From an uncultured Methanosarcinales archaeon (GTDB lineage: Archaea; Nanobdellota; Nanobdellia; Woesearchaeales; SKGA01), in contig CAYRYB010000001.1 in NCBI GenBank assembly GCA_964428395.1, forward strand, positions 139,971 through 203,970: a DNA stretch of 64,000 nt. The letters are read 5' to 3'. Numbering within the stretch: the stretch's first letter is position 1; every line of letters starts with the position of its first letter. Positions 1 through 64,000 of the stretch are shown here, piece by piece. A model generated the notes under the pieces. That model had not been told where the DNA came from. It worked only from the letters and a program-made list of their open reading frames with translations, and did no database searches. The translations under genes and the position numbers were made by a program.

Positions 1-285
1 CCAAATGAGGAAAGTATTCATTAAGAAGTGATTTAATTTCCCTTCTAAAGCGATATTGAATTTTTTCCAAGTCGTTACTTTCAAAACTTTCTATAGCAGA
101 AAAATCTATTTTTTGAATAAAGTCTTGACGAATTTTTTCCAATATAAGTTTTGTCGTATCACTAATATTTGTAATATTAATAAGATATTTTGGTACAGGA
201 TGATCTAAATAGCGTACTATTTCCACCTCCACAACCACATTATTTACCGTTAATGAATATTTATCTAAAAGGGTCGTATTCTCAG

Positions 286-1434
286 TCATGGTAATTCAAC
301 CGCCTCCTGAAGTCTAATTTTTATCGCCAAATTCTTTGGTCTTTCTTTAATTAAATGTAAAAATATTTCGAGTGCTTCTATTTTATTTTTGTTCTGTAAT
401 GCTTTTACTCCTCGCGCGTAATCATAAACTGCATTTGTTTCTTCTTGTGTGAATCCAGGTGGTAAATCCAGTTGTCGCGACAGTATACTTGCTTCATTGG
501 AAATTGGTTTATTTAAAGTTGTTGTTATGACATCTTTTTTGGATGTAAAAGGTTGCTCATCTGGTTTTGTCTTGGCTTTTGTAGCTAAAGAAGGTTGATT
601 TGTTGGAAGAGAAGTTTTTGTCTTTAAGGTTTCTTTTTTATCTTGTTTTTCTTCTTCGCGTTGTTTTGCAGTAAATTGTCGCGTTGCTGTGATTTGATCA
701 TCAAATTGTTTTAATTTGCTAAGAAGAGAAATTTTCTCTTGTGCATGATACTTAATAGCATTTGTTTTTTTAAGAACTGCATCATAAAGCATTTTTGCAG
801 TAGTTACATCGTGTTGATCAAGAGCATTTATGATGTTATTGAGCGTGTCGTCCAGAATAATAATTTCGTCTAATTCTTTTTGACGTTCTGTTTCTTTTTT
901 TGCTAATTCTTTAAACCAGTGTGGTGAAGAAGAAATAGATTCCTGTTTAGAAGATTGTTTAACAAGAGCAGGTGCAGACTTCTTTTTTTCTTTACGTATT
1001 GTTTTTTCTTTAAGTTTAGTTATCTCTTCTTGTAGCATGTCATCTCGTGCAGAAAGTTCATTTTCCTTTTCTTTAAGTTCTGCTTTAAGCTCTTGTTTAA
1101 TTGCTTTGGTTTCCACAAATTTTTCTGTAACTTGCGGAGTAATTTTTTTAGGAGGTTCTGGTGTTGGCGGTAAATCGTTCTGAACCACGACGTTTTCTGC
1201 TTTAACAGATACATCAGGAGACGTTGTTTTAATGGCATCAGAAGTTATAGAAGTGGTTTTTGTTGAAGAATTCAAAGTTTGCGTCGAGGAATCTTGTGAT
1301 GATGTGTCCATATCCTTCTTAGAAAGAAGAGCGTCAACATCATATTGTCCTGTAACTGAGTTTTTTGTTCCAAATTTGACTGCATTATCTAAGTACGTTA
1401 CAATATCTTTTTCTAAAAAATTAATTAAATCCAT
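286..1434 (-). CDS. hypothetical coiled-coil, low-complexity protein (S/T/K-rich N-terminal half, charged coiled-coil middle, TPR-like C-terminus)
   Basis: 382-aa ORF. KE-rich heptad-like stretches (ELKAELKEKENELSARDDMLQEEITKLKEK). Sits immediately downstream of the wHTH gene 1437..1892 with a 2-nt gap. Confidence 0.5.
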   Translation of the reverse strand: MDLINFLEKDIVTYLDNAVKFGTKNSVTGQYDVDALLSKKDMDTSSQDSSTQTLNSSTKTTSITSDAIKTTSPDVSVKAENVVVQNDLPPTPEPPKKITPQVTEKFVETKAIKQELKAELKEKENELSARDDMLQEEITKLKEKTIRKEKKKSAPALVKQSSKQESISSSPHWFKELAKKETERQKELDEIIILDDTLNNIINALDQHDVTTAKMLYDAVLKKTNAIKYHAQEKISLLSKLKQFDDQITATRQFTAKQREEEKQDKKETLKTKTSLPTNQPSLATKAKTKPDEQPFTSKKDVITTTLNKPISNEASILSRQLDLPPGFTQEETNAVYDYARGVKALQNKNKIEALEIFLHLIKERPKNLAIKIRLQEAVELP

Positions 1435-1436
1435 TA

Positions 1437-1892
1437 TTACATCCTAGCCATTTTTCGTTTGTAAGCAACAAATATTTCTTCTGGTTTGTTCAAATATCGT
1501 TTTCGTGCTTCTCGCAAAAAGAATTCTTTTTGTTTTTCCAAAGCTTCATCAAGGTGCGCTTGCCATAACATAGGTATTTTTTGTTCAGGAAGCTGTTTCT
1601 TTTTTGCCTCGTCAAAGAATTCCTTTTTAAAATCTTCAATGGAATGTATTGCTTGATCTGCATCAGAAAGAACTGCTCGCGCCTTGTCCTCTTTGTTTAA
1701 GAAAATAAATGGTTTTGTAAACTTATACTCAACTCCTAAAATTCGCTCTTCAACGAGAAAATCAACCCATAATTGCAGTGTTGCTTCTGGAATTTTTAAG
1801 TCTGAGGAAACATCTTTTAGACTTACTCTATCGTGTTTTTCCAAATAATAAATGAGCTCATCAACACCAGTCTCCACCCTCTTCTCAACCAT
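1437..1892 (-). CDS. winged-helix domain protein, paralogous to the N-terminus of ORF 19719..20870
   Basis: 151 aa. The motif LKDVSSDLKIPEATLQLWVDFLVEERILGVEYKF aligns with LTSEQAAKTLGVAKDVVEDWIELLEKEKVVSLSYKF in ORF 19719..20870. Confidence 0.55.
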   Translation of the reverse strand: MVEKRVETGVDELIYYLEKHDRVSLKDVSSDLKIPEATLQLWVDFLVEERILGVEYKFTKPFIFLNKEDKARAVLSDADQAIHSIEDFKKEFFDEAKKKQLPEQKIPMLWQAHLDEALEKQKEFFLREARKRYLNKPEEIFVAYKRKMARM

Positions 1893-1967
1893 ATCTTTTT
1901 ACCTCGAAAAAAGCGTTATAAACTTTATTAACTATTCTTGAGTAGTTCGCGCTACCTTCAGCTACAC

Positions 1968-3005
1968 TTAGCCACAATTTGGATTACAACCGCTAGCATC
2001 ACAACAATCAGCAACTGCCAACAATTGAGAAGTATCACTTACTTGCAAGTTGTTAAGAACATAATACTTGTTAAAAATCAAAGAGGAGTTTATTCCTGTA
2101 CTTTGATTAAAACGAACAAGGAAAGAGGGGTTAGTAAATGTTAATTTGGATGTATACTGATAAAGTGTCATCGTGGTTTGATTGTTCTTGTAAAGTGATG
2201 TGCCCGTTGCATTAAAAGGGGGAACAAAAGCGTTGATTCCAAAAAGCGAGTACCCTGAAGTGTTTGTTAGGTTTCGTCCTTCAAGAATATCAAGAAAAGA
2301 AAGACCAGTGAAATCTCTGTAATAATAGCCTTTAGTAATGAATTCTTGAATTAAAGAAATATTTCCGCCTATCGTTCCTGCTCGAAAGAGATCTCCTCCA
2401 TGAGGAGCATAGTGAATTTTCCGTTTATAAGAAGTTCCTATAGTTGCAGGATCGGTTATTCCTGTAAAGTCAACTATTCGAGATTCTTGTAAAGATACAT
2501 TCCATTGCATTCCCAATCTATCTACACTAAATGGTATCGAAACATTTACTTCTATTGCATATGCATCATATTGACGAAAAGTTACTTTTGGCAAGCCATG
2601 CTGCAAGGTAACATTATAAATATCACTTGCATTTGAAAGAATGGGCGCTATTCTCTTTGTAAAAGAAATGTTCTCGTTGGTCCAAGAACAATTTTGAAGA
2701 ACACCGCCATCATAAAAATAACCCTGTTGAAAACAAGACAAAAAAACAGTTGTATAGTTAGGATAAAAAGAAGTCGTGTTAAGATAGGAAACGGTAAATG
2801 CAAGGGTATCAAAACTAACTCGGTCAATAGTTGTGTCTATAAAATATTCTAAATCTGCAATAAATCCATCTGTTTGTAAGACTTCATTTTTAGTTATAGG
2901 AACGTTTTTATCTAGTGCGACGTGAGTTGCACCACTAAAAAGCAAGATAAAAAGTGCGGACATAAGGACTGCAATCATTGAAAACATTTGTGCATTTCGT
3001 TTCAT
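1968..3005 (-). CDS. pilin-like secreted protein (class III signal peptide), N-glycosylated, Cys-rich C-terminus
   Basis: N-terminus MKRNAQ|MFSMIAVLMSALFILLF resembles the KRAQ|hydrophobic prepilin motif of ORFs 25119 and 26077. Many N-x-S/T sequons. C-terminus CCDASGCNPNCG. The TGA/ATG region overlaps the upstream gene at 3002-3005. Confidence 0.55.
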   Translation of the reverse strand: MKRNAQMFSMIAVLMSALFILLFSGATHVALDKNVPITKNEVLQTDGFIADLEYFIDTTIDRVSFDTLAFTVSYLNTTSFYPNYTTVFLSCFQQGYFYDGGVLQNCSWTNENISFTKRIAPILSNASDIYNVTLQHGLPKVTFRQYDAYAIEVNVSIPFSVDRLGMQWNVSLQESRIVDFTGITDPATIGTSYKRKIHYAPHGGDLFRAGTIGGNISLIQEFITKGYYYRDFTGLSFLDILEGRNLTNTSGYSLFGINAFVPPFNATGTSLYKNNQTTMTLYQYTSKLTFTNPSFLVRFNQSTGINSSLIFNKYYVLNNLQVSDTSQLLAVADCCDASGCNPNCG

Positions 3006-3523
3006 TGCCAGATCTCCAATTTTGTTATTGCCAGTTCATATGAGGTGGTTATATTCGCTGATACAAGCGTCAACTTTTTTTGTGAAAGTTTAACATCGCT
3101 TTCCTGCATTGTTTTTGAAAGTGCTTGTTTGCTGTAAATCTCATGCCCATCTAAGGAGTAATTAAAACCAACATTTGCGGGTACCCACGTTGAAATATTT
3201 GCCAAAAGTAAGGTTGCATTAGCAAGCTGACTATTATTGTAAAGAACATAGATAAATTCATCTATCGTAAAGGACGGGTTATATAATGAGTTGTTTTCCT
3301 TAAGTGATGCTAAGAAAGCATTTCCAGGGTCTGCTTTTGTTAGTGGAAGTTCAAAAAATCTCTGTTGCATCGCTTGTAGAGTTTGATCAACAGAACCAAG
3401 TGAGGGTGTAAATGTGGAGTAACTTGCAATGAGGAAAAGAGCCAGTACAAAGATAAAAAGACCTATAAGTACATCTATGACAAAGTAGTAGGCACCCTTT
3501 CGTTGAGAAAAAAGTTGTTTCAC
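3002..3523 (-). CDS. pilin-like protein (class III signal peptide)
   Basis: N-terminus MKQLFSQRKG|AYYFVIDVLIGLFIFVLALFLIA is a basic-Gly motif followed by a long hydrophobic helix. N-glycosylation sequons present. Start/stop overlaps 1968..3005, suggesting an operon. Confidence 0.5.
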   Translation of the reverse strand: MKQLFSQRKGAYYFVIDVLIGLFIFVLALFLIASYSTFTPSLGSVDQTLQAMQQRFFELPLTKADPGNAFLASLKENNSLYNPSFTIDEFIYVLYNNSQLANATLLLANISTWVPANVGFNYSLDGHEIYSKQALSKTMQESDVKLSQKKLTLVSANITTSYELAITKLEIWQ

Positions 3524-3788
3524 CTCAACAAGGTTACGTTATAAAGGTCTATTTAAACGTTGTGCTTCTTAGAGCTCTTAATGAGAAAATTTGAAGGTAT
3601 GTTGCTCTTTTCACGCAAGGTGTAACGCTTGATTTATCTATAGAAGAGTAAAATGTTAAAGTAAGAAAAAAAGACAATAGTTTACCAGCACCACAGTTTA
3701 AGAAAAAAATTTGTATTCTAAACAAAACCATTTTTAAAGAAGAAAAGAGAAGCAGAGTAGAAAAAATAGCTGAGTTCAAGAAGATACG

Positions 3789-3796
3789 TTTATAAA
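3789..3796 (+). promoter_or_regulatory. TATA box (TTTATAAA) about 23-30 nt upstream of the polB ATG; likely leaderless transcript
   Basis: The sequence tttataaagaataatcattttagagcactcATG shows archaeal TATA spacing consistent with a transcription start at or near the ATG. Confidence 0.4.
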
Positions 3797-3818
3797 GAAT
3801 AATCATTTTAGAGCACTC

Positions 3819-6800
3819 ATGAGTAAAGGATTCGTTATCACCAGTCACTACACTATAGTAAAAGATGAGCCAGTCATTCATCTCTTTGGTCGATTGGAAG
3901 ATAGCAGGTCTTTTGAAGCAGAAGTTCGCATGCAACCATATTTCTTTATCAAAAAAGAAGATAAAATAAACGCTGAGAAGCTCATTAGTTTAAAAACAAA
4001 GGAAACAAAACTACAAACACTAGCTCACGAACCAGTGCTAAAAGTTATTGTTAAAAATCCTAAGGAAGTTCCAGAACTTCGAAAACTTTTAGAAGATGAA
4101 AATATTCCTTGTTTTGAAGCAGATATTCGTTTTACAAGGAGATTTTTTATTGATAAAAATATTTTTTCTGTCATTGAAATTAAAGGAAAAGAAAGTCCCA
4201 GTGTAAAAACGGATGTATTATTTAAAAACGCAGATATTATTGCAAGCAACTCAAAAGAGAAATTATCTTTTGCGCCCACCATGCTGTCATTTGATATAGA
4301 AACAAACAGTTCTGCCACAAAAATACTTTCCATCTCATTATATAATAAGAAAGTACAAGAAGTAATTGTTGTAGAAAATAAGAAAATTAAAAAAGGAAAG
4401 TTTTCAAACACAATAGTCGTTACCAATGAAAAAGAACTACTGACCACATTTGTTCAACGGGTAAACGAGATAGATCCAGACATTCTTGTTGGATGGAATG
4501 TTATTGATTTTGATCTAAAAGTACTTTTAGAAAGAGCAAAAAAACTTGGCGTTACCTTCTCGATAGGAAGAAGTGAGAAAGAAGTACGTCTTCGCTTACA
4601 ATCTTCTTTTTTTCGTGATTCTTCAGCACAATGTGATGGTCGCATCATTCTTGATGGTATCCAACTGCTAAAATCATCATTTATAAAGCTTGATGATTAT
4701 AAGTTAAATACTGCTGCAAAACATTTTCTTCATGACACTAAGCTTATTCAAAAAGATAATCGTGGCGACATTATTATGGATTTATACGAGACAAATCCAG
4801 AGAAGTTTATTCAGTACAATCTAAAAGATTCCATGCTCGTCTTTGAGATTCTTTTGAAATCGGGCGTTTTTGAATTAACATTGCAACGCTCTTTATTAAC
4901 AGGATTACACATGGATAATGTAAAAGCAAGCATTGCAAGTTTTGATTCGTTGTATCTTCGAGAACTAAGAAAAGAAGGGTATGTTGCACCAAGCACGCGA
5001 CCCACCGATAAAACAGAAGGATTAGGTGGCTATGTAATGACATCAAAGCCAGGATTATATAAGGGTGTTCTTGTTCTTGATTTTAAATCGTTGTATCCAT
5101 CCGTCATGAGAACATTTAATATTGATCCCTTAAGTTATCTTGGCACAACAACAGAACTTGATAAACAAAAAATTTCGTATAAGGACAAATCAAAATTTAT
5201 TGTCGCACCAAACAATGCCGTTTTTCTCAATAAAGAAGGCATTTTGCCCCGTTTATTAAAACGATTATGGGATGAACGAGAAAAAGCAAGAAGCGCAGGT
5301 AATGAGTTAGCGAGGTATGCTATTAAAATTCAAATGAATTCTATGTATGGTGTTCTTGCGAGCACAAATTCTCGATTTCATATTAGAAATCTTTCCAATG
5401 CAATAACATATTTTTGTCAGCATTTTATCAAGCTTACTGCAAAAGAAATTAAAAAACTTGGTTATGAAGTTGTATATGGAGATAGTGTTACCAAAGATAC
5501 TGAGATTATTGTAAAAGATGATAAAAACAATATTTCGTTTCTGCCTATTGCTCAACTATTCAAAAAAATAGATAAAAAAACAAGTGAGGGAAAACAATAT
5601 TCTTTTGTTGATAATCTTAAAACCTTAACTATTGATAACGATGGAAAGAGCGTATTTAAAAAAATAACGTATGTTATGCGTCATAAAACAAAAAAGAATA
5701 TGTATCGTGTTTTTTTCACGAACCATTGGTTTATTGATGTTACAGAAGATCACTCGTTAATAGGATATATCAATAAATCAAAAAAACCATTGGTAGAGAC
5801 TCCCAATAGATTAGTTAAAGTAAAACCTACTGAAATTGGAAAAGATATTAAAAGCATAATTTCTCTAAAAAACATTCCTCTAACTAAAACGAAGACCAAA
5901 AAGTATCCTAAAGAAGTGTATGAATTTATGGGATTTTTTGTTGGTAATGGAAGTTTTCAAAGAAATAAAACACAACAAAAAGCAAATAAAGAATATTATT
6001 TAGGTCTATCCACAGGAGAAGATAAACAAGAAGTCTTCTCAAAATTAATTAAACCTTTAATAAAGAAAGGATTCATTAAAGAGTATTGGTGGAGCACCAC
6101 TAAACAAGGAGACATCACCTTAAATGGATTAAAATTAGTTAAGATTATAGTCAAGAATTTTAAAGATGACAAAGGAAAGAAAAGCATACCGGAGTGGTTG
6201 CTTAAAGAAAGTAAAGAGAACATTTGTTCATTTCTAAGAGGACTTTTCTTGGCAAATGGAAAAGTTATGATAAAAAATAAATCACCAATAATAAAATATG
6301 CATCAATGTACAACGAACACATAAAAATAACACAAAAATTATTGTTCTTAGCAGGAGTTTCTCATTCAGTATTTAGAGAAAATAGTACGAATAAATTTAT
6401 AGATAATAAGAAAAAGAAAATTTACTCTACGGGCTCACACTCAAAAAATATAATTATAAAAGATAGAAATGCCTTTGTTAAAAACGTCGGATTTTTATTA
6501 AGTAAAAAGAATAAACGTGCAAAAATACGAACAAATTCCCTTAAAAAGAGAAGTATAAAAGATTTCGATTTTGACCTGCAATCGGTAACTAAAGTTAAAA
6601 AGATAACATACAATGATTTTGTATATGATATTGAAGTAGCTAACACACATAGGTTTTTCGCCAATAATGTTCTTGTTCATAATACAGACAGTGTTTTTGT
6701 AAACACAAATACAGATAATATTGCTGAAGCAAAAAGTATTGGCGAATCTTTGCAAGAGGGCATCAATCTCTTTCTTAAAGAAAACATCAAAAAAGAATAC

Positions 6801-7403
6801 GCTTGCAAAAGCATTCTTGAACTTGAGTTTGAAAAGTTATTCACACGTTTTTTCATGCCTACTGTTCGTGGCAGTACAAAAGAAGGTGCAAAAAAAAGAT
6901 ATGCAGGATTAAAATTAAAAAAAGATGACTCTGTTGTTTTAGATTTTACAGGTTTAGAATTTGTTCGTCGTGATTGGACTGCTGTTGCAAAAGAATTTCA
7001 ACTTAAACTACTTAAATTAGTTTTTGCCGATAAAGAAGTAAATGATTTTATAGTTTCGTTTACTAGAGATTTAAAAGAAGGAAAATATGATGATTTGCTC
7101 GTGTACAAAAAAGCTTTGCGAAAAGATCTCGCAGCCTACACAAAAACCACCCCTCCTCACGTAAAAGCAGCAAGACTTCTTGATGAAATTAAAGGAAATA
7201 TTATTTCTTATGTTATGACAGTTAATGGTCCACAACCAATAGAAAAAATAACAAGTCCTTTAGATTATAATCATTATGTTAAAAAACAAATAAAGCCTAT
7301 TGCAGATAGTGTTCTTCTATTAAAACATACATCATTTGATGAAGTAATAAAGGGAAGTAAGCAAGAAGGATTAAAAAAGTTTTTTAAAAAAAGCTCCCGC
7401 TAG
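3819..7403 (+). CDS. polB: family B DNA polymerase (PolB) interrupted by one intein
   Basis: Exonuclease motif FDIETN. Pol motifs LYPSVM, K..NS.YG. A split YGD/TDS motif (VVYGD-[intein]-TDSVFV). C-terminal KKRYAGL. Without the 400-aa intein the extein is about 794 aa, typical of archaeal PolB. Confidence 0.95.
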   Translation: MSKGFVITSHYTIVKDEPVIHLFGRLEDSRSFEAEVRMQPYFFIKKEDKINAEKLISLKTKETKLQTLAHEPVLKVIVKNPKEVPELRKLLEDENIPCFEADIRFTRRFFIDKNIFSVIEIKGKESPSVKTDVLFKNADIIASNSKEKLSFAPTMLSFDIETNSSATKILSISLYNKKVQEVIVVENKKIKKGKFSNTIVVTNEKELLTTFVQRVNEIDPDILVGWNVIDFDLKVLLERAKKLGVTFSIGRSEKEVRLRLQSSFFRDSSAQCDGRIILDGIQLLKSSFIKLDDYKLNTAAKHFLHDTKLIQKDNRGDIIMDLYETNPEKFIQYNLKDSMLVFEILLKSGVFELTLQRSLLTGLHMDNVKASIASFDSLYLRELRKEGYVAPSTRPTDKTEGLGGYVMTSKPGLYKGVLVLDFKSLYPSVMRTFNIDPLSYLGTTTELDKQKISYKDKSKFIVAPNNAVFLNKEGILPRLLKRLWDEREKARSAGNELARYAIKIQMNSMYGVLASTNSRFHIRNLSNAITYFCQHFIKLTAKEIKKLGYEVVYGDSVTKDTEIIVKDDKNNISFLPIAQLFKKIDKKTSEGKQYSFVDNLKTLTIDNDGKSVFKKITYVMRHKTKKNMYRVFFTNHWFIDVTEDHSLIGYINKSKKPLVETPNRLVKVKPTEIGKDIKSIISLKNIPLTKTKTKKYPKEVYEFMGFFVGNGSFQRNKTQQKANKEYYLGLSTGEDKQEVFSKLIKPLIKKGFIKEYWWSTTKQGDITLNGLKLVKIIVKNFKDDKGKKSIPEWLLKESKENICSFLRGLFLANGKVMIKNKSPIIKYASMYNEHIKITQKLLFLAGVSHSVFRENSTNKFIDNKKKKIYSTGSHSKNIIIKDRNAFVKNVGFLLSKKNKRAKIRTNSLKKRSIKDFDFDLQSVTKVKKITYNDFVYDIEVANTHRFFANNVLVHNTDSVFVNTNTDNIAEAKSIGESLQEGINLFLKENIKKEYACKSILELEFEKLFTRFFMPTVRGSTKEGAKKRYAGLKLKKDDSVVLDFTGLEFVRRDWTAVAKEFQLKLLKLVFADKEVNDFIVSFTRDLKEGKYDDLLVYKKALRKDLAAYTKTTPPHVKAARLLDEIKGNIISYVMTVNGPQPIEKITSPLDYNHYVKKQIKPIADSVLLLKHTSFDEVIKGSKQEGLKKFFKKSSR
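5484..6683 (+). mobile_element. intein (400 aa) with a LAGLIDADG homing endonuclease, inserted at the pol-c site (YGD|TDS) of PolB
   Basis: Begins with Ser (SVTKDTEII...) straight after YGD. Ends ...NNVLVHN and is followed by Thr (+1 nucleophile) of TDS. Two LAGLIDADG-like blocks are present: YEFMGFFVGNGSF and SFLRGLFLANGKV. Confidence 0.85.
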
Positions 7404-7437
7404 GTAAGAAAGAAAAGCAAACGAGTTTGCTGTTTAT

Positions 7438-7590
7438 TTATGCTGTATCAAATCCACCTGGTTCAAGATTAAAAAGCATGTTGCCCAGTCGTTTTGATTG
7501 TTCTTCATCTAAAGATATTTCTTCTATTTGCCCTTCACCAAAGTCAAGTGTTAATTTAACCACGTCTGTTATTTGCACAGATATATGCAT
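7438..7590 (-). CDS. possible small ORF (50 aa, MHISVQITDVVKLTLDFGEGQIEEISLDEEQSKRLGNMLFNLEPGGFDTA), absent from the ORF track
   Basis: A 50-codon ATG..TAA ORF read manually from the minus strand between polB and repeat copy 1. No homology recognised. Confidence 0.2.
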   Translation of the reverse strand: MHISVQITDVVKLTLDFGEGQIEEISLDEEQSKRLGNMLFNLEPGGFDTA

Positions 7591-7650
7591 GTGAAGACAC
7601 CAGACTCTATTCTTGAAACTATAGTTTAAAAGTGTTGCGATACGGTTTTA

Positions 7651-7815
7651 AAATCATAAAAATCTGCAATGAGTGTCACACCCGCGCCCTAAAGGGACGG
7701 GGTATGACATGACACTCATAGTATCTGCAGATTTTTAGGATACCAAAAATTTCGATCTAAAGAACGGGGTATTAGACCCCAGAGAAAAAATCTCTGTCGA
7801 AATTTTTTAGTATAA
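7651..7815. repeat. copy 1 of a ~165-bp structured intergenic repeat (nested hairpins), between convergent genes
   Basis: Near-identical to 40148..40375 (which adds an insertion) and to 58462..58630. Contains the 10-bp stem atgagtgtca/tgacactcat, the stem aaatttcga/tcgaaattt, and inner stems acgggg...cccc and agaga...tctct. Confidence 0.85.
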
Positions 7816-7843
7816 TAAGAAAAGATAAAGAAAAAACATCTAA

Positions 7844-8911
7844 TTATAAATTACAGCTGTCAAAAAGCTCTTTTCCTCGCTTAGACATATTGTTTAAATA
7901 AGAGGTTAATGTTTTCATCACCAATTCTTTTTCTTCATCGCTAAGAGCAACATTCTTAAGCATATCACTCCAATTTGCTTCCTTGAAAACGTCAGGTGAT
8001 GAAAAAGTACTTAGAAATGTTCTGTTTGCCTTAAGAACCTCTTGTTCTGTCATTACGCCTTCTGGTTTATTAAAAATAGTGGTTGCGGGTAATTTTGTGA
8101 ATGCGTTCGCGCCCGCTCGCAAAAATAAACTAATTTCAGGAATTCTATAAATTGCTGAACCTACAATAATCTCTATTGTTGGAAAGGCAATTCGTGTTTT
8201 TGCAATCCACCACGCAACATCCAATGAATCTGGACCGTGTAAAAAAGGTGTTCCTCGTACTGGTCGCAAAGCATAAATAGTTATGCGTTCAAAATGATGT
8301 TCTTTAATAAATGCTTCAAGCAATGCAAAATCTTCTTTTTTTTCTCCTAGACCAATAATGACGGTCATACTTTGTTTAAAGCCGAGTGCTCGTGCTTCTT
8401 TCATCATAGCAACGTATGGTTCAATAGGTTTATCCGGACAAACTTGCTTATGCAATGTTGGTTCAAGTGTTTCAATACTGCTAACAATTCCCTCAACGTA
8501 TGGCTGAAATTCTTCAAGAAGGTCAGTTGAAATTTCTCCAAGGTTAATCCATATTTTTTCTCCAAGAATCTGACTTACTAATTGAATAGTGCGCAAAAGT
8601 TCCTTGTCATCAAGAATACCATAACCACCTGTTAAAAATTCTATTCGCCAACCAAATGCTTTTATCATCATTGCTTCAGCTAATATACTGTGCAGACTTC
8701 TTCTCGCTTTTGACGGATGCTTAATGAGATGTTTTTGTGTGCTTCGAAAACAAAACGTGCACGTGCCTCGTTCGCAATAAAAGGAAAGAAAAATACATCG
8801 TCCAAACCAGACTTTCCCATCAAAATGTTCTTCATACACGTTATTTGCTTGAGTAATAAGTTTTGCTAGTTCTCCTGTTGGTTCTGGTGTTGCTGTTATT
8901 GGATCATCCAT
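7844..8911 (-). CDS. radical SAM-like enzyme (BioB/HydE-like fold) with non-canonical CX4CX2C cluster motif
   Basis: 355 aa. The segment FYCERGTCTFCFRS is followed by GGYG and the TIM-barrel-like alternating pattern typical of BioB-family radical SAM proteins. The exact family is not resolved. Confidence 0.45.
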   Translation of the reverse strand: MDDPITATPEPTGELAKLITQANNVYEEHFDGKVWFGRCIFLSFYCERGTCTFCFRSTQKHLIKHPSKARRSLHSILAEAMMIKAFGWRIEFLTGGYGILDDKELLRTIQLVSQILGEKIWINLGEISTDLLEEFQPYVEGIVSSIETLEPTLHKQVCPDKPIEPYVAMMKEARALGFKQSMTVIIGLGEKKEDFALLEAFIKEHHFERITIYALRPVRGTPFLHGPDSLDVAWWIAKTRIAFPTIEIIVGSAIYRIPEISLFLRAGANAFTKLPATTIFNKPEGVMTEQEVLKANRTFLSTFSSPDVFKEANWSDMLKNVALSDEEKELVMKTLTSYLNNMSKRGKELFDSCNL

Positions 8912-9043
8912 TAAAAAAAGAAAAGGTGAGGAGCTTAAAAAGATTATCTAAAATAGGCTCTGTTCCAAAAGGAATAAAAAGATATACTAATACCTTAACG
9001 TAAAGTTTTTATGAGCATGATTTATGCAGTGTTCATCAAGAAA

Positions 9044-9562
9044 TCAAGAGAATTTTTCCATGTTCAAAAAGCTTTTGACTGTTTGTTCCAAAAGAGCATA
9101 TTCTTTTTGTGCTCGTTTTTCTGCTCGGTATAAATAGTTCTTGATAACAAATTTGTCAACAAGTGTTCTAATAAAGAAAACAAACGCTTTTTGTTCTATG
9201 CTCTGATCGTAATGTGTCTCTAACCATGAGTGCGTTTTCATAAAAAATTTACATTGATGCATGCGAACTTTTTGTCCTTCTTTTTCCACAATCATTTCTT
9301 GCATTTTAGTAAATTCTAAATCTATCTCCCAGAGTATTTTAGCATAATCAGAAATTTTTGTATCACCTAAAAGCTTAATAACAATTTCTTTTCCATCAGG
9401 GAAAACTTGTTCTTTATGATCTGCTTCATACATATTATAGCCATGATCCAAGAGCAAATCTCGAATCGTTCGATAAACACCCTGTATACTCACTAAACCT
9501 TCGTACGTTAATGTCTTGTTGTTAACAACTGTTTTTCGTTCGGGCATAGTATTTAATAACAC
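9044..9562 (-). CDS. hypothetical protein, tandem paralog of 9553..10074
   Basis: 172 aa. Shares the YEGLVS/YDYDGLVS block and overall length with the upstream ORF. Overlaps it by 10 nt. Confidence 0.5.
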   Translation of the reverse strand: MLLNTMPERKTVVNNKTLTYEGLVSIQGVYRTIRDLLLDHGYNMYEADHKEQVFPDGKEIVIKLLGDTKISDYAKILWEIDLEFTKMQEMIVEKEGQKVRMHQCKFFMKTHSWLETHYDQSIEQKAFVFFIRTLVDKFVIKNYLYRAEKRAQKEYALLEQTVKSFLNMEKFS

Positions 9563-10074
9563 TCCATTTTTAAAAAGCTTTTTATCTTTGCATCCAAATC
9601 TCTTAAAACACTTGTTGCAAACTTTTTTCCGGTAACTTTATTATCTTCAAATAATAAGCCAGAAGGTTCTTTAGTAAGCACAGCATTCATCCATTTATCT
9701 CGTTTTTTATCTGTATCAAACATTCCAGGATAATCAACCTGAAAAGTACCACTTAATTGCAATTCTATTGTGCCAGAAGTTACTGTTTTTTTTTGATTGT
9801 TTTCTTCAATTTCTTTGCGTATCACATCAAAAGCGTGACCTGCAACCGTAAAAGATATTTTGATGTAATGAGTTATTTTTCGAATTGCCTGAAGCTTGAA
9901 CTCGACTTCTGCTCCTGTTTTGCCTGTTTTGTACTTAAATTTTGGTTCTGCATATATGTTTGGCTTTAAATTCATTAAATATCCTCGAAGAAAAGAAACA
10001 AGCCCATCATAATCATATGTTCCTCTGTATTTTATGTCAATTGGCTTTGCAAAAACATCTTTTTCTTTTGCCAT
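9553..10074 (-). CDS. hypothetical protein, tandem paralog of 9044..9562
   Basis: 173 aa. Same size and YDYDGLVSFLRGY block. No recognisable catalytic motif. Confidence 0.5.
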   Translation of the reverse strand: MAKEKDVFAKPIDIKYRGTYDYDGLVSFLRGYLMNLKPNIYAEPKFKYKTGKTGAEVEFKLQAIRKITHYIKISFTVAGHAFDVIRKEIEENNQKKTVTSGTIELQLSGTFQVDYPGMFDTDKKRDKWMNAVLTKEPSGLLFEDNKVTGKKFATSVLRDLDAKIKSFLKMECY

Positions 10075-10195
10075 ATAAGTTTTTTTAAGGAAAAGTTCTT
10101 TTTAAACCTTCCGAAGAAAAAAGAAAAGTTCTTTTTAAAGGAGTTTATCACAAAAGCATTCTCAGAGCAGAACGCGAAAATGCGATAAAACAAGA

Positions 10196-12100
10196 TTACC
10201 GTATGCGTACAGCATCCAAGTTTCTTGGCACCATAGTCTCTACTCGAAACTGCTTGTGAATACTACTTGCTAAATCCATGAGTCGTGATTGCTCTCCATG
10301 ATTAATTAAGATTCGTTTTGGCCTTGGACTACAACGAGAAATGAAATTCACAAGTTCTCGTCTGTCAGCGTGACCAGAAATTTCAATCTTAGATACCTTC
10401 ATTTTGATGCGAAAAACATCTGGTGCATTGCTACCATTTGAAAAACTTAATTCTCGTTCACCACGAAGTATTCGTTTACCAAGACTGCCCTCTGCTTGAT
10501 AACAAGAAAAAATAAGTGTATTTTTCGGATTTTCACAAAGTCCTTTGAGATAGTCAACACTTGCACCTCCAACGAGCATACCGCTTGTTGAGAGAATAAT
10601 ACAAGACTCACTACTATCAATAATTGCTTGTTTTTCTTTGTTACTACCAACGCGAACAATATTTTCAGCCAAAAAAGGATTTTTATCTTTATGAAATATT
10701 TGACTGCGAATAGTACTTGTCATATATTCAGGGTACGCAGTATAAATTGCGGTAATATCCCATACCATGCCATGAATATAAACAGGAACGGTCGGTATCT
10801 TTCCTTCACGAATCATCTTTTCCACAATAACAATCATTTCTTGGCCTCTACCAGAACCAAGTGTTGGAATGAGGATTTTTCCTCCTGCAGTAATAGTGTC
10901 TTTAATGAGTTCTGCAACGTACGCATCTTGATCTTTTACAGGCGGTAAAACATTATCTTTTCCACCATATGTTCCTTCAACAAGAAGAGTTTCCAATCGA
11001 GGAAAATTTGTTGCTGCTGGAGCAAGTAATTGTGTCTTAGCATATTTTATGTCTGCAGTATAAAGCAAATTATGCAATCCATTACCAATATGTAAATGAA
11101 TCATTGCACCACCCAAGATATGTCCTGAATTATAAAAGGTAAGGCGTACATCAGGCGTAATGTCAGTTACTTCCTCGTACTCTAATGTAATGGTATGTTT
11201 TACCGTTTCGCGAACTTCAGTGCTCGTGTAAAGAGGGTCTTTTCCCTCACCAATCATTATTTTTACCGTGTCTAATTGCAAGAGGGACATGATGTCTCTT
11301 GTTGGCGCTGTACAGTAAACAGGACCTCTATAACCAAATTTAAAGAGATAAGGAAGAAATCCTGAATGATCTAAATGTGCATGACTTATAATTACCGCAT
11401 CAAGCTCTTCAAGCCTAAATTCTGGAACTTCCAAAAAAGGATATGCTCCCTTAGATGAAGAGGGATCAATACCACAGTCAAGTAAAATTCTACTCTCTGG
11501 TGTTTGCAAAAGAAGTGCTGAGCGTCCAACCTGCCGAGCAGCACCTAAATATGTTATTCTTACCCATTCTTCTTTTTTTTGACGAAGCCAACCATTATAG
11601 ACTCGCTCACCAACTTTATTTAAGAATTTTCTTCGATAATCAGAGTTTTCGTAAAGTACGCTTCTAATGTTTTCTATTATTTTTGATCGAATAGAAGGTG
11701 TTCGTTTAACCTGTGGTATCCAAAACGTCGCAAGTTTTAATGCTCTGAGAAGCTCGCCTTGCCTACCGATAACAAGACCTGGTTTTTCTGCCTCAATGAT
11801 AACAATAGAACGTTGAGCATCAAAAATAATATTACCAAGCATTGCTTCTTTTGGAATATGTTCTTTAAAATAGTTTTCTGCATCCTCAAGACCCATACAT
11901 AATGATGGATCCGGTCGAAGTTCTATTCGTTTTTTAATCTTACTTACCGTTGCGCGAATAAGCCCGCCATCATCTTTAAAAAAATCTTTATCTTTTGTAT
12001 AAAGAACAATATTTGCTGCTTCAAAAACAGCATCACTCACTTTTTCTTTTGGCACTATCTTTAGTATTTCCTTAATAATTTCTGCTACCATAATAATCAC
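10196..12100 (-). CDS. fttA: aCPSF1 / FttA (KH-KH-metallo-beta-lactamase-beta-CASP ribonuclease, archaeal transcription termination factor)
   Basis: 634 aa. N-terminal KH-like region. HAHLDHSG metallo-beta-lactamase motif. A beta-CASP-type C-terminus. Size and architecture are diagnostic of archaeal CPSF1. Confidence 0.9.
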   Translation of the reverse strand: MIIMVAEIIKEILKIVPKEKVSDAVFEAANIVLYTKDKDFFKDDGGLIRATVSKIKKRIELRPDPSLCMGLEDAENYFKEHIPKEAMLGNIIFDAQRSIVIIEAEKPGLVIGRQGELLRALKLATFWIPQVKRTPSIRSKIIENIRSVLYENSDYRRKFLNKVGERVYNGWLRQKKEEWVRITYLGAARQVGRSALLLQTPESRILLDCGIDPSSSKGAYPFLEVPEFRLEELDAVIISHAHLDHSGFLPYLFKFGYRGPVYCTAPTRDIMSLLQLDTVKIMIGEGKDPLYTSTEVRETVKHTITLEYEEVTDITPDVRLTFYNSGHILGGAMIHLHIGNGLHNLLYTADIKYAKTQLLAPAATNFPRLETLLVEGTYGGKDNVLPPVKDQDAYVAELIKDTITAGGKILIPTLGSGRGQEMIVIVEKMIREGKIPTVPVYIHGMVWDITAIYTAYPEYMTSTIRSQIFHKDKNPFLAENIVRVGSNKEKQAIIDSSESCIILSTSGMLVGGASVDYLKGLCENPKNTLIFSCYQAEGSLGKRILRGERELSFSNGSNAPDVFRIKMKVSKIEISGHADRRELVNFISRCSPRPKRILINHGEQSRLMDLASSIHKQFRVETMVPRNLDAVRIR

Positions 12101-12209
12101 ATAGAGTTTATCTTAATCAACGATGTGTTGTTTTATTTGTTCTGAAAGTTTCAGAATATATATAATAAAAAATATTTGAAAAAATTGTTGTTTTGTTTAT
12201 TGCTTTTGC

Positions 12210-12842
12210 TTATTGCAAATGCGTATTTACGCGTTTGGAAAGAACTTTTTTCACACCATCTTTATTGATGACAAACACATTAATACCATTACCACTTGCA
12301 GCGTCTCGCTGAATAGAAGTATCCACACATTCCTCTGCAAGTTTTACGCCTTCAGTTTGGCTCATTCCTTCTTTGTATTTTTGCTCCAAAACGCCTAAAA
12401 CAAGCATAGAGCCAGAGCCACTTACCCGATATTTCTCATCTTGTCCTAAAAAACCATCAGCACCAATTTCATAAAGATGCACACCATACTTATCAGCTCC
12501 CGCTAAAATAATATGGGTAACATCAGGTATCATGCTTGGTCGCCGGATAAGACCGTATGTCCAGTTGCGAAGAAGATTTGCTGCTTCTTTTACCGTTGGT
12601 TCTCGTCCTGATTTAATTTCTATTAACTTAAGTTCTGACTGAATATGCTTTGCAATAATTTGTGCACTTGATGCAGTTCCTGCAATGGTAATTGCCATTT
12701 TGTCACTAATAGGCAAGACCTTGTCCACCTTATCATCTGCAATAAAAAATCCCATGGTTGCTCTTGTATCTGCAGCCAAGACGATACAATCTTTACAAAC
12801 TATTCCTACTGTTGTCGTACCTGTTTTCATAACTTCATTCAA
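12210..12842 (-). CDS. psmB: proteasome beta subunit
   Basis: Propeptide followed by the mature N-terminus TTTVGIVCKDCIVLAADTRAT (Thr1 nucleophile), with conserved K33 and D17 context. Confidence 0.9.
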   Translation of the reverse strand: MNEVMKTGTTTVGIVCKDCIVLAADTRATMGFFIADDKVDKVLPISDKMAITIAGTASSAQIIAKHIQSELKLIEIKSGREPTVKEAANLLRNWTYGLIRRPSMIPDVTHIILAGADKYGVHLYEIGADGFLGQDEKYRVSGSGSMLVLGVLEQKYKEGMSQTEGVKLAEECVDTSIQRDAASGNGINVFVINKDGVKKVLSKRVNTHLQ

Positions 12843-13005
12843 GTCAGTTCACCTTAAAATTGAGAGAATTACCCTTTTTCTACCTAACATAAATAAGACT
12901 TCATTTATAAATATTTCTTTTTAAAAAGACTAAAATGCTCTAAGAAAGTCAAAAAAAAGCTTTTAAAGAAAGTCAAAAAGAACTTTTATAAGCAACAAAC
13001 CATTC

Positions 13006-15426
13006 TTGGCTTTCATGAAAAATGTACATCGCGAAGTTCTTAAAGCTGCCAAAAAAGAATTAGAAGAAACAGGCACGCTTACTAAAAATACACAAACTAA
13101 AGTTAAAAGTATTGCTCGTAAAGCATCTCCAAAAAACTGGCCCAAAGGAAACTCTCAAAAAAAACAAGCATATATTCTTCTTAGAAAGGCAAACAAGAAT
13201 GCGCTGAGAAGATGGTCATATACGTTTCATCGGCGATACGATTCTTGGTCTGAAAAAGAAAAAAACAAGCAAAAAAATGGACGTAAACAATCTGTTGAGC
13301 GTGGAAAAAATTACTTGGTAGGAAACGCTCTACGAGAAGCATTAACAATTTCTCATTCCGAGTCATTCCCGCAAGCCTTCAAAAAAGCATTATATGCACC
13401 ATTTGGCAAATATTCCTTTCTTGAAGATATTGTTGGTAATGAAACAGTTCAACTCATTAAGGGCGTGCAAAGAAACGATGAAGTTTCAATAAGCAGACTT
13501 GTTGAGAAAAAAACTCCTTATTTTGCAAAAAAACTTAGCAAAGATATTTCTTGGGAAGACAGAAAACAAATTGCTGCAAAAGCGATTTATACTGCAGCAA
13601 AAAAAGCATTGTTTGTCGGTGGATTTAATAAATATATCCTGTTTCATATAACTCGTGAACTAAGTAACTATTACGCAGATACACCTAAGAATGATTTAGT
13701 CCCCTTTAGTCATCGTTTAGAAACTGAAATTGCAGATGTTCATTCTATTCGCGCATTTGATGATGACACCTATGAAACGTTGCTTGAGCAGTCAGAGATT
13801 GCTAACAGAAATAGTTTCATTAATCTTGGTGATGGTGTTGTTCCTTACAAACTTCTCAAGCGGTTTAATAAACTTATTTCTGATGAGGGAAAATCAATGA
13901 AGCTGTTTATGAAAGCGTTTAAAGAAGAACTTCTTTCATACCAAAAAAGCAAAAAAGATTTTGTTGCAAGTGCTCAACAGAAAATCATTTCTTTATTTCA
14001 TCAAGATGCATTACAAAAAGGCAAACAGATTACAAGAGAAGTCGTTGAAAACACATTACAAAATGTTATCAAGAAATATAATAATGAGCACTTGTACGCT
14101 GATGAAGAACCTAGAGAAGAATTTTATGCGCTCTTTTTAAAAGAGCGAAAAAGAATTATTACTAAAGAAGTAAAGCGATTACTCAGCGAGCAAAAAAAAG
14201 CGATTCAAATTAAAGAACAGTATCATAACGTTAAATATCTACATTTGCTTGCTCGAACACTCACTGATGTGGAAGAAGTTATTTCTTACTCTAACCTTTT
14301 AGCTACAGAAGAAGAGAGAATTAGCGAAATAAAAAGCGAAGCTGTTGATACAGCTAAATATGTTTCTGGCTTTGAAGCAATGCCTTGGGAATTTAAGAAA
14401 GCTGCTGTTCTTGCAAAAATAAATAACACTCATTTTTGGGGACCGACTTTAGATCCATCTGCAATGAGAAACTATTGTTTACATGAGGAAGATTTAGAAT
14501 CATTAGCACAATTTGGCGATGTAAAAACTATTCTAGCAAGATTGTATCAAGAAGAAATAATTCTCTCAAGCTCTATTGGCAAAGGAGTGTTTAAAGCAGG
14601 GCAAAGAAATCCTAGTGAAGCGTTTAACGAATGGGGCGTTGTTGCATTTAATAATCATCCTTTATTACAAGAAGCGAGCGCTCCACTCTCGTCTAAATCT
14701 CATCAACTTGAAGAAATAATTATTACTAATGAATATACATGCGCGTTTTTAACTCCAATTATTTCTTCAAATCTCGATTCATGGAGTTATTCTTTTGAAG
14801 ATAGTGAAGAAAAGATAAAAAAAGCAAAAGAAAAATTAGAGCAGGCAAAAAAAGAAGCAATTACTGTTGTAAAAGAATACGAAAAAAATAATGTTCCTGT
14901 TCCACCATTAGTAAGAAATATTCAAGGCTACTTTGATGATGATTTAAAATACTCGCTTGAAATGAGATTAACAGATGATAACAAAGTAATTATTTCTCCT
15001 GAAGCATTCTATACGTTCAATAATAAGAACGGTTCATCTTGGGAAGTAGAAGAATATTTTGAAAATGAAAGAGAACGACTTGAGCAAAAGTACGCAAATG
15101 AAAAACAAAAAGAGTACGCGTTTACAGCAAAAATGCTTGAGCGGTTAAATAGGTTCTGGACAAGATTTTTAGATCCTGACGATCCAACACCAAAACAATT
15201 ACTTGCAAAATTTGATGATTGGGGAAGCAAGAAAGTAAGAGAAATAGGCGATTTCATTGAGGAAGCAAGAAAAGAGAGGGCCAAAAATTATGAAATAGAG
15301 CAACAAAAAATTCATCCTGAAGAAGAAATAGATAAAAGCGATTATCATGTAATCATTATTCCAAGAAAAGAAACTCAAGAAGCATTGTATTCGAATGAAG
15401 AATTTGATAAAGATTTACCTTTCTAA
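13006..15426 (+). CDS. large hypothetical K/E-rich protein (806 aa)
   Basis: Long ORF with strongly charged low-complexity segments. No recognised catalytic motifs. Confidence 0.5.
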   Translation: MAFMKNVHREVLKAAKKELEETGTLTKNTQTKVKSIARKASPKNWPKGNSQKKQAYILLRKANKNALRRWSYTFHRRYDSWSEKEKNKQKNGRKQSVERGKNYLVGNALREALTISHSESFPQAFKKALYAPFGKYSFLEDIVGNETVQLIKGVQRNDEVSISRLVEKKTPYFAKKLSKDISWEDRKQIAAKAIYTAAKKALFVGGFNKYILFHITRELSNYYADTPKNDLVPFSHRLETEIADVHSIRAFDDDTYETLLEQSEIANRNSFINLGDGVVPYKLLKRFNKLISDEGKSMKLFMKAFKEELLSYQKSKKDFVASAQQKIISLFHQDALQKGKQITREVVENTLQNVIKKYNNEHLYADEEPREEFYALFLKERKRIITKEVKRLLSEQKKAIQIKEQYHNVKYLHLLARTLTDVEEVISYSNLLATEEERISEIKSEAVDTAKYVSGFEAMPWEFKKAAVLAKINNTHFWGPTLDPSAMRNYCLHEEDLESLAQFGDVKTILARLYQEEIILSSSIGKGVFKAGQRNPSEAFNEWGVVAFNNHPLLQEASAPLSSKSHQLEEIIITNEYTCAFLTPIISSNLDSWSYSFEDSEEKIKKAKEKLEQAKKEAITVVKEYEKNNVPVPPLVRNIQGYFDDDLKYSLEMRLTDDNKVIISPEAFYTFNNKNGSSWEVEEYFENERERLEQKYANEKQKEYAFTAKMLERLNRFWTRFLDPDDPTPKQLLAKFDDWGSKKVREIGDFIEEARKERAKNYEIEQQKIHPEEEIDKSDYHVIIIPRKETQEALYSNEEFDKDLPF

Positions 15427-15517
15427 AGCTTGCTGTTTCTCAAAATATTCATTATTCATTTTAAATCTTGGTTTCTTAAAAATAATTTTTGCTAAGAGCA
15501 ACTAATAAAAAGAAGAA

Positions 15518-15599
15518 CGCCGCGGGTGGGATTTGAACCCACGATCCCAAAGGGACAGGATTAGCAATCCTGCGCAATACCAGGCTATGCGACCGCGGC
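15518..15599 (-). tRNA. tRNA-Ser (anticodon GCU), class II with long variable arm, no encoded CCA
   Basis: The 7-bp acceptor stem GCCGCGG/CCGCGGC has discriminator G. The anticodon stem CAGGA/TCCTG encloses loop TTGCTAA. A 14-nt variable arm GTCCCTTTGGGATC is present. The T-loop is GGGTTCAAATCCCAC. Confidence 0.8.
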
Positions 15600-15715
15600 A
15601 TGAAAAATAAGTTCCCAAAAAAAGTTCATTTTTGAGCAATGGGAAGGACAAGAAATGAGTATTTAAAGGTTTCCCCGTTCACTGTTCAAAAATCTAATAT
15701 TCTATAATAATAATT

Positions 15716-16879
15716 TTAAAATAATCCGTTCATTAGCAGTCCTAATACTGCTTTTGCTACAAAAAATATTGCAAGAGCCACTACTGCAAAAATGGGAAAT
15801 TGTTTTAATCCTTCTTTGCTGTTTCCTGTTCTTATGGTTGCTACAATTGCTGAGGCAAAATAGGAGGTTATGGTTAACAACACTATTGCAAATGTTGTAA
15901 AATCACTCATAGAAATACTATCTCCTGAAAAACTCATAGATAATCCTCCTGTTCCTGCTGAGCCCGTGCCTTGGAACGAGGAAGCAATATGTGTTATGAC
16001 TGAAAGGAGTTGTGAACTTAGAGCAAATAATGCTGGTGCTGCTGCAATGGATGCAATAGCTATAAAAATAACATACGTTGTAACGCTTGCGCTTATTTCT
16101 TTTTTCATAAGTCGTGTTGCTTGTATGTTTTCACTTATCTTTGTAAGTAATTCTGCTATCTCACCTCCACTTCTTAGTCCTGCTATAATAAGGTTTATGG
16201 CTTCTTTTAGAATTCGAGAATTATACCTTCGAGTAAAGTCAATGAGTGCATCTTCTAATTCACTTCCTGTAAATGTTGCTTTTGCTATCTCTTCCATTTC
16301 TGTTGCAAGAACACCAAAACGTGGCCGAACAGCGTACCATAATGCTCTGTCTATAGGCATTCCCGCACTAATATTTGCAGATGCTAATTGTAAAAAATCC
16401 GGTAGAACTTCTTCTATTTGTTTTGTTCGTTGATAAATTTTTATGTCAAAATAAATAAAAACAACTAAAAGAGAAATAAGATATAATCCTAAAAGCACTA
16501 TTGTCCAAAGTAATAAAAGAACAGTGAGCACATCAGAAAATACTGATCCTTTAGCTATTGAAAAGACAATAATGAAAAAAGAAAAAATTCCCATGATAAT
16601 AAGATCTGCAAAAAGAAGTTTCTTATTAAATTCCTTTGGTGATTCATCGTGTCCAGCACGTTCCAAAAATTCTCGAAGCAAAAGAGACATGCGTCGTCGT
16701 TTATACTTTTGTTTGGTATCAAACTTACTATGTACTTTTGAGCCTGTTTGTCTAAATGCTTCTTGAAGGGTTGATGGTTTTCCTTTTTTTTTCTTATGAA
16801 AAGAAGATGTTTTTATTTTAGGAAGTTTCATCTTTGCAAAAACAGACTTCACTTTTCCTAAAAATTCTTTTAGAGTCAT
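15716..16879 (-). CDS. type IV pilus / archaellum-type membrane platform protein (TadC/FlaJ-like) with lysine-rich N-terminal tail
   Basis: 387 aa and polytopic membrane protein. Lies directly downstream of the FlaI/PilB-family ATPase and a second platform-like ORF. Paired cytoplasmic T2SSF-like segments. N-terminal ~90 aa are K-rich. Confidence 0.6.
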   Translation of the reverse strand: MTLKEFLGKVKSVFAKMKLPKIKTSSFHKKKKGKPSTLQEAFRQTGSKVHSKFDTKQKYKRRRMSLLLREFLERAGHDESPKEFNKKLLFADLIIMGIFSFFIIVFSIAKGSVFSDVLTVLLLLWTIVLLGLYLISLLVVFIYFDIKIYQRTKQIEEVLPDFLQLASANISAGMPIDRALWYAVRPRFGVLATEMEEIAKATFTGSELEDALIDFTRRYNSRILKEAINLIIAGLRSGGEIAELLTKISENIQATRLMKKEISASVTTYVIFIAIASIAAAPALFALSSQLLSVITHIASSFQGTGSAGTGGLSMSFSGDSISMSDFTTFAIVLLTITSYFASAIVATIRTGNSKEGLKQFPIFAVVALAIFFVAKAVLGLLMNGLF

Positions 16880-16880
16880 T

Positions 16881-17681
16881 TTATTGCATGCTAATTGGTG
16901 GCCGTGATGATTTAATCATTGAAAGAAACATAAGTTGTACAAATCCTATGAATCCTGCTAGTGCAAGGAGAACACCTAAGCTTAAGGTTAGGCCTATAAA
17001 CGTTGCTAAAACAACAAGCATGGTTGTTCCTAAGGACGGTACGATTACCGCTATCATCATGTAAAACATTGCCAAAGGATTAAGTTTCTTACCATACTCT
17101 TTTACCGAGATTTCTTGTTCTTTGACAATTTGATTAATAACAGAGTTTAATGCTGGCGCAACATCTGAGCCGGTTTTCAATGAGTTAAGAAGTTGCCAGA
17201 GTATTCGTTGTAATGTTGGAGATGGTGAGTTAATAAGTACCTCATTTATTGCATCTTCAATGCTTGTTCCTAAATAAACCTTATTCACTATATCTCCAAA
17301 AAAAGATCCTACAACAGCATAATTTTGCTCAATACTTTCAAATGCTTTATGGATAGGAACTCCTGAGTGTAATTCAATAATTAAGAAACGTCCAGCGAAA
17401 ACTATTTCTTCGTCTATTTTTCTTCGTAGTTGTTCAATTTTTACATCTACATATTTAAGCATGTACAAAAAAGCAAGTGGGGTAATCATTGCTGTAAGAA
17501 GTAAAAGAATATAGATTTTTGGAAAGAATGCAAAAATAACAAAACTAAATGCCGCTGAAAGCATAAACGCTGTCATGAAAATTTTTTTTACGTAAAACTC
17601 TGCGCTTTCGTTAATGGATGCCTGTCGAAGCCTTGCTTCTAAACCAGGGATTTTTTTTGCTAATCGTTTGTAAATTTTCAT
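16881..17681 (-). CDS. type IV pilus membrane platform protein (TadB/FlaJ N-half-like)
   Basis: 266 aa with multiple TM helices. Start/stop abuts 15716..16879. Its position in the pilus operon matches the split TadB/TadC arrangement. Confidence 0.55.
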   Translation of the reverse strand: MKIYKRLAKKIPGLEARLRQASINESAEFYVKKIFMTAFMLSAAFSFVIFAFFPKIYILLLLTAMITPLAFLYMLKYVDVKIEQLRRKIDEEIVFAGRFLIIELHSGVPIHKAFESIEQNYAVVGSFFGDIVNKVYLGTSIEDAINEVLINSPSPTLQRILWQLLNSLKTGSDVAPALNSVINQIVKEQEISVKEYGKKLNPLAMFYMMIAVIVPSLGTTMLVVLATFIGLTLSLGVLLALAGFIGFVQLMFLSMIKSSRPPISMQ

Positions 17682-17692
17682 GGTTCATTCTT

Positions 17693-19687
17693 TTATTGAC
17701 GTAAAAATTCTTTATTTGCATTGACAAATTTCATCAGGTTTTCTTTATCAGTATAATATTCTGCCATTATTCGACCAACATCATCAACAGTGTCAATATT
17801 ATGCTTGAGAAGATAATTTAAGATTTTTACTTTTTCTGCTAAGTTATTTCTAACTTCTTTTGTGGTCATTCCAGTAAATGTTTTTATGGTTTCAAAAAAG
17901 TGAGATGTTTTACTCTTATCTCGCATATATCCTTCAGTAACTGTTCCTAGTGAACTAACAAGTTTATCTTTTCGAGGATCATACTGCATAATAATATTTG
18001 ATTCGCCATTAGGAAGAATTTCTGCAATTTGAAAGGTTCGTCGTTTTCCTGTTCTTCTATTTCTAAATTGCACGATGATAAGAGAAATTGCTGAAAGCAT
18101 TATTTTTGGGACATCTAACGGAGGATTTGTAAGTCTATCTACTGCTTCTTTTGCATTATTTGCATGAAACGTTGCATACACAGAGTGTCCTGTATGAATT
18201 GCTTCAAAAAGCGTTTCTGTTTCTCGTTTTCGTCGTACTTCTCCAACAATTATTCTATCCGGTCGCATACGTAGTGAGTTAACAAGCAAATCTCCCATGC
18301 TTATTTCTCCTCGTCCTTCAGCATTCGGTAAGACAGTATTTAGAGGTACCCAATGAAGAAATTTTGGCAGACGTATCTCACGAGTATCTTCTATGCTAAT
18401 AACTCGTTGATTTGGAGGGAAAAAACTTGCAAAAACATTAAGTGCAGATGTTTTACCAGACGCAGTTCCTCCAGCAATTATTGCACTCATTTCATATTGT
18501 ATTGCAGACCAAATAAGTGCTGCTGCTTCTGAATTTATTGTGCCACTTCGTAAAAATTTAGTAATAGTCCATGGGTCTCGACTAAATTTACGAATAGTAA
18601 TAGTGTTTCCTGCAGTGCTTACAGGACTTAAGGTTGCATTGACTCTGTCTCCTGCATCTAAGTGAGCATCTAGTAATGGTGTTAAAACTGTTATTTGTCT
18701 TCCCACTTTTCTTCCTATGATACTTGCGTAATGTCTTATCTGGTTTTCATCTTTAAGATACGTTGTTGTTTTCAACCAACCATGTGTTTTATGATATACC
18801 CATACGGGCTCTGATGCTTGATTGATAACGATTTCTTCAAGGTTTTGATCGTCCATAATGAGTTCTAAATTTCCCAAACCAAGACTTTTTATCTTAAGAT
18901 AAGATGTAAGAAAATGTGTTGTTTCCATATCGCTGTCTGGCAGATATTTTTCAATAAGAATTTTGATGAGTTCTTCAAATTTATCTTCCACTTGAGTTGT
19001 TTTTTTTGTATCACTAATATCTGCAATACCCAAGCTAACTTTTTTAATGAGTTCTTGTCTTATTTTTTCTAAGATAAGTTTTGTTGTTGGTGTTATTGAA
19101 GATATTTCAAGGTCATAAATAGGAACATACTCTCGTTTGTCTTTTTTTATAACAACATAAATAGGAATTTGTCCAGACATGTATTGATATTCATCTATTC
19201 GATGTGCTATTTGTTCCGGACGATGAGGCATGTTTGCACTTCCTCCTTTCAAAGCTTCGTTTGTAGGTTTTTCTGCTTGTTTTAAAATCGTCGATTTGCT
19301 ATCTAACTTTTCTAATTTCGTTTCAATGGGTTTAGACGTGTCCTGCGATGAAGTTTCCTGCAAAGATGCATGTTTTGTTTTGTTTGATAGAAAATTTCCT
19401 AAAAAACCTTTCTTTTTTCGTTCTTCTAATGATTTTTCTGTTGAAAATTTTTCTGTTGAAAGTGATGTAAATGCATCGGCTTCTGCTTTAGTGTATGTGG
19501 GCGTCGTCCTTGTCACAGGAGAAGATAAAGAAGTAAAAGATGATGATTTCTTTTTTGTTGATGATCTTACAGGCTTTCTTGGTACTTTTTTTAATACTTT
19601 TGATTTTTTTGGTGCTTTAGTTGACCTTTTAAAAACGCTTTTGTTAGTTGTTGATTTTTTTGTTTTCTTTTTCTTAGTAGTTGCCAA
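17693..19687 (-). CDS. type IV pilus/archaellum assembly ATPase (FlaI/ArlI-PilB-VirB11 family) with ~150-aa K/S/T-rich N-terminal extension
   Basis: Walker A AGGTASGKTSALN. Asp/His boxes (ISIEDTREI, ..GEVR). The C-terminal half is conserved as in FlaI/TadA. The N-terminus MATTKKKKTKKSTTNKS... is low-complexity. Confidence 0.9.
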   Translation of the reverse strand: MATTKKKKTKKSTTNKSVFKRSTKAPKKSKVLKKVPRKPVRSSTKKKSSSFTSLSSPVTRTTPTYTKAEADAFTSLSTEKFSTEKSLEERKKKGFLGNFLSNKTKHASLQETSSQDTSKPIETKLEKLDSKSTILKQAEKPTNEALKGGSANMPHRPEQIAHRIDEYQYMSGQIPIYVVIKKDKREYVPIYDLEISSITPTTKLILEKIRQELIKKVSLGIADISDTKKTTQVEDKFEELIKILIEKYLPDSDMETTHFLTSYLKIKSLGLGNLELIMDDQNLEEIVINQASEPVWVYHKTHGWLKTTTYLKDENQIRHYASIIGRKVGRQITVLTPLLDAHLDAGDRVNATLSPVSTAGNTITIRKFSRDPWTITKFLRSGTINSEAAALIWSAIQYEMSAIIAGGTASGKTSALNVFASFFPPNQRVISIEDTREIRLPKFLHWVPLNTVLPNAEGRGEISMGDLLVNSLRMRPDRIIVGEVRRKRETETLFEAIHTGHSVYATFHANNAKEAVDRLTNPPLDVPKIMLSAISLIIVQFRNRRTGKRRTFQIAEILPNGESNIIMQYDPRKDKLVSSLGTVTEGYMRDKSKTSHFFETIKTFTGMTTKEVRNNLAEKVKILNYLLKHNIDTVDDVGRIMAEYYTDKENLMKFVNANKEFLRQ

Positions 19688-19718
19688 TATACGTCACCCT
19701 CTTTTTACTAAAAAAACT

Positions 19719-20870
19719 TTAATTTCCTCGAATAAAACTGATAAGAGTATTTATTTTTGATGAAAGTTTCTCTTTTCGTTTTTCATACACAGCTAGAGTT
19801 TTTTCTATATCTCCTAATTTATCAGCCACTGCCGGATGGTTGCTAAGAGCATTAAACACTTCTACTTTTTTCTTCAGCAATTCTAATTCTTGTATTAAAT
19901 TATCCTTCTCTGTTTCTATATTTGAGATTAAATCTCCCGTCTTGATTTTTTTAGCAAAAAGATTCTCAAAACCATCGTAGATTTTCTTTCCTAATTCAGC
20001 GTAATTTTGTACCTCTTGAACCTTTATTTTTGCACTTTTTAAGAGCGTGTCTTGTTGTAACTCAACTTCTTCTCGCTTTGAGCCCACTATCTTTGAAAGT
20101 TTTTTAATACTCTCTTTTTTGTTTTCCTTGATATTGCTAGTAATCGTAAGAATATCTTTTTTTATTTTTTTAATACGCTCTTCAGTTCCCGAGATGTTTT
20201 TGATTTGAGAAGTTAATTCCGTTGAAACAGTGCTCAATTTATTTAAGGATTCTTTTATTGTTTTTTCAGCTTCATCTTTACTAAAACGAAGCTTGGCTAC
20301 ATTCGCTTCAAACGTCTTGAGGCGATCCTCTTCTTTTTTTAGATCGTTTAATGATTGTTGGTATGCCTTATCAAAATTTTCTAATTGACTATCATATTCT
20401 TGAATGAATTGCTTGTAGACTCGTTGTTGTTCTTCTATTTCTTTATCGATATTTTTTTTAAGCTCGTCAAAATGTTCAAGTTCTTTCATTTGTTTTCGAA
20501 CAGTTTCTAGTTCATCCTTGATATGCCCTTGAATATTCACAAACTCTTTTCGGACTTCTTCAAAGCCACTCGTTTCACTATCTATTGCATTAATAGTTGC
20601 ATCAATTTTTCGTTTAAAGGCATCTTTTTGAGAATGAGCTTCTTTTGCCGAGATTTTCACGGTGTCCTCATCAATCTTACGTTCCTCAACGTACATTTTA
20701 GAAAACTTATAAGAAAGAGAGACTACTTTTTCCTTTTCTAAAAGTTCTATCCAGTCTTCAACTACATCCTTTGCAACACCAAGCGTTTTTGCTGCTTGTT
20801 CAGAAGTTAGTTTCTTACGATCGTGAATGAGTTGAACAAGCCGGTCAATACCTGTAGTTATATTCTTCAT
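19719..20870 (-). CDS. wHTH + long coiled-coil protein (pilus-operon accessory; fused counterpart of 1437..1892 + 286..1434)
   Basis: The N-terminal wHTH is similar to ORF 1437..1892. About 300 aa of heptad-rich coiled coil follow. It sits first after the pilin genes and before the ATPase. Confidence 0.55.
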   Translation of the reverse strand: MKNITTGIDRLVQLIHDRKKLTSEQAAKTLGVAKDVVEDWIELLEKEKVVSLSYKFSKMYVEERKIDEDTVKISAKEAHSQKDAFKRKIDATINAIDSETSGFEEVRKEFVNIQGHIKDELETVRKQMKELEHFDELKKNIDKEIEEQQRVYKQFIQEYDSQLENFDKAYQQSLNDLKKEEDRLKTFEANVAKLRFSKDEAEKTIKESLNKLSTVSTELTSQIKNISGTEERIKKIKKDILTITSNIKENKKESIKKLSKIVGSKREEVELQQDTLLKSAKIKVQEVQNYAELGKKIYDGFENLFAKKIKTGDLISNIETEKDNLIQELELLKKKVEVFNALSNHPAVADKLGDIEKTLAVYEKRKEKLSSKINTLISFIRGN

Positions 20871-20939
20871 ACCGATTTAAATATGAATTAACAGGTTAAA
20901 AAAGTTGTGTAACCACTCAAAAAAGAAAAAAGAGCCTTT

Positions 20940-21959
20940 TTATGGACAAGCACTTGCATTAGAATAAGATAATCCATCCACTTCGTAGGTGGTTGCTTCG
21001 TTTTGCGGAATAACAAAATAAAGAGATGCAGGCAAACCAGTAACATTACAAAGTTTTACACCTCCTAAATCATTAAAGTAAATAAAATCCACTTTAATCC
21101 TGTTTTCATAGACATCTTTGTCCTGCGCAGCAATATCTCCTATATTTACTATGCTTTGTATACCATAAGGGCTTGGAGTATTATTATTTTCAAAATGTTG
21201 TAAAAAGGAGGGCGCATTTGTTGAAGCAATATAATACGATTTGTTTGCGAGAAGTTGTAAATTGGTTGTATCATTATCGCTTGTATTTACTAAAAAGAGA
21301 AAGGGCGCTTCTCGTACCGTATTTGGAACAGTATTTTCTGTAAATTTACTATACAATGGATCTCGTAAATCAAAAATAGGTACTTGAGTAGTATACGTTT
21401 TTTCAAAATGCCATGATGCAACATGTTTAGTGTCGGAAATATTAACTTTTGTATGAACGGCAACTGTTATCTTCCACGGATCTTCTTGTGAAAGCGTAAT
21501 ATTAAGAACAGTAATATTTGCTCGTAAACCAATTTGACTTGCTAAGAAATTAACACGAGCAAGATAATCTGAAAAACTTGACGCGTTCATTAAAGTTACA
21601 TTAGTTTGGTTAATAGTGCCATTAAAGAATGCTTCCTCAAATGCAGTCGCTGTATTGTTAAAAAACCCTGCAGAGGTTGATGCGATATAATCTTCTAAAG
21701 AAAGCAACGCTCGAAAGGATGAGATATATGTTGCTCGATGTACATCTTGATTAAAGTCGGTTACAAAATCATTCATGAGCTTTACGCGACTTTCGTAAAT
21801 GTCTTGTTTGTCTTGAAAGGTATATCTGTTCGTTGAAAGGAAAACAAATATGATAATAGTTGCAAGGATTGTTGCGGTTACCAAATAGGTGAATCCTTTT
21901 TTGTTAAATTGTTTCATTGTCATGTCCATACTGTTGTACTTACCGTTGTTGGTCCCCAT
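20940..21959 (-). CDS. pilin-like N-glycosylated protein (class III signal peptide; true start probably at internal MTMKQFNKKG|F)
   Basis: KKG|FTYLVTATILATIIIFVFL is a prepilin-like motif. Many N-x-S/T sequons. Ends in Cys. Confidence 0.55.
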   Translation of the reverse strand: MGTNNGKYNSMDMTMKQFNKKGFTYLVTATILATIIIFVFLSTNRYTFQDKQDIYESRVKLMNDFVTDFNQDVHRATYISSFRALLSLEDYIASTSAGFFNNTATAFEEAFFNGTINQTNVTLMNASSFSDYLARVNFLASQIGLRANITVLNITLSQEDPWKITVAVHTKVNISDTKHVASWHFEKTYTTQVPIFDLRDPLYSKFTENTVPNTVREAPFLFLVNTSDNDTTNLQLLANKSYYIASTNAPSFLQHFENNNTPSPYGIQSIVNIGDIAAQDKDVYENRIKVDFIYFNDLGGVKLCNVTGLPASLYFVIPQNEATTYEVDGLSYSNASACP

Positions 21960-24649
21960 AAATAAGGTACGCCATTTATCAATGTTATCGTGATTTCTAA
22001 ATCTGCTTCTGTTAAATCCACGATGACCTTGCCATTTTTATCAGGGTCTAATTGTTCAAGCAAGTGGTACGTTGCAGAGTCATAGGCATCATCGCTATTA
22101 TAAACAATACTCGTGTTTGTATAGTTACATTGTTTGCTTCCAGAATAACTTGTTGGGATAAGTAAATGTGAGAAAAGCTCTGATTCTGATTGTATGGTCC
22201 AATTACAACCATCATGATACGTAAAAGTTTGACTTCGTGGTGTTGATGAATTAATTAATGCAGTGTAAATAAGTGTGTTATTGGGTGAACAAATTGAATT
22301 GTTAAGTGGCGAGTCCCCTACCTTCATAACAATTGTATTATCTGTTCCAGGAACCAATGTCGTTGAAGGTATTTGTATAAGAAAAGGATCTCCTAGTAAA
22401 ACATAATCATTGCCATAATCACTTAAATTAAAAACAACCACATTATTAACGGTTACTAACTTTGTCCAATGCTTAGAAGAAAATGATGTAACATAAGCAT
22501 TAGTTATTTCTATTCCCTCAGGCAGAGGAATAGTTGCGCTGCAACCACCAAATTGAGCAGACTCAAATGTTAAGGATATTTTTCCTTGTTTATCTACTTG
22601 TGTTAATGGTTCATAGTATAAATCAATGTATGAATTATTATACAGGTGCGCTAGGGAGTAATTACCAACAATATTAAGTGTTTGCGAAGAATAATTTGCT
22701 ACAACGAGTATTTGTTCAGAAATATTCTTGTATATTTGTGCAAGCTGTGAAACATTGGTTGCATTATAGTAAAGCGAGGAATTACAAGCAATTTGTTGCA
22801 TGACTGATTGTCCTGAAGCAGTCATTCCTTCACTAAATCCTATTGCATAAACAGTAATGTTATCTGCGCATGCTTGCTGCGCTGCAGCTATTGCATCGTT
22901 TTGTGATTGCGTTCCATCATTGCCAACAGAAGAATATGTGTGTAAATCACCTCCACAATGTCGCGTTGGTTCACCATCACTTAAAACAACCATAAATTTT
23001 TTGTTCGTTGAACTATTTATCGAATCTCTAGCCCTATTAATTCCACAACAGGTGCATGTTCCGCCTCCTGCAGAATAAGTGTCAATCTCTGAATCTAAAA
23101 CTCCTTTTACATTGGTTAATGCTGTTTGAGGATTTGCGTTTGTTGAAAAATCTACAAGACCAATTTTGTGAAGAAGCGAGTCATTAAGAATAGTTTCTAC
23201 AAAAAGATGATCTGCTTCTTTTGCAATGTCTAAGAGTGTTTTATTACAGGTTGTAGTTGTTTTGTTATAGATAACATGATTTTTTGTTGTTGAAGTTCCG
23301 CCACATTCATTAGAAACGCAAGTTGTTGTATAAGGGCATTCTGTTGAAAACCACCATACCCACCACTTATATTCATATTTGCAGTATTCCACATCATGCG
23401 TGTAATATTCTCCACAATCATTCATACTTCCTGAAACGTCCGTTACGAGAAATGAATCTGATGGTTTGCCTGCGTTAACAACAGTAATGTTTGAAAGATT
23501 GGTCGTTCCTAAGCGCAATGGTATTTCTGTTGGTGGAAGAGTTTGATTTATTCTTGAATAAAGAATATTTTGCGTGATATTTTGTCCTGGAGAAATAAAA
23601 ATAGTTTCATTAGCTAAAGTTACAAACGTATCATATTCATTATACAACGTCAAATTCATAGTCCAATTGCGTATTAGTCCTTGCGCGCCAAAGGCATCAT
23701 ACATGTTTAAGAATCCATCAATTTGTGGGAAGAAATATCTTCTGTAACCAGGTGTTACAGGATCATTTACTGTGTCCGTTGTATACACCACTTTAAGAAA
23801 TCCTCCTGAAATATACGATTCATTTAAATCGCTAGTAAACGCTAAAGTAATATTATTTTTTCCTGCTTGAAAAGAAGTATTGCAAGATATAATGTTCCAT
23901 AAATTTATTTGTCCTACTTGTCCCGTTCTTGGTCCTCCACAAGGATTTTCATTAATATAGAATTGAAATGTTCCTGGTGTTTCTATTTTAAGGTCTGTTG
24001 ATAAAAGTCGTGAAGTAGAAAAATCAGCTGGTAGCGTTAAAGATACCGTGATATTTCCCTGTCCGTAAAATCCTCCAAAATAAGCATAGGCATTTGTTTT
24101 TTTATTGCGTACTTTTTTAAGATAGGCCGAAGAACTTGAACCAGTAATAGGTGCACCTTTTGCAATTCCAGATATCATTCGTCTTGTTATAACCAAATTT
24201 TGTATTGGTGAATCATTTCGTTGAAAGATAGAATCGTTCTCAATTGAAAATTTAATATTCAAATTTGGTGGAAGTGAGGCATTGGTTATTATTTCAAAGA
24301 GTTCTTTTGCTTTGGCAGTTTTATTTAATGCCCAATATTCACCAATTTGTTCTAAAACGGTATTGTTGACATTTGTTATGTTGCCCGTTGTTATCTCACT
24401 AGTTACAAAAGAACTATTCATTTCATTGATTGTTATCGCTCCTAAAACATTAAGAAGATCTTGCGTGATAAACGATTTCTCATTTATTGATGGCTCATAA
24501 TAGGTAACAGAAAGTAATGTTGCTGCAACACCAACTAATAAAAGTCCTGCTAAAAGCGCGTCCATTGAGTAATAAATTCCTTTTTTCTTTATCATTTTAC
24601 TCCCATGAATAAACAATAAGCTGTAATAATGATGCGTTGTAGGCAACAA
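21920..24649 (-). CDS. large pilin-like adhesin with vWA domain (class III signal peptide; true start probably MIKKKG|I at about 24595)
   Basis: KKKG|IYYSMDALLAGLLLVGVAATLL is a prepilin motif. The MIDAS motif LVTDVSGSMND is present, with downstream vWA-like T and D positions. About 60 N-glycosylation sequons and Cys-rich segments. Confidence 0.7.
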   Translation of the reverse strand: MLPTTHHYYSLLFIHGSKMIKKKGIYYSMDALLAGLLLVGVAATLLSVTYYEPSINEKSFITQDLLNVLGAITINEMNSSFVTSEITTGNITNVNNTVLEQIGEYWALNKTAKAKELFEIITNASLPPNLNIKFSIENDSIFQRNDSPIQNLVITRRMISGIAKGAPITGSSSSAYLKKVRNKKTNAYAYFGGFYGQGNITVSLTLPADFSTSRLLSTDLKIETPGTFQFYINENPCGGPRTGQVGQINLWNIISCNTSFQAGKNNITLAFTSDLNESYISGGFLKVVYTTDTVNDPVTPGYRRYFFPQIDGFLNMYDAFGAQGLIRNWTMNLTLYNEYDTFVTLANETIFISPGQNITQNILYSRINQTLPPTEIPLRLGTTNLSNITVVNAGKPSDSFLVTDVSGSMNDCGEYYTHDVEYCKYEYKWWVWWFSTECPYTTTCVSNECGGTSTTKNHVIYNKTTTTCNKTLLDIAKEADHLFVETILNDSLLHKIGLVDFSTNANPQTALTNVKGVLDSEIDTYSAGGGTCTCCGINRARDSINSSTNKKFMVVLSDGEPTRHCGGDLHTYSSVGNDGTQSQNDAIAAAQQACADNITVYAIGFSEGMTASGQSVMQQIACNSSLYYNATNVSQLAQIYKNISEQILVVANYSSQTLNIVGNYSLAHLYNNSYIDLYYEPLTQVDKQGKISLTFESAQFGGCSATIPLPEGIEITNAYVTSFSSKHWTKLVTVNNVVVFNLSDYGNDYVLLGDPFLIQIPSTTLVPGTDNTIVMKVGDSPLNNSICSPNNTLIYTALINSSTPRSQTFTYHDGCNWTIQSESELFSHLLIPTSYSGSKQCNYTNTSIVYNSDDAYDSATYHLLEQLDPDKNGKVIVDLTEADLEITITLINGVPYLWGPTTVSTTVWT

Positions 24650-25097
24650 GACGTTGTGTTGTTACTAAATGTTTATAGGTAATTGAGGATAAATCTGGTT
24701 CACAAGTAAGCGCATCATATGCTAAAGGATATCCATGTAAACAGTTTGTAAGATTGATGATTTGCGTGTTATTTTTAAAAAAGAAAATATATTCATTGGT
24801 TACATGATACAATGTTTTTGTATGATTATAATCAAGAGCATCAAATTGTGTTAATTTAGTCAGGTTAAGACGATAATCATCAGTAATTCCTGGAAGTAAT
24901 ACTGTTGTTACACTCCAATTATTTGGATAACCATCCAAAACAAGTTGATCAGAAATATAAACATTATTTCTGTAAAGCTCTGTGTATGCTCCTGCAGGTA
25001 GAATATCTATAATTATTTTTATTGCAAGAAGTAAAAGAAAGATAAAACCAACGAGGCCTAAAATAAAATCAACGGTAAACATTTGTGCTTTGCTCAT
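24597..25097 (-). CDS. minor pilin (class III signal peptide)
   Basis: N-terminus MSKAQ|MFTVDFILGLVGFIFLLLLAI. Confidence 0.6.
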   Translation of the reverse strand: MSKAQMFTVDFILGLVGFIFLLLLAIKIIIDILPAGAYTELYRNNVYISDQLVLDGYPNNWSVTTVLLPGITDDYRLNLTKLTQFDALDYNHTKTLYHVTNEYIFFFKNNTQIINLTNCLHGYPLAYDALTCEPDLSSITYKHLVTTQRLVAYNASLLQLIVYSWE

Positions 25098-25118
25098 TTT
25101 TATTCTCTTTAGTAAGGT

Positions 25119-25514
25119 TTAGTTTAGTTGTAAAACTCCATTTTGCTTTCGCAAAACATTTGTTCCTTTTATCATGCTTCCATTAATAACAGGAATAACA
25201 TAAAATAATTCTTGATGTGAAAAAAGAATACTCATATATCCATTGCTTGCACTTGTATTGCCAATAACGATAGTATAATTCATATCATTTATTTTTTCAG
25301 GAACGCTAAAGAATCGCTCATAGCCATCCTGTACTTGCGTTCCTAAGAGGAGCTCTTGTTGCAAGCTTTTTCCCAAGTCATTTAGTTGTTCGTACGTGTT
25401 CTGTGTTGTTTTATCCGCTGAAAGGGTGAGCGCTGCCCCTATAACTATGAAAAGGAAAAAAAATCCTGTTATTCCTAAAAGAATAAATTCTATAGATACT
25501 TGTGCTCGTTTCAT
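25119..25514 (-). CDS. pilin (class III signal peptide)
   Basis: N-terminus MKRAQ|VSIEFILLGITGFFFLFIVIGAA. Confidence 0.65.
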   Translation of the reverse strand: MKRAQVSIEFILLGITGFFFLFIVIGAALTLSADKTTQNTYEQLNDLGKSLQQELLLGTQVQDGYERFFSVPEKINDMNYTIVIGNTSASNGYMSILFSHQELFYVIPVINGSMIKGTNVLRKQNGVLQLN

Positions 25515-25516
25515 TT

Positions 25517-25957
25517 TTATGTGTCCGTAAGAAGAACATCGTCAGCTTGTGCTTTTATCACAATAAAATGAGGTCCTTCGAATTTTTTTAATGATCCACT
25601 AAGATTAATAGCAGTCTCTTTAATATAGTCATAATTATACGTTGCCGAAGTCATGTTAAAAATAAGTTCGTTTGACTGCACACTAACGGATTGTATACCT
25701 GAAGGAAATGTTATTCGAACAGTTTTTTGTGCTGGTGGGCCCATAAAATAAACTTCTTGAGCTGCATCAGTAATGAGTGTTGCTGCTCTGTCTAATTGTG
25801 CGTTGGCGATGTCTGATTGTAAATTACTTGTTTGTGTTGTGAAAATGATGATTAAAGGTAACGTCATAAAAAAAGCCACTGAGAAAATGATTAAGTATTC
25901 CATGGCCACTTGACCTTTACACATCCTTTTCATAAAGATAATTGACGCTGAAGGCAT
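25517..25957 (-). CDS. pilin (class III signal peptide; start probably the internal MKRMCKGQ|V)
   Basis: KGQ|VAMEYLIIFSVAFFMTLPLIIIF. Only a 2-nt gap to the downstream pilin gene. Confidence 0.6.
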   Translation of the reverse strand: MPSASIIFMKRMCKGQVAMEYLIIFSVAFFMTLPLIIIFTTQTSNLQSDIANAQLDRAATLITDAAQEVYFMGPPAQKTVRITFPSGIQSVSVQSNELIFNMTSATYNYDYIKETAINLSGSLKKFEGPHFIVIKAQADDVLLTDT

Positions 25958-26043
25958 ATTTAAAGATGATGTCTTTATCGACTAGTTAAAACAAGAAAAA
26001 AAAGTGAATCCTAATGAGATGCAAGAGAAGAAGCAAAGAGAAA

Positions 26044-26072
26044 GAAATAAAGAAAAAAAAGAAAAAAAATAT
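26044..26072 (-). terminator. oligo-T tract (minus strand) immediately after the major pilin stop codon
   Basis: Plus-strand agaaaaaaaagaaaaaaaat equals T-runs on the coding strand 5-30 nt after the TAA at 26077-26079. Archaeal intrinsic terminators are oligo-T runs. Confidence 0.35.
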
Positions 26073-26076
26073 TTAT

Positions 26077-26595
26077 TTACGCGTATTTACCATCTACACT
26101 TCCCGTGTGGGTGATCGTTTGCGTTGTTTCAACATTTGTATAATCCACAGTCAATTCCGCTTTAAATTTATCACCAACAGTAGGGTTTAGACTTGATGGG
26201 TCACAATCCCATTTTAAAAGGAAGGTTCCTCCGTTTGGAATTTGTGTTGTGTCTGCAACAATTGGTGCACCAGAATATGTTCCTGTAATAACAGGGTTAT
26301 TACATTCTACTCCGGTTGCAGGTGAAACATTTCCTGTTAAAGGCAAGGTAATTGCCACACCTTTGTTATTTTTAAATGCTATTTCAATAGAATTGTCAGC
26401 AAGGCTAACTACTGCGTTATCTAAGTTTGCGATTGGTGCAGTGAACGTTGTTCGCTCTGGCAAGAGTTTTTGGGGGCTTAATACACCAAAATATGCCAAT
26501 GCTCCGATTGCCAAAAGTACAACCAAAATTGCCCAACCATACGTCATTAAGAACTCCATGGCCGCTTGTGCTCGTTTTCTCATCATTAAAAACAC
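26077..26595 (-). CDS. probable major pilin (class III signal peptide; likely true start at ATG 26586 rather than the GTG at 26595)
   Basis: N-terminus (M)MRKRAQ|AAMEFLMTYGWAILVVLLAIGALAYFG. The SD-like gaggtg lies 9 nt upstream of the ATG. It is the first gene of the locus, with its own TATA and an oligo-T terminator. Confidence 0.7.
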   Translation of the reverse strand: MFLMMRKRAQAAMEFLMTYGWAILVVLLAIGALAYFGVLSPQKLLPERTTFTAPIANLDNAVVSLADNSIEIAFKNNKGVAITLPLTGNVSPATGVECNNPVITGTYSGAPIVADTTQIPNGGTFLLKWDCDPSSLNPTVGDKFKAELTVDYTNVETTQTITHTGSVDGKYA

Positions 26596-26645
26596 CTCAT
26601 TTTTAGTTAATTTAAGACTATTTACTCCCTACAGAGAGATTTTTC

Positions 26646-26653
26646 TTTATAAA
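26646..26653 (-). promoter_or_regulatory. TATA box (TTTATAAA on the minus strand) about 60 nt upstream of the major pilin start, followed by a GGAGGTG-like SD
   Basis: The minus-strand read is cgaaatgTTTATAAagaaaaatctctctgtagggagtaaatagtcttaaattaactaaaaatGAGGTGtttttaATG. Confidence 0.35.
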
Positions 26654-26992
26654 CATTTCGTTTTTTGAGGAAAAATATATACTATTATATCATTTTAATG
26701 CCTTAAAATTAATGACTTAAAAAACATGTTGGTATAAACAAATTTTAGAAACGCTTATATACAAGGGCGTATAAAAAATCAGATGATGAGTAACACTAGC
26801 AGTATTCAGCATTGTATATACACGTTTAATCTAGTGAATACTACATCAATTAAGAAATATCCTTGGATGTTGTAAAGAAGAGCAAAAAGCTCGGGAATTT
26901 GCAACGGAAAAAGGAAATAAAAATACTTCTACATTGCAATCTTCCCAAAAAAGCTGTAGCAATAAAAAGTTCTTCTCTACATAAAACAAAGG

Positions 26993-27367
26993 ATGCATAC
27001 AACGAGGTGTATGAAAATGGGAACATGTGTACTCTGCGAAGAGCAAATAACAACACCTCTAGGACCTGAACGACTAGGGGAAGAAATAGCAACGTGGATG
27101 CGTGAAGCATATCCGGCACAACTGGATAATTTTCGTAAGGCGTCCGATGAATTGCTTTTTACAGGCAATAAAAACGGTTTAGATAAATGCATCATTACAC
27201 ATAAACCAATGCAAGTCTGTACGTATTGTTATACAGAACACGTGTTCAAATGGCTTCTTTCAACAAAGCCCTCTTGGAAGATACTGAAAGAATTCCTTTT
27301 GCATTTTGATTATGACACCAGCAAGTATGGAATAGTAATTCAACCGGAGGAAAAAGCCAATGTCTAA
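26993..27367 (+). CDS. possible small zinc-ribbon protein (CxxC...CxxC)
   Basis: 124-aa ORF containing CVLCEE and CTYCYTEH pairs. It lies in a 1-kb otherwise non-coding stretch that looks GC-richer than its surroundings. Competing overlapping ORFs on both strands weaken the call. Confidence 0.3.
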   Translation: MHTTRCMKMGTCVLCEEQITTPLGPERLGEEIATWMREAYPAQLDNFRKASDELLFTGNKNGLDKCIITHKPMQVCTYCYTEHVFKWLLSTKPSWKILKEFLLHFDYDTSKYGIVIQPEEKANV

Positions 27368-27597
27368 TTTTTTCTTTTATTTTTCTTTGTCAAGAGCGTT
27401 TTTTCCAAAGAAGAAAACATAAGAGCAACACGCAAACAAGCAAGGACAGTTGCACTAAAGAGAAAGTCCAAGAAAACAATCTAGCGGTAGCTTAAACACT
27501 TCTTAGCGTTTAATGCAAATAACTTTTTAGGCAGAGCCAGAACTGACAAACATTTATAAATGACTTCTCGTTCTTCAAACATACAGCAAGTTCTCAT

Positions 27598-27672
27598 AGC
27601 GGGATGGAGCAGCCAGGAGTGCTCGCAGGGCTCATAACCCTGAGGTCGGAGGTTCAAATCCTCTTCCCGCTA
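27598..27672 (+). tRNA. initiator tRNA-Met (anticodon CAU), archaeal type
   Basis: Acceptor AGCGGGA/TCCCGCT with A1:U72, the archaeal initiator hallmark. GGG/CCC triple in the anticodon stem. Loop CTCATAA. 75 nt, no encoded CCA. An upstream TATA-like atttataaa lies at about 27552-27560. Confidence 0.85.
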
Positions 27673-27700
27673 TTTCTTTTCAATTCTTCATCAGAAATAT

Positions 27701-27925
27701 TCACATCGAAAACTGGTTCGATTCCTTTCTCAACAAGAAGTGCATTGCTTCTTTAAGTTTTCGCCCGAGGTCGTTGTTTTCTTGCATAATCTTGTCGTGT
27801 CTTGTTTTGATTATCACTTCTAACTCTTCGCCTTTGACAGTAAGTCTAGAGCTAATAAGTGGTGCAGGCACAACAATTGAATGGGAATTTCCCACTTTCA
27901 TCAGTTTTGCAGTGAATTTTACCAT
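27701..27925 (-). CDS. AbrB/SpoVT (swapped-hairpin) family small DNA-binding protein (antitoxin-like)
   Basis: N-terminus MVKFTAKLMKVGNSHSIVVPAPL matches the K-VGNS-x-x-V/I-P signature of the AbrB/MazE/VapB family. Confidence 0.55.
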   Translation of the reverse strand: MVKFTAKLMKVGNSHSIVVPAPLISSRLTVKGEELEVIIKTRHDKIMQENNDLGRKLKEAMHFLLRKESNQFSM

Positions 27926-28004
27926 GTAGCTTTTCCTCCGTTGTTTAAACAGATTGTTATAATGGAAATCACTTAAAATATGAGAATGTTACGCTAAATG
28001 TTAC

Positions 28005-28214
28005 ATGGAAGAGTTATTACCATTATTTCGAAGCAAATTAAAGGTTGCAATACTGGAAAGTCTCAAAGAAGATACTATGAGTCCTATTATGCTTGCAAAG
28101 AAACTAAAGAAACCACGTTCAAGCATTAGTAGAATCATCTTAGAATTGGAAGAATTAGGCTGGGTGAACACGAAGAGTGGTGAGAAAGTTCTAAAAAAGT
28201 TTATAGTTCAGTAA
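28005..28214 (+). CDS. small winged-helix (ArsR-like) transcriptional regulator
   Basis: 69 aa. LAKKLKKPRSSISRIILELEELGWVN is an HTH recognition helix followed by a wing. Confidence 0.5.
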   Translation: MEELLPLFRSKLKVAILESLKEDTMSPIMLAKKLKKPRSSISRIILELEELGWVNTKSGEKVLKKFIVQ

Positions 28215-28219
28215 CATCA

Positions 28220-29176
28220 CTATTTTAATTCTATTTTTGTCAGAATTTGATCAAAAATTGCAGAATATTTCTTAATATTCTCTCGCATTTTTTTGCAATT
28301 CTCAAAATTAAATTCAAAAGATCCATAGAATATTTTCCCACTATCATCAATAGTTTCAGACTTATGAGCCAATTCATTTCGAGGTGTTATTATTTCTGTA
28401 CAATATGATTCAAAACTAAATGGTGTAGTTAAACCGATTTTGTTTATTACAGTTTCAACCGCTTCACCTTTTTTATGAGTTCCAAAAATAAATTCATCAA
28501 TGAAACTGTTAAATGAACTCCCGGAATATTCTTTTTTCTCTTGTACTAGATCTTTTACGTATAAATTCAAATATTTTTTTAAATCTTTTAGTTTATTAAA
28601 AGACCAATCTACTGTCTTGGTTATTACTTCCTCAATAAAAAAATCAGGAGTCACTAATTCTTTTTCAATAGAGCGACGTAAGATTTTTTTCTTTTTATCA
28701 TCAAGATCAGACACTTCCGCCATAACCAATCCTCGCAAATTTTCAGGATCTTGAATTTTTTTTATAGTACTTAAAAATATTTGTTTAAACTTTTCTAAAA
28801 AGAAATGATCATCACGCTCAGAACAATAAACTCCATCAATTTGTCTTTCACTTATAAGTTTTCTAAGTTTTTCCTCATCAGTTTCTTGATTAGAATAAAA
28901 AAGAACATCGGTATAATGATTACCATCTCGGATGTCTTTTATTATATCAGCACCAGATTCATAATATCCTAAGTCAAAGTCCATTAAAATGATATTATAA
29001 TCACTATATGTTCCATGATCCTCATTAAATTCACTTTTCGTCGAGATTTTTATTATATCTGCATCATTCTCACAGATAAACCCTTCCAATTGAACAATTT
29101 TTACAACTTCTTCACTTAACTCTTCAACCCAGTCTGGATCATCATCAAACCACAGAATTCTATACCTTAACTTCAT
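28220..29176 (-). CDS. response-regulator receiver (REC) domain protein with C-terminal effector-like domain bearing an Rx4H (HEPN-like) motif
   Basis: REC signatures: beta1 RILWFDDDPD (acidic pair) and beta3 IILMDFDLG (phospho-acceptor Asp). The ~200-aa C-terminal domain contains ...ITPRNELAHK (R-N-x3-H). Its stop overlaps the start of the GHKL/HK gene. Confidence 0.6.
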   Translation of the reverse strand: MKLRYRILWFDDDPDWVEELSEEVVKIVQLEGFICENDADIIKISTKSEFNEDHGTYSDYNIILMDFDLGYYESGADIIKDIRDGNHYTDVLFYSNQETDEEKLRKLISERQIDGVYCSERDDHFFLEKFKQIFLSTIKKIQDPENLRGLVMAEVSDLDDKKKKILRRSIEKELVTPDFFIEEVITKTVDWSFNKLKDLKKYLNLYVKDLVQEKKEYSGSSFNSFIDEFIFGTHKKGEAVETVINKIGLTTPFSFESYCTEIITPRNELAHKSETIDDSGKIFYGSFEFNFENCKKMRENIKKYSAIFDQILTKIELK

Positions 29177-31692
29177 TCTTTTATCTCCATCAATAATTTA
29201 ATTCCTTTCTTTTCGCTTGAAACCGTTAACTTACCATTAAGATCTTTGACAATATTTTTTGAATCATATAATCCAAGACCTGATCCTCCTGTTGTAGATA
29301 TTCCTTGTTCAAATATTGTTGCTGGGTTTTTACTAAATCTTTTGGGCAAACCATCACCATCATCTTTTATTTCAACAATTAATGAAGAACCTTTTTTAGT
29401 AAATGAAAAGAATATTTTTTTAGCGTTCATCTTTCGAGCATTATCTAATATACAGTCAACCATGTATGCAATCTCGAACGGTTTAATACGTTTTTTGAAG
29501 GAAAATTCTTCATCTTGAATTGTATATATTTTTAATGTTGAGAGCTTATTCTTATGAATATTCTGCAAATACTGTTTGAAAAAATCCACTAAATTTACTT
29601 TTTTTCCATTAAGTTCTTCCGTTAATCCTCCTTGAATTGCAATATTCGCTATTGTAAATATTTGTTTATTAACTCGATTTAATTTCTTTGCTTTCTCTAT
29701 CACTCCGCCAGTTTCTGATTCTTTCAAAATTTTCTTTGTTAATAATTCAACTGTTTGAGATTTTGTTTTAATATAATGATAATATCGAACAAGTTGTTCC
29801 TTGCTCTGGTCTTGTATCGATTTCAAAAAAATGTTCTGAGTTTCTAATTCTTCTTTTTCTTCTTTACTTTTCTTCGCTTCTTCTTCGGCTTTTTTTGCTT
29901 TTGATTCCGCTTTCTTTTTCTCTTCTTCAGCTTTTTTACTTTTTTGTTCAGCTTGTTTAGCTTTCGATTCTGCTTTTTTTCTTTTTTCTTCTTCCCCTTT
30001 TGCCTTTCTAGTTAATAAAGCAATCGACTTTTTTATATTCGACATTCCTTTTGAAGTATTTGTATCAAGTTTTATGCCCTCATTTTCTATCTTGGAGATG
30101 AAGTTATTAATTTTTTCATGTTGCTCTTTTGCTAAACCTTTCATTAAGTCAGTATCTATTGTTAAATTAAGAATATCATTCTTATTAGATGTTATGAGAA
30201 TAACTTTACTGAGCTGAGATAATATTGTTAGTTCTCGTTCGGTTTGATCTCCTTTAAGAGATTCTCTTCTAGGGTCATAATCAAATATTCCTGCCTCAAC
30301 ACCTTTCAAATAAGGATCGTTTTTATCTTTGACTTTATCCCAATCAATAACATCAGAAACAAAGAGTTCTAACTTTCTTAAAACATAATAAAAAAATGAT
30401 TTTGTAAAATCAGTTCTACCAATTGCAGTTAATTGATCATACGATGGGTTTTTAACTAATCCTTCCCTATTTGAGACAATCGTAAATAGCTCATTCTTTG
30501 GATCAGTTATTTCTATTCTACCAATACAGTCTCGAGTTCCTAGATACCTTCTTTGACCTTGAGTTTTACGTATATCAAGACCTAGCCAATCATTTCCGAA
30601 ATCTCCAAATGGACTTAATCTAAAACCATTAATAAAAAGAAATATGGATCCAAATTCAACAGACCTATATCCCATCTGACGTTTAAAATATGCTTTGGCA
30701 TATTGGTTTAAGTAAGTTAAGTGTACTCTAATATTTTTTAATAAAGAAAACTTGTTCTTTTCTTTAAGATGAAAAACAACTCGATTCCTATCTTTTAGTG
30801 TTGTAGTTATATATTTTCCATCTTTAGAAATTTCACAAGTGATTTCTGAAACCCTAAATGCTAACGAATCAAATATTTTATTTTCTACAAGAGTTCTATT
30901 CAGATAATTGTATTCTTCAACATCATCTTTATCAGTTAAATCATAATCTTCTTTGCTCAGATCTTCAACACATAACGATATTTTAAATGAATTTTTTTGT
31001 ATACTTTGATTCGGATTAATTAACTTTTCCAAGTTTTTTTTTAAATCAATTAAAGGAGTATAATAATATTCATCTTGCGATAATTCAATCCATTCTCTTC
31101 TTAATCGACTAATCTCAAGTATTGTTCCTGCACTTTCAATTGTATACCCAATCTTTTTCTTTAATTCAGTTGGTGTTAACGAATCCATTAACTTGATTCC
31201 TACTTTTTGTATAACATCATTAACAGAATTCTTATTCTCGAAATCATTCCAGTTAATTTGCAAATGCCATATTTTTGAATCTTTTTTAGATTTAGTATAA
31301 AGATCTAAATACTCACCAAGCCGATCACAAGAAAATCTGCCTACTCCTTTCGCCCCTGCTTGTACTCGTCCAAACTTTTCTCTATCTTCTCTTTTTGAAG
31401 AATAAGCAATGTTAAGCCATTTTTCTTCAATGTCCTTTAAAGACATCCCTTCTCCTGAATCAACAATTAATATTTTAGAGGATGAATCAATTAGTTCATC
31501 CCTTACAGTCGAATTTGTATCAAAATTAATGTTCTTTTTCAGATTTCGAAAATGTATTTTTACTAATTTAGAACCAGCATCAAATGAATTTTTAATTAAT
31601 TCTTGAATAGCTACAAAATCATCGTTAATTAAATCCTGTCCAAGAACATTTTTTAAGTGTGCATTTGTTTTAAAGTGTAAAGTTTTAACCAT
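29173..31692 (-). CDS. 839-aa protein: N-terminal MORC/MutL-type GHKL ATPase + charged coiled-coil + C-terminal histidine-kinase module (putative HisKA_2-like H-box + HATPase_c)
   Basis: N-terminus ELIKNSFDAG (Bergerat N-box), VDSGEGM (G1) and GAKGVGRFS (G2). Middle KAKGEEEKRKKAESKAKQAEQKSKKAEEEKKKAESKAKK. C-terminus YYHYIKTKSQTVELL (putative phospho-His region), ILDNARK (N-box), DDGDGLP (G1) and GGSGLGL (G2). Confidence 0.7.
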   Translation of the reverse strand: MVKTLHFKTNAHLKNVLGQDLINDDFVAIQELIKNSFDAGSKLVKIHFRNLKKNINFDTNSTVRDELIDSSSKILIVDSGEGMSLKDIEEKWLNIAYSSKREDREKFGRVQAGAKGVGRFSCDRLGEYLDLYTKSKKDSKIWHLQINWNDFENKNSVNDVIQKVGIKLMDSLTPTELKKKIGYTIESAGTILEISRLRREWIELSQDEYYYTPLIDLKKNLEKLINPNQSIQKNSFKISLCVEDLSKEDYDLTDKDDVEEYNYLNRTLVENKIFDSLAFRVSEITCEISKDGKYITTTLKDRNRVVFHLKEKNKFSLLKNIRVHLTYLNQYAKAYFKRQMGYRSVEFGSIFLFINGFRLSPFGDFGNDWLGLDIRKTQGQRRYLGTRDCIGRIEITDPKNELFTIVSNREGLVKNPSYDQLTAIGRTDFTKSFFYYVLRKLELFVSDVIDWDKVKDKNDPYLKGVEAGIFDYDPRRESLKGDQTERELTILSQLSKVILITSNKNDILNLTIDTDLMKGLAKEQHEKINNFISKIENEGIKLDTNTSKGMSNIKKSIALLTRKAKGEEEKRKKAESKAKQAEQKSKKAEEEKKKAESKAKKAEEEAKKSKEEKEELETQNIFLKSIQDQSKEQLVRYYHYIKTKSQTVELLTKKILKESETGGVIEKAKKLNRVNKQIFTIANIAIQGGLTEELNGKKVNLVDFFKQYLQNIHKNKLSTLKIYTIQDEEFSFKKRIKPFEIAYMVDCILDNARKMNAKKIFFSFTKKGSSLIVEIKDDGDGLPKRFSKNPATIFEQGISTTGGSGLGLYDSKNIVKDLNGKLTVSSEKKGIKLLMEIKE

Positions 31693-32992
31693 TTAGACTC
31701 GCCTTTGAACAACAATTACAGTTTAGCTCTGTATTATTACTTTGAGTTATATTAGTAACTTCTCCCTTAATAGATGAGGGCGAGCTTCTTTTTAAATATT
31801 CTTTCAAAACAATGCCTAAAATCTCTCCAAATAGCGGAGGTATAGCATTTCCAATTTGAGTATACCTTGGCACTTCTAATTTTCTGTTTTTTCCACCCGT
31901 AGTGTATTTTCCCTTGAATTCAAAAGTATCGGGGAATGACTGAATTCTTGCATATTCTCGAACAGTTAAAATTCGAGGTTCTTCATAATGAATATAATCA
32001 TCAGGTAGAGTTGTTAAAGTTGGAGATGTCCCATTAGAATCTAAAGGAATTATGCAATGTTTCTTTAGATTAAACTTCTTCTTTAACTCGTCAGAAACAT
32101 TTGTATTTCTATTTGCCTTGCTTAATATGTATCTAAATCGTTTTATTGTTTCAGTTGAATGATTTGGAAAACGATGACTATCAGGATTTGAAGATCGAGA
32201 TAAACCTTTTTTCATCAATGATTGATATGAAGAATTTTTTTTACCATAGAGTCCTGCTTTGAATCGAGGATTGTCTGGAGAATTAATCAACCCATTAGAC
32301 TGAAACAAGTCTCCTATTGCATCCTTTACAGTTGTTTTGCGAGTAATAGGCAAACCTTTCTGCTTTAGAAATTCTTTCTTATATTGATAAATATTCTCAA
32401 ATATGTCTTGGGCTTTACCTTTTTTAGTTCCAATTATAATACATCTTTCCCTTCTTTGTGGTACGCCAAAATCAGAGAAATTTATGATTTTCCAATCAAC
32501 ATCATATCCAAACTCTTTCAATTTGTTAGTGACAATTTCAGAATAAGCAATTCCTCGAGAATTATTTTTTGTTTTAAATCCTATAGTGAACCCCTTAACA
32601 TTTTCAAAAACAATTACTTGAGGTTGTACTAATTCTACAAAAGTTAAATATAATCTCAGAAGAAGATTCCTAGTGTCAGACTCATTTCTACGACCTGCCA
32701 TTGAAAACCCTTGACATGGTGGTCCCCCCACCAGTAAAGTTACGTTTCCTCTTAACGAACGTAATTGATCTGATTTTTCATCTATTAATTCATTAATATC
32801 ATGATTTGACTTTTCCAACCAAGGCACCCATTTAAAGTGCTTTGTCTTATCAATTAAATTAAATTTTAATGTCTCGAAAGCTAAAGAATCTTTTTCAATT
32901 GCAAATAGTCCCTTCCAATTAGCATTATGAAGTCCTAATGAAATGCCTCCACAGCCTGCAAAAATATCTATATAGTTGAAACTAGACTTCAT
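31685..32992 (-). CDS. DNA (cytosine-5)-methyltransferase (Dcm family)
   Basis: Motif I IDIFAGCGGISLGL. Motif IV GGPPCQGFSMAG. Motif VI ENVKGF. Motif X QIGNAIPP. The start of the downstream GHKL/HK gene overlaps by 8 nt. Confidence 0.9.
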   Translation of the reverse strand: MKSSFNYIDIFAGCGGISLGLHNANWKGLFAIEKDSLAFETLKFNLIDKTKHFKWVPWLEKSNHDINELIDEKSDQLRSLRGNVTLLVGGPPCQGFSMAGRRNESDTRNLLLRLYLTFVELVQPQVIVFENVKGFTIGFKTKNNSRGIAYSEIVTNKLKEFGYDVDWKIINFSDFGVPQRRERCIIIGTKKGKAQDIFENIYQYKKEFLKQKGLPITRKTTVKDAIGDLFQSNGLINSPDNPRFKAGLYGKKNSSYQSLMKKGLSRSSNPDSHRFPNHSTETIKRFRYILSKANRNTNVSDELKKKFNLKKHCIIPLDSNGTSPTLTTLPDDYIHYEEPRILTVREYARIQSFPDTFEFKGKYTTGGKNRKLEVPRYTQIGNAIPPLFGEILGIVLKEYLKRSSPSSIKGEVTNITQSNNTELNCNCCSKASLNG

Positions 32993-33046
32993 GTTAACAC
33001 TTTAGACGAACCTGGTTATAAACTTTTCGTTTATAAATGGGTATTA

Positions 33047-33391
33047 TTAAGGATCTGTTTGAGATGTTTTTTTATAAGCATATACCCATGAAGCATCATT
33101 ATCTCCACCACCAGTGCCACCATCTGTTCCAATAGTTTCAATAAAATATTTTTCAATTTCACGTGCTTCTGTAGAGTTCATAGCTTCCCTGAAAGCATAC
33201 CATGCATTTTCTTTTTGTACTTTATGATCTCCAAAGAGTCTTTGCTCGATATTTTGCGTTATTCCTACATACCAACTAGATTTAGCTCCACCTTCCTTGT
33301 TGATATGAGCTAGTATTTCTTGTTTAATTTGTTCTTTTTCTTTTTTCATTTTAAACACTAGTAATAGATTGGTTAAGATATATTTAAACAC
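33047..33391 (-). CDS. small GIY-YIG superfamily (YhbQ/UPF0213-like) putative nuclease
   Basis: 114 aa. SWYVGITQNIEQRLFGDH matches the second half of the GIY-YIG signature (Y-x-G-x-T-x-N/D-x-x-x-R-x-x-x-H), with a downstream Glu. Confidence 0.45.
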   Translation of the reverse strand: MFKYILTNLLLVFKMKKEKEQIKQEILAHINKEGGAKSSWYVGITQNIEQRLFGDHKVQKENAWYAFREAMNSTEAREIEKYFIETIGTDGGTGGGDNDASWVYAYKKTSQTDP

Positions 33392-33481
33392 TCTGTGTTG
33401 ATGTCCAGTGAGGTATAGAAATTATTGAATTGCACTTATAAATCAGGATAAAAAACTAAAATTAAAGGCTCTCACGAGCCC

Positions 33482-33598
33482 TCAAAACTTCAATTCATAG
33501 CTTTTTCCTTCTTCAAGTATTTTTGTTTCTATGAAACCTTCAAGCACTTCAAAACCATATTCATCGCCAATTTTGACTAGTTTTGCTTCTATTTTCAT
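33482..33598 (-). CDS. possible 38-aa ORF with AbrB-like N-terminal beta-hairpin motif (MKIEAKLVKIGDEYGFEV...)
   Basis: Found manually. ATG preceded by the SD-like aaggtg and a TATA-like atttataaat about 31-40 nt upstream (plus coordinates 33629-33638). Shares the AKL-x-K-x-G motif with ORF 27701..27925. Confidence 0.3.
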   Translation of the reverse strand: MKIEAKLVKIGDEYGFEVLEGFIETKILEEGKSYELKF

Positions 33599-33762
33599 TT
33601 TTATTGCACCTTCACACACTTTTTTGCATTTATAAATAATTGATTAGAATTAAGTTGGTCAGTGGTTCTAGTCAAGACTTCGCTATTGTCCTTTAATTTT
33701 TTACCAGCACATTTTTTCCGAATATGTTCTAAATAGAATATTTTCTGAATAGAAAGAGAGTT

Positions 33763-34632
33763 TTAAAATAACGTTCCTTGTAATTCATCCGCTTTTCGTT
33801 CTTGAGCAGTTTTCTTTCCTCTTATAGCATAATCATTTTTAAAAGCATATGCTCGTGGAAAAGAAACCTCGTTTGCTAAAGGACAGTACTGTTCACACAC
33901 CGCATCATTTTTCATTAAACACAATTGTCCTGCAGTCCATAAAAAAGCATCGAGTTCAAAAATATTCACGCCTTGCTCTTTTGCAAGATCACGAAGAAAG
34001 TAACTATATTTCTTTTTTGTTTCAGTTGATTGCAAAGGATTTTCGTTGCGTATTATTCCTAAAGCAAGAGCTATATTATAATCGTGAAAGTCAATTTTAG
34101 GACAAAAATCTTCTTCATGAGAAAAAGTGAAAAGGGTATGATCTCGAAGAGTGTGCACATAAAGCCCCGAAAGTCCTTCTGAAAATCCTTTAAAATCTAA
34201 AAGTCTTTTTTGTGTTGTTACAATGTCTTTATCTAGTACATTATAGATATCTCCACCATACTTACTTTTAATGAGTTCGTAAGATGTTTGTAGATAATCT
34301 CCTTTTTTAGCCATTGAATGCATAGACTGTCGAGCAAAAATTGCTGCTTCTTTTTTTGAAAGAGAAAGGATGCTTTCAAGAGTAAAAAAAATTTTATCTT
34401 TTTTATACAAAGCGAGAACTTCTTTATAATGTTTTTTTGACTCTTTTTGTGTGTCAAAAAGAACAGCCAGAAAAGCAAGAAGAGCAAGTCGCTTTGGCGT
34501 CTCTATTTCTTTAAGAGGAACTAAAAGGTCTTGTTGATAGGCAAGATGAGAAAATTGTTCATTAAATTTCTTTCCTTGTTTCTTGAAGGGTTCAATAAGT
34601 GTTTTTACTGCTCGTTCCTTATCAAAATTCAC
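33763..34632 (-). CDS. hypothetical protein (289 aa), Cys cluster near the C-terminus
   Basis: Clean ORF. C-terminus C-x7-C-x3-C. No confident family assignment; a DNA-repair-like role is only a guess. Confidence 0.45.
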   Translation of the reverse strand: MNFDKERAVKTLIEPFKKQGKKFNEQFSHLAYQQDLLVPLKEIETPKRLALLAFLAVLFDTQKESKKHYKEVLALYKKDKIFFTLESILSLSKKEAAIFARQSMHSMAKKGDYLQTSYELIKSKYGGDIYNVLDKDIVTTQKRLLDFKGFSEGLSGLYVHTLRDHTLFTFSHEEDFCPKIDFHDYNIALALGIIRNENPLQSTETKKKYSYFLRDLAKEQGVNIFELDAFLWTAGQLCLMKNDAVCEQYCPLANEVSFPRAYAFKNDYAIRGKKTAQERKADELQGTLF

Positions 34633-34666
34633 TAATCATCACCTAGTACTCCAACAAAGAAATTGC

Positions 34667-34951
34667 TCATTCTTCCTCCAGTCCAAAACTTTCTACGAAT
34701 CGTATGATTGTTTTGTATTCTGCCAGATAATCATATCCTTTTTTTGTAAGGATATACGTTTTAGAATTATTTTTTCCTTCTTGTTCTTTTACAAAGCCTT
34801 TCTTAATAAGTTCTTTAAGGTAGTCACTCATCATTTGATGTGAAAGGTTTGATTTGTACAAAAGATGCGTTGGCTTTATCTCGCCACCTTTCAATTTAAT
34901 AGCATTGAGAATATCATGTATGATTTCTAAACGTCCTCGTTTTTTACTCAT
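34667..34951 (-). CDS. small archaeal winged-helix protein
   Basis: 94 aa. RLEIIHDILNAIKLKGGEIKPTHLLYKSNLSHQMMSDYLKELIKKGFV is a typical wHTH. Overlaps the upstream membrane-protein gene by 4 nt. Confidence 0.5.
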   Translation of the reverse strand: MSKKRGRLEIIHDILNAIKLKGGEIKPTHLLYKSNLSHQMMSDYLKELIKKGFVKEQEGKNNSKTYILTKKGYDYLAEYKTIIRFVESFGLEEE

Positions 34952-35622
34952 TGTCGTACAACCCGAAAAAAACTTGCCAGTAAAAGCAAGTAACCAACCA
35001 AACTAATAAAATGCCCCGCCAGATATAACCAGTTGAGCGTTGTTGCAAATGCTAATTGTAAGTTTCCTAAAAAGAGCAGTCCAAAACTTAAAAAAATTAA
35101 AAGAGAATTAAGTGATGGTTTTTGCGTATGATGTTGATAATATTGTAATGTTATAAAAAGCAAATAAATGCTGGTAATAGTATAAAATGTAATACCTAAA
35201 TGAGTGCTCATAATAAGTGCGGTAAGACTTAATAAGAAAAGCAATAAAAAAATTTTTATTCCTCGCTCTTTAAGAGTAACGTATGATAATAATGTTAAGC
35301 CAAGTATCATTAGAATCGTATGCAGTCCTACTGCTATAAAACTGAGTTGAAATGTTGTTCGCATGCTTAACCCCACACTAGAAAGTAAACGCATACTTTG
35401 CACGCCAGATAAAAGAAAATAATTAAACACTGCTTCTATAAAATAGGCAAAACTGACACTTACAAATGCTAGTCCAAAGAGAAGGGATGAACGTTGTCGC
35501 GATATTTTATAGACTTTATAAGCAAAAAGAGCTATAAAAAAGGTTACCAGCGAGAAAATAAGCTGCATAATAATCTTTGATGCTCCAAACCACACGGGCG
35601 CTGAACAGGCAATAAGTTGCAT
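34948..35622 (-). CDS. polytopic membrane protein, unknown function
   Basis: 224 aa with about 7 hydrophobic helices. Confidence 0.5.
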   Translation of the reverse strand: MQLIACSAPVWFGASKIIMQLIFSLVTFFIALFAYKVYKISRQRSSLLFGLAFVSVSFAYFIEAVFNYFLLSGVQSMRLLSSVGLSMRTTFQLSFIAVGLHTILMILGLTLLSYVTLKERGIKIFLLLFLLSLTALIMSTHLGITFYTITSIYLLFITLQYYQHHTQKPSLNSLLIFLSFGLLFLGNLQLAFATTLNWLYLAGHFISLVGYLLLLASFFRVVRQ

Positions 35623-35771
35623 AATGAACTACTAGAATGGAGTTCCACTTTTAAGCTTTACGAACGCGAGTTCTAGAACAAAGGTCAATAGGAGTCCTTA
35701 CTATCCTTTATAAATAAACAAGTCCGTATAATTGTAATAAGAAACACATTGAACACATTGAGGTGAAATAC

Positions 35772-35924
35772 ATGAAAACAATAAACGTATTGGACACACA
35801 AAAACAAGTTGACATGAACAGGTCTATGGAAGTATACGATGAAGATTATGCTGATGAAGATTTTATTTCCCTCTATGAAGCAGCGTTTCTTGAGACATTC
35901 AACAAAGAACAAGAGCAATCTTAA
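35772..35924 (+). CDS. possible small acidic protein (50 aa), absent from the ORF track
   Basis: The SD-like gaggtga lies 5 nt before the ATG. Product MKTINVLDTQKQVDMNRSMEVYDEDYADEDFISLYEAAFLETFNKEQEQS. The overlapping minus-strand track ORF 35685..35918 looks like an artefact. Confidence 0.3.
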   Translation: MKTINVLDTQKQVDMNRSMEVYDEDYADEDFISLYEAAFLETFNKEQEQS

Positions 35925-36252
35925 GCAGTATAAAAAACGATCAAGTCAAAAAATAAAAAACCCATTAATTCCTCACTTACCACCAAACAACTAACCAAAC
36001 CCTAACAACTATTACGTTGTTAGGGTATTTAAATTCCTCACACCAACCCACACAACCAACCTTCAGCCGGAAAGAACTAGAAAATTGTTTCCTCATTCTT
36101 TCCGACTGATTTTTCTTTTCAAAAGATTCTTTCCAAAAGAAAATCTCAGAAAAAGCTTTCTAAAAAAGCAGGATAACAAATCATAAAACGGTATTCTAAG
36201 AAAAAGATAGTTCTCATAATGTTTTTAAAAGAAGACCTGTTTGTTATAGTCT

Positions 36253-37185
36253 ATGAATTTTTCAAGCAAAGTATTTCTTGCGCCCATGGCAGGCATTACT
36301 GATCCTGCGTTTCGCGCTCTTTGCGCGCAAAGTGGGGCTGGTTTAACAACAACAGAGTTAATTAGTGCTCAAGGCATTGTGCGCAATAATAAAAAAACGC
36401 AAACGATGATAACGCGTGCACCACAAGAAAAGATGTTTGCAATACAATTATTTGGTAGTGATCCAAACGTTATGGCAAGTGCTGCTAAACGTATTCAAGC
36501 ACATGCTGATATGATTGATATTAATATGGGTTGTCCTGTTAAAAAAGTGTATGAGCTCGGTGCGGGAAGCGCGCTTCTTGCTCATCCAAAACGTGCAGGA
36601 GCTATTGTTTTGGCTATGACGCGCGCGGTGAGTATTCCAATTAGCGTAAAAATGAGGATTGGTCTTTCTTCTTTTGATGAAAAGCTGGCTGTTTCAGTGG
36701 CTAAAGCTTGTGAGAAAAATGGCGCTGCAATGATTACGGTTCATGGTCGAACTAGAGAGCAACAGTACCGCGGTAAAGCTAATTGGAATGCCATTGAAAA
36801 AATAAAAAATAAAGTAACTATTCCAGTGGTTGGCAATGGAGATATTACAACGCCAGAAAACGCAAAAGAAAAACTAAAGATTACAGATTACGTTGCTATT
36901 GGTCGCGCTAGTTCTGGAAATCCCTTACTCTTCAAAAACATACAAGATTTCTTGCGCACAGGAAAATATAAACAAACATCTTCCGTTCAGCGTTTAAGAA
37001 TGTTTAAACGATACCTTGCCTTTGCAGAAAAATTTCATACACCATTGCCCATACAACGTTTGCAGGCACAACACACCATAAAAGGAAAAACGAATGCCGC
37101 TACGTCTCGACTCGCTTTAAACAAAGCACAATCGCCTGTGGAACTACGTACTATAGTAAGTGATGTTCTTAAACCACAAAGTTAA
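36253..37185 (+). CDS. tRNA-dihydrouridine synthase (Dus family)
   Basis: N-terminus LAPMAGITDPAFRALC. The catalytic Cys context MGCPVKKV. A TIM-barrel FMN-binding pattern. Confidence 0.9.
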   Translation: MNFSSKVFLAPMAGITDPAFRALCAQSGAGLTTTELISAQGIVRNNKKTQTMITRAPQEKMFAIQLFGSDPNVMASAAKRIQAHADMIDINMGCPVKKVYELGAGSALLAHPKRAGAIVLAMTRAVSIPISVKMRIGLSSFDEKLAVSVAKACEKNGAAMITVHGRTREQQYRGKANWNAIEKIKNKVTIPVVGNGDITTPENAKEKLKITDYVAIGRASSGNPLLFKNIQDFLRTGKYKQTSSVQRLRMFKRYLAFAEKFHTPLPIQRLQAQHTIKGKTNAATSRLALNKAQSPVELRTIVSDVLKPQS

Positions 37186-37211
37186 TAAGCTCTTTTGCCT
37201 TAAAAAGACCT

Positions 37212-37892
37212 ATGGGATTTGTTGCAGGTATTGATGAAGCAGGTAGAGGTCCTGTTCTTGGCTCAATGGTTATGGCAATTGTTGCGGCAAAACAAAAAGA
37301 TATTTCTTTTTTACAGCAAATTGGCGTTAAAGATTCAAAGCTTTTGACGCCATTAAAGCGAAACAAACTTGCACGCATCATTAAACAAAAATTACCCCAT
37401 GCAATTATTAAAGTGTCGCCAAAGGATATCGATACATCTCTTCTTAGCAAGAATTCTTCATTAAATGATCTTGAAGCATACACTTCTGGAAAACTTATTA
37501 AACGTATTATCGCAAAAGCAAGTATACAAAATATTATTTTAGATTTGCCAAGCAAAAATAAAGATGATTACGTGCGAAAAGTTCGCAGTCAATTGTCTTT
37601 TCCTGCAAATGCCATCCCCATTAAAGCAGAGTATAAGGCAGATCTTCATTACATGCCCGTTGCTGCTGCTTCCATTCTTGCTAAGGTAACACGTGATGCA
37701 AGTATTGCAAGTGCAAAAAAGCGTTTGAATCTTAATCTTGGTTCAGGATATCCTGCAGACGCAACTACCATTCATTGTTTGTATGAACATTTTGAGAAGT
37801 TAAAAAAAGAAAAGCTTATCAGACTCGAGTGGAAGACAACTAAAGAATTGCTTGAAAAACGACGACAAACAACGTTAAAAAAGTTTTCGTGA
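37212..37892 (+). CDS. rnhB: ribonuclease HII
   Basis: N-terminus GIDEAGRGPVLGSMVMA (DEAGRG catalytic motif). Length 226 aa. Confidence 0.9.
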   Translation: MGFVAGIDEAGRGPVLGSMVMAIVAAKQKDISFLQQIGVKDSKLLTPLKRNKLARIIKQKLPHAIIKVSPKDIDTSLLSKNSSLNDLEAYTSGKLIKRIIAKASIQNIILDLPSKNKDDYVRKVRSQLSFPANAIPIKAEYKADLHYMPVAAASILAKVTRDASIASAKKRLNLNLGSGYPADATTIHCLYEHFEKLKKEKLIRLEWKTTKELLEKRRQTTLKKFS

Positions 37893-37999
37893 AAAAACAA
37901 CAAAATAACCACTATTGATGGTGAGTAAATGTGTTTCAAATCTTCTTTTTTTACACCATTGCGAAAGTATATAAAGGATTTTTATAAAGAAAATAGTCT

Positions 38000-40108
38000 A
38001 TGAAGAGGCGAGAGATAGTTTTTATACTCTGCATACTGCTTTTTTTAATTATTTCTCTATCAAGTTTTGCAGTAGCAGACACCACTCCTTATTCTTACGA
38101 ATCTTTAGTACTTATGCAAAACATTACTACTGGTTTACATATTATTCCCAATAAAACAACATACGATGTTTCCTACGTAGATATTAGACTTAACCTTGTA
38201 CCTGTGACAAGTTTTCGTCAAGAAGTTCTTTCTCAAAGTTTTTCACCAAAGCCAGAAGAAATAAAAAAAGATAGTATTTTATTTCACTGGCCAAATCCTC
38301 AAGAAACAAATCTTTTGTTAGAGAGTAGTTTTCGGGTAAAGACAAGTGACGATATTGTTCGTATAACAAAGAAAATTCCTTTTCCAGCAACCAACATATC
38401 TTTAGACCTTCAAAAATATTTGAAAGAAACAGAAAGTATTGATAGTAATGAAAAAATAAAACATACTGCATTCATGCTCGCTAACAATGTTGATGATTTG
38501 TTTGAACTAGAATTTAATTTTGCTGAATGGGTGAATAAAGAGATAACGTACAATCTTTCCAGTTTGACAAGTGAAGCAAATGAGCCTTCGTCATGGGTAT
38601 ATGATAATCGTTATGGGGTTTGTGATGAAATCACTAATTTATTTATTTCGTTTAATCGTGCAGTTGGTATTCCTGCTCGTTTTGTTTCAGGAATTGCATA
38701 TAGTGACGCTGTAAAAAACAAATGGGGTAATCATGGTTGGGCAGAAGTTTATTTTCCTACCATTGGTTGGGTGCCTTTTGATGTAACGTATGAAGAATAT
38801 GGATTTGTTGATGCAACACATATCGCTTTAACAAAAGGGATTGATGGAACAAGTTCATCAGTTCGATACGCCTCAAGAGGTCATGATTATGATTTTAATC
38901 CGTTGGCTCTTAATTTCTCAACAGAGATCATTGCAAAAGGAAGAGTGTCCGGTGAACGAACACAAACAACACTTGGTGTTCAAAAAAGCACTGTAGGGTT
39001 CGGATCATATAATCTGGTTATTGCAGATATCAGAAATGCCAGAGCTAGTTATGTTGTTGAAAAAGTAACCCTTGCAAAAACTGAAGGTTTGACTTTTTTT
39101 GATCCACTGCAAAAAATAATTTTTCTTGCGCCTAATGAAGAAAAAAAATTATATTGGTTGGTTCGGGTAAATGATACCTTAAGCAAAAATTATGTGTATA
39201 CATTTCCAATCTCAGCAATCCTTTCAAAAGGAACAGAATTAACAAGTTCTTTTCGAGTGGAGAAAAATCAGGAAGAATATTCTAAATTATATATGCAACA
39301 GTTTTTAGTTGATAATAAAGAGGGAAAAGAGATTGATATTGATTGTCAAGCAAAAGATGTTGCGCTCGTCAACGAAAAAATAAATGTGCAATGCACATTT
39401 GTTAAAGATAAATTTCCCATAACTCTTTGCCTTAACACTGTTTGCAAAGAAATAAAAAGTAAAGATGATATTGCTTCTTTGCCATTAGAATCAACACATG
39501 TTGGTGTGCACACAGTTATTGTTCATTCTGCTGATAATAAATATCAAACATTTGTAACCTATAAAGTAAGCGATATTGCTAAACTCGGTATTGATAAAAC
39601 AAATATTTCTCAAAACATTTCCTTTGATGAGCAAGCGCGTCTTAAAGTATATGTTAAGAAGATTTCTCTGGCCAATCCCATAAATGTTACTATCACCGTT
39701 TCTGATGGTCTAACAAGTGAATCATGGAATTTTTCAGAATTTGACGAAGATAAAGAATTTGACTTGCTTATTGATGGAAAAACGTTGGCAACAGGGAGAA
39801 ATACGTTTATCATTAGCGTAGACTACACAGATAATTTAGGTAAAGAACACAATATTAAGCAACCAGTGCAAATAAGTATGATTGCAAAGACAGGTTCTCA
39901 AAAATTACAAGGAGCAATAAATCGATTCTCTATTGAAATAAATAGAATGAGCCAAAGTATCAGTAAAGGTTTATTTGGCAGACAATACGAGCAATTTCAA
40001 CATTTCACTGTTCTCTTACTCACATTCATTGTTTTAGTTATTATTTCAAGTATCATAAAAAGTTTTGTACACATGATTAAAAGAAAGTTGCTTAAGAAAC
40101 TTGATTAA
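38000..40108 (+). CDS. secreted/membrane-anchored transglutaminase-like cysteine protease domain protein (702 aa)
   Basis: N-terminal signal/TM. Transglutaminase core GVCDEITNLFISFNRAVGIPARFVSG ... HGWAEVYF ... WVPFDVT (Cys-His-Asp triad). A C-terminal TM helix. Confidence 0.8.
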   Translation: MKRREIVFILCILLFLIISLSSFAVADTTPYSYESLVLMQNITTGLHIIPNKTTYDVSYVDIRLNLVPVTSFRQEVLSQSFSPKPEEIKKDSILFHWPNPQETNLLLESSFRVKTSDDIVRITKKIPFPATNISLDLQKYLKETESIDSNEKIKHTAFMLANNVDDLFELEFNFAEWVNKEITYNLSSLTSEANEPSSWVYDNRYGVCDEITNLFISFNRAVGIPARFVSGIAYSDAVKNKWGNHGWAEVYFPTIGWVPFDVTYEEYGFVDATHIALTKGIDGTSSSVRYASRGHDYDFNPLALNFSTEIIAKGRVSGERTQTTLGVQKSTVGFGSYNLVIADIRNARASYVVEKVTLAKTEGLTFFDPLQKIIFLAPNEEKKLYWLVRVNDTLSKNYVYTFPISAILSKGTELTSSFRVEKNQEEYSKLYMQQFLVDNKEGKEIDIDCQAKDVALVNEKINVQCTFVKDKFPITLCLNTVCKEIKSKDDIASLPLESTHVGVHTVIVHSADNKYQTFVTYKVSDIAKLGIDKTNISQNISFDEQARLKVYVKKISLANPINVTITVSDGLTSESWNFSEFDEDKEFDLLIDGKTLATGRNTFIISVDYTDNLGKEHNIKQPVQISMIAKTGSQKLQGAINRFSIEINRMSQSISKGLFGRQYEQFQHFTVLLLTFIVLVIISSIIKSFVHMIKRKLLKKLD

Positions 40109-40147
40109 AAAAATTTTTAAACGCTCCATATAGGTAGTAAACAGAGT

Positions 40148-40375
40148 AAAATCATAAAAATCTGCAATGAGTGTCACACCCGCGCCCTAAAGGGACGGGG
40201 TATGACATGACACTCATAGTATCTGCAGATTTTTAGGATACCAAAAATTTCGATCTAAAGAACGGGGTATTAGACCCCAGAGAAAACACTAAAAATTCTT
40301 CCAGAATTTTGGTGCACCAAAAAACAACAATGTTTTTCAGTGAATCTCTGTCGAAATTTTTTAGTATAAAAAAGA
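40148..40375. repeat. copy 2 of the structured repeat, carrying a ~58-bp insertion inside the innermost hairpin
   Basis: Identical to copy 1 except for an inserted segment near 40285-40343 (cactaaaaattcttccagaattttggtgcacc...). The insert itself contains the palindrome aaaattcttccagaatttt. Confidence 0.85.
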
Positions 40376-40377
40376 GT

Positions 40378-40758
40378 TTAGTTCGTAAAATTTGTTGCAG
40401 GTTCTTTTACTTTCTGATGTACGGTTCCTCGTTTTCCGCAGTAGGGACAAACCTTTACTTCAAATTCAGGGTTTTTCTTGAATGAATAGCCACAGTCATG
40501 GCAAACATATTCTTTTAAGTCAAAAAAATGCTCTGCGCTTCCTATTATTTGCTTGCTATCATCTGTTGTTTCTAAAGAGTTAGGCTCGCGAAGAGGTTTA
40601 TTTCTTGGTGAAACATCCGCAAAGCCGGATTTCGTCAAACGAGGACCTCCTGCGTCGTAGCAATCTTTACAAACAAATCCTTTCCCATCTGGAAGAGCTC
40701 GCATATTTTCAAGCGTTAATGCAACACCACATTTTATACAAGTCGGTTGTAAATCCAT
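40378..40758 (-). CDS. zinc-ribbon protein (two CxxC pairs at each end)
   Basis: 126 aa. CIKCG...CKDCY and CHDCG...CPYCG. Confidence 0.5.
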   Translation of the reverse strand: MDLQPTCIKCGVALTLENMRALPDGKGFVCKDCYDAGGPRLTKSGFADVSPRNKPLREPNSLETTDDSKQIIGSAEHFFDLKEYVCHDCGYSFKKNPEFEVKVCPYCGKRGTVHQKVKEPATNFTN

Positions 40759-40885
40759 TTACCTATCCTTCAACAACACGCTATGAGATGTTTATCTATT
40801 TAAAGTTTATGAGAGTTTAACGTTTTGCAGAAAAAAGTGCTGTTGTAAAGGTTGTTTATTTTCGCAATATTTAAAAGCTAAAGAA

Positions 40886-41245
40886 GTGTATATCTATTTA
40901 AAAAGAGGAGTTGTGATGAAGCCAAAAAAGAGAGTTTCACCGTGGTTGGGTATCGCATTGGGCGGTATGATTGCGGCTTATGCTGGATTTATCAATAAAC
41001 ATATTGGTGGCAGTCTTGGTATTCAGCTATTCATTTATGTTGGTTTATTAATGATTGCTATAGGCACAGGAAGAATAATTTATAAATGGTGGAATGAGAG
41101 GGGAAAACAAGAAGAAGAGCAAATCGCAGAAAAAATTGCTCATGTTCCAAATGATGCTCCTCGAATAATTTATTGTCCGAGATGTCACGCGAAGAATTAT
41201 AGCACATCAAATTATTGTCATATGTGCGGGATGAAATTACGATGA
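40886..41245 (+). CDS. small membrane protein with C-terminal zinc ribbon
   Basis: Two TM helices. CPRCHAKNYSTSNYCHMCG. Its stop overlaps the nitroreductase start (ATGA). Confidence 0.5.
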   Translation: MYIYLKRGVVMKPKKRVSPWLGIALGGMIAAYAGFINKHIGGSLGIQLFIYVGLLMIAIGTGRIIYKWWNERGKQEEEQIAEKIAHVPNDAPRIIYCPRCHAKNYSTSNYCHMCGMKLR

Positions 41246-41955
41246 ATATAGATTTTTTTAAGGTGCTTACCAGCAGGCGTTCTATTCGCATGTACCGCGC
41301 AACTCCTGTAGACGAAGGTGATTTATTCTTATTGGTTGAAATGGCATTAAAAGCTCCTTCTGCAGGAAATTTACAGGATTATCGATTTATTGTTTGTACG
41401 GATAAAAAAATGATTTACAAGCTTCCCGAAATGTGTATGGATCAAATGTGGATGAGCTCTGCCCCAGCAGTTATTGTTGTTTGTTCGCAACCACAAGAAC
41501 AGGCAAAATGGTTTGGTGAGCGCGGGCGACATGTGTTTTCAACGCAAAACGCTTCTGCAGCTACGCAAAATATTCTTCTTAGCGCACATGCATTGGGTCT
41601 TGGTGCGTGTTGGGTTGGTGGTTTTAATCAAGAACAAATTGATGCATTGTTTGGCGTGACGGGTAAAGCAAGAGTTGAAAGTATTATTACTATTGGTTAT
41701 CCTGCAGAAAAACCACAACCAAAAGAAGAAATTAATATAAGCACGGGCATGTATTTTAATACGTTTGGCAATAAAAAGTTTGATAAGGATGCCCGCAACA
41801 AGGATTATTCTATAAAACTTGAGCGTTTCATGGACGAAAAGAAGCATCAAGTTCAAGACATTTCCGCAAAGGGAAAAGCATGGCTTAAACAAGTAAAAGA
41901 AAAAATAAAAGGAAGTAATGATGAGTATAAAGATGTTCTAGGGCAACAAAAATAA
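41215..41955 (+). CDS. nitroreductase-family flavoprotein (start probably ATG 41242)
   Basis: RRSIRMYRATPVDEGDLFLLVEMALKAPSAGNLQDYRFIV is a classic nitroreductase FMN-binding N-terminus. Confidence 0.85.
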   Translation: MSYVRDEITMNIDFFKVLTSRRSIRMYRATPVDEGDLFLLVEMALKAPSAGNLQDYRFIVCTDKKMIYKLPEMCMDQMWMSSAPAVIVVCSQPQEQAKWFGERGRHVFSTQNASAATQNILLSAHALGLGACWVGGFNQEQIDALFGVTGKARVESIITIGYPAEKPQPKEEINISTGMYFNTFGNKKFDKDARNKDYSIKLERFMDEKKHQVQDISAKGKAWLKQVKEKIKGSNDEYKDVLGQQK

Positions 41956-42008
41956 CACTGCTCAACTACACACAAGCTTTTTAAGTAATGTGAAAATCTA
42001 TAATCATT

Positions 42009-43871
42009 ATGTCTACTGTTCTTTTTCCTCATAAAACACTGCGACCTGTTCAGGAAGATATGGTTCATCTCATAACAAGAGAGATTGGTAACAATAATAA
42101 TGTTGTTGTGCACGCACCTACCGGTCTTGGAAAAACCGCTGCAAGCATCGCGCCAACGCTAACGCAAGCGTTAGATAAGGGAAAAACAATTTTTTTTCTA
42201 ACTTCAAAAAATACACAGCATAAGATTGCTGTTGAAACGCTTCAAAAAATAGCTCAACGACATAACATTCCAATAAGAAGTGCAGATATTGTTGGTAAAA
42301 AATGGATGTGTCTACAACCAGGAATTTCCATGTTGCCAACTGGAGAATTTAATGAATATTGTCGTAATCTTCGCGAGGAAAAGAATTGTGAATTTTATGA
42401 AAATTTAAAGCAGGGTGAACAATTAACACCCAACGCTAAACTAACACTTGCTCAAATCAAAGAGCGTGGTCCAAGCACCGTTGAAGAAACTATTCAAATC
42501 TGTAAAGAAAATAAAGTTTGTCCTTATGAAATCGCGCTTTTATTGGCTGCAAAGGCACACGTTATTATTGCCGATTATTATTATTTATTTCATCCGAGAA
42601 TTCGTGAAACATTTTTAAAAAAGAATAAGAAACTGTTGGAAGATGCAATTATCATTGTTGATGAAGCGCATAATTTGCCTAATAGAATTAAAGATTTAGC
42701 AACAGCTAATCTTTCTTTGGTTCTTCTCAAACGCGCTGCAACTGAAGCAAAAAAGTTTGAACATATTCATATTAAAGAAGTGATGGAAGCATTTGCAAAG
42801 ATTCTTCGTGATTTAATGAGGGGGGTAGAATATGAGAAGTATATTAAGCAAGAAAGTTTTTTACTTCAAGCAGAAAAAATAACACCCATAAAACCCTTTG
42901 TTGATGAGCTCTTTGAGATTGCTGATTCTATTCGTGAAGAGCAAAAAACATCTTCTTTAGGTAGTGTTGCCGAATTTTTAGAAAGTTGGCAAGGAAGTGA
43001 TGAAGGGTTTACAAGAATCATTAGTAAGAAAAGCTTTCGTCATCAGGAAAACATTGTTTTGAGTTATCGTTGTTTAGACCCAAGCATCATCGCAAAAGAT
43101 GTTATGTTGCAAGCGCGCATGGTTATTTTAATGAGTGGTACATTAACACCTACAAGCATGTATACTGAATTGCTTGGTCTTCCCCCAAATACCGTTCAAG
43201 AAACTTTTCCTTCGCCATTCCCACCAGAAAATCAGTTAAACATGATTATTGCTAAAACCAGCACGAAGTTTACTTCAAGAAGCGAAGTGCAATATCAACA
43301 AATTGCAAAGGTTATAACTAATGTTGTTAATGAAGTTCCTGGAAATATTGCTGTTTTTTTCCCCAGCTATCAAATGAAAGATGCTATTGAAGTTTATTTA
43401 ACAAAAATTGAAAAGACAATATTAGAAGAACATCAAGAAATGAATAAAACAGAAAAAGAAGAGGTTATCAAGTCGTTTAGAAGATATCAACTCACTGGCG
43501 CATGTCTTTTAGCCGTTGTAGGAGGCAGTTTTAGCGAGGGTATTGATTTACCCGGCGAAGAATTAAAAGGTGTTATCGTTGTTGGTTTGCCTTTAGGCAG
43601 ACCTGATTTAGAAACAAAAGCACTCATTGAGTATTATGACAAAAAATTTGGCAAGGGTTGGGATTATGGATATGTTTTTCCTGCGTTTAATAAGGCCATA
43701 CAAACTGCTGGAAGATGCATTCGTAGCGCAACAGATAGAGGCGTTATCATTTTTCTTGATGAACGTTTTACGTGGCCTCAGTACTATCGTTGTTTTCCTT
43801 CCAATTGGAAAATAAAGGTTTCCGTTAATCATTACACAGAGCAGATTCAAAAGTTTTTTGTAAAAAAATAA
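42009..43871 (+). CDS. xpd: XPD/Rad3-family 5'-3' DNA helicase with FeS domain
   Basis: Walker A HAPTGLGKT. DEAH box IIVDEAHNL. Four Cys between motifs I and II (MCLQP, YCRNL, NCEFY, VCPYE). Motif VI QTAGRCIRS. 620 aa. Confidence 0.85.
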   Translation: MSTVLFPHKTLRPVQEDMVHLITREIGNNNNVVVHAPTGLGKTAASIAPTLTQALDKGKTIFFLTSKNTQHKIAVETLQKIAQRHNIPIRSADIVGKKWMCLQPGISMLPTGEFNEYCRNLREEKNCEFYENLKQGEQLTPNAKLTLAQIKERGPSTVEETIQICKENKVCPYEIALLLAAKAHVIIADYYYLFHPRIRETFLKKNKKLLEDAIIIVDEAHNLPNRIKDLATANLSLVLLKRAATEAKKFEHIHIKEVMEAFAKILRDLMRGVEYEKYIKQESFLLQAEKITPIKPFVDELFEIADSIREEQKTSSLGSVAEFLESWQGSDEGFTRIISKKSFRHQENIVLSYRCLDPSIIAKDVMLQARMVILMSGTLTPTSMYTELLGLPPNTVQETFPSPFPPENQLNMIIAKTSTKFTSRSEVQYQQIAKVITNVVNEVPGNIAVFFPSYQMKDAIEVYLTKIEKTILEEHQEMNKTEKEEVIKSFRRYQLTGACLLAVVGGSFSEGIDLPGEELKGVIVVGLPLGRPDLETKALIEYYDKKFGKGWDYGYVFPAFNKAIQTAGRCIRSATDRGVIIFLDERFTWPQYYRCFPSNWKIKVSVNHYTEQIQKFFVKK

Positions 43872-43948
43872 AGTCGATAAAGAAAAGTAGAATAAAGATT
43901 CTATTTAAAATAAGGATACTTTTAAATAAAAGGTGATTACATATTGTT

Positions 43949-44599
43949 TTGAACATGAAATTATTAATAATGGGTGCTCCTGGCGCAGGTAAGGGTTCTG
44001 CTTCCGAAGTGCTAGTAAAAAAAACAGGCATTATTCACTTATCCATGGGTGATTTGCTTCGGTATGATAAAGATGTTCAAAAAGAATTTGGCACGCAGAT
44101 TAATCCTTTACTTAAAGAAGGCAAGTTTGTCTCTGATGATTTAGCTATTACTATTATTAAGCATAAGCTACACTCGCTTGGTGAAAAAGCTTCTTTTTTA
44201 CTTGATGGTTTTCCTCGAACAGTTTATCAAACAAAGAAATTATTAGGATTCACAACATTAACTGGTTGTATTCAGATAGTTTTGGATGATAAGAAAATTA
44301 TTGATCGTTTATCAAATCGTTGGGTATGCAAATGTGGTGCAACGTACAATTTAGAAACAAAGCCTCCTAAAAAAGCTGGCGTGTGTGATTTTGATGGAAA
44401 GCCTCTTTTTCAAAGAGATGATGATAAACCAGAAGTTGTTAGAAAACGTTTAGAAATTTATCACAAAAAGACAGAACCTGTTCTTGCTTTTCTTAAAGAA
44501 AAAAATATTCCTTTTCTACAAATTAAGGGAGATTGGGATGTAAAAATGGAGTCTGATATGCTTGTTGAAAAGATTATCGCTTGGCAAAAAGCGCTTTAA
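43949..44599 (+). CDS. adk: adenylate kinase (long, bacterial/eukaryal-type with Zn-binding lid)
   Basis: P-loop GAPGAGKGS. NMP-binding GDLLR. Lid CKCG...CDFDG. Confidence 0.9.
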   Translation: MNMKLLIMGAPGAGKGSASEVLVKKTGIIHLSMGDLLRYDKDVQKEFGTQINPLLKEGKFVSDDLAITIIKHKLHSLGEKASFLLDGFPRTVYQTKKLLGFTTLTGCIQIVLDDKKIIDRLSNRWVCKCGATYNLETKPPKKAGVCDFDGKPLFQRDDDKPEVVRKRLEIYHKKTEPVLAFLKEKNIPFLQIKGDWDVKMESDMLVEKIIAWQKAL

Positions 44600-45572
44600 G
44601 CAAAATAGTTGCATAAGCACCTTTCGGTAATGTAAAAGTAATTCTTACGGCATCATTTTCTAAAGGAATTATTTTGCAATCAGTTGCAACAAGAAACATT
44701 TTTCGTTCTTGTCCTTCTAAGGAAAGTTCTGGTAATTGACGAACAATAAATGATGTTGTTTCTAAATCAAATGATTGTAAGACTGTTTGCTGTTGAGAAG
44801 AAAGTGTTGTTCCATAACCAATTAAAGGAAGTGTTTTTGTTGTTGTGCGCCTTAAAAATTCTTGAGAAAAAATAAATGTTCCTTCTTGATAGGAAACGCT
44901 AAACCCATTTAGTATTTGTTTTGATAAAAAAATATTAAAGAGTTTGCTTTGCACCGCGTGAACGTAAAAGAGAAGTGTTTTTCTTGGAATTCGATGTAGT
45001 GCGCCAACATAATCGTGCTCGTGGGATTGTAAGTAGTCCTGTAGCAAGGTCTTATAATCAGCATCACCTTCTATGATAAGCTCTACTGCTTTTTGAAAAT
45101 TCTTAAGAAAGATTGCTTTGCCTATAGAAAAATTGTTTTTAGAAAATCGTTGTTCATCAAAATAGTTTGGAAAGGAAATTCTTGCAGGTAGTTTGGCAGG
45201 TAAAAAGTCTGGTTTATAGACTGTAATGTCAAAGGTATTTCCAAGAAGGTTTCCTAGTGTGAATTGTTGCACTGCATATCCTTTGAATTCTAATTGGATA
45301 TCTTTTAGTTCTAATTGTGCAATTTTTTCCTTTTTTACACCTTTTATAGTAATGTATTGAGAAGTTATTGCCCGCTTATCTTTTGCTCCGGCATAGCCGA
45401 TAAATTTTCTTGGAAGATGTAATGCTCGCGCGATATGTTGTACTGCTCGCTCAGTTGTATAATTTTTCTTTGTCAGAAGGTAAAGATGATATGCTGTTGA
45501 TTCTTTACTAAGCAATGTTGTGTCCAAGAGTTCTTTAACAATGAAATCATCACAACTCTTTTTTATCTCCAT
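44574..45572 (-). CDS. truD: tRNA pseudouridine synthase TruD/Pus7 family
   Basis: GYAGAKDKRAITSQ (GxKD catalytic-Asp motif) and NYFDEQRFS (NYFGxQRFG motif). Confidence 0.8.
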   Translation of the reverse strand: MEIKKSCDDFIVKELLDTTLLSKESTAYHLYLLTKKNYTTERAVQHIARALHLPRKFIGYAGAKDKRAITSQYITIKGVKKEKIAQLELKDIQLEFKGYAVQQFTLGNLLGNTFDITVYKPDFLPAKLPARISFPNYFDEQRFSKNNFSIGKAIFLKNFQKAVELIIEGDADYKTLLQDYLQSHEHDYVGALHRIPRKTLLFYVHAVQSKLFNIFLSKQILNGFSVSYQEGTFIFSQEFLRRTTTKTLPLIGYGTTLSSQQQTVLQSFDLETTSFIVRQLPELSLEGQERKMFLVATDCKIIPLENDAVRITFTLPKGAYATILLKALFAKR

Positions 45573-45599
45573 TAGAAAAAGAAAAAGCGTTCTCTTTAT

Positions 45600-47372
45600 T
45601 TAATTAGCGTTCTTCTTTCGGATGAAAAAATATGCTATATATAATGAACCAAGGAGTACAAACATCAGTAATCCCCATCCTAAGGCAAGTGAGCCACCAC
45701 CAATTCCTGTTACGAGTCCAGTTATACGTCCTCCTGCAATAATTTTAAAAGGATGTGTTGTTTGTAATGTTTTTAAAAGAAGTGATGCATCTTTTCCGTA
45801 AGATATGACAATGTTCAACTGTTTATTTTCTTGCAAATCTATTCTATCAAGTTTTGCAGGTAGATAAACAATTTTTGTTTGACCTGCAGGAATTACATCT
45901 TCTTTATAGAGTGTTTTTTGTAACCCATTGATAATGATGTCCTCTACTTTTACCGCTACGTGAGCATCAATTGTTGTTGGGTTTTGTAATGTTATGCCTA
46001 CACGTCCAATTCCCTTATAGTAAGCCGAATCTAAAACGTAAAGAAGAGTTCCATCATCCTGAATAGTTTGTAATGTTAAAGGCAGTGTTAAAGGATTGCC
46101 AAACGTACCATCTTGTGTTAAGTATTTGTCAAGAGCAGAGGAAGTCATGCCATAAGAAGTGTAAAATTCTACAACAGTATTATTTGTTATTTGTTCAAGA
46201 GGTATGTTTACTTTAGTTGTTATAGGTAAAAGTTCTCCTCCTGCAATGTACGTTGCGTCAGGCAATGAAACGCTTGCAAGTTCTGCATCTTTGTTTTTAA
46301 TAACTAGAGTGGAAAGTTCATAAACACCAACATTTCCTGTGTTCTTAAATGTTGCAATGAGCGTTTTTGTTGATGGATTGTAAATTGCTTGTTGCACAAT
46401 AAGATTCACGCGAGGTAGCGGTAAAGGAAACATGGAAAGCGCATAAATACTTCCAGAATTTTCAGTGTCACCTTGCCCAAATTTAATAAATACATGAATT
46501 TTTTTATCGCTTTTTTCCCTAATTTGTTCTCCAATTGCAGCCAGTTGATTTCCTATGACCACCACTGATTGTATGTTGTTTTGTTCTAGGAAGGTAAATG
46601 TTTTACTAAAAAGTCGCGTTGGCCCTGAGAGAAGAACTGGATTGTTTGATGCAAAGAATTCTGCTTCTAAAAAAGAGCCATCGGTAAGCACTACCGTTTT
46701 GTTCAAGCCGACTAATTTCGCTATTTCCTGACTGTCTTCAAATACATCTCCTGTGTGTATCCAACTGGTAAAGCGAGGTTGAATTTTTTTAAGAACGTCT
46801 CTGCCAAAATTACCAACAGCAATAACAGATTGTGCATCTTTTATTTTTTTTGCTATAGTTTTAGCATTCTCTTTATCAACGATAAAAACCCATGCACTAT
46901 TTTTTACTGCAAGTGGTGCTACAGAACTTGCCATTCGGGGATTATCTAGTGAGATAAGAATATAGTTTCCTGTTCCAGGATCTAAATCATAATTAAAATT
47001 TGTTGTTACATGTTCTTCTTGTACATCAAAACCTATTGCTGATAATTGTGCTCCAAGTTTATCGATATAAGGAGTAATTGTTGATGAGTAAATGTGAAGC
47101 GAATCTTGTTGACTGATAATTTTTGCAAAATTGCTTGCTGAGTCTGAGTTAACAAAGAGTGCTCGTCGTCCCTCTAATGATGATTTTAGCATAACGCTAT
47201 AAACATCTACCCAGTCATTTGAATTTGCAACAGAAACGTCTATTGCTTGAACAAATGAGATACTTAAAACCAGCAAAAAGAAGACAAGTATTGCTCCTCG
47301 CTTAAAATGACTCCTTTTAGTATTCATACTCTTTAACTCCCCGTGCACTAGAGTTCTTAGTCCAGTCTCCAT
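45600..47372 (-). CDS. secreted surface protein with C-terminal TM anchor (590 aa)
   Basis: N-terminal signal/TM and a C-terminal hydrophobic helix followed by a basic tail (FFIRKKNAN). Confidence 0.55.
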   Translation of the reverse strand: METGLRTLVHGELKSMNTKRSHFKRGAILVFFLLVLSISFVQAIDVSVANSNDWVDVYSVMLKSSLEGRRALFVNSDSASNFAKIISQQDSLHIYSSTITPYIDKLGAQLSAIGFDVQEEHVTTNFNYDLDPGTGNYILISLDNPRMASSVAPLAVKNSAWVFIVDKENAKTIAKKIKDAQSVIAVGNFGRDVLKKIQPRFTSWIHTGDVFEDSQEIAKLVGLNKTVVLTDGSFLEAEFFASNNPVLLSGPTRLFSKTFTFLEQNNIQSVVVIGNQLAAIGEQIREKSDKKIHVFIKFGQGDTENSGSIYALSMFPLPLPRVNLIVQQAIYNPSTKTLIATFKNTGNVGVYELSTLVIKNKDAELASVSLPDATYIAGGELLPITTKVNIPLEQITNNTVVEFYTSYGMTSSALDKYLTQDGTFGNPLTLPLTLQTIQDDGTLLYVLDSAYYKGIGRVGITLQNPTTIDAHVAVKVEDIIINGLQKTLYKEDVIPAGQTKIVYLPAKLDRIDLQENKQLNIVISYGKDASLLLKTLQTTHPFKIIAGGRITGLVTGIGGGSLALGWGLLMFVLLGSLYIAYFFIRKKNAN

Positions 47373-47520
47373 TTATAAAGATTTCGTTAAAATTCTCTGT
47401 TGAATTTTTTAGTGCAAACTCTAGTGCAAATAATTATTTCTTTTAGAATACTATTGTTAAAAAAGCTTAATTCAAAAAAGAAGATTTTTCATAATCGCCG
47501 TGAACAGCAGCATGGTACTT

Positions 47521-48198
47521 TTAAGGTAGTTCTAAATAAAAGTTATAGGGAATTGCGCTTTGCGCAGGTACAAGAAGTTGGTAATCAACGGTTTTTCCCG
47601 ATTGAAAGCTCAGTGCATTGTTTTGTGCTTTTGCCGCCCACACAACAGCATTATCTACTGCATTATATAACGCATATGTTTTAAGGGTTCCTTGCGCGCC
47701 ATTTTGCCATGTTGTTGTGTAAAGAGTTACAGGAATACTCAAGCTAGCACTGTTAAAAACTTCTGATTGTGTAAATGTTGCTGAGAAATTGTCGGTTGCC
47801 ACGACTTGTAAATAACCAGGCATATCTCCTACTGCTGCAGGTCGAAAACTAGTAAAATCCCAATTGGTTATTGAATCTGTTGAAACATAAACAACTGCAT
47901 TGGTTGGGTCTGTTACCGTCCAAATATAATAGTAGTTTCCTCCACCATCACCTAATCGCGCTTCTCCGGTTACATTTCCATAAAAACCACCCCATCGCGT
48001 AGTAATTATTCCTCCTCGCACATCTACATACGTTACATTTCCACCTTGTATATTAAGTGATTGTGCTGCAGGAAGCACGGTTGTTTGCGATGCTCCTGGC
48101 GTAAGTGTTGCGCCTGAGGGTTCTGCAAGCGTACAAGAAGCAAGCAGAAAAAAGAACGCTAAAGAAGTCATAAGGATGTTTATGATGTGTTGTTTCAT
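47521..48198 (-). CDS. small secreted protein, paralog of 48309..49079
   Basis: Signal peptide. Shares blocks with the neighbour: VVWAAKAQ/LVWAGQV, DYQLLVP/DYQIIVP, NFYLELP/YYLWAELV. Confidence 0.55.
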   Translation of the reverse strand: MKQHIINILMTSLAFFFLLASCTLAEPSGATLTPGASQTTVLPAAQSLNIQGGNVTYVDVRGGIITTRWGGFYGNVTGEARLGDGGGNYYYIWTVTDPTNAVVYVSTDSITNWDFTSFRPAAVGDMPGYLQVVATDNFSATFTQSEVFNSASLSIPVTLYTTTWQNGAQGTLKTYALYNAVDNAVVWAAKAQNNALSFQSGKTVDYQLLVPAQSAIPYNFYLELP

Positions 48199-48264
48199 TA
48201 CGTATGCCTCGCCATCCTTCTTGATTACTATTCTTCTATAAATAAGTATTGCTTAGAACAGATT

Positions 48265-48298
48265 AAAAAAAGAAAAAAAGAAAAAAAAAGAAAAAAAG
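48265..48298 (-). terminator. oligo-T terminator (minus strand) directly after the stop of 48309..49079
   Basis: Plus-strand aaaaaaagaaaaaaagaaaaaaaaagaaaaaaa equals a 33-nt T-rich run on the coding strand starting 10 nt after the stop codon. Confidence 0.35.
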
Positions 48299-48308
48299 CC
48301 TTTACAGC

Positions 48309-49079
48309 TTAGACAAGTTCTGCCCACAAGTAATATGTTGTGGTTGCAACATCATTTCCAGTTCCATCTTCTGGAACGATAATCTGATAATCAGCTGAAT
48401 TACCGTTGAAGAGTGTTCCGCCCATAATAACTTGTCCTGCCCATACTAAGCTATTTGAACTGTCTTTTAAGGAGTAAGTTCTCCACGTTGCCGCTTGAAG
48501 ATTGTCGTACGTATCAACATATGATGCGGTTACGGATCCATAAATAGCAGAGTCTGGACTTGCTGAACCACCAAATGTTGTTGCCCAATTGTCCGCTGCG
48601 CCATCGGTAAGATATGCGGGCATATCAGTTGAAGTTGCATTTACAATACTTGCAGACGTCCAATCAATAGTGCTTTGATCGCTTGCAAAAACCATACGAC
48701 CATCTGCAGACCAGTTATAAACAATCTCTCCTGCGCCTGTTCCGGTTCCTAAGACAATATCACCGCCTACGGTTCCTGTGATACCTGCCCATACAAAGGT
48801 AGATATTCTTGATGAAATATTAACATCATATACGTCTCCTGACTGAATGGCCAGGTTTCCTCCACCAGTTGAAAGATATTCGCCCAAGCTTTGATTACCT
48901 GCGACGGTTACTTCACCAGGTTCTGCTGCGAAGACTATTCCTAATGATAGGATAGCTACCAGCATCAAAATTGCAATTTTTTTCATTGTCTCACACACCT
49001 CGTTTTTAGTTGTTTGTTTTTCAAAACCACGATATACGATAGGACTTTCGCCCCTTGTATCGTAATCAATATATTCCAC
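48309..49079 (-). CDS. small secreted protein, paralog of 47521..48198
   Basis: Signal peptide and the shared blocks listed for 47521..48198. Confidence 0.55.
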   Translation of the reverse strand: MEYIDYDTRGESPIVYRGFEKQTTKNEVCETMKKIAILMLVAILSLGIVFAAEPGEVTVAGNQSLGEYLSTGGGNLAIQSGDVYDVNISSRISTFVWAGITGTVGGDIVLGTGTGAGEIVYNWSADGRMVFASDQSTIDWTSASIVNATSTDMPAYLTDGAADNWATTFGGSASPDSAIYGSVTASYVDTYDNLQAATWRTYSLKDSSNSLVWAGQVIMGGTLFNGNSADYQIIVPEDGTGNDVATTTYYLWAELV

Positions 49080-49233
49080 ATATTAATGTGGATATAGCTA
49101 TATCCAGATACAATAGTATTTAAATGTGTGTTTTCTTTTTTAAGGGAAAACAAAAAAAATAAACAAGGTAGAAAAAGCCAAAAATAACGTTTTTATCCAA
49201 AAAAAGAATAATTTGAAGGTTTGCTTAAATATT

Positions 49234-52200
49234 TTAGACGAATTCTTCTGAATAAGAAAAGAAATCATTACTACCTTTCCAGGATTGTAAAAGAGTAGGC
49301 AAGCGAACTTCATAATCATACGTTCCATAAAGTCCTGTTTTATTTGCATCAACAAAAGCCACCAAAACTAAATCTTGCGTTCCATCATACTCCCCTCCTA
49401 AAGAAGCATCCCACATGATGCCTGTTATAAAAGGCGAAGAGGCATTTGTTGAAAGCGTTGTTGGAACATCAGTAATGGTAGAACCAAAAATAGTTACGTT
49501 TGCAGTGGTATCGGCAACATCGTTGTTGTCAGGATCAAAAAGTTTTGCAATTGAATCTGAAAAACCTGTCATACCCAACGCAGTATCTGCTTCTTTAAAA
49601 TCATAAGTTCCGTTACCAAGTGCAGCTAAATGTGAGAAATCAATGGATGAATCAGCATCATAAAAGAAGAGGTAACCATTCTTTGAAGAATCTGACCAGT
49701 TAAGCAATGTTTTATTACTTGCTGAACCTAAAAGAATGGTGTGGTTAATAAGACCATATTGAAAGCCCCACGCAGATACAGTTAAGTTAGAAGCAAAGGT
49801 ATTGTTGGTTTCATTTAATTCTGTAACAGTAAAATTGCTATCAACATAAGCATCAAAGATATACGTTCCAGGTTTTGCCGTCCAATTAAAAGAATAAAGC
49901 GTTGTTGTATGTGCTGTTAAGTTCAAAGAAGTTTTTTGTAATGTTTCATTATAAATTTTAGTTGTACCATTCCACAAGGATATATTAAGTTGTAGAGTGA
50001 AATTATTGGCAGTCTCGTTACCAGTATTGGACGTATTAACAAAGAGCGTAACTATATCTCCTTGCTTAGGCGTTAAAGAAGAGTACGTAATATTGGTAAT
50101 AAACAGTTCACGAGTTGGTCGTCGTGAAATATTCATAGTATCACTAACAGTAAGATTTGCATAATGTTGCGTAGTAAAACAACTTACATTAAAAGAAGAT
50201 AATCCATCTATAACTGTTTTATTCAATTCATAGAGTTCGCTGGATACATTATACGTCATATTTACAAGAGAACTCCAAGTACCAGAACTATTTTCAGTAA
50301 ATTCGCAATAAACATCTCCGCCCGTTATAGGATTGCCACTAGTAATATTAGTATAGTTTGCATAAAAAAAGTTTTGTTCATCATTAAAAATTTCTTGTGA
50401 ATCACTACTATCCCAAAGAGAAAGGTTTGTGCCTTCAGCCGTTGTATAGTTAGAAAATCCACTAACATTGAAAGTTAAATTTCCTTCAGAATAAGCTTGC
50501 AGAGTGCAAGCAGAACAAAGCACACCATTTCTATAAACAACAGGATACACCCACGATATATTAGTTAAAGTAATATTTGCTGAAGAGTCAAAACTAGAAT
50601 CAAGGTGACTAACTGCAACGCTAACAAAGTTTTGTGTTATATTCACATAACTATCAAACTCTTGATTGGTTGCGTTAACTGTTCCCGTCCAAACTATTTT
50701 GCCAACAGCAGGCACATCAAGAGTCGCATCAGGTATTGCTTCAGGATCAGGATAAGCGTTAAAGTTGGTTGTTCTCCCATTAAATAAAGTATAGGTTGCA
50801 TTTGCAGGATTATTTACAAATAAGCTATTATTATTTGCCCAAGTAACAGTACTGTTGTTATCCCAAGCTACACAATTCCAAGTATAATCACCAGAGGTAA
50901 GATTATAACACCATGTTGTTTGATGTTGTGTTCCAGAAACAATTGTTGTAACATTCAACTTAAATGATTCATTTGTTGCGTTCGTTAGATAAAGCGAAAT
51001 GTTTGTTAAGGCAACATCATCAGAAAATGCACAAGTAAAAGCAACTTCTTGAACCGTTGTAAAATGAGTTGTTGGTGATTGATTAATAAGCTGAGGTGGT
51101 TGATTTACAAAATGAGTAATTAAAAATGTTTCATTTAAAGAAAGATTTTGATAAGAAGCATTACTAGAATGACATGAAATATTGTACATGAAAGTTCCTG
51201 CAATGGTTTGATTATGAAACTCATAAAGCTGACTTGTCACGTTATAGGTCATGTTCACCCATGAAGACCAAACGCCTGTACTATTTTCTGTAAAAGAACA
51301 ATTTGCGTACGATGAAGTAATTGAACTGCCTGTTGAAGCGTTCGTATAGTTTGCATAGAAATAATTTTGTTGAAAATCATAAATTGTTTGTGTGTCACTT
51401 AAATCCCATATGCGAAGTTGCGTCCCTTTACTAGTAATTCCTATATCATCAACAATAATTCCATTTTTCACGCCATCATCATCTCCAAAACCACCATCTT
51501 TAATAGTGATTTTAATGGTGTGTGCATCAATCTGTTCGTAAGGAAATTGGTACCATTTTACTGTCTTTGAATTAAATTTCCATAAGTCAAAATCAGGTGG
51601 TAAGGAGTCGTAGGTAAAATAAACATCGAGCGCTTCAGCACCAGTGGTATTGGCAGTGAAACGCACGAGTTTATGGGTAAAAGAGTTTGGAGTACCGGGC
51701 AAATTTGGTAAATTGAGGGGATCTACCAAGGCCACGGCATCCAAGACTCCTTTTGGTGTTGTTACGACAAATTCTCGGTTATTCACATGCACAGTTGCTT
51801 GTGTATTGTGAACTGCTTTTGTAATTGAGAATTCATAAGTAGGTAATACTAGTTGCAGAGGATCAACAATTTTCTTGTTTATCAACCCATCATCATCAAT
51901 AACGCCGTCTTGAAGAGTGAGTTGTAATGTTTTTCTATCAGAAGTGATATTGTAAGGGGTCTGCACAAATCCTTTTGGCGTTTTTTTCCATAAATAAAAG
52001 TATAAATTTTTGGGAAGAGTAAAAGGCAACGTGATAGTAGCCTGCATAGGTTGTGATGTTACGTTATCTATCGTAAAAAAGAACGTTGTGGTATTTGATA
52101 CTTCAAAATGACGTAGTATTCCTTGTGATATGTTCAAATCAAAAATACCTTCATCATTTTGATACCTTCTATGAACAGCAGAATTCACGCCTTCAAGTGG

Positions 52201-53535
52201 TTTGTAAAGATCATCTATAGTTATCTCATTAAAAGAATTAGGTACTGTTTCAGTGGATTGTTTTGCTATTCGATCGCTAATAAAAAGTGATTCATTATAA
52301 TGCTTTGTAGTGCAGGTTACTTCAAACCAATATGCACTAGATACAGTAATAGATTGTTGGTAGGTGGCAGTTGAAATGTTATATAATAAAAGAAGCGGTG
52401 CTGACCAAACGCCTGTACTGTTATCACGAAGTTCGCAAGAAGTGGAAAGTCCAACAAGAGATTCATTTGTTACTATATCTTTATAATGGACAGAAAGCAA
52501 ATGTGTTGTATTTGTTGTTTTTAAAATTTCAACATGAAGAGAAGTAAACGCTCCTTGTGTTTCTTCTAAGAACAATAAATTTGCAGAAGAGCAGTTTGGC
52601 AAAGGTTCTTGTAATGAGTGTATAACTACTCGCGTGTCAGTTTCATTTTTTATTGAATCATTTGTCTGTAAAGAAAACTGTTGCGAGGATGAATTTTGTA
52701 GTAAATTATCATTGAAAGAATCATTAAGAAGCAAGACAGTAGAAGAGTTTGAAAGAGGTGAAAATGAACTAACATTTTCAAGATAGGTTTCCAATGGTTG
52801 AATAATAACTGGTTCAATAGGCTCAGGTAGTGCTACGACGATTGGTTGCTTTGACACAGCATAAGAATCTATGAGGGATAGATTTTCATTGTCGGTTTGC
52901 GTAAAACAACTTACCTGAAACCAAAAACTTGAACCAGCATTATAAATATCTTGTTCGTATTCTCCTTTAAGAGCATCATAAGTCATAGTGTAGGGCGATG
53001 ACCAGTTTCCCGTACTATTTTCTCGAAGTTCACAATAAGTAGAAAGTCCAACAAGAGAATAATTGTTGACAGAATAGTTTGCAATAAATTGCATTGATGT
53101 ATTTGAGTGTTCATCTAAAATAATTTGTACAATTAATTGTGTTGCTCCCTTTGAAACAATAGCTTTGCTAATATTATTTATGAGAATAGATTTTCCAAGA
53201 GGAAGAAGAAGTGATTCAGTCTGTGAGGACGTTTCATAATCAGAAAAAGAAGTTGATTGGTTGTCTTGTTGTTCTGCTTGTAAAGTTGATTGTTGTAAAG
53301 AAGAGAAAGTATTTGAAGAAGAATTAGAAGAGGTATTTATAAAAGGAATTGCAAGAGGAGTAATGTTAGTAAAGAAGGTATCATTCGCATTTGTTTCCGC
53401 GTAAAGAAGCATGGGAATTGCATTTGATTGTGAAACAAAAGGTGTTGGAATAATAAAAAAAGCTAACGCTATTAAAACGCTTACCAACAAAAGTATATTC
53501 GCAAACCGAGTTGCTGTGCCGTTTCTATGTTCCAA
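49234..53535 (-). CDS. giant (1433 aa) N-glycosylated surface protein with internal repeated domains
   Basis: N-terminal TM/signal. At least 4 copies of a ~40-aa block (…SLVGLSTxCELRxNSTGxWSxP…MTY(D/N)…YE). Two Asp-rich blocks (DGVIDDDGLINKKIVD; GFGDDDGVKNGIIVDD). Over 100 N-x-S/T sequons. Confidence 0.7.
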   Translation of the reverse strand: MEHRNGTATRFANILLLVSVLIALAFFIIPTPFVSQSNAIPMLLYAETNANDTFFTNITPLAIPFINTSSNSSSNTFSSLQQSTLQAEQQDNQSTSFSDYETSSQTESLLLPLGKSILINNISKAIVSKGATQLIVQIILDEHSNTSMQFIANYSVNNYSLVGLSTYCELRENSTGNWSSPYTMTYDALKGEYEQDIYNAGSSFWFQVSCFTQTDNENLSLIDSYAVSKQPIVVALPEPIEPVIIQPLETYLENVSSFSPLSNSSTVLLLNDSFNDNLLQNSSSQQFSLQTNDSIKNETDTRVVIHSLQEPLPNCSSANLLFLEETQGAFTSLHVEILKTTNTTHLLSVHYKDIVTNESLVGLSTSCELRDNSTGVWSAPLLLLYNISTATYQQSITVSSAYWFEVTCTTKHYNESLFISDRIAKQSTETVPNSFNEITIDDLYKPLEGVNSAVHRRYQNDEGIFDLNISQGILRHFEVSNTTTFFFTIDNVTSQPMQATITLPFTLPKNLYFYLWKKTPKGFVQTPYNITSDRKTLQLTLQDGVIDDDGLINKKIVDPLQLVLPTYEFSITKAVHNTQATVHVNNREFVVTTPKGVLDAVALVDPLNLPNLPGTPNSFTHKLVRFTANTTGAEALDVYFTYDSLPPDFDLWKFNSKTVKWYQFPYEQIDAHTIKITIKDGGFGDDDGVKNGIIVDDIGITSKGTQLRIWDLSDTQTIYDFQQNYFYANYTNASTGSSITSSYANCSFTENSTGVWSSWVNMTYNVTSQLYEFHNQTIAGTFMYNISCHSSNASYQNLSLNETFLITHFVNQPPQLINQSPTTHFTTVQEVAFTCAFSDDVALTNISLYLTNATNESFKLNVTTIVSGTQHQTTWCYNLTSGDYTWNCVAWDNNSTVTWANNNSLFVNNPANATYTLFNGRTTNFNAYPDPEAIPDATLDVPAVGKIVWTGTVNATNQEFDSYVNITQNFVSVAVSHLDSSFDSSANITLTNISWVYPVVYRNGVLCSACTLQAYSEGNLTFNVSGFSNYTTAEGTNLSLWDSSDSQEIFNDEQNFFYANYTNITSGNPITGGDVYCEFTENSSGTWSSLVNMTYNVSSELYELNKTVIDGLSSFNVSCFTTQHYANLTVSDTMNISRRPTRELFITNITYSSLTPKQGDIVTLFVNTSNTGNETANNFTLQLNISLWNGTTKIYNETLQKTSLNLTAHTTTLYSFNWTAKPGTYIFDAYVDSNFTVTELNETNNTFASNLTVSAWGFQYGLINHTILLGSASNKTLLNWSDSSKNGYLFFYDADSSIDFSHLAALGNGTYDFKEADTALGMTGFSDSIAKLFDPDNNDVADTTANVTIFGSTITDVPTTLSTNASSPFITGIMWDASLGGEYDGTQDLVLVAFVDANKTGLYGTYDYEVRLPTLLQSWKGSNDFFSYSEEFV

Positions 53536-54011
53536 TTCTCATCCCTCAATGAGAATAACTCTGTGGCTGTTGGCACAAAAAATTCGTGCTAGTTATGTAC
53601 TATCCTCTATTTTGACTAGCAACGAAATTTTGTTTTCGTCGTAACAACTACCACCCACCTATCTTAAATTTAAAAAGTGCATTTTACATTTATAAACTTA
53701 CGTAATCTTTCTAGAGTGAAAACAATCATGGTATTGTTTAAAAAAAGAAAATAAAAAATAAAATTAAAGAAAAAAAAGAAAATAAAAATCAATACAAACG
53801 TTGATTAAAAAGCGTTAATTAAAAAACAAAAAGTACTAAAAGAATTCGCCTAAAAAGAAGAAAATAGTATGTTGCGTTTGGTGTAAAGCTTTGATAAGCA
53901 CAATTCATGCAGTGTCCATGAAGAAATTTGAAAATCACCATACAACATCGCTTTAGTATACTACTCCCCCAAAAAAATATTTTTTCCAAGTAGCGTTCTG
54001 CAATGGAAACG

Positions 54012-54019
54012 TTTATAAA
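54012..54019 (+). promoter_or_regulatory. TATA box (TTTATAAA) upstream of the MoxR gene
   Basis: gtttataaac lies about 25-55 nt upstream of the candidate starts. GGAGGTGA SD at 54063-54070 lies 4 nt before an in-frame GTG at 54075. Confidence 0.35.
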
Positions 54020-54044
54020 CAAAAGATGTAAGAGTTAAACTAGT

Positions 54045-55976
54045 TTGGGTGCCATTGCAAAGGGAGGTGAGGTTGTGGCGGCTAAGAAAAAAAGAACAAC
54101 GCAAAGAAAATCAACTAGAAAAACGATCGCAAGAAAGTCGACTCCTGTTAAGAAGCATCCTAAGAGAAAGATTACGAGTAAAAAGAAATCTTTACCAGCG
54201 GTTAGAAGTAAGAAAAAAAAAGCAGGTAAAAGAGTTGTAAAGAAAACAACTTCTAAAAAGAAAACTACTAAAAAAGTAACAAAAAAAATAGCTAAAAAAA
54301 CAAGCGCAAAGAAAATAATAAAACCAAAGACAAAGAGTAAAAAAACAAAAAATAACAAAATAAAAAGAAAAAATACTGCTTATAAAATAAAATCTTCAAA
54401 AGAAGAAGAGCAAAACGTACAAGAAATAAAAGCAACGCTTGATGAGATTCGATCATTAGAACTGGACAATAAGCGATTGGAACATCAAATTTCTAAAGCG
54501 CAAACAAAACAAGAAATTCTTTCAGAATTAAAAACGTACCTTGCATTACTAAAACAAGCGCCAAGCCCGATGCCTGCATCAGAAGAACAGTTCAAAAAAG
54601 AAAATCCTCAGCTTACGCAGTTGCAACAAACGCTCAATCAAAATAACGAACAACTTGCATCAGAAGTTCAAAAAGCGCAAACAAAAGACAAACTCATTAC
54701 GCGACTAAAAAATCTTCTTGCAATAAAAAGTAAAACAAATGAAACAACACAAAAAGTTTCTTTATCGCCACAAGAAAAAGAGGATAATGCTTCGCCACCT
54801 TTAGCGCAATTACCAAAACCACCAGCGCTTTCTTTACAAGAAACAAAAGCTGACAAAGAAGAAATGGTCAAGGTAGCTGTTGAAGAATCAGAGCCAGACC
54901 ATATAAGTGAAATTAATACTTTTCAAATAAATCAGATAAAACAAGAAAAAAAACCAATACTTAAGGAAAGCGATTTTAAAACAAACAAAACAAGAGGCAT
55001 TATAACGCCACAAGAAGCACAGGAGTTTTCCATTCTTTTAAAAAATGCAACCAAAGAAATTAATAAAGTATTCCTAGGTCAAGAACGCGCAGTAGAGCGA
55101 GTACTTATTTCTGTTGTTTGTGATGCGCACACGCTTTTAGAAGGTGTTCCTGGTCTTGCAAAAACACTGCTTATTGAAACTCTTGCAAAAATTATTAGTG
55201 GCACCACATTTAAGCGTATTCAGTTTTTGCCTGATTTATTACCATCAGATATTATTGGTGGCCAAGTCTTTAATCCAAAAACTGCAGAATATAAAATCTA
55301 CAAAGGCCCTATTTTTGCAAACTTTGTACTTTGCGATGAGATAAATCGTGCACCGCCAAAAACACATGCTGCAGTTATGGAAGCTATGCAAGAGAAAAAA
55401 ATAAATATTGAAAATGAAGAATTCATTTTAGATAGACCATTTTTTGTTTTAGCAACGCAAAACCCTTTGGAAAACAAAGGTACGTATGATTTACCAGAAG
55501 CAGTTTTAGATAGATTCATGTTTAAGGTTTTACTTGATTATCCAAGAAGAGAAATTGAACATGATATCATTACTGAAAACGCGACCACAAAAAATGTAAA
55601 GAGAAAAATAAGAAAAGTTATTGATAAAGAAACGTTGCTTGACATGCAGGTAAAAGTAAAAACCGTATTCATCGCAGAAAAAATAAAAAGTTACATTCTT
55701 GATTTAGTTGAAGCAACAAGAGGATTAAATAAAGATATTGAAGGATTTAAATTTGTTAAATATGGTGCGGGCGTTCGTGCAAGCATTTATCTTTCATTAG
55801 CTGCAAAGGCTAAAGCGATTATTGAAGGTCGTAATTATGTTCTTCCTGATGATGTTGATTTTATTGCGCCAGAAGTATTGCGTCATAGAATCGCCTTAAA
55901 CTATAGAGGCAAAGCACATAACATCACGCCAGATAAAATAGCAGAAGAAATTCTCTCTAAAGTAAAGGCAATTTAA
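54045..55976 (+). CDS. MoxR-family AAA+ ATPase with ~330-aa N-terminal extension (histone-H1-like lysine-rich tail + coiled coil); the track start is TTG, and the real start may be GTG 54075
   Basis: C-terminal half: Walker A GVPGLAKT, Walker B FVLCDEINRAPPKT, and LATQNPLE..GTYDLPEAVLDRF (MoxR signature). N-terminus: KKxxKK repeats (…KKTTSKKKTTKKVTKKIAKKTSAKKIIKPKTKSKKTKNNK…). Confidence 0.85.
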   Translation: MGAIAKGGEVVAAKKKRTTQRKSTRKTIARKSTPVKKHPKRKITSKKKSLPAVRSKKKKAGKRVVKKTTSKKKTTKKVTKKIAKKTSAKKIIKPKTKSKKTKNNKIKRKNTAYKIKSSKEEEQNVQEIKATLDEIRSLELDNKRLEHQISKAQTKQEILSELKTYLALLKQAPSPMPASEEQFKKENPQLTQLQQTLNQNNEQLASEVQKAQTKDKLITRLKNLLAIKSKTNETTQKVSLSPQEKEDNASPPLAQLPKPPALSLQETKADKEEMVKVAVEESEPDHISEINTFQINQIKQEKKPILKESDFKTNKTRGIITPQEAQEFSILLKNATKEINKVFLGQERAVERVLISVVCDAHTLLEGVPGLAKTLLIETLAKIISGTTFKRIQFLPDLLPSDIIGGQVFNPKTAEYKIYKGPIFANFVLCDEINRAPPKTHAAVMEAMQEKKINIENEEFILDRPFFVLATQNPLENKGTYDLPEAVLDRFMFKVLLDYPRREIEHDIITENATTKNVKRKIRKVIDKETLLDMQVKVKTVFIAEKIKSYILDLVEATRGLNKDIEGFKFVKYGAGVRASIYLSLAAKAKAIIEGRNYVLPDDVDFIAPEVLRHRIALNYRGKAHNITPDKIAEEILSKVKAI

Positions 55977-56002
55977 AAAAGGTTAAAAAAAGGGTCATAA
56001 TA

Positions 56003-56905
56003 ATGGAAAAAAAAACTCCTGATATGCCCGTTATAAACATCTTTGATTTTGATGAACTCATCAAAAAAACAGGTGATACGGCCGGCAGCTTAATGGAATT
56101 TTTTCGTCTTAATCTTATTTATTACCAATTAATCTCTGGAAAAGGTTTGGAGTTTGATAGACTTCGAAGATACGTTCCTGGAGACGATGTAAAGCGTCTT
56201 GATTGGAAAGTATTTGCTCGCACAGGAGATTTATATACAAGAATCTATAAAGAAGAACGGGAGTTTAACATTGTCATCATATTAGACGTTTCTAATTCCA
56301 TGCTCGTTGGCACAGGTCAATACACAAAAAACGAGTTTGGTGCAGTTATTGCAGGAACAATTGCTGTTGCAGCAGTTGAAGCGGGCGATAATGTTGGCGG
56401 AGGAGTATTTTCCTCAGAAAAAAATAATTTTGTTGAAACAGAACAAGATTATATTCATCTCTTAAACACGTTATCAATAAAGGAAAACTATGGTGGAAAA
56501 AAGAATTGGGAAAAATTAACAAACGAGTTATTAGCAAATTATTCTAATGACGCAATCATTTTCATTATTTCAGATTTTATTGATAGTAAACCAGAAGAGT
56601 TCTTACCAGAACTTGCCAGTTCATTTACAAAAGTGTATGGTATCATGATTCGAGATCCAATTGATGAAACCCTACCAAAAGGTGTTGGAAAAATGTATGT
56701 AAAAGATCCAAATACTCAGCGCGTAGTGCTTACCGACTTAGATAAGATTCGTGATGAATACGAAGTATTAAGTAAAATGCAAGTTAAACGAGTTAAAGAT
56801 GCGTTTCAACAATATGGACAACTTTGTTTTAGAATTGTCACAGGAGATGATTTCGGAATTGAATTCGTAAAAGCCATGGGTGAAGAGGAGGTGGAAATAT
56901 ATTAA
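56003..56905 (+). CDS. DUF58-family (vWA-like) protein, MoxR partner
   Basis: RRYVPGDDVKRLDWKVFARTGDLYTRIYKEERE...IILDVSNSM matches the DUF58 signature and MIDAS-like DxSxS. Confidence 0.8.
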   Translation: MEKKTPDMPVINIFDFDELIKKTGDTAGSLMEFFRLNLIYYQLISGKGLEFDRLRRYVPGDDVKRLDWKVFARTGDLYTRIYKEEREFNIVIILDVSNSMLVGTGQYTKNEFGAVIAGTIAVAAVEAGDNVGGGVFSSEKNNFVETEQDYIHLLNTLSIKENYGGKKNWEKLTNELLANYSNDAIIFIISDFIDSKPEEFLPELASSFTKVYGIMIRDPIDETLPKGVGKMYVKDPNTQRVVLTDLDKIRDEYEVLSKMQVKRVKDAFQQYGQLCFRIVTGDDFGIEFVKAMGEEEVEIY

Positions 56906-56967
56906 GTTTTAATGTATTCTCATTAACAATTACTCTTCAAAATCCTCTGCGCGATTCCATTCTTTTA

Positions 56968-57876
56968 GTGTTCTTGCTCGCCGTTACGGTTATTGCATAT
57001 ATGTTTATGAAACAAATTAGAGGTAAGCGAGCGGCTTATTTTGGGAATGTTAAAACACTTGAGCGAACACATAATTTTAGAATTTTTAATGTAAGTTCCA
57101 CAATTTTAATTATAAAACTGGTAATGATAATTATTCTTTTCATGCTCGCAACAAATTCTATTGCAATAAAAAGTTATTTACCAACAACAAATACGGATTA
57201 TGTGCTTCTTATTGACGATTCTTCCAGCATGGCAAAAACTGATTTCTCACCAAATAGACTCGCTTCGGCTAAAGACATTTCTTTGGAGTGGCTTACTGCA
57301 ATTCCTAACACAACACAAATTGGGGTTGTAGGATTTTCATCAAGTACTGATTATGCAATACCTTTAACCAATAACAAAGAGCTCGTTCGTAACACCATCA
57401 ACAAGATAGAAATTGATTATAGTAGAAGCGGTACTGATTTAAATTACGCGATTAATTATGGTCTTGATTTATTGCGCAATACCTCTCAAAAGAGGACTAT
57501 TCTTTTGTTTACTGATGGTACGCAAGAAGTTGATAACATAACTATTCTTAAGGCTATTGATGAAAATGTAAAAATTGTCAGTTTTGGCATTGGCAGTATT
57601 AACAATTCAAAAGTGGATTTGGGAAATATTCCTGAAGAATTTCGCAACACATATAGTGATTTAGACCTTAATTTTACTATTCTAAAGGACCTTTCCAGAC
57701 ACACCAATGGACAAGCATACAGAGTTTCTAATCAGTTAGAATTGCAAAGAAGTTTTGAAGATGCAACCATTTCACAAGTAAAAAGAAGTATCAATACATC
57801 CTATTATGTAGTTCTTATCATTATCATCATGTCCATTCTTGAACTTTTAGTATACGCCAAAATCGGTGCCTTATAG
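56968..57876 (+). CDS. membrane-anchored vWA-domain protein (BatA/BatB-like)
   Basis: N-terminal TM helices. MIDAS LLIDDSSSM. vWA T/D positions. A C-terminal TM helix. Confidence 0.75.
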   Translation: MFLLAVTVIAYMFMKQIRGKRAAYFGNVKTLERTHNFRIFNVSSTILIIKLVMIIILFMLATNSIAIKSYLPTTNTDYVLLIDDSSSMAKTDFSPNRLASAKDISLEWLTAIPNTTQIGVVGFSSSTDYAIPLTNNKELVRNTINKIEIDYSRSGTDLNYAINYGLDLLRNTSQKRTILLFTDGTQEVDNITILKAIDENVKIVSFGIGSINNSKVDLGNIPEEFRNTYSDLDLNFTILKDLSRHTNGQAYRVSNQLELQRSFEDATISQVKRSINTSYYVVLIIIIMSILELLVYAKIGAL

Positions 57877-57925
57877 AAAGGTTTTTAAGCAATAATTTCT
57901 CTTATTATTAAAAAGAGGTGCATTA

Positions 57926-58363
57926 TTGACATTTGGAGTGATTATTGCTATAGTTGCAATCTTGTTAGGTCTTGGTGACGCTTATTTTATCTGGCGACTG
58001 TATCAACAATCAGCTAGTTCAGTAAGTCAAATGAAAGGCGCTGTGGGCGAGCTCTTAATGGACAATAAGCTTTATTCTGCTTTTGAAGAAAAAGATGTGG
58101 CAAAGAGTATTGAATCACTTGCTTTAGTGGTTTTTAAAAGGGTAAAAGAACGCTTTAAATTTAAAGCAGAGTCCTATGCAGAAATAGTCACCGAAATAGA
58201 TAAGTCTCGTGATGTTCCTGACCAAATAAGAGAGTTACTCATCGATTTTTTTAATGAAATGATTAAAATTACGTATAAAGATGATAATGAATTAAGTGCA
58301 GATCAAAAAGTTGATTTAAGAAAAAAAATCAAGGTTATTCTTAAAGCAGTACAACACATTTAA
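57926..58363 (+). CDS. small hypothetical protein with N-terminal TM helix
   Basis: 145 aa. Last gene in the MoxR operon direction. Confidence 0.45.
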   Translation: MTFGVIIAIVAILLGLGDAYFIWRLYQQSASSVSQMKGAVGELLMDNKLYSAFEEKDVAKSIESLALVVFKRVKERFKFKAESYAEIVTEIDKSRDVPDQIRELLIDFFNEMIKITYKDDNELSADQKVDLRKKIKVILKAVQHI

Positions 58364-58461
58364 AGCTTATTTCTAAGAGTGTGTTTTGCTCACACATTTT
58401 TACGGATAATGCATTCACACATAGTGTTCTTATCAAATTCTTTTTACAAAAGGAACCCATG

Positions 58462-58630
58462 AAAATCATAAAAATCTGCAATGAGTGTCAAACCCGAGCC
58501 CTAAAGGGACGGGGTATGACGTGACACTCATAGTATCTGCAGATTTTTAGGATACCAAAAATTTCGATCTAAAGAACGGGGTATTAGACCCCAGAGAAAA
58601 AATCTCTGTCGAAATTTTTTAGTATAAAAG
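58462..58630. repeat. copy 3 of the structured repeat (about 3 substitutions versus copy 1)
   Basis: gtcaAacccgAgccc and tgacGtgacac replace gtcaCacccgCgccc and tgacAtgacac; otherwise identical. Again lies between convergent stop codons (58363 and 58661). Confidence 0.85.
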
Positions 58631-58660
58631 AAAACTCTTCCTCGCAAAAAGAAAAGAACT

Positions 58661-59029
58661 TTAAAATAAAGGAACAAGTTTTAAGAGTACAAGTATCATG
58701 TACAAAATTAACAAGAATTCTATAACGATAACACCAAACTCCCACACTTTAAAGCCAAAAAGATTCTTTAATGTCGGTACAAATTCTTCTTTACTAGTAT
58801 CGGTTTGGGAAGTAGTGTCATAAAGATTTCCTGAATCATCAGTAGTTTCAAGGAAGTCCATCGATTCATCATAAAAGTCTTTAGAAGAATCATTAGATTG
58901 TTTTTGTCGAGCAGATGATTTACTGGCTCTAACGCCAAAAAGCTTTGCAAAAAGACCTTTCTTTTCTGGCCTTTTTGGCTCTTCTAAGTTATCTATAAAC
59001 TCTTCAAATGTATCGTCTTTATTTGTCAT
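58661..59029 (-). CDS. hypothetical protein with C-terminal TM helix
   Basis: 122 aa with an acidic N-terminal part. Sits immediately downstream of the 846-aa surface protein gene. Confidence 0.4.
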   Translation of the reverse strand: MTNKDDTFEEFIDNLEEPKRPEKKGLFAKLFGVRASKSSARQKQSNDSSKDFYDESMDFLETTDDSGNLYDTTSQTDTSKEEFVPTLKNLFGFKVWEFGVIVIEFLLILYMILVLLKLVPLF

Positions 59030-59033
59030 TGTT

Positions 59034-61574
59034 TTATTGTCCTAAAATCCTCTTTTTTCTTCTTGAAATAACAAACGCAGTAAGTGCAGTCCATGCCAAG
59101 ATAAATATGGTCATAAAAGATAATTTTGCTACATCTTTTTTAGTAAATTTATTAGTTACCACAAACTTAAGGGGTACAAAACCAACAAGTTCATCCCCAT
59201 CATAAAATTTTAGATTGTATTGACACTCTGACTTGCCACCAAACATAAAATGATAACTCATCGTGTTTGTTTGTCCTACAGATAAAGAATTGTTTCCTGC
59301 AATATCTAAAAGACAATTTGATTTTTCTAATTTTACTTCCACATCATCAAGGTTAGCATCCCCAATATTCTTCACAAGAAACGAAATATCTTGCTCTGAA
59401 AAAGGAGGTACAACTATTTCTGGGGGATACTCTAAAACGCGTAATCGCTTTAAATCACCTCGTGGAAGCACATAAACAGTCATCACATCACTAGCAATTG
59501 CTGCCGTTCCATTAACTGAAGGAAAATAAACTTTTGCTACAAGAGTATACTTTCCCGGTATCTCTTTTATATACGGTGCTAATTGAAATGAGTCTTGCCT
59601 AGTTTCGCCAGGCTCTAAATTATAAACTGATGTATTCGTGTAATCCCATCCTGGTCGCGGTAAAGGTCTTACTATTAACTCAGAAGGTTTTCCATCACCA
59701 AGGTTTGAAATGTTAAAAACCACATCTCCTGCTTCTCCTTGAGCAAGGGTAATGTTATCTGGTAAATCCAGTTGAATGATAATTGGCTTTAATGGACCAA
59801 CATTTATAATATCTTTATAATCAGCTCTGGCAGGAGTTCCGCCACCACCTTCTGTTGATCCTGCTTCTGGCTGTGGAGTTGGTTGTGGTCTTGGTGTCGT
59901 TCCCGAGTCATTACCATCTCCAGGCTCACTTTCTCCTTTTGAGATTGTTGAAAACCCAAAAGGTGCAAAAACAGAAAAGTTTGATTGATTTGGTCCAATA
60001 ATAAGGCTTTCAGAAGGAGAAATAATAGTAAATATTTTCTTCCAGTCACCGCCTTCCCATTGTTGTACTTGATCAACATAAGATGTGTTTGTCACATTGT
60101 CAAAACGCGTAACATTAGTAATATTATAGCTACCATTATATTCATAAATGCTTAAATTATTAGTAACAACTCCATTTGGCATTGGCTCATGATAATAAAA
60201 ACTTATTTGCGCGTACGCATCAGGACCATTGGCTTCATACTGTATAAATTGATCAATGTGCATCATATTACTCACATTAAGAAGTGGCGGTAAATTCTTT
60301 ACTGACCGAACAACAACATCTCGAAAGGTTGATTTTAAAAATGCTGTTGAAAAATTAAGTTTTACAAGTCGAATGGTAGAGTTATCCTTAGAAACAATTT
60401 CACTATCTATATTATCAAAAGAAATATCTACAAAAGTTGCGGTGCTATTGTCAAATACAATTGCTCCAAATTCATTATATTTTGCGCCATCACCATACAA
60501 TGTTACTGAACTATTCTTTATGCAAATACCATAATAATATTGATAGACTCGAAGGTTTTCTAAAGTAACATCTTGAGAATTTTCAATCGTTACTGAGCAA
60601 AGATCATCTGCCATACTTTGATTATTATCACCATCAATTTGCTCCCCTCCAAAATTAACAACAACATTTTTTAAGTCTTTAACAACAATACAGGTGTCGT
60701 TATAATTAAATTTTGAACTGTTCATAATGTAATACCCTGATTCATTTATAGGGTCACAAGGACTGTATTGTTTTAATTCTAAAGCCAAGAGATCGTTAAT
60801 AACAACCGTTTCGCCACCAACTATATCACCAGTATAATTCAATGTTTCTCCTGGTGAAAGTTGTGCAGAATTAAGAACTGAATTGTTGCTATTTAATAAA
60901 CTTGTCATCAGTTTTGGTTCCTTTCGAGGATTAATATTTTTCGAAGCATCAAATACATCAACAGTAGTAAAGAGATATTTTTTTGGCGGTCCAATAACAT
61001 TAACACCCATACGATAAGAACCATTAAAAAAAAGTGGAAGCATTGGAAGAACAATATAATCTGACTGATTAGTATAACTAAGATAATCTGTTTCTGAAGC
61101 GTTTTCATCAATAATAACAGGATGCGTATACCCTGGATAAACAGCATTCTTGCTAGATAAATCAATATTTACTCGCGTACAATTATAAAGACCAAAGGAA
61201 TCAGCATACGTGTTTGTGAAGGTTACTTGCGCCGGATAATTAAGAACGCTTGTTAATTTTGTTTCATCTTCTGTGAGATAAACTAAATCGATTCGTTGAC
61301 CAATAGTTAAGTTTGGATGACAGACCTTAAGAAAAATATCTGGGTTACTATAACCAGTATCCATGTAAGAGTCACTTCCAAAACTATTGTTTACTGAAGT
61401 ATTAGCTGTCATGACGTATTGTCCTTTTCTATCAAAATCAAAAACAGTTACAGGCGTACCATCACCTAATTCTAACCGTCCGCTAATAAGTGCTTGAGAA
61501 ACTCCTGCTGTTAAAAGAATTCCTAATAACAAAACAAATAGCAGAATCGTTTTTTTACCATACGTAAGTGTCAT
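59034..61574 (-). CDS. surface protein (846 aa): signal peptide, parallel beta-helix-like region, P/T/G-rich linker, C-terminal TM anchor
   Basis: N-terminal signal. Repetitive N.G/NxS-rich beta-strand repeats (…VVNFGGEQIDGDNN…VTLENLRVY…) suggest a right-handed beta-helix. The linker PRPQPTPQPEAGSTEGGGGTP. C-terminus …AFVISRRKKRILGQ. Confidence 0.6.
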   Translation of the reverse strand: MTLTYGKKTILLFVLLLGILLTAGVSQALISGRLELGDGTPVTVFDFDRKGQYVMTANTSVNNSFGSDSYMDTGYSNPDIFLKVCHPNLTIGQRIDLVYLTEDETKLTSVLNYPAQVTFTNTYADSFGLYNCTRVNIDLSSKNAVYPGYTHPVIIDENASETDYLSYTNQSDYIVLPMLPLFFNGSYRMGVNVIGPPKKYLFTTVDVFDASKNINPRKEPKLMTSLLNSNNSVLNSAQLSPGETLNYTGDIVGGETVVINDLLALELKQYSPCDPINESGYYIMNSSKFNYNDTCIVVKDLKNVVVNFGGEQIDGDNNQSMADDLCSVTIENSQDVTLENLRVYQYYYGICIKNSSVTLYGDGAKYNEFGAIVFDNSTATFVDISFDNIDSEIVSKDNSTIRLVKLNFSTAFLKSTFRDVVVRSVKNLPPLLNVSNMMHIDQFIQYEANGPDAYAQISFYYHEPMPNGVVTNNLSIYEYNGSYNITNVTRFDNVTNTSYVDQVQQWEGGDWKKIFTIISPSESLIIGPNQSNFSVFAPFGFSTISKGESEPGDGNDSGTTPRPQPTPQPEAGSTEGGGGTPARADYKDIINVGPLKPIIIQLDLPDNITLAQGEAGDVVFNISNLGDGKPSELIVRPLPRPGWDYTNTSVYNLEPGETRQDSFQLAPYIKEIPGKYTLVAKVYFPSVNGTAAIASDVMTVYVLPRGDLKRLRVLEYPPEIVVPPFSEQDISFLVKNIGDANLDDVEVKLEKSNCLLDIAGNNSLSVGQTNTMSYHFMFGGKSECQYNLKFYDGDELVGFVPLKFVVTNKFTKKDVAKLSFMTIFILAWTALTAFVISRRKKRILGQ

Positions 61575-61584
61575 GATGCTTCAT

Positions 61585-63390
61585 TTATGTTGTTATTGAG
61601 TTCAGGAAAATAGAGTAAGTCTGGTAAATAAAGTCTAAAACTTGTGAAACGATGTTCTCGTTGCGAAGCTCTTTGAAATTATATGTACCCATATAAGAAG
61701 TATCGTTAATGTCAAGAGCATATTCTGAGTATAAAGTACCTGCTTTAACAAACTTAAAAGATTCTCCATTAGATTGTGTTCCTAAAAGAGTCAGATTATA
61801 ATTTCCTATATGATTAACAACATCAAGATAGTTATATTCTGGCTCATAAAGTCTATTGTATGCAGGAATAAAAACAAAAGAAGAGTTACCATAATAATCG
61901 GTAACAAAATTAACATCTGTTTTTGTCATAACTCCTGATAATTCTTGGGCTCCAGAACTATTAATGGTGATGTTAAATAATTGTGTTGGCGCAGGAAGTG
62001 CTAGGCCATTTCGCTCTCGCACAGTGCCATTTGCCGCATTAAGAATATCTCCGTCAGAATTCTCAAGATGAATTGTTAAATTATAAGGAACATTTGCTAT
62101 TGGAAACGAGTCTCGCTGTACACCATCAATATAAAGTGTTGGAAGTGTTATCGGTTTAAGTTCAAAAGACCTGCTTGCAACATTATCTGCTTCATTACAT
62201 TCAACAACATCATCACCATAATCAATGGTAACTTCTGCAACATAAAATCCGCTATGTGCAATAGCATTCCAATTAAGACCATAGTTAAGCGTGCCATCAA
62301 CAGACAAATCGGACGTGATAAGTATTGGTGCAGCATCTAAAACAACATTTGATGCATTGCCTAGTTGATAAATTCTCAGCTTAAGTGTGAAATCAGTAGT
62401 AACAGGAACATTTCCTCCACCAATATCTGTTTGACCAGAAGGAATGATTTTTTGGTTATCAATGATTACTTCAATACTTAAGGTTTGGGAATAATAAATT
62501 GGATCGGGCTGAATATTGTTTATAGTAACTCCTAAATTTGCACCAATACACATAGGATACCCAAGACCATTTACGACCGCATAGCGCGTATAGATATGTT
62601 GATCATCAATCGGTGAGGCACCAAGCCCCGCATCATAATTTAAAGGAAATCCTGCACTTGTAAGTCTTGTGCCACCACTACAACTTTCTCCATGATCATC
62701 CGAGCAAACCCCTATAACCATTGGTCGTTCATCGCTAATACCAAAACTTGCATCATTTGCGGCTTTTTGAAAGGATGATGATGTTGTTTGCAAGTAAATA
62801 GTTGGACTTGCTAAATCAACCGTGCTTGTAACATAATCAAAATCTCTTGAAAGCAAATAATATCCTAACAGTTTTGCATTTGTTCCTGCATACATAAAAT
62901 TATTTACAACGGCAGGGTTAGTACTTGAACTATCATATCCTATCCAAAGATTTCCTGGCAACGCTGCTCGATAGACTGTTGGACTTGCAGTTCCTAATTT
63001 TGAAGGTGATACGGTGAGAAATCCAGGATCTGTTGCATAACAACCTCCTCCTAAATCTAATGTTGTAGGTTGAAGAGTGTCAGGATCACCATACGTTACG
63101 AGTGCAGAATATATTTGACCAGGAGTTTTGAGTACGTAAAAACCACCAACATTAGTTGTTCCAACAGAACAAATTTCAATACCAACATCTGGGTTAGCCG
63201 GTGCAGTATCTTTGTAAACGTTTCCAGGAGCAGAAGAAGTTCCTGTAAAATATAAACTGCCTGTAAAACCATTTAAAGGTGCTGTTTTGTAAAATCCCGT
63301 TGCTGCTAGTGAGCTTGGAATAAGCAGTAAAAAAATGACAAATAAAGGTATTCCAATCAATCGTATTTGTTTTATATTCATAGGTATCAC
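61585..63390 (-). CDS. secreted protein (601 aa), unknown function
   Basis: N-terminal signal/TM (IGIPLFVIFLLLIPSSLAATG). Gly/Thr/Asn-rich beta-rich composition. Confidence 0.55.
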   Translation of the reverse strand: MIPMNIKQIRLIGIPLFVIFLLLIPSSLAATGFYKTAPLNGFTGSLYFTGTSSAPGNVYKDTAPANPDVGIEICSVGTTNVGGFYVLKTPGQIYSALVTYGDPDTLQPTTLDLGGGCYATDPGFLTVSPSKLGTASPTVYRAALPGNLWIGYDSSSTNPAVVNNFMYAGTNAKLLGYYLLSRDFDYVTSTVDLASPTIYLQTTSSSFQKAANDASFGISDERPMVIGVCSDDHGESCSGGTRLTSAGFPLNYDAGLGASPIDDQHIYTRYAVVNGLGYPMCIGANLGVTINNIQPDPIYYSQTLSIEVIIDNQKIIPSGQTDIGGGNVPVTTDFTLKLRIYQLGNASNVVLDAAPILITSDLSVDGTLNYGLNWNAIAHSGFYVAEVTIDYGDDVVECNEADNVASRSFELKPITLPTLYIDGVQRDSFPIANVPYNLTIHLENSDGDILNAANGTVRERNGLALPAPTQLFNITINSSGAQELSGVMTKTDVNFVTDYYGNSSFVFIPAYNRLYEPEYNYLDVVNHIGNYNLTLLGTQSNGESFKFVKAGTLYSEYALDINDTSYMGTYNFKELRNENIVSQVLDFIYQTYSIFLNSITT

Positions 63391-63391
63391 G

Positions 63392-63943
63392 TTAATAGTT
63401 TAATGTGGTAAATAATGATTTAATGACTTGATCAATAGAGTTTATCCCTTTTTTGAGGTCATCGTCACTAAATACTACGCCTTCTCCCGATTGTCGTTCT
63501 AGATTACTATCTATTGTCAGGGTAACATTATTTATATAATTGCCACCACTGTCCAGTATTGCCAAAGTGACTTGTGAGTTTATTGAACCATAATTTGTTG
63601 GGGTAATAATAAAAGTTGTTGATTGCGGAATGAGTTCTTCATTCGTTCTCGTTGTAGAATCAAAGGGAGTGCTACTGGTGTAAGGACTACTAACTAAATA
63701 GCCGTCACTTTCTTTCACTTCAACCATATAACCAGATTGGGGTATGCCTCCGGATTCAACATTAAGTATAATTTTATTTGGAGCTCCAGTTCTTAAATCA
63801 GAACCAGTCCAACCAGTTTGCGCAATAGTAAAATTGTTATAAATGGTATCATACACTATAGTAAAGTCCTTTGTGTGACTTGAACCAGAAGGCGGATTTT
63901 GCCAGGTAAACAACGTATTACTAATTGAATCTAGTCCGTTCAC
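63392..63943 (-). CDS. hypothetical secreted-protein-like ORF (start uncertain; an upstream gene continues beyond the window edge)
   Basis: 183-aa ORF abutting 61585..63390 with a 1-nt gap. T/S/N-rich like its neighbours. Confidence 0.4.
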   Translation of the reverse strand: MNGLDSISNTLFTWQNPPSGSSHTKDFTIVYDTIYNNFTIAQTGWTGSDLRTGAPNKIILNVESGGIPQSGYMVEVKESDGYLVSSPYTSSTPFDSTTRTNEELIPQSTTFIITPTNYGSINSQVTLAILDSGGNYINNVTLTIDSNLERQSGEGVVFSDDDLKKGINSIDQVIKSLFTTLNY

Positions 63944-64000
63944 AGCGCGTTTTACATTATCATAAAGTGTTGCTGGAGCAAGTGGTTTACTTGTATAATC

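Follow-up and report, generated by a model that had tools for sequence, protein, structure and literature searches.

A cytosine methylase, GHKL-headed histidine kinase and receiver-predicted RNase cassette in a variable slot of a Woesearchaeota-like archaeon

Introduction

Two-component-like elements associated with restriction-modification (R-M) systems were predicted in bacteria in 2021 (Bellieny-Rabelo, Pretorius & Moleleki, Genome Biol Evol, PMC8011034). They comprise an HK-like protein (HATPase_c_3 + HEF_HK + HATPase_c), an RR-like protein (Response_reg_2) and a C5 methylase. The kinase-like protein was proposed to descend from paraMORC ATPases, and R-M domains are enriched around the kinase-like/regulator architecture (PMC8011034). 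This computational paper was the only one found in a literature search on the architecture.

The prokaryotic MORC/paraMORC GHKL ATPases occur in R-M systems (Iyer, Abhiman & Aravind 2008, PMC2292703). In R-M-like neighbourhoods, an ATPase with intact catalytic motifs is encoded beside a DNA methylase, mostly a cytosine one, and is paired with helicases and endonucleases. The defensive two-component system Detocs (DtcA/DtcB/DtcC) has a sensor of TPR type and a third receiver protein, the "buffer" DtcB; its effectors are mostly PNPs (ATP nucleosidases), and it contains no methylase. It demonstrates that relays running from a kinase to a receiver-borne effector can serve as abortive-infection defence (Rousset et al., bioRxiv 10.1101/2023.01.24.525353).

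The HEPN RNases of abortive-infection and toxin systems include Abi2/Swt1, RiboL-PSP, MAE_18760 and HepT (Anantharaman et al. 2013, PMC3710099). They are all-helical domains with an R-x4-6-H motif, for which RN..AH is the catalytic signature, and they are associated with conflict systems, R-M loci included. The survey contains no receiver-HEPN fusion under kinase control, and its sole mention of a receiver concerns another context.

The methylase-kinase-regulator cassette

The window analysed, the whole stretch of 64 kb, belongs to a Woesearchaeota-like DPANN archaeon. It contains a minus-strand operon (28220-32992) coding for a C5-DNA methylase, a kinase and a response regulator, hereafter the cassette. 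The earlier note on this DNA, which sought candidate defence content in small genes, had overlooked this operon and with it the three largest genes of the block. The features of the operon are:

33016-33022, minus strand: TTTATAA, archaeal TATA-box-like, about 27 nt upstream of the methylase ATG and within the 54-nt spacer
31685-32992, minus strand: C5 DNA cytosine methyltransferase (Dcm type), operon gene 1
29173-31692, minus strand: 839-aa soluble histidine-kinase-like protein (HATPase_c_3 E 6e-19; HATPase_c E 6e-15)
28220-29176, minus strand: 318-aa response regulator, with an N-terminal receiver and a C-terminal helical domain (about residues 140-318)

The methylase and kinase genes overlap by 8 nt and the kinase and regulator genes by 4 nt; the operon is translationally coupled. 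The TTTATAA element is a putative promoter element, by resemblance to the consensus. A second copy lies at 33031-33037. The methylase is recognised by DNA_methylase (E 4.9e-60), TIGR00675 (169.9 bits) and the PADLOC model MTase_II (E 6.5e-86), and its translation carries the FAGCGG, PPCQGFS and ENV motifs. PADLOC has no model for the kinase or for the regulator.

The kinase begins with an Hsp90/paraMORC-like GHKL ATPase (E31, N35, D78xGxG, G113xKGxG). The nearest solved structures of this domain by sequence are Hsp90 N-domains (profile E about 1e-7). A conserved middle domain (about 200-460) and a Lys/Glu-rich coiled coil (about 555-620) follow, and then a DHp helix with His639 and an ATP-binding domain (N751, D777, G805xG807). 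Both Bergerat ATP sites are kept in 75 orthologues. The profile of the last 225 residues matches the DHp and CA domains of HK853 (3dge/2c2a) with an E of 8.5e-19, and the invariant His639 is aligned on the phospho-His of HK853. The sensor position of this kinase is taken by a second GHKL ATPase, of the Hsp90/paraMORC-like type.

The receiver is recognised by the ordinary Response_reg model, its fold is seen in an AF2 model with Foldseek matches, and Asp66 and Thr89 are invariant. The canonical receiver Lys is apparently replaced, and R121 is conserved instead. The C-terminal domain carries the invariant motif R266-N-x-x-A-H271. The RNxx[A/G]H form is present in all 78 of the 78 regulator orthologues, and R266, N267 and H271 are also invariant in a divergent set. 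On this motif the domain is assigned to the HEPN RNase fold, and the regulator is predicted to be the effector of the cassette, ending in an RNase.

On the other hand, Foldseek returned no significant HEPN match for the C-terminal domain, and none of the HEPN Pfam models reached its threshold against the regulator. Both results favour another reading, namely an ordinary cytoplasmic two-component pair, engaged in stress or host interaction, plus an orphan methylase, with the regulator C-terminus a non-catalytic helical output or interaction domain. The Pectobacterium genes behind the 2021 description, which were found via in planta induction (PMC8011034), point the same way. Against it stand the invariance of a motif that marks catalytic HEPN RNases (PMC3710099) and the lack of any DNA-binding output domain in the regulator. 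The distribution of the cassette also bears on this reading.

Distribution and relation to known systems

The order methylase, kinase, regulator is kept in 68 of 70 loci, with median overlaps of 4 nt; the 70 are those GTDB loci, bacterial and in a few cases archaeal, for which enough DNA was available. The hosts include Methanosarcina, Aenigmatarchaeota, Bacteroidota, Campylobacterota, Patescibacteria and Bacillota, among others. The family comprises at least 1,162 clusters (50% identity, E<=1e-10), and the nearest homologues are 37-61% identical. The conservation of the order across phyla argues for one functional unit and against a two-component pair with an orphan methylase. The same is true of the neighbourhoods, since R-M and defence genes are enriched nearby both in the 2021 description (PMC8011034) and in this analysis. 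The two-component reading is therefore considered rather improbable.

Of the genes directly downstream of the cassette, about 40% belong to R-M, defence or 5mC repair, and no obligatory fourth gene was found among the neighbours. One locus adjoins HNH_2, further methylases, MTaX1 and an AAA_5 gene. The cassettes of gut Bacteroidales lie between integrase genes and differ in their right flanks. Sequenced plasmids and phages yielded no copy of the cassette. Systems that are plasmid-borne in Campylobacter and Enterobacter share its architecture and carry a different, non-HEPN output domain, which indicates a family with exchangeable effectors.

The elements described in 2021 share with the cassette the succession of GHKL head, His-containing helix and kinase ATP-binding domain, the adjacent receiver gene, the C5 methylase usually placed just upstream, and R-M, HNH_2 and Vsr genes as common neighbours. 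That description, however, is restricted to bacteria, mentions neither archaea nor HEPN, and leaves the C-terminal half of the regulator without assignment. The models also differ: the cassette proteins and their homologues have no PF19191 or PF19192 match even at E<=1-5, and the cassette receiver matches Response_reg whereas the RR-like protein is Response_reg_2.

The likeness to Detocs lies in the wiring, in which a cytoplasmic kinase would act on a regulator whose toxic, exchangeable effector replaces the DNA-binding output. The cassette differs in its GHKL ATPase sensor, the lack of a buffer protein, the predicted effector of HEPN type and the obligatory Dcm partner. Compared with the paraMORC systems, the ATPase is fused to a histidine-kinase core and is paired with a receiver and predicted RNase. 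Compared with the surveyed HEPN RNases, the regulator has the RN..AH variant that typifies Abi/Swt1-like families, with all HEPN Pfam models below threshold.

Genomic setting of the cassette

The earlier note had read the block 27598-35700 (8,103 bases) as a single tRNA-integrated, horizontally acquired defence island, filled with small DNA-binding and toxin-antitoxin-like genes and possibly bounded by a partial repeat of the tRNA 3' end. The landmarks of this interval are:

27597-27673, plus strand: tRNA-Met(CAT) (ARAGORN; Rfam tRNA 59.3 bits), left landmark of the variable slot
27674-27693, plus strand: short post-tRNA flank, which with the last 16 nt of the tRNA recurs in the relative's contig L176 as a displaced partial copy (att-like)
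33763-34632, minus strand: 289-aa protein without family match, lineage-resident
34667-34951, minus strand: HTH_45/Sso10a-family protein (HTH_45 E 1.3e-19; Sso10a_fam 66 bits, above cut-off)
34948-35622, minus strand: 224-aa membrane protein, conserved core gene

The tRNA is real and initiator-like, as had been stated. The A1:U72 pair and the GGG/CCC anticodon stem can be read from the sequence, which we take to fit an archaeal initiator tRNA. The gene keeps the same flanks in L176 and lies near HTH_45 in L180.

L176, in which Dus is 59% identical, is colinear with the window on the left (pilin cluster, Zn-finger gene, tRNA-Met) and on the right (HTH_45, membrane protein, Dus, RNase HII, transglutaminase). 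It lacks some 6.9 kb of the window (roughly 27694-34550), and in other relatives the slot holds different genes. In L176 the tRNA 3' end also recurs, att-like, 97 nt past the tRNA: window 27657-27693 and L176 8400-8436 are identical at 34 of 37 positions (local score 59, background at most 29). The missing 6.9 kb and the repeat indicate a variable slot, a point that the earlier note had proposed to check for the tRNA-to-Dus interval, and the repeat shows integration at this tRNA to occur in the lineage. L176 retains a truncated 289-aa gene, and it may therefore have lost DNA at this point rather than the window having gained it.

These features, together with the position directly 3' of a tRNA gene, the varying content and a part of atypical composition, are those of tRNA-integrated islands. 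The proposed borders, on the other hand, were not recovered. Neither an integrase gene nor, at up to 3 mismatches, another copy of the tRNA 3' end occurs in the 64-kb window, and the best local alignments of this end with the window score 24-29, which is background. The sequence directly 3' of the tRNA is a shared "ancestral" flank, as the comparison with L176 indicates.

The right end at 35700 also has to be moved. In L176, L178 and L179, HTH_45 (83-85% identical) and the membrane protein (56-64%) keep their synteny with Dus, and the HTH_45/membrane protein/Dus triad is also found in L180, L181 and L182. The segment 34667-35622 thus adjoins Dus in the contigs of six relatives and is core; it marks where the variable slot really ends on the right. 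The winged HTH reported at 34667-34951 is upheld by HTH_45 and the Sso10a family. The 289-aa protein has no Pfam, NCBIfam, PADLOC or PDB match. It has an N-terminal match in L178 (73% over 37 aa); L176 keeps a remnant of 41 aa, and the copy in L179 is internally deleted. Because intact or decayed copies adjoin HTH_45 in relatives, it is lineage-resident and not cassette cargo.

The block is AT-richer than the window, as noted by eye (GC 0.313 against 0.338), but the anomaly is confined to the operon, which at 4,773 bases makes up 59% of the block. Its GC of 0.297 is the lowest of any segment of the same size in the 64 kb (others: mean 0.341, sd 0.011, minimum 0.315), and the 5-kb segment 28001-33000 is the strongest tetranucleotide outlier (L1 distance 0.256; mean 0.150, sd 0.030). 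The remainder is near background (27674-28219, 0.350; 32993-35700, 0.326). The Lys-rich coiled coil of the kinase adds to the low GC of the operon. The operon is the only clearly foreign content of the slot, and the window holds no other defence genes around it.

The small ORFs of the earlier note are all present and are called as genes in the ENA annotation of the same contig:

27701-27925, minus strand: 74-aa ORF, weakly AbrB/MazE-antidote-like, solitary
28005-28214, plus strand: 69-aa DNA-binding protein of winged-helix type, convergent with the end of the operon
33047-33391, minus strand: GIY-YIG-like protein, 100-114 aa (100 aa in the ENA product), just upstream of the methylase
33482-33598, minus strand: 38-aa ORF (45 aa from GTG at 33619), a gene in ENA

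The AbrB/SpoVT identity of the 74-aa ORF is weak. It has no Pfam match even at E<=1, and its sole match is TIGR02609, "addiction module antidote" (E 1.6e-4; 21.9 bits, where the cut-off is 55.9). No gene for a toxin partner accompanies it, and the ORF is not counted in the cassette. The AbrB motif claimed for the 38/45-aa ORF finds no family match in the Pfam and NCBIfam searches. The winged HTH at 28005-28214 is borne out by HTH_IclR (24.7 bits, above cut-off) and HVO_A0261_N (E 5.7e-8), and its product is a candidate local regulator with a putative role. The GIY-YIG assignment stands just above the cut-off (25.2 against 22.6 bits) but covers the first half of the domain only; the protein has no relative in the PDB. 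The 74-aa ORF, the 69-aa protein and the GIY-YIG-like gene are absent from 84 other cassette loci. Together with the weak AbrB calls and the missing toxin, this does not support small regulators as the content of the block.

What stands of the island is a foreign part in a variable slot; its borders and small-gene content are largely refuted, the window has neither repeat nor integrase, and the island as a whole is very unlikely. The interval is probably a variable slot between an initiator-like tRNA-Met and the HTH_45/membrane-protein/Dus block, and not one integrase-type island of small regulators.

Proposed mechanism and significance

The anatomy, conservation and foreignness of the cassette are held with high confidence. 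The account as a whole, a foreign cassette in a variable slot with a function in defence, is favoured on balance. The proposed working of the cassette is a methylation-linked phosphorelay that would switch on an RNase, in defence or addiction. The methylase would mark the host DNA. The paraMORC-like ATPase head would sense unmarked DNA, or another invasion cue, and dimerise. Subsequently, His639 would be autophosphorylated and the phosphoryl group transferred to Asp66. The HEPN RNase would then be released and cut RNA, and growth would stop in the infected or cassette-less cell. A defence or abortive mechanism in particular is put at slightly below even chances.

The R-M systems are known to act as addiction modules. 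The cassette, whose architecture matches these systems, might accordingly be mainly selfish: loss of the methylase would leave unmarked DNA, the kinase would fire and the RNase would kill or arrest the cell, stabilising the element. The presence of the cassette as cargo of integrative elements, its patchy phyletic distribution and the lack of an obligatory fourth gene are consistent with this role. However, the same wiring yields both outcomes and is compatible with defence, and the cassette is missing from the sequenced plasmids and phages, where addiction modules are common. A mainly selfish role is thus regarded as unlikely.

The phosphorelay reading would place the cassette in a little-studied class of defence or addiction systems, described so far only from computation in bacteria. 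If it is true, the cassette would be an R-M-like system in which a phosphorelay-gated RNase takes the place of the nuclease.

A Three-Gene Operon beside tRNA-Met

The block at 27598-35700 had been read in an earlier note as an accessory island of small regulator genes next to a tRNA. That reading followed the small ORFs and overlooked the three largest genes of the interval, which carry the signal and take up 59% of it (28220-32992). These genes lie on the minus strand in the order methylase, kinase, regulator and overlap by 8 nt (methylase/kinase) and 4 nt (kinase/regulator).

Features of the operon and the adjacent tRNA
27597-27673, plus strand: tRNA-Met(CAT), detected by ARAGORN and Rfam
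28220-29176, minus strand: 318-aa response regulator, receiver fold by AF2 and Foldseek
29173-31692, minus strand: 839-aa kinase-like protein with two GHKL domains, HATPase_c_3 (27-170) and HATPase_c (742-831)
31685-32992, minus strand: C5 DNA methyltransferase, DNA_methylase (E 4.9e-60), TIGR00675, PADLOC MTase_II

The AT-richness attributed to the block holds for its average (GC 0.313 versus 0.338 for the window), but the anomaly is limited to 28220-32992. The GC content of this stretch is 0.297, against a mean of 0.341 (sd 0.011, minimum 0.315) in all other equally long windows of the 64 kb. Among 5-kb windows, 28001-33000 deviates most in tetranucleotide composition (L1 distance 0.256; mean 0.150, sd 0.030). 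The rest of the block is near background, with GC of 0.350 at 27674-28219 and 0.326 at 32993-35700.

All the small ORFs listed earlier are present and are also annotated as genes in the ENA record. The two winged-helix assignments are confirmed and GIY-YIG passes narrowly; AbrB/SpoVT is a sub-threshold assignment and the mini-ORF is without family.

Small ORFs of the block: earlier assignment and present result
27701-27925: AbrB/SpoVT; no Pfam match, one sub-threshold NCBIfam match to an 'addiction module antidote' model
28005-28214: ArsR-like wHTH; winged HTH confirmed
33047-33391: YhbQ-like GIY-YIG; cut-off narrowly passed, over the first half of the domain only
33482-33598: AbrB-motif mini-ORF; no family matches
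34667-34951: wHTH; confirmed as HTH_45 (E 1.3e-19), with the Sso10a family above cut-off

The suggested toxin-antitoxin character was not borne out, as no toxin gene lies beside either 'AbrB-like' ORF. The AbrB-like, wHTH, GIY-YIG and mini-ORF genes, together with the 289-aa protein encoded at 33763-34632, have zero matches among 84 other loci carrying the three-gene cassette, and were rejected as system components because of this lack of linkage. PDB sequence searches with the 289-aa and GIY-YIG proteins returned nothing.

Host and Genomic Setting

The window lies on a 214-kb metagenomic scaffold (SONG20-1_SAMN10739806). Its gene content identifies the host as an archaeon, since it encodes aCPSF1 (TIGR03675, 833 bits), pilins of archaeal type with class III signal peptides and a Sso10a-family protein. 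The closest named relatives of the Dus protein are from 'Candidatus Woesearchaeota archaeon' (64% and 50% identity) and Nanoarchaeota/Nanobdellota MAGs. An Rfam scan of the window returned two tRNAs and nothing else. In the sequence of tRNA-Met(CAT), A1 pairs with U72 and the anticodon stem is closed by three G:C pairs, features typical of an archaeal initiator tRNA.

Several other features were observed in the window. An archaeal type IV pilus-like cluster at 17693-26595 comprises a T2SSE ATPase, a VWA-domain protein and four small class III signal-peptide proteins; its order is common to positions 1-6516 of the related contig L176, and the pilin-like genes are 56-64% identical. The XPD/Rad3-type helicase at 42009-43871 has 620 aa and no intein. 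Its counterparts in two 64%-related Woesearchaeota contigs (L174 6139-9531 and L175 6030-9422) have 1130 aa with Intein_splicing and LAGLIDADG domains, an intein presence/absence polymorphism. Very large ORFs without known function occur at 3819-7403 (1194 aa), 13006-15426, 45600-47372, 49234-53535 (1433 aa) and 59034-63390, and those at 13006-15426, 45600-47372, 59034-61574 and 61585-63390 have no NCBIfam match at E<=1e-5. The bin 54001-55000 has an AT skew of 0.46, all other 1-kb bins being at or below 0.29 in absolute value, and falls within a 643-aa ORF without known function (54045-55976).

The Variable Slot and Its Borders

The window proteins tested have no relative at >=90% identity among about 15 billion sequences (singletons), and strain-level comparison was therefore impossible. 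A Dus scan of JGI metagenomes gave 80 loci, 36-46% identical and with no neighbors in common. The usable relatives are contigs from a protein-database search, with Dus proteins 50-64% identical to that of the window.

In L176 (JGI 3300001336 ML7_10000408; Dus 59% identical) the pilin cluster, a Zn-finger gene and an extra methyltransferase gene precede tRNA-Met, which is followed by a 41-aa ORF, HTH_45, a 224-aa membrane protein, Dus, RNase HII and a transglutaminase. The genes common to L176 and the window are 49-85% identical, and the stretch from ~27694 to ~34550 of the window is entirely missing from L176. As this order is shared and the HTH_45, membrane gene and Dus triad recurs in five further contigs (L178, L179, L180, L181 and L182), HTH_45 and the 224-aa membrane gene are core genes. 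The right border formerly placed at 35.7 kb consequently lies at 34.6 kb or further left. On the other side of these genes variability was found: the content between the tRNA and the 289-aa/HTH_45 genes differs in L176, L178, L179, L180 and L181, and in L180 tRNA-Met is one gene from HTH_45. The variable slot covers 27.69-34.6 kb at most, and its clearly foreign part 28.22-32.99 kb.

The 289-aa protein is intact in the window, and neither a family nor a solved relative was found for it. The 41-aa ORF of L176 (8394-8519) is an N-terminal remnant of its gene. In L178 the N-terminus (9-119) adjoins HTH_45, and in L179, whose Dus protein is identical to that of L178, the copy (592-770) is internally deleted and followed by an unrelated ORF. 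In this lineage the gene is apparently undergoing decay. Since L176 keeps a truncated copy, part of the difference between L176 and the window may be a deletion in L176.

A direct repeat of the tRNA 3' end had been suggested as a border marker. In the window, a 22-mer search with up to 3 mismatches and a general repeat search did not find it, and only background was obtained when the 3' half of the tRNA with its flank was aligned locally to both strands. No integrase is present among the ORFs or Pfam matches at 27.6-36.2 kb. Of the hallmarks of a tRNA island, the window has neither the integrase nor the tRNA-end repeat at the far border, and atypical composition is confined to the three large genes.

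Such a repeat occurs in L176 (8227-8436), where 97 nt of unique DNA separate tRNA-Met from a second copy of its last 16 nt (15/16 identical). The ~21-nt flank behind this copy is the one directly 3' of the window tRNA, and copy and flank match the window at 34/37 positions (local score 59, background <=29). The repeat is the att-like footprint expected of an element that integrated at the tRNA 3' end and was later mostly lost, and it shows that elements of this lineage use the tRNA for attachment. The junction in the window itself is unoccupied, and tRNA-end integration therefore does not explain the arrival of its extra DNA. Overall, a variable tRNA-adjacent slot exists, with borders, marker and content unlike those first proposed; the original observation is partly confirmed and its interpretation partly supported.

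The Methylase, the Kinase and the Response Regulator

The methylase translation contains visible FAGCGG, PPCQGFS and ENV motifs, and a TTTATAA is placed ~27 nt upstream of its ATG. The kinase-like protein has an N-terminal PF13589 domain (HATPase_c_3, E 6.4e-19) and a C-terminal PF02518 domain (HATPase_c, E 5.9e-15), a pair also present in 5 homologues. Both ATP sites are kept in 75 orthologues (E31/N35/D38, D78xGxG, G113xKGxG; N751, D777, G805xG807), at least 95% of which conserve His639. A profile built from the C-terminal 225 residues aligns with the whole DHp+CA core of Thermotoga HK853 (3dge/2c2a; E 8.5e-19), with His639 aligned on the phospho-accepting histidine, and the N-terminal profile is nearest to Hsp90 N-domains (E about 1e-7). 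The part in between comprises a highly conserved middle domain (~200-460) and a coiled coil rich in Lys and Glu. PADLOC gave no match for the kinase or the regulator.

The receiver fold of the regulator is indicated by the AF2 model (pLDDT 83) and by Foldseek matches of probability 1.0 to many receiver domains; the Pfam receiver score of the window protein is 17.2 bits, for a cut-off of 30.2. The receiver residues D11-D13, Asp66 and Thr89 are present and conserved, Asp66 and Thr89 being invariant. No clear counterpart of the expected Lys is seen, and a conserved Arg121 lies close to its site.

The C-terminal half of the regulator, for which no family model gives an assignment, contains two invariant elements, the helix NLRGLVMAE and the motif R266-N-x-x-A-H271. 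The motif reads R266-N-E-L-A-H271 in the window and conforms to the HEPN catalytic motif R-x4-6-H. Its R, N and H do not vary in sets of 34 and 36 divergent sequences, and RNxx[A/G]H is found in 78/78 full-length GTDB orthologues. Matches of family members to six HEPN Pfam families stay below threshold (best RiboL-PSP, 6.1e-5). Comparison of the C-terminal model with the PDB by Foldseek was not significant, a PDB sequence profile search with this domain gave nothing at E<=10, and hhalign of its profile with a plasmid AbiJ-NTD4 protein produced no meaningful match. The domain is probably a HEPN domain, an assignment that adds to what was known of the output and would give it a concrete, testable activity. 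The catalytic and phospho-acceptor residues are intact in all three operon proteins.

Relationship to Known Systems

This architecture has been described computationally in bacteria (Bellieny-Rabelo et al. 2021, PMC8011034). There, a histidine kinase-like protein (HATPase_c_3, 'HEF_HK' and HATPase_c) adjoins a response regulator-like protein ('Response_reg_2'), C5 methylases are often upstream and the neighborhood is enriched in restriction-modification (R-M) genes; an origin from the paraMORC ATPases (PMC2292703) was proposed. That account names no output domain or HEPN and contains neither archaea nor experiments, and no follow-up work was found in a literature search. The cassette shares with these elements the HATPase_c_3/HATPase_c kinase, the phospho-acceptor His beside the C-terminal ATP-binding domain, a receiver-type gene with a conserved Asp (Asp66) and the upstream C5 methylase. 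It differs in that its proteins are not matched by HEF_HK (PF19191) or Response_reg_2 (PF19192): with the Pfam copy used, neither model was found in the window proteins or in 6 + 34 + 36 homologues at E<=0.1 to 5. The models may be narrow, since two plasmid systems of the same architecture are also unmatched. In these two systems the regulator ends in another type of domain that is not HEPN, suggesting that the effectors are exchangeable. Judged by its sequence, the cassette is an archaeal, divergent member of a computationally known type of system.

A two-GHKL kinase-like gene overlapping a receiver-domain gene was observed in 43 Campylobacter conjugative plasmids and in other plasmids, for example Campylobacter jejuni p14991B (L173 1-4454) and an Enterobacter mori plasmid (L172 4947-8169). 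In the plasmid receiver gene the C-terminal domain seems to be of another kind, without RNxxAH (motif ...TPSCD/NPACD...). In the Campylobacter plasmids dcm adjoins the pair on the opposite strand.

Detocs is the closest validated analogue in logic, with a kinase, a receiver-effector and abortive infection. Unlike the cassette, Detocs has a TPR sensor, a buffer receiver protein and a PNP effector, and no methylase; of its three-gene layout (DtcA kinase, DtcB stand-alone receiver 'buffer', DtcC receiver-effector), the stand-alone receiver gene is absent from the cassette. A type II R-M system joins a methyltransferase to a cognate endonuclease. The operon has the methylase and no endonuclease domain, and a nuclease is the downstream neighbor in a minority of 68 loci.

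Distribution and Genomic Neighbors

The regulator family gave 241 matches in a word-indexed search and 1,524 clusters at 50% identity in an exhaustive profile search (1,162 at E<=1e-10). A scan of GTDB species genomes yielded 80 loci, in archaeal hosts that include Methanosarcina and Aenigmatarchaeota and in bacterial hosts that include Bacteroidota (many), Campylobacterota, Patescibacteria, Bacillota, Verrucomicrobiota, Spirochaetota and Planctomycetota. The order methylase, kinase, regulator is kept on one strand in 68 of the 70 loci with enough upstream DNA, with a median overlap of 4 nt at both junctions; strong selection keeps the three genes together. The window proteins are 37-61% identical to their nearest homologues, the kinase being nearest to Methanosarcina (41-42%) and the methylase to an unassigned contig (61%) and an Aenigmatarchaeota MAG (59%).

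In human-gut Bacteroidales the cassette is found between integrase genes, with right-hand flanks that differ between samples, and in another Bacteroidales contig it adjoins HNH_2, two further methylases, MTaX1 and an AAA_5 gene. The receiver-HEPN protein was absent from PLSDB plasmids and INPHARED phages (two receiver-HEPN queries), and only 2 contigs carry it in IMG/VR. The first downstream gene varies among the 68 loci: DNA_methylase (7), HhH-GPD (5), HNH_2 (5), Vsr (3), ResIII (2) and single cases of RE_HpaII, Type_ISP_C, RloB and RVT. The HhH-GPD glycosylase and Vsr genes thus recur right after the regulator (loci L006-L085), which fits a need to repair T:G mismatches arising from 5-methylcytosine deamination. 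The window differs in having a small GIY-YIG gene just upstream of the methylase, in place of a downstream HhH-GPD or Vsr gene.

Proposed Mechanism and Significance

In the proposed mechanism, the methylase would mark self DNA. The GHKL head, which occupies the position of a kinase sensor domain, would respond to unmarked DNA or to another invasion cue. His639 would then be autophosphorylated and the phosphate transferred to Asp66, and the HEPN RNase would be activated and arrest the cell. Upon loss of the methylase, this circuit would double as an addiction module, and the cassette may have a purely regulatory role. An innate immune system of Bacteria and Archaea, with a Dcm self-mark, a paraMORC/Hsp90-like ATPase-kinase as reader, a phosphorelay and a receiver-gated HEPN RNase leading to abortive infection, is put forward only tentatively, as a possibility with the odds still against it.

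The methylase, kinase and receiver-HEPN cassette is the feature worth following. If the immune role is true, R-M logic would operate with its restriction endonuclease replaced by a phosphorelay and an RNA-targeting effector, and this would be the first two-component defense system seen in archaea, including a DPANN genome. With 1,100 or more sequence clusters the cassette family is large, and it is common in gut and rumen Bacteroidota. If the mechanism holds, the archaeal-type promoter in a reduced DPANN genome and the presence in Methanosarcina would indicate a module that crosses the domain boundary, and the cassette would link the DNA-methylation self mark, the GHKL/MORC-type ATPase DNA sensors and the two-component switches for toxic effectors, three themes studied separately until now.

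Follow-up and report, generated by a model that had tools for sequence, protein, structure and literature searches.

A conserved three-gene cassette encoding a Dcm-type cytosine methylase, a GHKL ATPase-histidine kinase hybrid and a receiver protein with a predicted HEPN domain

Organisation of the locus

The window, a stretch of DNA of 64,000 nucleotides, contains three minus-strand genes that overlap one another and are preceded by a promoter-like element. These features are as follows.

33016..33022, minus strand: TATA-like TTTATAA, a putative archaeal promoter ~27 nt upstream of the gene 1 ATG, read by eye
31685..32992, minus strand: gene 1, Dcm-type C5 cytosine DNA methyltransferase, 435 aa, first of the operon
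29173..31692, minus strand: gene 2, soluble hybrid protein of 839 aa, comprising a GHKL ATPase, a conserved middle domain, a K/E-rich linker, a DHp helix and a histidine-kinase (HK) catalytic domain
28220..29176, minus strand: gene 3, receiver protein of 318 aa with a HEPN-like C-terminus

The ORF coordinates give an overlap of 8 nt between genes 1 and 2 and of 4 nt between genes 2 and 3. A preliminary description of this DNA had proposed an operon of three overlapping genes, all three reading frames were found where it had placed them, and the operon organisation is upheld. The TTTATAA element may serve as the promoter of gene 1, in which case a leaderless transcript would be expected.

A tRNA-Met lies 550 bp past gene 3. 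A search for an integration scar revealed no att-like direct repeat. An adjacent GIY-YIG ORF, a 289-aa ORF, HTH genes and an AbrB-like ORF were considered as further members of the cassette and rejected, having no counterpart in 73 related loci.

Domain composition of the encoded proteins

Gene 1 matched Pfam DNA_methylase (PF00145; E 4.9e-60, 204 bits, cut-off 22) and TIGR00675 dcm (E 1.1e-49, 169.9 bits, cut-off 100.65), in both cases above the curated cut-off, and also the PADLOC model MTase_II (6.5e-86). Inspection of the translation reveals motifs I (FxGxG), IV (PCQ), VI (ENV) and X (GNAxPP), all of which are kept in 49 orthologues. The initial assignment of this protein as a Dcm-type C5-methyltransferase is confirmed by these matches and motifs. 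Gene 1 is the best conserved of the three cassette genes, with a median identity of 53% to its orthologues. Under-representation of the palindromes GATC, CATG and AGCT in the window was considered as a trace of the methylase and set aside, as it is not attributable to that enzyme.

Four features were delineated in gene 2.

31183..31614, minus strand: GHKL (HATPase_c_3) ATPase domain, aa 27-170, with Glu31, Asn35, Asp78 and the Gly-rich lid intact
30328..31095, minus strand: conserved middle domain, aa 200-455, delimited by conservation in 172 sequences
29776..29778, minus strand: codon of His639, the predicted phospho-accepting His of the DHp helix, invariant in 172/172 homologues
29200..29469, minus strand: HK catalytic (CA, HATPase_c) domain, aa 742-831, with N, G1 and G2 boxes

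The N-terminal domain matched Pfam HATPase_c_3 with an E-value of 6.4e-19 (68.8 bits, cut-off 25). The motifs ELIKNSFDAG, DSGEGM and GAKGVGRFS that had been picked out in the preliminary description are real, and their residues (E31/N35/D38, D78/G80/G82 and G113/K115/G116/G118) are conserved across 172 homologues. That the domain is a GHKL ATPase with its catalytic residues in place was upheld, but the epithet "MORC-like" is loose: its nearest relatives by sequence were the Hsp90/HtpG and MutL N-domains, found in the PDB by profile at ~1e-7, and the BbrUII/HgiDII restriction-enzyme family of NCBIfam (NF050001; 9.2e-11). The middle domain, which gave no match in Pfam or, when a profile of aa 135-464 was used, among PDB sequences, carries many invariant basic residues (K333, R358, R375, R387 and R409) and an NGFRxxPxG motif in the 172 sequences; an S5/transducer fold, S5 being the domain by which MORC/paraMORC proteins are defined, is suspected for it. 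No methylation-reading domain was identified in the cassette.

At the C-terminal end of gene 2, the HK catalytic domain matched Pfam HATPase_c (E 5.9e-15, 56 bits, cut-off 26.4) and histidine kinases in the PDB (1e-3). The N, G1 and G2 boxes are as first described, the residues N751, G779 and G803/G805/G807 being at least 98% conserved in 172 homologues. In the same homologues the H-box consists of His639 followed by H/Q/D/N-I-G. The segment YYHYIKTKSQ, earlier put forward as a HisKA_2-type phospho-His region, does contain this invariant His, but the family label was overstated, as none of the DHp families HisKA, HisKA_2, HisKA_3, HWE_HK, His_kinase and HEF_HK in Pfam was matched at E<=0.1. 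The precomputed domains of 120 gene 2 homologues were PF02518, PF13589 and PF14501 only, and the architecture with two HATPase domains is common to more than 3181 homologues.

Gene 3 was divided into two domains, listed here with a site in each.

28754..29176, minus strand: receiver (REC) domain, aa 1-141, with (beta-alpha)5 topology in the AF2 model, supported by Foldseek
28979-28981, minus strand: codon of Asp66, the predicted phospho-acceptor, invariant in homologues
28223..28753, minus strand: HEPN-like domain, aa 142-318, with the invariant first-helix motif NLRGLVMAE and RNELAH
28364-28381, minus strand: RNELAH, aa 266-271, an Rx4H motif

The receiver had been called canonical. It is a genuine receiver but a divergent one. 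Gene 3 scored below the cut-off of Pfam Response_reg (PF00072; E 0.0059, 17.2 bits, cut-off 30.2), while its homologues reached 1.8e-10, and Response_reg was matched in 50/50 close and 51/64 more distant homologues. As a single sequence against the PDB, gene 3 gave only a marginal match to the CtrA receiver; the top Foldseek matches of its AF2 model (pLDDT 85) in the PDB were all receivers, with a probability of 1.0 and TM ~0.65-0.7. Alignment of homologues revealed an acidic DDD at aa 11-13, following beta1, in addition to the invariant Asp66, which lies where beta3 ends. The usual Lys after beta5 is replaced by an invariant Arg (R121), and the alpha2 region is irregular.

The remainder of gene 3 is predicted to be an RNA-cutting HEPN domain, on the basis of its sequence and of a modelled all-alpha, HEPN-like helical bundle. 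The preliminary description had read R-N-E-L-A-H as a HEPN Rx4-6H motif, and the fit holds: no variation occurs at R266, L269, A270 and H271 among 48-50 homologues, and in a further 64 more distant homologues R266 and H271 are invariant and the N is at least 90% conserved. It had also allowed for an ordinary DNA-binding output; none was found, and the domain is not of a DNA-binding kind. Gene 3 itself matched no Pfam HEPN family, a profile of its C-terminal domain found zero matches among PDB sequences, and Foldseek of the modelled domain against the PDB returned nothing significant, with Csx1 ranked second at E 1.1. Weak Pfam HEPN matches were obtained in 12/114 homologues scanned, among them HEPN_RiboL-PSP in 4/64 (best 1e-5), Swt1 in two members of each set (2/64 and 2/50) and single matches to MAE_28990, Abi_2 and Apea. 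The output domain, whose profile gathers 740 clusters at 50% identity, essentially never occurs without a receiver.

Alternatively, the C-terminal domain could be a helical bundle without catalytic activity, binding a ligand or partner, with the true effector elsewhere or absent. This is considered improbable, as R148 and the two defining residues of Rx4H, Arg and His, do not vary in more than 110 sequences at 20-40% identity, and HEPN families are the sole functionally coherent set among the Pfam matches that recur for the output domain.

Linkage, genomic context and proposed mode of action

The order methylase, kinase, receiver-HEPN protein, with the methylase directly upstream of the kinase, was found in 52/52 independent genome loci whose upstream sequence was long enough, and in every metagenome locus that was inspected. 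With the same order in every one of the 52, the arrangement is far beyond chance, and the neighbourhood, whose wider conservation the preliminary description had yet to establish, is strongly conserved outside the source genome in both bacteria and archaea. The three-gene module is present in the genomes of at least 57 other bacterial and archaeal species. The 52 loci come from 8 or more phyla of the two domains, and include those of Bacteroidota, Campylobacterota, Acidobacteriota, Patescibacteria, Methanosarcina and Aenigmatarchaeota. Hosts of the family include Bacteroidales of the human gut and rumen as well as archaea, and a sister variant is carried on Campylobacter plasmids. Among the neighbours are AAA_21/RloB, Dcm+AAA_5, integrases and a prophage, and defence genes are often present. 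A scan of viral contigs yielded only three distant copies.

The cassette is probably an immunity or addiction system. To the observed domain identities, invariant catalytic residues and obligate linkage of the three genes can be added a model of the trigger, the direction of signalling, the RNase activity and the biological outcome, all of which we infer. It describes a horizontally mobile conflict module resembling restriction-modification (R-M), with a HEPN RNase turned on by phosphotransfer and self protected by methylation, and its chance of being correct is put at about even. The Dcm methylase would modify host DNA at a specific cytosine context. The 839-aa protein would act as a cytoplasmic sensor whose GHKL ATPase and conserved basic middle domain probably engage DNA in the manner of MutL, paraMORC and GHKL-type restriction enzymes. 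In response to its trigger, most likely DNA without the cognate methylation, the sensor would autophosphorylate on His639 and the phosphoryl group would pass to Asp66 of the receiver protein. Phosphorylation of the receiver, probably via dimerisation, would assemble the composite Rx4H active site of the HEPN domain, and the activated domain would then cut RNA and bring about cell arrest or death. The outcome may be abortive infection or, upon loss of the methylase, post-segregational killing.

Several observations argue for the conflict-module reading. They include the obligate, ordered linkage, the start/stop overlaps in the window, the mobile and defence contexts of the loci, and the invariance of His639 and, in all receivers, of Asp66, with both GHKL ATP-binding boxes intact. 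The invariant RNxLAH, the HEPN-like predicted fold and the weak Pfam HEPN matches count in the same direction, as do the likeness of the N-terminal GHKL domain to the BbrUII/HgiDII family and the lack of either a DNA-binding output or a DNase in the cassette; Pfam, NCBIfam and PADLOC revealed no nuclease-fold DNase in either gene 2 or gene 3, leaving HEPN as the sole nuclease-like domain. Counting against it are the failure to identify a methylation-reading domain, a fold for the middle domain or a Pfam HEPN match for gene 3 itself, the Arg at the conserved Lys position and irregular alpha2 of the receiver, the mere three distant copies on viral contigs, and a possible role of the cassette in its own maintenance rather than in host defence.

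The last of these points leads to a different view of the cassette, as a selfish addiction module that plays no part in antiviral defence, a mobile genetic parasite whose HEPN toxin would be restrained only while the methylase modifies the genome, such that losing the element would be lethal to the cell. The strict linkage of the methylase to the kinase and receiver-HEPN protein in all 52 loci would be expected of such a parasite, as would the residence of cassettes on integrative elements, plasmids and a prophage, and many R-M systems behave in this way (discussed in PMC8011034). Some copies, however, lie in defence islands beside other immune genes, and pure addiction is regarded as unlikely. 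Addiction and the conflict module are inseparable by sequence alone because their molecular mechanism is identical.

Extra Dcm or R-M genes lie downstream of the cassette in 12/57 loci and on a Rhizobium plasmid. Such neighbours favour a reading of the cassette as a regulatory two-component system that tunes R-M or the level of methylation, for example with HEPN degrading specific mRNAs in response to intracellular nucleotide or DNA status, and a regulatory role was speculated on by Bellieny-Rabelo et al. (PMC8011034). The probability of this is judged to be low: the receiver lacks a DNA-binding output, the window and most loci contain no separate restriction enzyme to control, and the distribution of HEPN, HNH and other effectors across sister clades fits effector swapping instead.

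Vsr was found near the cassette in 14/57 loci. Given the resemblance of the GHKL N-domain to MutL, and the assistance that MutL gives to Vsr repair in E. coli (PMC2292703), the hybrid protein might be an accessory that works with Dcm and Vsr in very-short-patch T:G repair, the kinase and receiver being signalling add-ons. The window and the majority of loci nevertheless lack Vsr, a mobile cassette of patchy distribution does not suit a housekeeping function, and the invariant kinase His, receiver Asp and RNxLAH are left unexplained, so that a repair function appears very improbable.

For the conflict module, sister systems provide a further argument. A Deinococcus relative combines an N6 methylase and kinase with REC and HNH, and the Campylobacter plasmid system keeps the kinase with a non-HEPN output. 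Retention of the kinase while methylase type and effector are swapped is the pattern expected of a modular sensor-effector immune system. It is possible, and is proposed tentatively, that a widespread class of immunity exists in which a MutL/Hsp90-like GHKL ATPase reads the modification status of incoming or resident DNA and signals through a His-Asp phosphorelay to a HEPN RNase.

If the proposed logic is correct, an R-M system with a two-component "restriction" arm ending in RNA cleavage would exist in both bacteria and archaea, a small low-GC archaeon among them. It would link epigenetic self-marking by a methylase with two-component phosphotransfer, paradigms that are normally separate, and a receiver domain would directly gate a HEPN ribonuclease. 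The family is large (740 output-domain clusters and more than 3000 kinase homologues) and would, though uncatalogued, commonly contribute to the dynamics of phages, plasmids and hosts. A function would also be assigned to a paraMORC-like GHKL module, with a bearing on chromatin-state reading by eukaryotic MORCs. The current labels of the cassette genes, "sensor histidine kinase" and "response regulator", imply ordinary gene regulation.

Comparison with known systems

Among catalogued defence systems, PADLOC offers no model of either the kinase or the receiver protein; gene 2 matched none of its defence models, including any for Detocs that it may contain, and a match of gene 3 to PDC-M41A (E 0.0063) was rejected as chance-level. 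No experimental study of the cassette or of any relative was found in the literature. Detocs, a defensive two-component system (Rousset et al. 2023), is reported to consist of a kinase (DtcA), a buffer receiver (DtcB) and a receiver-effector (DtcC). In both systems a cytoplasmic histidine kinase is paired with a receiver fused to a toxic effector rather than to a DNA-binding domain, a role that remains predicted for the HEPN domain, and effectors are swapped among relatives. Unlike Detocs, the cassette has no gene for a buffer receiver alone, its methylase is obligatory, its sensor is a GHKL ATPase module, and its effector would be HEPN in place of a nucleoside phosphorylase. It also differs from classical type II R-M, as its methylase has no paired DNA endonuclease.

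MORC and paraMORC GHKL ATPases have been described in restriction-modification operons (Iyer, Abhiman & Aravind 2008, PMC2292703). Like paraMORC and BbrUII/HgiDII (NF050001) proteins, gene 2 has an intact N-terminal HATPase_c_3 GHKL domain and belongs to a family found beside cytosine methylases and Vsr in mobile islands. The paraMORC1-5 groups, by contrast, have DNases, TIR domains or helicases as fusion partners or linked genes, a histidine-kinase core being described for none of them (PMC2292703), and by sequence the gene 2 N-domain is nearer to Hsp90 and MutL than to MORC in the PDB.

HEPN RNases serve as effectors of abortive-infection and toxin systems, among them HepT/MNT, the AbiA C-domain, HepS, ApeA, RiboL-PSP and Swt1 (Anantharaman et al. 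2013, PMC3710099). Gene 3 is set apart from these by fusion to a phospho-accepting receiver and by its distinctive invariant first-helix NLRGLVMAE. A receiver-HEPN fusion is mentioned neither in the 2013 HEPN survey (PMC3710099) nor in any paper found.

The closest precedent corrects the preliminary description, in which no known system was thought to join these genes: the architecture was already reported computationally by Bellieny-Rabelo, Pretorius & Moleleki (2021, Genome Biol Evol; PMC8011034), who found, in 628 bacterial strains, kinases of the HATPase_c_3–DHp–HATPase_c type that are linked to a C5 methylase and accompanied by receiver-like proteins. Linkage was 91.6% in 644 regions, Vsr was frequent, and the kinases were tied to paraMORCs, from which an ancestry was proposed (PMC8011034). 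The cassette shares with this HEF_HK/Response_reg_2 system a soluble kinase made up of HATPase_c_3, a DHp with a core His and HATPase_c, as well as an adjoining receiver-like partner of ~300 aa, a C5 methylase upstream and an R-M/mobile context (PMC8011034). It departs from it in the H-box, which is H-[HQDN]-I-G in the cassette kinases and H-E/D-F in HEF_HK, and in the Arg at the conserved Lys position of the receiver (PMC8011034). The 2021 survey covered bacteria only, gave no domain to the C-terminal half of the receiver and proposed R-M regulation rather than an RNase effector (PMC8011034).

The Pfam families for the kinase (PF19191) and receiver (PF19192) did not match the window proteins, neither PF19191 nor PF19192 was matched by any of 114 receiver homologues, the kinase family does not match PF19191, and neither model scored above cut-off in seven related kinase loci tested. 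Relatives from Campylobacter, Ensifer, Acinetobacter, Rhizobium, Hymenobacter and Deinococcus, scanned for these published families, gave a single weak match to PF19191 (0.0023), in A. baumannii. As judged from its sequences, the cassette is a variant of the kind described in 2021, belonging to a clade that is set apart by its non-match to the PF19191 and PF19192 models.

Layout of the cassette and its surroundings

Three minus-strand ORFs were found in the window exactly where the preliminary description had placed a candidate novel defence operon, with gene 1 overlapping gene 2 by 8 nt and gene 2 overlapping gene 3 by 4 nt. A TATA-like element (TTTATAA) was spotted by eye ∼27 nt 5′ of the first ATG, that of gene 1, and a small GIY-YIG-like ORF located 54 bp upstream of the methylase gene on the same strand had a counterpart in none of 73 related loci. 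Given the overlaps, the TATA-like element and the absence of this ORF elsewhere, the cassette looks like a self-contained three-gene operon.

Features of the window
3819-7403, plus strand: family B DNA polymerase, intein-bearing, 1194 aa
10196-12100, minus strand: aCPSF1 beta-CASP ribonuclease (equivalog match, E 1.7e-250)
15716-26595, minus strand: archaeal type IV pilus-like cluster
27597-27673, plus strand: tRNA-Met
27701-27925, minus strand: 74-aa ORF
28005-28214, plus strand: 69-aa winged-helix protein
28220-29176, minus strand: gene 3, 318-aa ORF, receiver with predicted HEPN domain
29173-31692, minus strand: gene 2, 839-aa ORF, double-ATPase kinase
31685-32992, minus strand: gene 1, 435-aa ORF, Dcm methylase
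33047-33391, minus strand: small GIY-YIG-like ORF (Pfam, 2e-5)
42009-43871, plus strand: XPD/Rad3 helicase

The cassette region (28000-33000) is slightly AT-richer than its surroundings (GC 0.29-0.30 versus ∼0.34), which, together with the proximity of tRNA-Met 550 bp past the cassette end, suggests an acquired island; neither an att-like repeat nor an integrase was detected there. Two small ORFs between tRNA-Met and the cassette may form a small regulator or antitoxin-like pair: the 74-aa ORF carries an AbrB/SpoVT-like motif (KVGNSHSIVVP) recognized by eye and has no Pfam match, and the 69-aa protein has an IclR-type HTH (HVO_A0261_N, 5.7e-8).

The window is of archaeal origin, as shown by its aCPSF1 equivalog, XPD/Rad3 helicase and intein-bearing family B polymerase, and has a GC content of ∼33%. 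Its polymerase ORF contains an intein N-terminal splicing region at aa 557-647, with the polymerase match falling in two stretches. In the pilus-like cluster, T2SSF and a T2SSE/PilB-like ATPase are accompanied by a VWA-domain protein of 909 aa and by several small ORFs whose N-termini resemble class III signal peptides. Tetranucleotide palindromes are scarce across the whole window (observed/expected 0.59 for GATC, 0.73 for CATG and 0.76 for AGCT), a depletion not attributable to the gene 1 methylase.

Domain composition of the three proteins

Matches to Pfam DNA_methylase (4.9e-60), TIGR00675 (1.1e-49) and PADLOC MTase_II (6.5e-86) confirmed gene 1 as an unambiguous Dcm-type C5 methyltransferase.

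The pairing of a GHKL (Bergerat-type) ATPase with a histidine-kinase catalytic (CA) domain in gene 2 was likewise borne out by Pfam, with HATPase_c_3 at aa 27-170 (6.4e-19) and HATPase_c at aa 742-831 (5.9e-15). Across an alignment of 172 homologues, the residues that bind ATP in either domain vary little or not at all, and a single histidine, His639, located in the helix just before the CA domain, does not vary; the catalytic and phospho-accepting residues are intact. The "HisKA_2-type" label proposed for the phospho-His segment is unverified, since the H-box, H-[HQDN]-I-G, matches no Pfam family of phospho-His helix (DHp) regions. "MORC-like" is similarly a loose description of the N-terminal GHKL domain, whose nearest relatives by sequence are the BbrUII/HgiDII restriction-enzyme family (9.2e-11) and, with a family profile, the N-domains of Hsp90/HtpG and MutL (∼1e-7). 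Strong conservation extends over residues 200-455, a domain with many invariant Arg/Lys residues and no detectable relatives of known structure, followed by a poorly conserved K/E-rich linker (aa 456-625).

The N-terminal 140 residues of gene 3, previously termed a canonical receiver, are a real but divergent one. The window protein falls under the Pfam cut-off (Response_reg, E 0.0059), but Response_reg was matched in 50 of 50 close and 51 of 64 distant homologues. The AlphaFold model (pLDDT 85) has (beta-alpha)5 topology, and every Foldseek match in the PDB was a receiver domain (probability 1.0). Asp66 is invariant, as is an Arg that occupies the place of the canonical Lys.

The C-terminal 180 residues of gene 3 contain two invariant motifs, NLRGLVMAE in the first helix and R-N-x-L-A-H. 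Modelled separately (pLDDT 87, pTM 0.81), this domain is all-alpha and has a small hairpin following the helix that bears RNELAH; Foldseek returned no significant structural match for the model. A minority of homologues weakly matched Pfam HEPN families, namely RiboL-PSP (four proteins, best 1e-5), Swt1 (also four) and, with a single match apiece, MAE_28990, Abi_2 and Apea. Matches to DUF1033 (four members) and to SprA_N, DUF4948 and Peptidase_S10 (two each) were recurring but chance-like, and these aside the HEPN families are the sole functionally coherent Pfam set on the domain. The invariant Rx4H motif and the weak family matches argue that the domain is very probably a HEPN, as had been proposed; a non-catalytic C-domain is given small weight. 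A profile of the domain searched against 1.84 billion representatives recovered 740 clusters, the best 150 of which were almost all ∼300-aa proteins with the domain at residues 130-305, indicating that it is essentially always receiver-fused.

Conservation of the triad and its sister systems

In a scan limited to one genome per species, 57 loci were recovered from Bacteroidota (many gut/rumen lineages), Campylobacterota, Acidobacteriota, Aminicenantes, Ignavibacteria, Fibrobacter, Treponemataceae and Patescibacteria, and, among archaea, from two Methanosarcinaceae and one Aenigmatarchaeote. A Dcm orthologue immediately upstream of the kinase, with receiver-HEPN next in order, was present in all 52 loci with enough upstream DNA, so that the neighbourhood is conserved well beyond this genome and the three-gene linkage is obligate. 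Median identity to the window was highest for the methylase (53%), followed by the kinase (34%) and the receiver (31%), and Vsr lay within 7 kb in 14 of the 57 loci. Further loci, retrieved from metagenomes and genomes through identical-protein look-up, carried the same triad, in one case within a defence island that also contains AAA_21/RloB and a second Dcm accompanied by AAA_5, and in others flanked by integrase, inside a prophage-like region or beside Vsr. Only three viral-contig copies were seen, all distant. In 12 of the 57 loci (L015, L017, L021, L023 and L034 among them), the receiver-HEPN gene is followed immediately by one or two further genes for C5 methylases, giving multi-methylase islands in genomes of Bacteroidales and Treponemataceae.

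A tblastn search against plasmids yielded sister kinases, and the six matches annotated share the architecture of gene 2 but have different partners. Campylobacter pTet-type conjugative plasmids (C. jejuni p15597A-2, L069, and 42 others) encode the kinase, a 340-aa receiver protein with a non-HEPN output domain lacking RNxxxH, and a convergent dcm. On Deinococcus gobiensis plasmid P2 (L077, NC_017791.1 397838-402805), an Eco57I-like N6 methylase precedes a HATPase_c_3/HATPase_c kinase, a 215-aa receiver and an HNH endonuclease; evidently the same kinase scaffold is able to serve a DNase arm as well. A Rhizobium locus combines the kinase with a 438-aa protein, dcm, vsr and a type II restriction enzyme, and a Hymenobacter locus combines it with two proteins of no assigned family and an N6 methylase. 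Ensifer adhaerens pC (L070) and Acinetobacter baumannii NZ_CP064203.1 (L071) encode, after the kinase, a protein of 646-680 aa that matches no Pfam family and, in place of a methylase, a convergently oriented PAPS reductase, which hints at a variant tied to a different, perhaps sulfur-based, DNA modification. A sensor kinase that stays constant while methylase type and effector are exchanged is the pattern expected of a modular conflict system and disfavours ordinary transcriptional regulation; a regulatory role retains small weight, as does a role in repair.

Proposed mechanism and relation to described systems

We infer the following chain for what triggers the cassette, for its RNase activity and for its role in the cell, the most economical reading being an R-M-like module. 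The methylase would mark self DNA, and the GHKL and basic middle domains of the kinase would engage DNA and respond to the unmarked state or to another invader cue. Phosphotransfer from His639 to Asp66 would activate the receiver, which, typically dimerising, could pair two HEPN domains into a composite Rx4H RNase site, leading to growth arrest, abortive infection, or post-segregational killing upon methylase loss. The chain as a whole has about an even chance of being correct, and most of the remaining probability falls to a close relative of it, a pure addiction module.

The preliminary description is confirmed in what it observed and upheld in part in how it read the cassette. It knew of no comparable system, but a C5-methylase-linked kinase and receiver had been reported by Bellieny-Rabelo, Pretorius and Moleleki (2021, PMC8011034). 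In that study, which was computational and confined to bacteria, receiver-like Response_reg_2 (PF19192) proteins adjoined kinases that combine HATPase_c_3, HEF_HK (PF19191) and HATPase_c, at a linkage of 91.6% (644 regions, 628 strains); a C5 methylase was dominant upstream and Vsr frequent downstream. The kinases were argued to derive from paraMORCs, no known domain beyond the receiver was found in the receiver protein, and the pair was speculated to regulate R-M systems. Neither PF19191 nor PF19192 matched the window proteins, 114 receiver homologues or most related kinases, although PF19191, present in the Pfam library searched, weakly matched one A. baumannii relative. The window clade therefore lies outside these models, and its H-box also differs.

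No kinase-fused family is described in the 2008 paraMORC paper (PMC2292703), the 2013 HEPN survey (PMC3710099) does not mention a receiver-HEPN fusion in such a context, and full-text literature searches returned nothing on REC-HEPN and no report of a cassette of this kind being tested experimentally. Neither the kinase nor the receiver protein is covered by a PADLOC model, leaving the cassette uncatalogued there. Taken as a whole, the cassette represents a divergent version, in an archaeon, of a theme known beforehand from computational work, to which the present analysis adds the assignment, predicted with high confidence, of HEPN as the receiver output domain, the reach of the system into archaea, and the exchange of methylase and effector between sister clades.

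Follow-up and report, generated by a model that had tools for sequence, protein, structure and literature searches.

A DNA methylase-linked kinase–regulator cassette whose receiver is fused to a probable HEPN RNase

Within a 64,000-nucleotide stretch of archaeal DNA (the window), we found that the product of the gene at 28220..29176 combines a phosphorylation-receiver domain with a probable HEPN RNase. This regulator is the last gene of a minus-strand cassette, in which it follows a C5 cytosine DNA methyltransferase and an 839-amino-acid protein that joins a paraMORC-like GHKL ATPase to a histidine kinase (Table 1). Judged by its sequence, the cassette is rather likely to be a self-contained conflict system linked to methylation, of an abortive-infection or restriction-like type, with phosphotransfer from kinase to receiver gating the HEPN RNase. 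We infer the RNase activity, the phospho-gating, the toxicity and the defensive role of the receiver–HEPN cassette alike.

Table 1 Features of the receiver–HEPN cassette (positions within the window).
Feature	Position	Strand	Details or basis
Receiver–HEPN regulator gene, 318 aa, ATG start	28220..29176	minus	ORF
Receiver (REC) domain, residues 1–121	28814..29176	minus	D11/D12, D66, S95, R121 replacing the usual Lys
Codon of phospho-acceptor D66	28979–28981	minus	
All-α HEPN-like domain, residues 122–318	28223..28813	minus	Variable low-confidence insert at about residues 172–250
NLRGLVMAE, residues 146–154, second helix	28715..28741	minus	Column counts, 129 relatives
RNELAH, R266–H271, Rx4H motif of HEPN RNase catalytic type	28364..28381	minus	Conserved in representatives and loci
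paraMORC-like GHKL ATPase fused to histidine kinase, 839 aa	29173..31692	minus	Pfam HATPase_c_3 and HATPase_c
N-terminal GHKL (MORC/MutL/Hsp90-type) ATPase module, about residues 1–200	31093..31692	minus	Invariant columns, NCBIfam, PDB
DHp helices, about residues 619–680, with putative phospho-His H639 (codon 29776–29778)	29653..29838	minus	HK853 alignment
Histidine-kinase catalytic ATP-binding domain	29200..29469	minus	Pfam HATPase_c, invariant columns
C5 cytosine DNA methyltransferase, 435 aa	31685..32992	minus	Pfam, TIGR00675, PADLOC, motifs

The regulator begins with a conserved receiver domain

Searches with the regulator returned 241 full-length homologues of about 300 amino acids. Conservation was counted over 129 representatives of 50%-identity clusters, whose pairwise identity to the window protein is 23–47%. 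A full-length AlphaFold model, built on 35 homologues, reached a pLDDT of 83.6, and in it residues 1–121 form the five β–α units of a (βα)5 receiver fold.

Three strings quoted in a preliminary description of this DNA are all present in the translation: RILWFDDDPD (residues 6–15), IILMDFDLG (62–70) and ITPRNELAHK (263–272). The first two had been read as the acidic pair and the phospho-acceptor segment of a receiver, and both assignments hold across the 129 representatives. Position 11 is E or D in every one of them, 105 carry D and 23 carry N at position 12, and D66, at the end of β3, is invariant (129/129). The same description had pointed to a T/S position in β4. Such a position is indeed conserved, but the equivalent of CheY T87 is S95 at the end of β4 (S in 121 and T in 7 of 129) and not the conserved T89 at the start of the strand.

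The canonical β5 lysine was not found in the regulator, as the aligned position 119 is S, A or T in the 129 representatives. Two positions further on lies a basic residue, R121 (R in 105, K in 7 of 129), which may act as its stand-in. The absent lysine is the sole departure of the regulator from a textbook receiver; because it is replaced by an offset arginine, the phosphorylation chemistry of the protein is possibly atypical.

Profile searches placed the domain more clearly in the family than in the window protein itself. Searched against Pfam, NCBIfam and PADLOC, the window regulator gave no HEPN or defence-family match and only a weak one to Response_reg (PF00072; 17.2 bits versus a cut-off of 30.2). 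Among the 129 relatives, 110 matched Response_reg at E ≤ 1 (best 4.8e-12), and a profile of the regulator family matched CtrA at 4.9e-5, with the phospho-Asp segment of CtrA aligned with D66.

The C-terminal domain is very likely a HEPN domain

Residues 122–318 had been described as lacking a recognizable helix–turn–helix (HTH) output and as carrying, in ITPRNELAHK, a pattern typical of HEPN RNases. Both points were borne out. The C terminus gave no HTH match, R266 and H271 are invariant (129/129), and the sequence models discussed below include sub-threshold matches to five HEPN Pfam families. N267 is kept in 128 of 129 representatives, so that RNELAH has the Rx4–6H form with a polar residue after the arginine; an asparagine directly after the motif arginine is usual in HEPN RNases. 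Among 86 loci drawn from many phyla, 83 carry RNxx[A/G]H at the equivalent position, and the other three are truncated or frame-shifted reads. The most conserved stretch of the domain is NLRGLVMAE, with R148 in 129/129 representatives and G149 in 128/129; it falls within the part of the domain that aligns with the RiboL-PSP-HEPN profile. K140 and R298 are also close to invariant.

Taken alone, a single Rx4H is weak evidence for HEPN. Shuffling the regulator sequence produced Rx4H in 16% of cases, Rx4–6H in 41% and RNx3H in 0.7%. The motif might thus have arisen by chance in an unrelated helical linker or coiled coil, which would reduce the gene to a receiver with an uncharacterized tail, and the structure searches reported below, with no significant Foldseek match, lean the same way. 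Against this stand the fixed position of the motif in the 129 cluster representatives and in 83/86 loci, the asparagine that follows the arginine as in most HEPN RNases, and the five HEPN Pfam families, which are the only recurrent non-receiver matches. We regard the Rx4H of the regulator as real because it is conserved across relatives, and we give the chance-motif explanation almost no credence. Accidental origin of the motif was rejected in view of this conservation.

A HEPN fold had also been proposed for this region. A model of the domain alone is all-α (pLDDT 84.7, pTM 0.76), in keeping with the proposal, but Foldseek searches against the PDB gave no match below an E value of 0.6. The list of structural matches to the model includes TTHA0636 (1wwp), Roquin, HI0074, YutE, AbiA, AbiF, HepS and MtlR, together with the HEPN toxins 8xdj, 7ae2 and 5yep; designed helical bundles score almost as high as these. 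Because the designed bundles score alike and Foldseek was uninformative, the fold evidence for HEPN is moderate.

At the level of sequence models, neither the window regulator nor any of its 129 relatives matched a HEPN Pfam model at the gathering threshold, and the window regulator itself matched no HEPN model. A profile of the effector domain searched against PDB sequences returned nothing meaningful, the single hit (E = 0.35) being a protein of unknown function. Below threshold, HEPN families are the Pfam families most often matched among the 129 relatives after Response_reg and cREC_REC: HEPN_Swt1 was matched by 11 of the 129, RiboL-PSP-HEPN by 6 (best 1e-5), MAE_28990 by 3, and Abi_2 and HepT-like by 2 each. 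The best match of the family consensus was RiboL-PSP-HEPN (E = 0.0011; 19.4 bits versus a cut-off of 28.4), covering model positions 19–190 of 191. Three independent lines, conservation, fold and sequence models, together make it very likely that the effector domain belongs to the HEPN superfamily, as a family of its own whose closest relatives are the RiboL-PSP, Swt1 and MAE_28990 group. A profile of residues 122–318, searched at E ≤ 0.001, retrieved 921 representatives of 50%-identity clusters. Fusion to a receiver is almost constant: in all of the best 150 of these 921 the domain lies behind one.

The partner kinase and methylase have intact catalytic motifs

The 839-amino-acid protein, with more than 3,176 homologues, matched HATPase_c_3 over residues 27–170 (6.4e-19) and HATPase_c over residues 742–831 (5.9e-15). 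The Bergerat motifs of its N-terminal module are intact and invariant (E31, N35 and D38; D78xGxG; G113xKGxGR; G189–T190). This GHKL part matched the BbrUII/HgiDII restriction-enzyme family of NCBIfam at 9.2e-11, and in PDB searches it matched Hsp90 N-domains at about 1e-7. In its intact N-terminal GHKL module and its restriction-modification neighbourhood (a methylase adjoins it in 67 of 70 loci), the protein resembles a paraMORC.

A conserved middle region (NGFR..P.G and LGTRD..GR) and a Lys/Glu-rich coiled coil (about residues 560–620) lead into the DHp helices. The kinase family profile matched HK853 (2c2a) at 6.4e-11 across both the DHp and the catalytic domain, and the invariant H639 aligned with the phospho-histidine of HK853 ('SHELRTP'). 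The kinase boxes are likewise invariant: D746 and N751 in the N box, DDGDGL (777–782) in G1 and GGSGLGL (802–808) in G2. All of the required residues are present in the kinase and the regulator, and the pair is therefore equipped for His–Asp transfer. Neither protein matched any model in PADLOC v2.

The methylase scored 4.9e-60 against Pfam DNA_methylase, 1.1e-49 against TIGR00675 and 6.5e-86 against the PADLOC type II MTase model. Its translation contains FAGCGG, PPCQGFS, ENV, QRR and GNAIPP, a full set of catalytic motifs that makes it an active-looking C5 enzyme. Apart from the HEPN-like domain, searches of the cassette with Pfam, PADLOC and NCBIfam detected no nuclease domain.

In the order methylase, kinase, regulator, the genes are tightly packed. 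As read from the sequence, methylase and kinase overlap by 8 bp, and the kinase stop codon overlaps the regulator start by 4 bp (ATGA); kinase and regulator are translationally coupled. The earlier suggestion that the regulator is the effector arm of an operon fits this arrangement, with its coupled kinase, intact phospho-histidine and conserved methylase. The preliminary description was borne out on every point open to computation. The cassette has a GC content of 29%, compared with 33–37% around it, and a strong negative GC skew. A tRNA-Met gene lies at 27597–27673, 550 bp past the 3′ end of the cassette; within the window, neither a direct repeat of the tRNA end nor an integrase was found that would mark island borders there.

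The cassette is conserved across archaea and bacteria

Scanning one genome per species yielded 80 loci, 70 of them with enough upstream sequence to be scored. The order of methylase, GHKL-kinase and regulator is kept in 65 of the 70, and the remaining five are partial. The loci span Methanosarcina, Aenigmatarchaeota, Bacteroidota, Campylobacterota, Patescibacteria, Verrucomicrobiota, Spirochaetota, Bacillota and other phyla, and abundant gut Bacteroidales are among the carriers. Four metagenome contexts preserve the same order; in metagenomes, cassettes adjoin integrases or sit in defence islands that also contain HNH, MTaX1, McrB-like and additional Dcm genes. Immediate neighbours are enriched in extra Dcm, HNH_2, integrases, HhH-GPD, Vsr, ResIII and AbiEii, among which Vsr and HhH-GPD fit an active enzyme that produces 5-methylcytosine.

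We found no fourth gene that was universal downstream of the cassette. The downstream neighbours instead sort into several minor groups: some loci have a second Dcm, others HNH_2, HhH-GPD, Vsr or an ORF specific to Campylobacterota. An HNH or other nuclease follows in only a few loci (7 of 129 neighbours). A search of the cassette neighbours for an antitoxin or buffer gene likewise gave no conserved candidate. The regulator had no tblastn match in plasmid and phage collections, and IMG/VR contained only two relatives. Since plasmid, phage and viral collections almost entirely lack the cassette, we infer its mobility only from its patchy distribution and the neighbouring integrases.

More distant relatives of the kinase do occur on plasmids, where they pair with receivers bearing other C termini. 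On a Stenotrophomonas plasmid, a kinase relative is accompanied by a 212-amino-acid receiver-only protein and then an ORF of unknown function, beside a SIR2 gene; on an Enterobacter plasmid, the partner is a 357-amino-acid receiver whose tail is unrelated, and an AbiJ-like gene lies alongside. Effectors that are swapped on a constant sensor–kinase chassis are typically seen in immune systems.

These contexts also bear on whether the output is catalytic at all. The pair could be an ordinary regulatory two-component system whose non-catalytic C-terminal domain binds nucleic acid or protein and tunes the expression or activity of the neighbouring methylase in the manner of a controller protein. 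A harmless output would make the lack of a conserved antitoxin easier to accept and would agree with the failure of HEPN Pfam models to reach threshold; non-catalytic HEPN domains are known, such as the inactive HEPN-type domain of MtlR (PMC3710099), and a 2021 description of a similar pair treats it simply as a new two-component system (PMC8011034). Yet the regulator has no HTH or other DNA-binding match, and R266 and H271 in 129/129 representatives, with N267 in 128/129, at only 23–47% identity argue for catalysis over binding. Furthermore, an ATP-driven MORC-type sensor would be superfluous for controlling just one methylase, and such a role sits poorly with defence and mobile contexts and a patchy spread across the domains of life. 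With R, N and H so strictly kept, a catalytic output appears more likely than a merely regulatory one, which we consider improbable.

A proposed route from DNA state to RNA cleavage

For the catalytic reading that we favour, the following sequence of events can be proposed. The methylase, with its intact motifs, would mark the host's own DNA. The N-terminal MORC-like module would serve as the sensor, most likely of unmethylated or foreign DNA; a comparable GHKL module is found in the methylase-paired restriction enzymes of the BbrUII/HgiDII family. Sensing would switch the fused kinase to autophosphorylation on H639, the kinase core and this histidine being assigned by alignment. The phosphoryl group would then pass from H639 to D66 of the receiver, a transfer for which the residues are present and the genes translationally coupled. 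Phosphorylation of the receiver could drive dimerization, bringing two HEPN domains together into a composite Rx4H RNase site, and the resulting RNA cleavage would arrest the cell or the invader in the style of abortive infection.

The composite-site step is proposed because receivers and HEPN RNases generally work in this way: phosphorylation promotes dimerization in most characterized receivers, and HEPN RNases need a dimer to build their active site. For the same reason, we favour phosphorylation as the 'on' state. The opposite sign would have the kinase active on methylated self DNA, keeping the HEPN domain phosphorylated and silent until loss of the signal frees the RNase. The sign of regulation is not fixed by sequence, and restriction-modification cassettes often act as addiction modules. 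The cassette also has no separate antitoxin or buffer receiver of the kind that Detocs has in DtcB (bioRxiv 10.1101/2023.01.24.525353), a point in favour of the opposite sign. Set against the link between receiver phosphorylation, dimerization and HEPN activity, this inverted scheme seems unlikely to us. Its trigger would be infection, inhibition of the kinase or loss of the cassette, which would then behave as an addiction or toxin–antitoxin-like module and not as a sensor of foreign DNA.

With phosphorylation as the activating signal, a more general proposal can be made, which we offer tentatively: the cassette may exemplify a widespread class of immune systems in which unmethylated DNA is read by a MORC-type ATPase and signalled through the fused kinase to a receiver-gated HEPN RNase, without a DNA endonuclease. 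Restriction would then work by cleaving RNA, and DNA would for the first time be the ligand sensed by a two-component system, with a prokaryotic MORC ATPase coupled to signalling. If the mechanism proposed above holds, three well-studied modules would be linked in a manner not shown before, as two-component phosphotransfer would be joined to epigenetic self-marking and to a MORC-type DNA-dependent ATPase, and the cassette would provide a tractable prokaryotic model of how MORC ATPases convert DNA state to signal. The methylase-linked two-component-like elements described in 2021 would gain a concrete output, an RNase, and a second defensive two-component family would stand alongside Detocs. 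With 921 effector clusters, more than 3,000 kinase relatives and a range that takes in archaea and many bacterial phyla, the prediction bears on a common system.

Comparison with known systems

The gene trio as a system is not new. Bellieny-Rabelo, Pretorius and Moleleki (2021, Genome Biol Evol) described a two-component-like Response_reg_2/HEF_HK pair that is associated with C5 methylases and descends from paraMORCs (PMC8011034). HEF_HK and the 839-amino-acid kinase share an N-terminal HATPase_c_3, a DHp-like histidine helix and a C-terminal HATPase_c; the 2021 pair and the window cassette further share the tight adjacency of the receiver gene, the link to a C5 methylase and the soluble nature of the proteins, and for both kinases the interpretation is descent from paraMORCs. 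No output domain was named for the 2021 pair and HEPN or RNase was never mentioned, whereas the window regulator has a HEPN-like C terminus; the 2021 receiver has a conserved β5 lysine, whereas the basic residue at β5 in the window family is mostly arginine; and the 2021 pair was reported from bacteria only, mostly Proteobacteria, whereas the window family has archaeal members too (PMC8011034).

Model matches also separate the two. The window-family receiver matches the ordinary Response_reg and not PF19192. Searched against PF19192 and PF19191, the window regulator and kinase gave no match at E ≤ 0.1; the regulator gave none to PF19192 even at E ≤ 1, PF19192 is absent from the 25 families most often matched by the regulator relatives at E ≤ 1, and none of four kinases matched PF19191 at E ≤ 1. 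Membership of the window proteins in the PF19192 and PF19191 families was rejected on these matches. Because the two models do not match, the window cassette is best described as a sister branch or an unrecognized part of the 2021 assemblage. The HEPN effector assignment, and hence the restriction-like abortive-infection reading, appears new to the literature that we searched: the 2008 MORC paper (Iyer et al. 2008) contains no kinase–receiver link, the 2013 HEPN survey (PMC3710099) no receiver–HEPN fusion, and the CoCoNuT and DefensePredictor papers feature receivers or HATPases in other contexts only.

Detocs (Rousset et al. 2023), the validated functional analogue, is a two-component system that defends by abortive infection through a toxic effector fused to a receiver; defence was shown to depend on its histidine and aspartate, and its effectors are swappable (bioRxiv 10.1101/2023.01.24.525353). 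The receiver–effector logic is the sole feature that it has in common with the window cassette. The Detocs sensor is a TPR region (DtcA), whereas the window kinase has a MORC-type ATPase and no TPRs were found in it. The main Detocs effector is a PNP ATP nucleosidase (DtcC) in place of the HEPN-like domain of the window regulator. Detocs has a buffer receiver, DtcB, and no methylase; by contrast, the window cassette has a C5 methylase and no standalone receiver gene.

Couplings of HEPN RNases to DNA modification offer a different parallel. Anantharaman et al. (2013) described Ymh-HEPN domains fused to paraMORC ATPases in restriction-modification neighbourhoods, and the PrrC/RloC anticodon nucleases are HEPN RNases linked to restriction systems (PMC3710099). 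In restriction-linked HEPN RNases the ATPase partner is ABC-type or paraMORC, and they serve as a second line of defence (PMC3710099). Like the window cassette, PrrC/RloC and Ymh-HEPN couple HEPN to DNA modification and an ATPase. In Ymh-HEPN and PrrC, however, ATPase and HEPN reside in one polypeptide or restriction complex, whereas in the window they are separate proteins connected by a predicted phosphorelay, and the window HEPN family is nearest to RiboL-PSP, Swt1 and MAE_28990 and not to Ymh or PrrC.

The BbrUII/HgiDII enzymes (NCBIfam NF050001) share with the window cassette an N-terminal GHKL module and pairing with a C5 methylase. The match of the window kinase to NF050001 is confined to the GHKL module (positions 44–171 of 659; score 41 versus a cut-off of 550), and where BbrUII/HgiDII have their nuclease part the 839-amino-acid protein has its kinase core. 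Classical type II restriction-modification likewise places an endonuclease beside the methylase, whereas the window cassette has no cognate one. The cassette thus resembles a restriction-modification system in which the endonuclease has been replaced by a His–Asp phosphorelay to a probable RNase.

Borders and neighbours of the cassette

The GC content of the cassette is approximately 29%, compared with 33-37% in its surroundings (window 28000-34000), and its GC skew is strongly negative, which together suggest a horizontally acquired island. A search around the cassette for an att-like repeat of the end of the nearby tRNA-Met gene found none in the window, and no integrase was detected there either. 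Between this tRNA gene and the cassette lie a 74-aa ORF, for which no Pfam match was obtained, and a 69-aa winged-helix gene (see table); their adjacency is not conserved at homologous cassettes. On the other side, a small GIY-YIG-domain ORF precedes the methylase. As it is missing among the recurrent neighbours of the cassette at other loci, this ORF is probably not a member of the system.

Farther away, four pilin-like ORFs and the adjoining VWA gene (21920-26595, minus strand) probably constitute an archaeal pilus or adhesion cluster, which suggests an archaeal host of low GC content, possibly DPANN-like. The scaffold gene table places a T2SSE-type ATPase farther along the source scaffold.

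Features of the window and of the variant cassette on a Stenotrophomonas plasmid
Feature	Position	Strand	Remark
VWA-domain protein, 909 aa	21920-24649	-	Pfam VWA 1.8e-11; adjoins four pilin-like ORFs
Pilin-like small ORF	24597-25097	-	archaeal class-III, type IV pilin-like signal peptide
Pilin-like small ORF	25119-25514	-	as above
Pilin-like small ORF	25517-25957	-	as above
Pilin-like small ORF	26077-26595	-	as above
tRNA-Met	27597-27673	+	550 bp off cassette 3' end
74-aa ORF	27701-27925	-	AbrB/SpoVT-like 'KVGNSHSIVVP' motif
69-aa winged-helix protein	28005-28214	+	matches HVO_A0261_N and IclR-type HTH models
Regulator R121	28814-28828	-	offset Arg in place of beta-5 Lys
GIY-YIG-domain ORF	33047-33391	-	54 bp upstream of methylase, same strand; Pfam 2.1e-5, barely over threshold
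Dcm, 711-aa GHKL-kinase, 212-aa receiver-only protein, 226-aa ORF	CP031730 3751-9116		variant cassette

Peculiarities of the regulator and kinase

In the regulator family, the canonical beta-5 lysine of the receiver is replaced by an arginine two residues off (Arg in 105 of 129 cluster representatives, Lys in 7). This arrangement is unusual among phosphorylatable receivers and may alter phosphorylation kinetics. In most of the bacterial homologues, the variable insert of the HEPN-like domain contains a CxxxCxHxW cluster (columns ~232-240 of homologue alignment A1, P0003-P0118), possibly a small metal-binding knuckle. In the same alignment, the cluster is absent from the window regulator (residues ~205-220) and its closest relative.

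Ahead of the phospho-His helix, residues ~560-620 of the kinase (29173-31692) form a Lys/Glu/Ala-rich coiled-coil linker, KAESKAKQAEQKSKKAEEEKKKAESKAKKAEEEAKK, whose counterparts in three homologues are shorter and less repetitive. Matches of the kinase to TolA and TAF4 are spurious and caused by this linker.

Related kinases on plasmids

Distant kinase relatives occur in other settings. On Enterobacter mori plasmid NZ_CP119171 (4947-8169), a 718-aa GHKL-kinase gene overlaps the gene for a receiver protein of 357 aa, which matches Response_reg at 2.6e-6 and has a C terminus unrelated to HEPN. No methylase was seen upstream of this kinase, and an AbiJ-NTD4 gene lies near the pair. The variant cassette on Stenotrophomonas rhizophila plasmid CP031730 is convergent with a SIR2 gene (8e-24) and close to a TnsA gene. 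Its receiver-only protein aligns with the receiver of the window regulator's family (hhalign probability 90%) and lacks Rx4H, and its uncharacterised 226-aa ORF contains SHG and SCG motifs. The composition of this cassette suggests that a common kinase chassis drives effectors other than HEPN.
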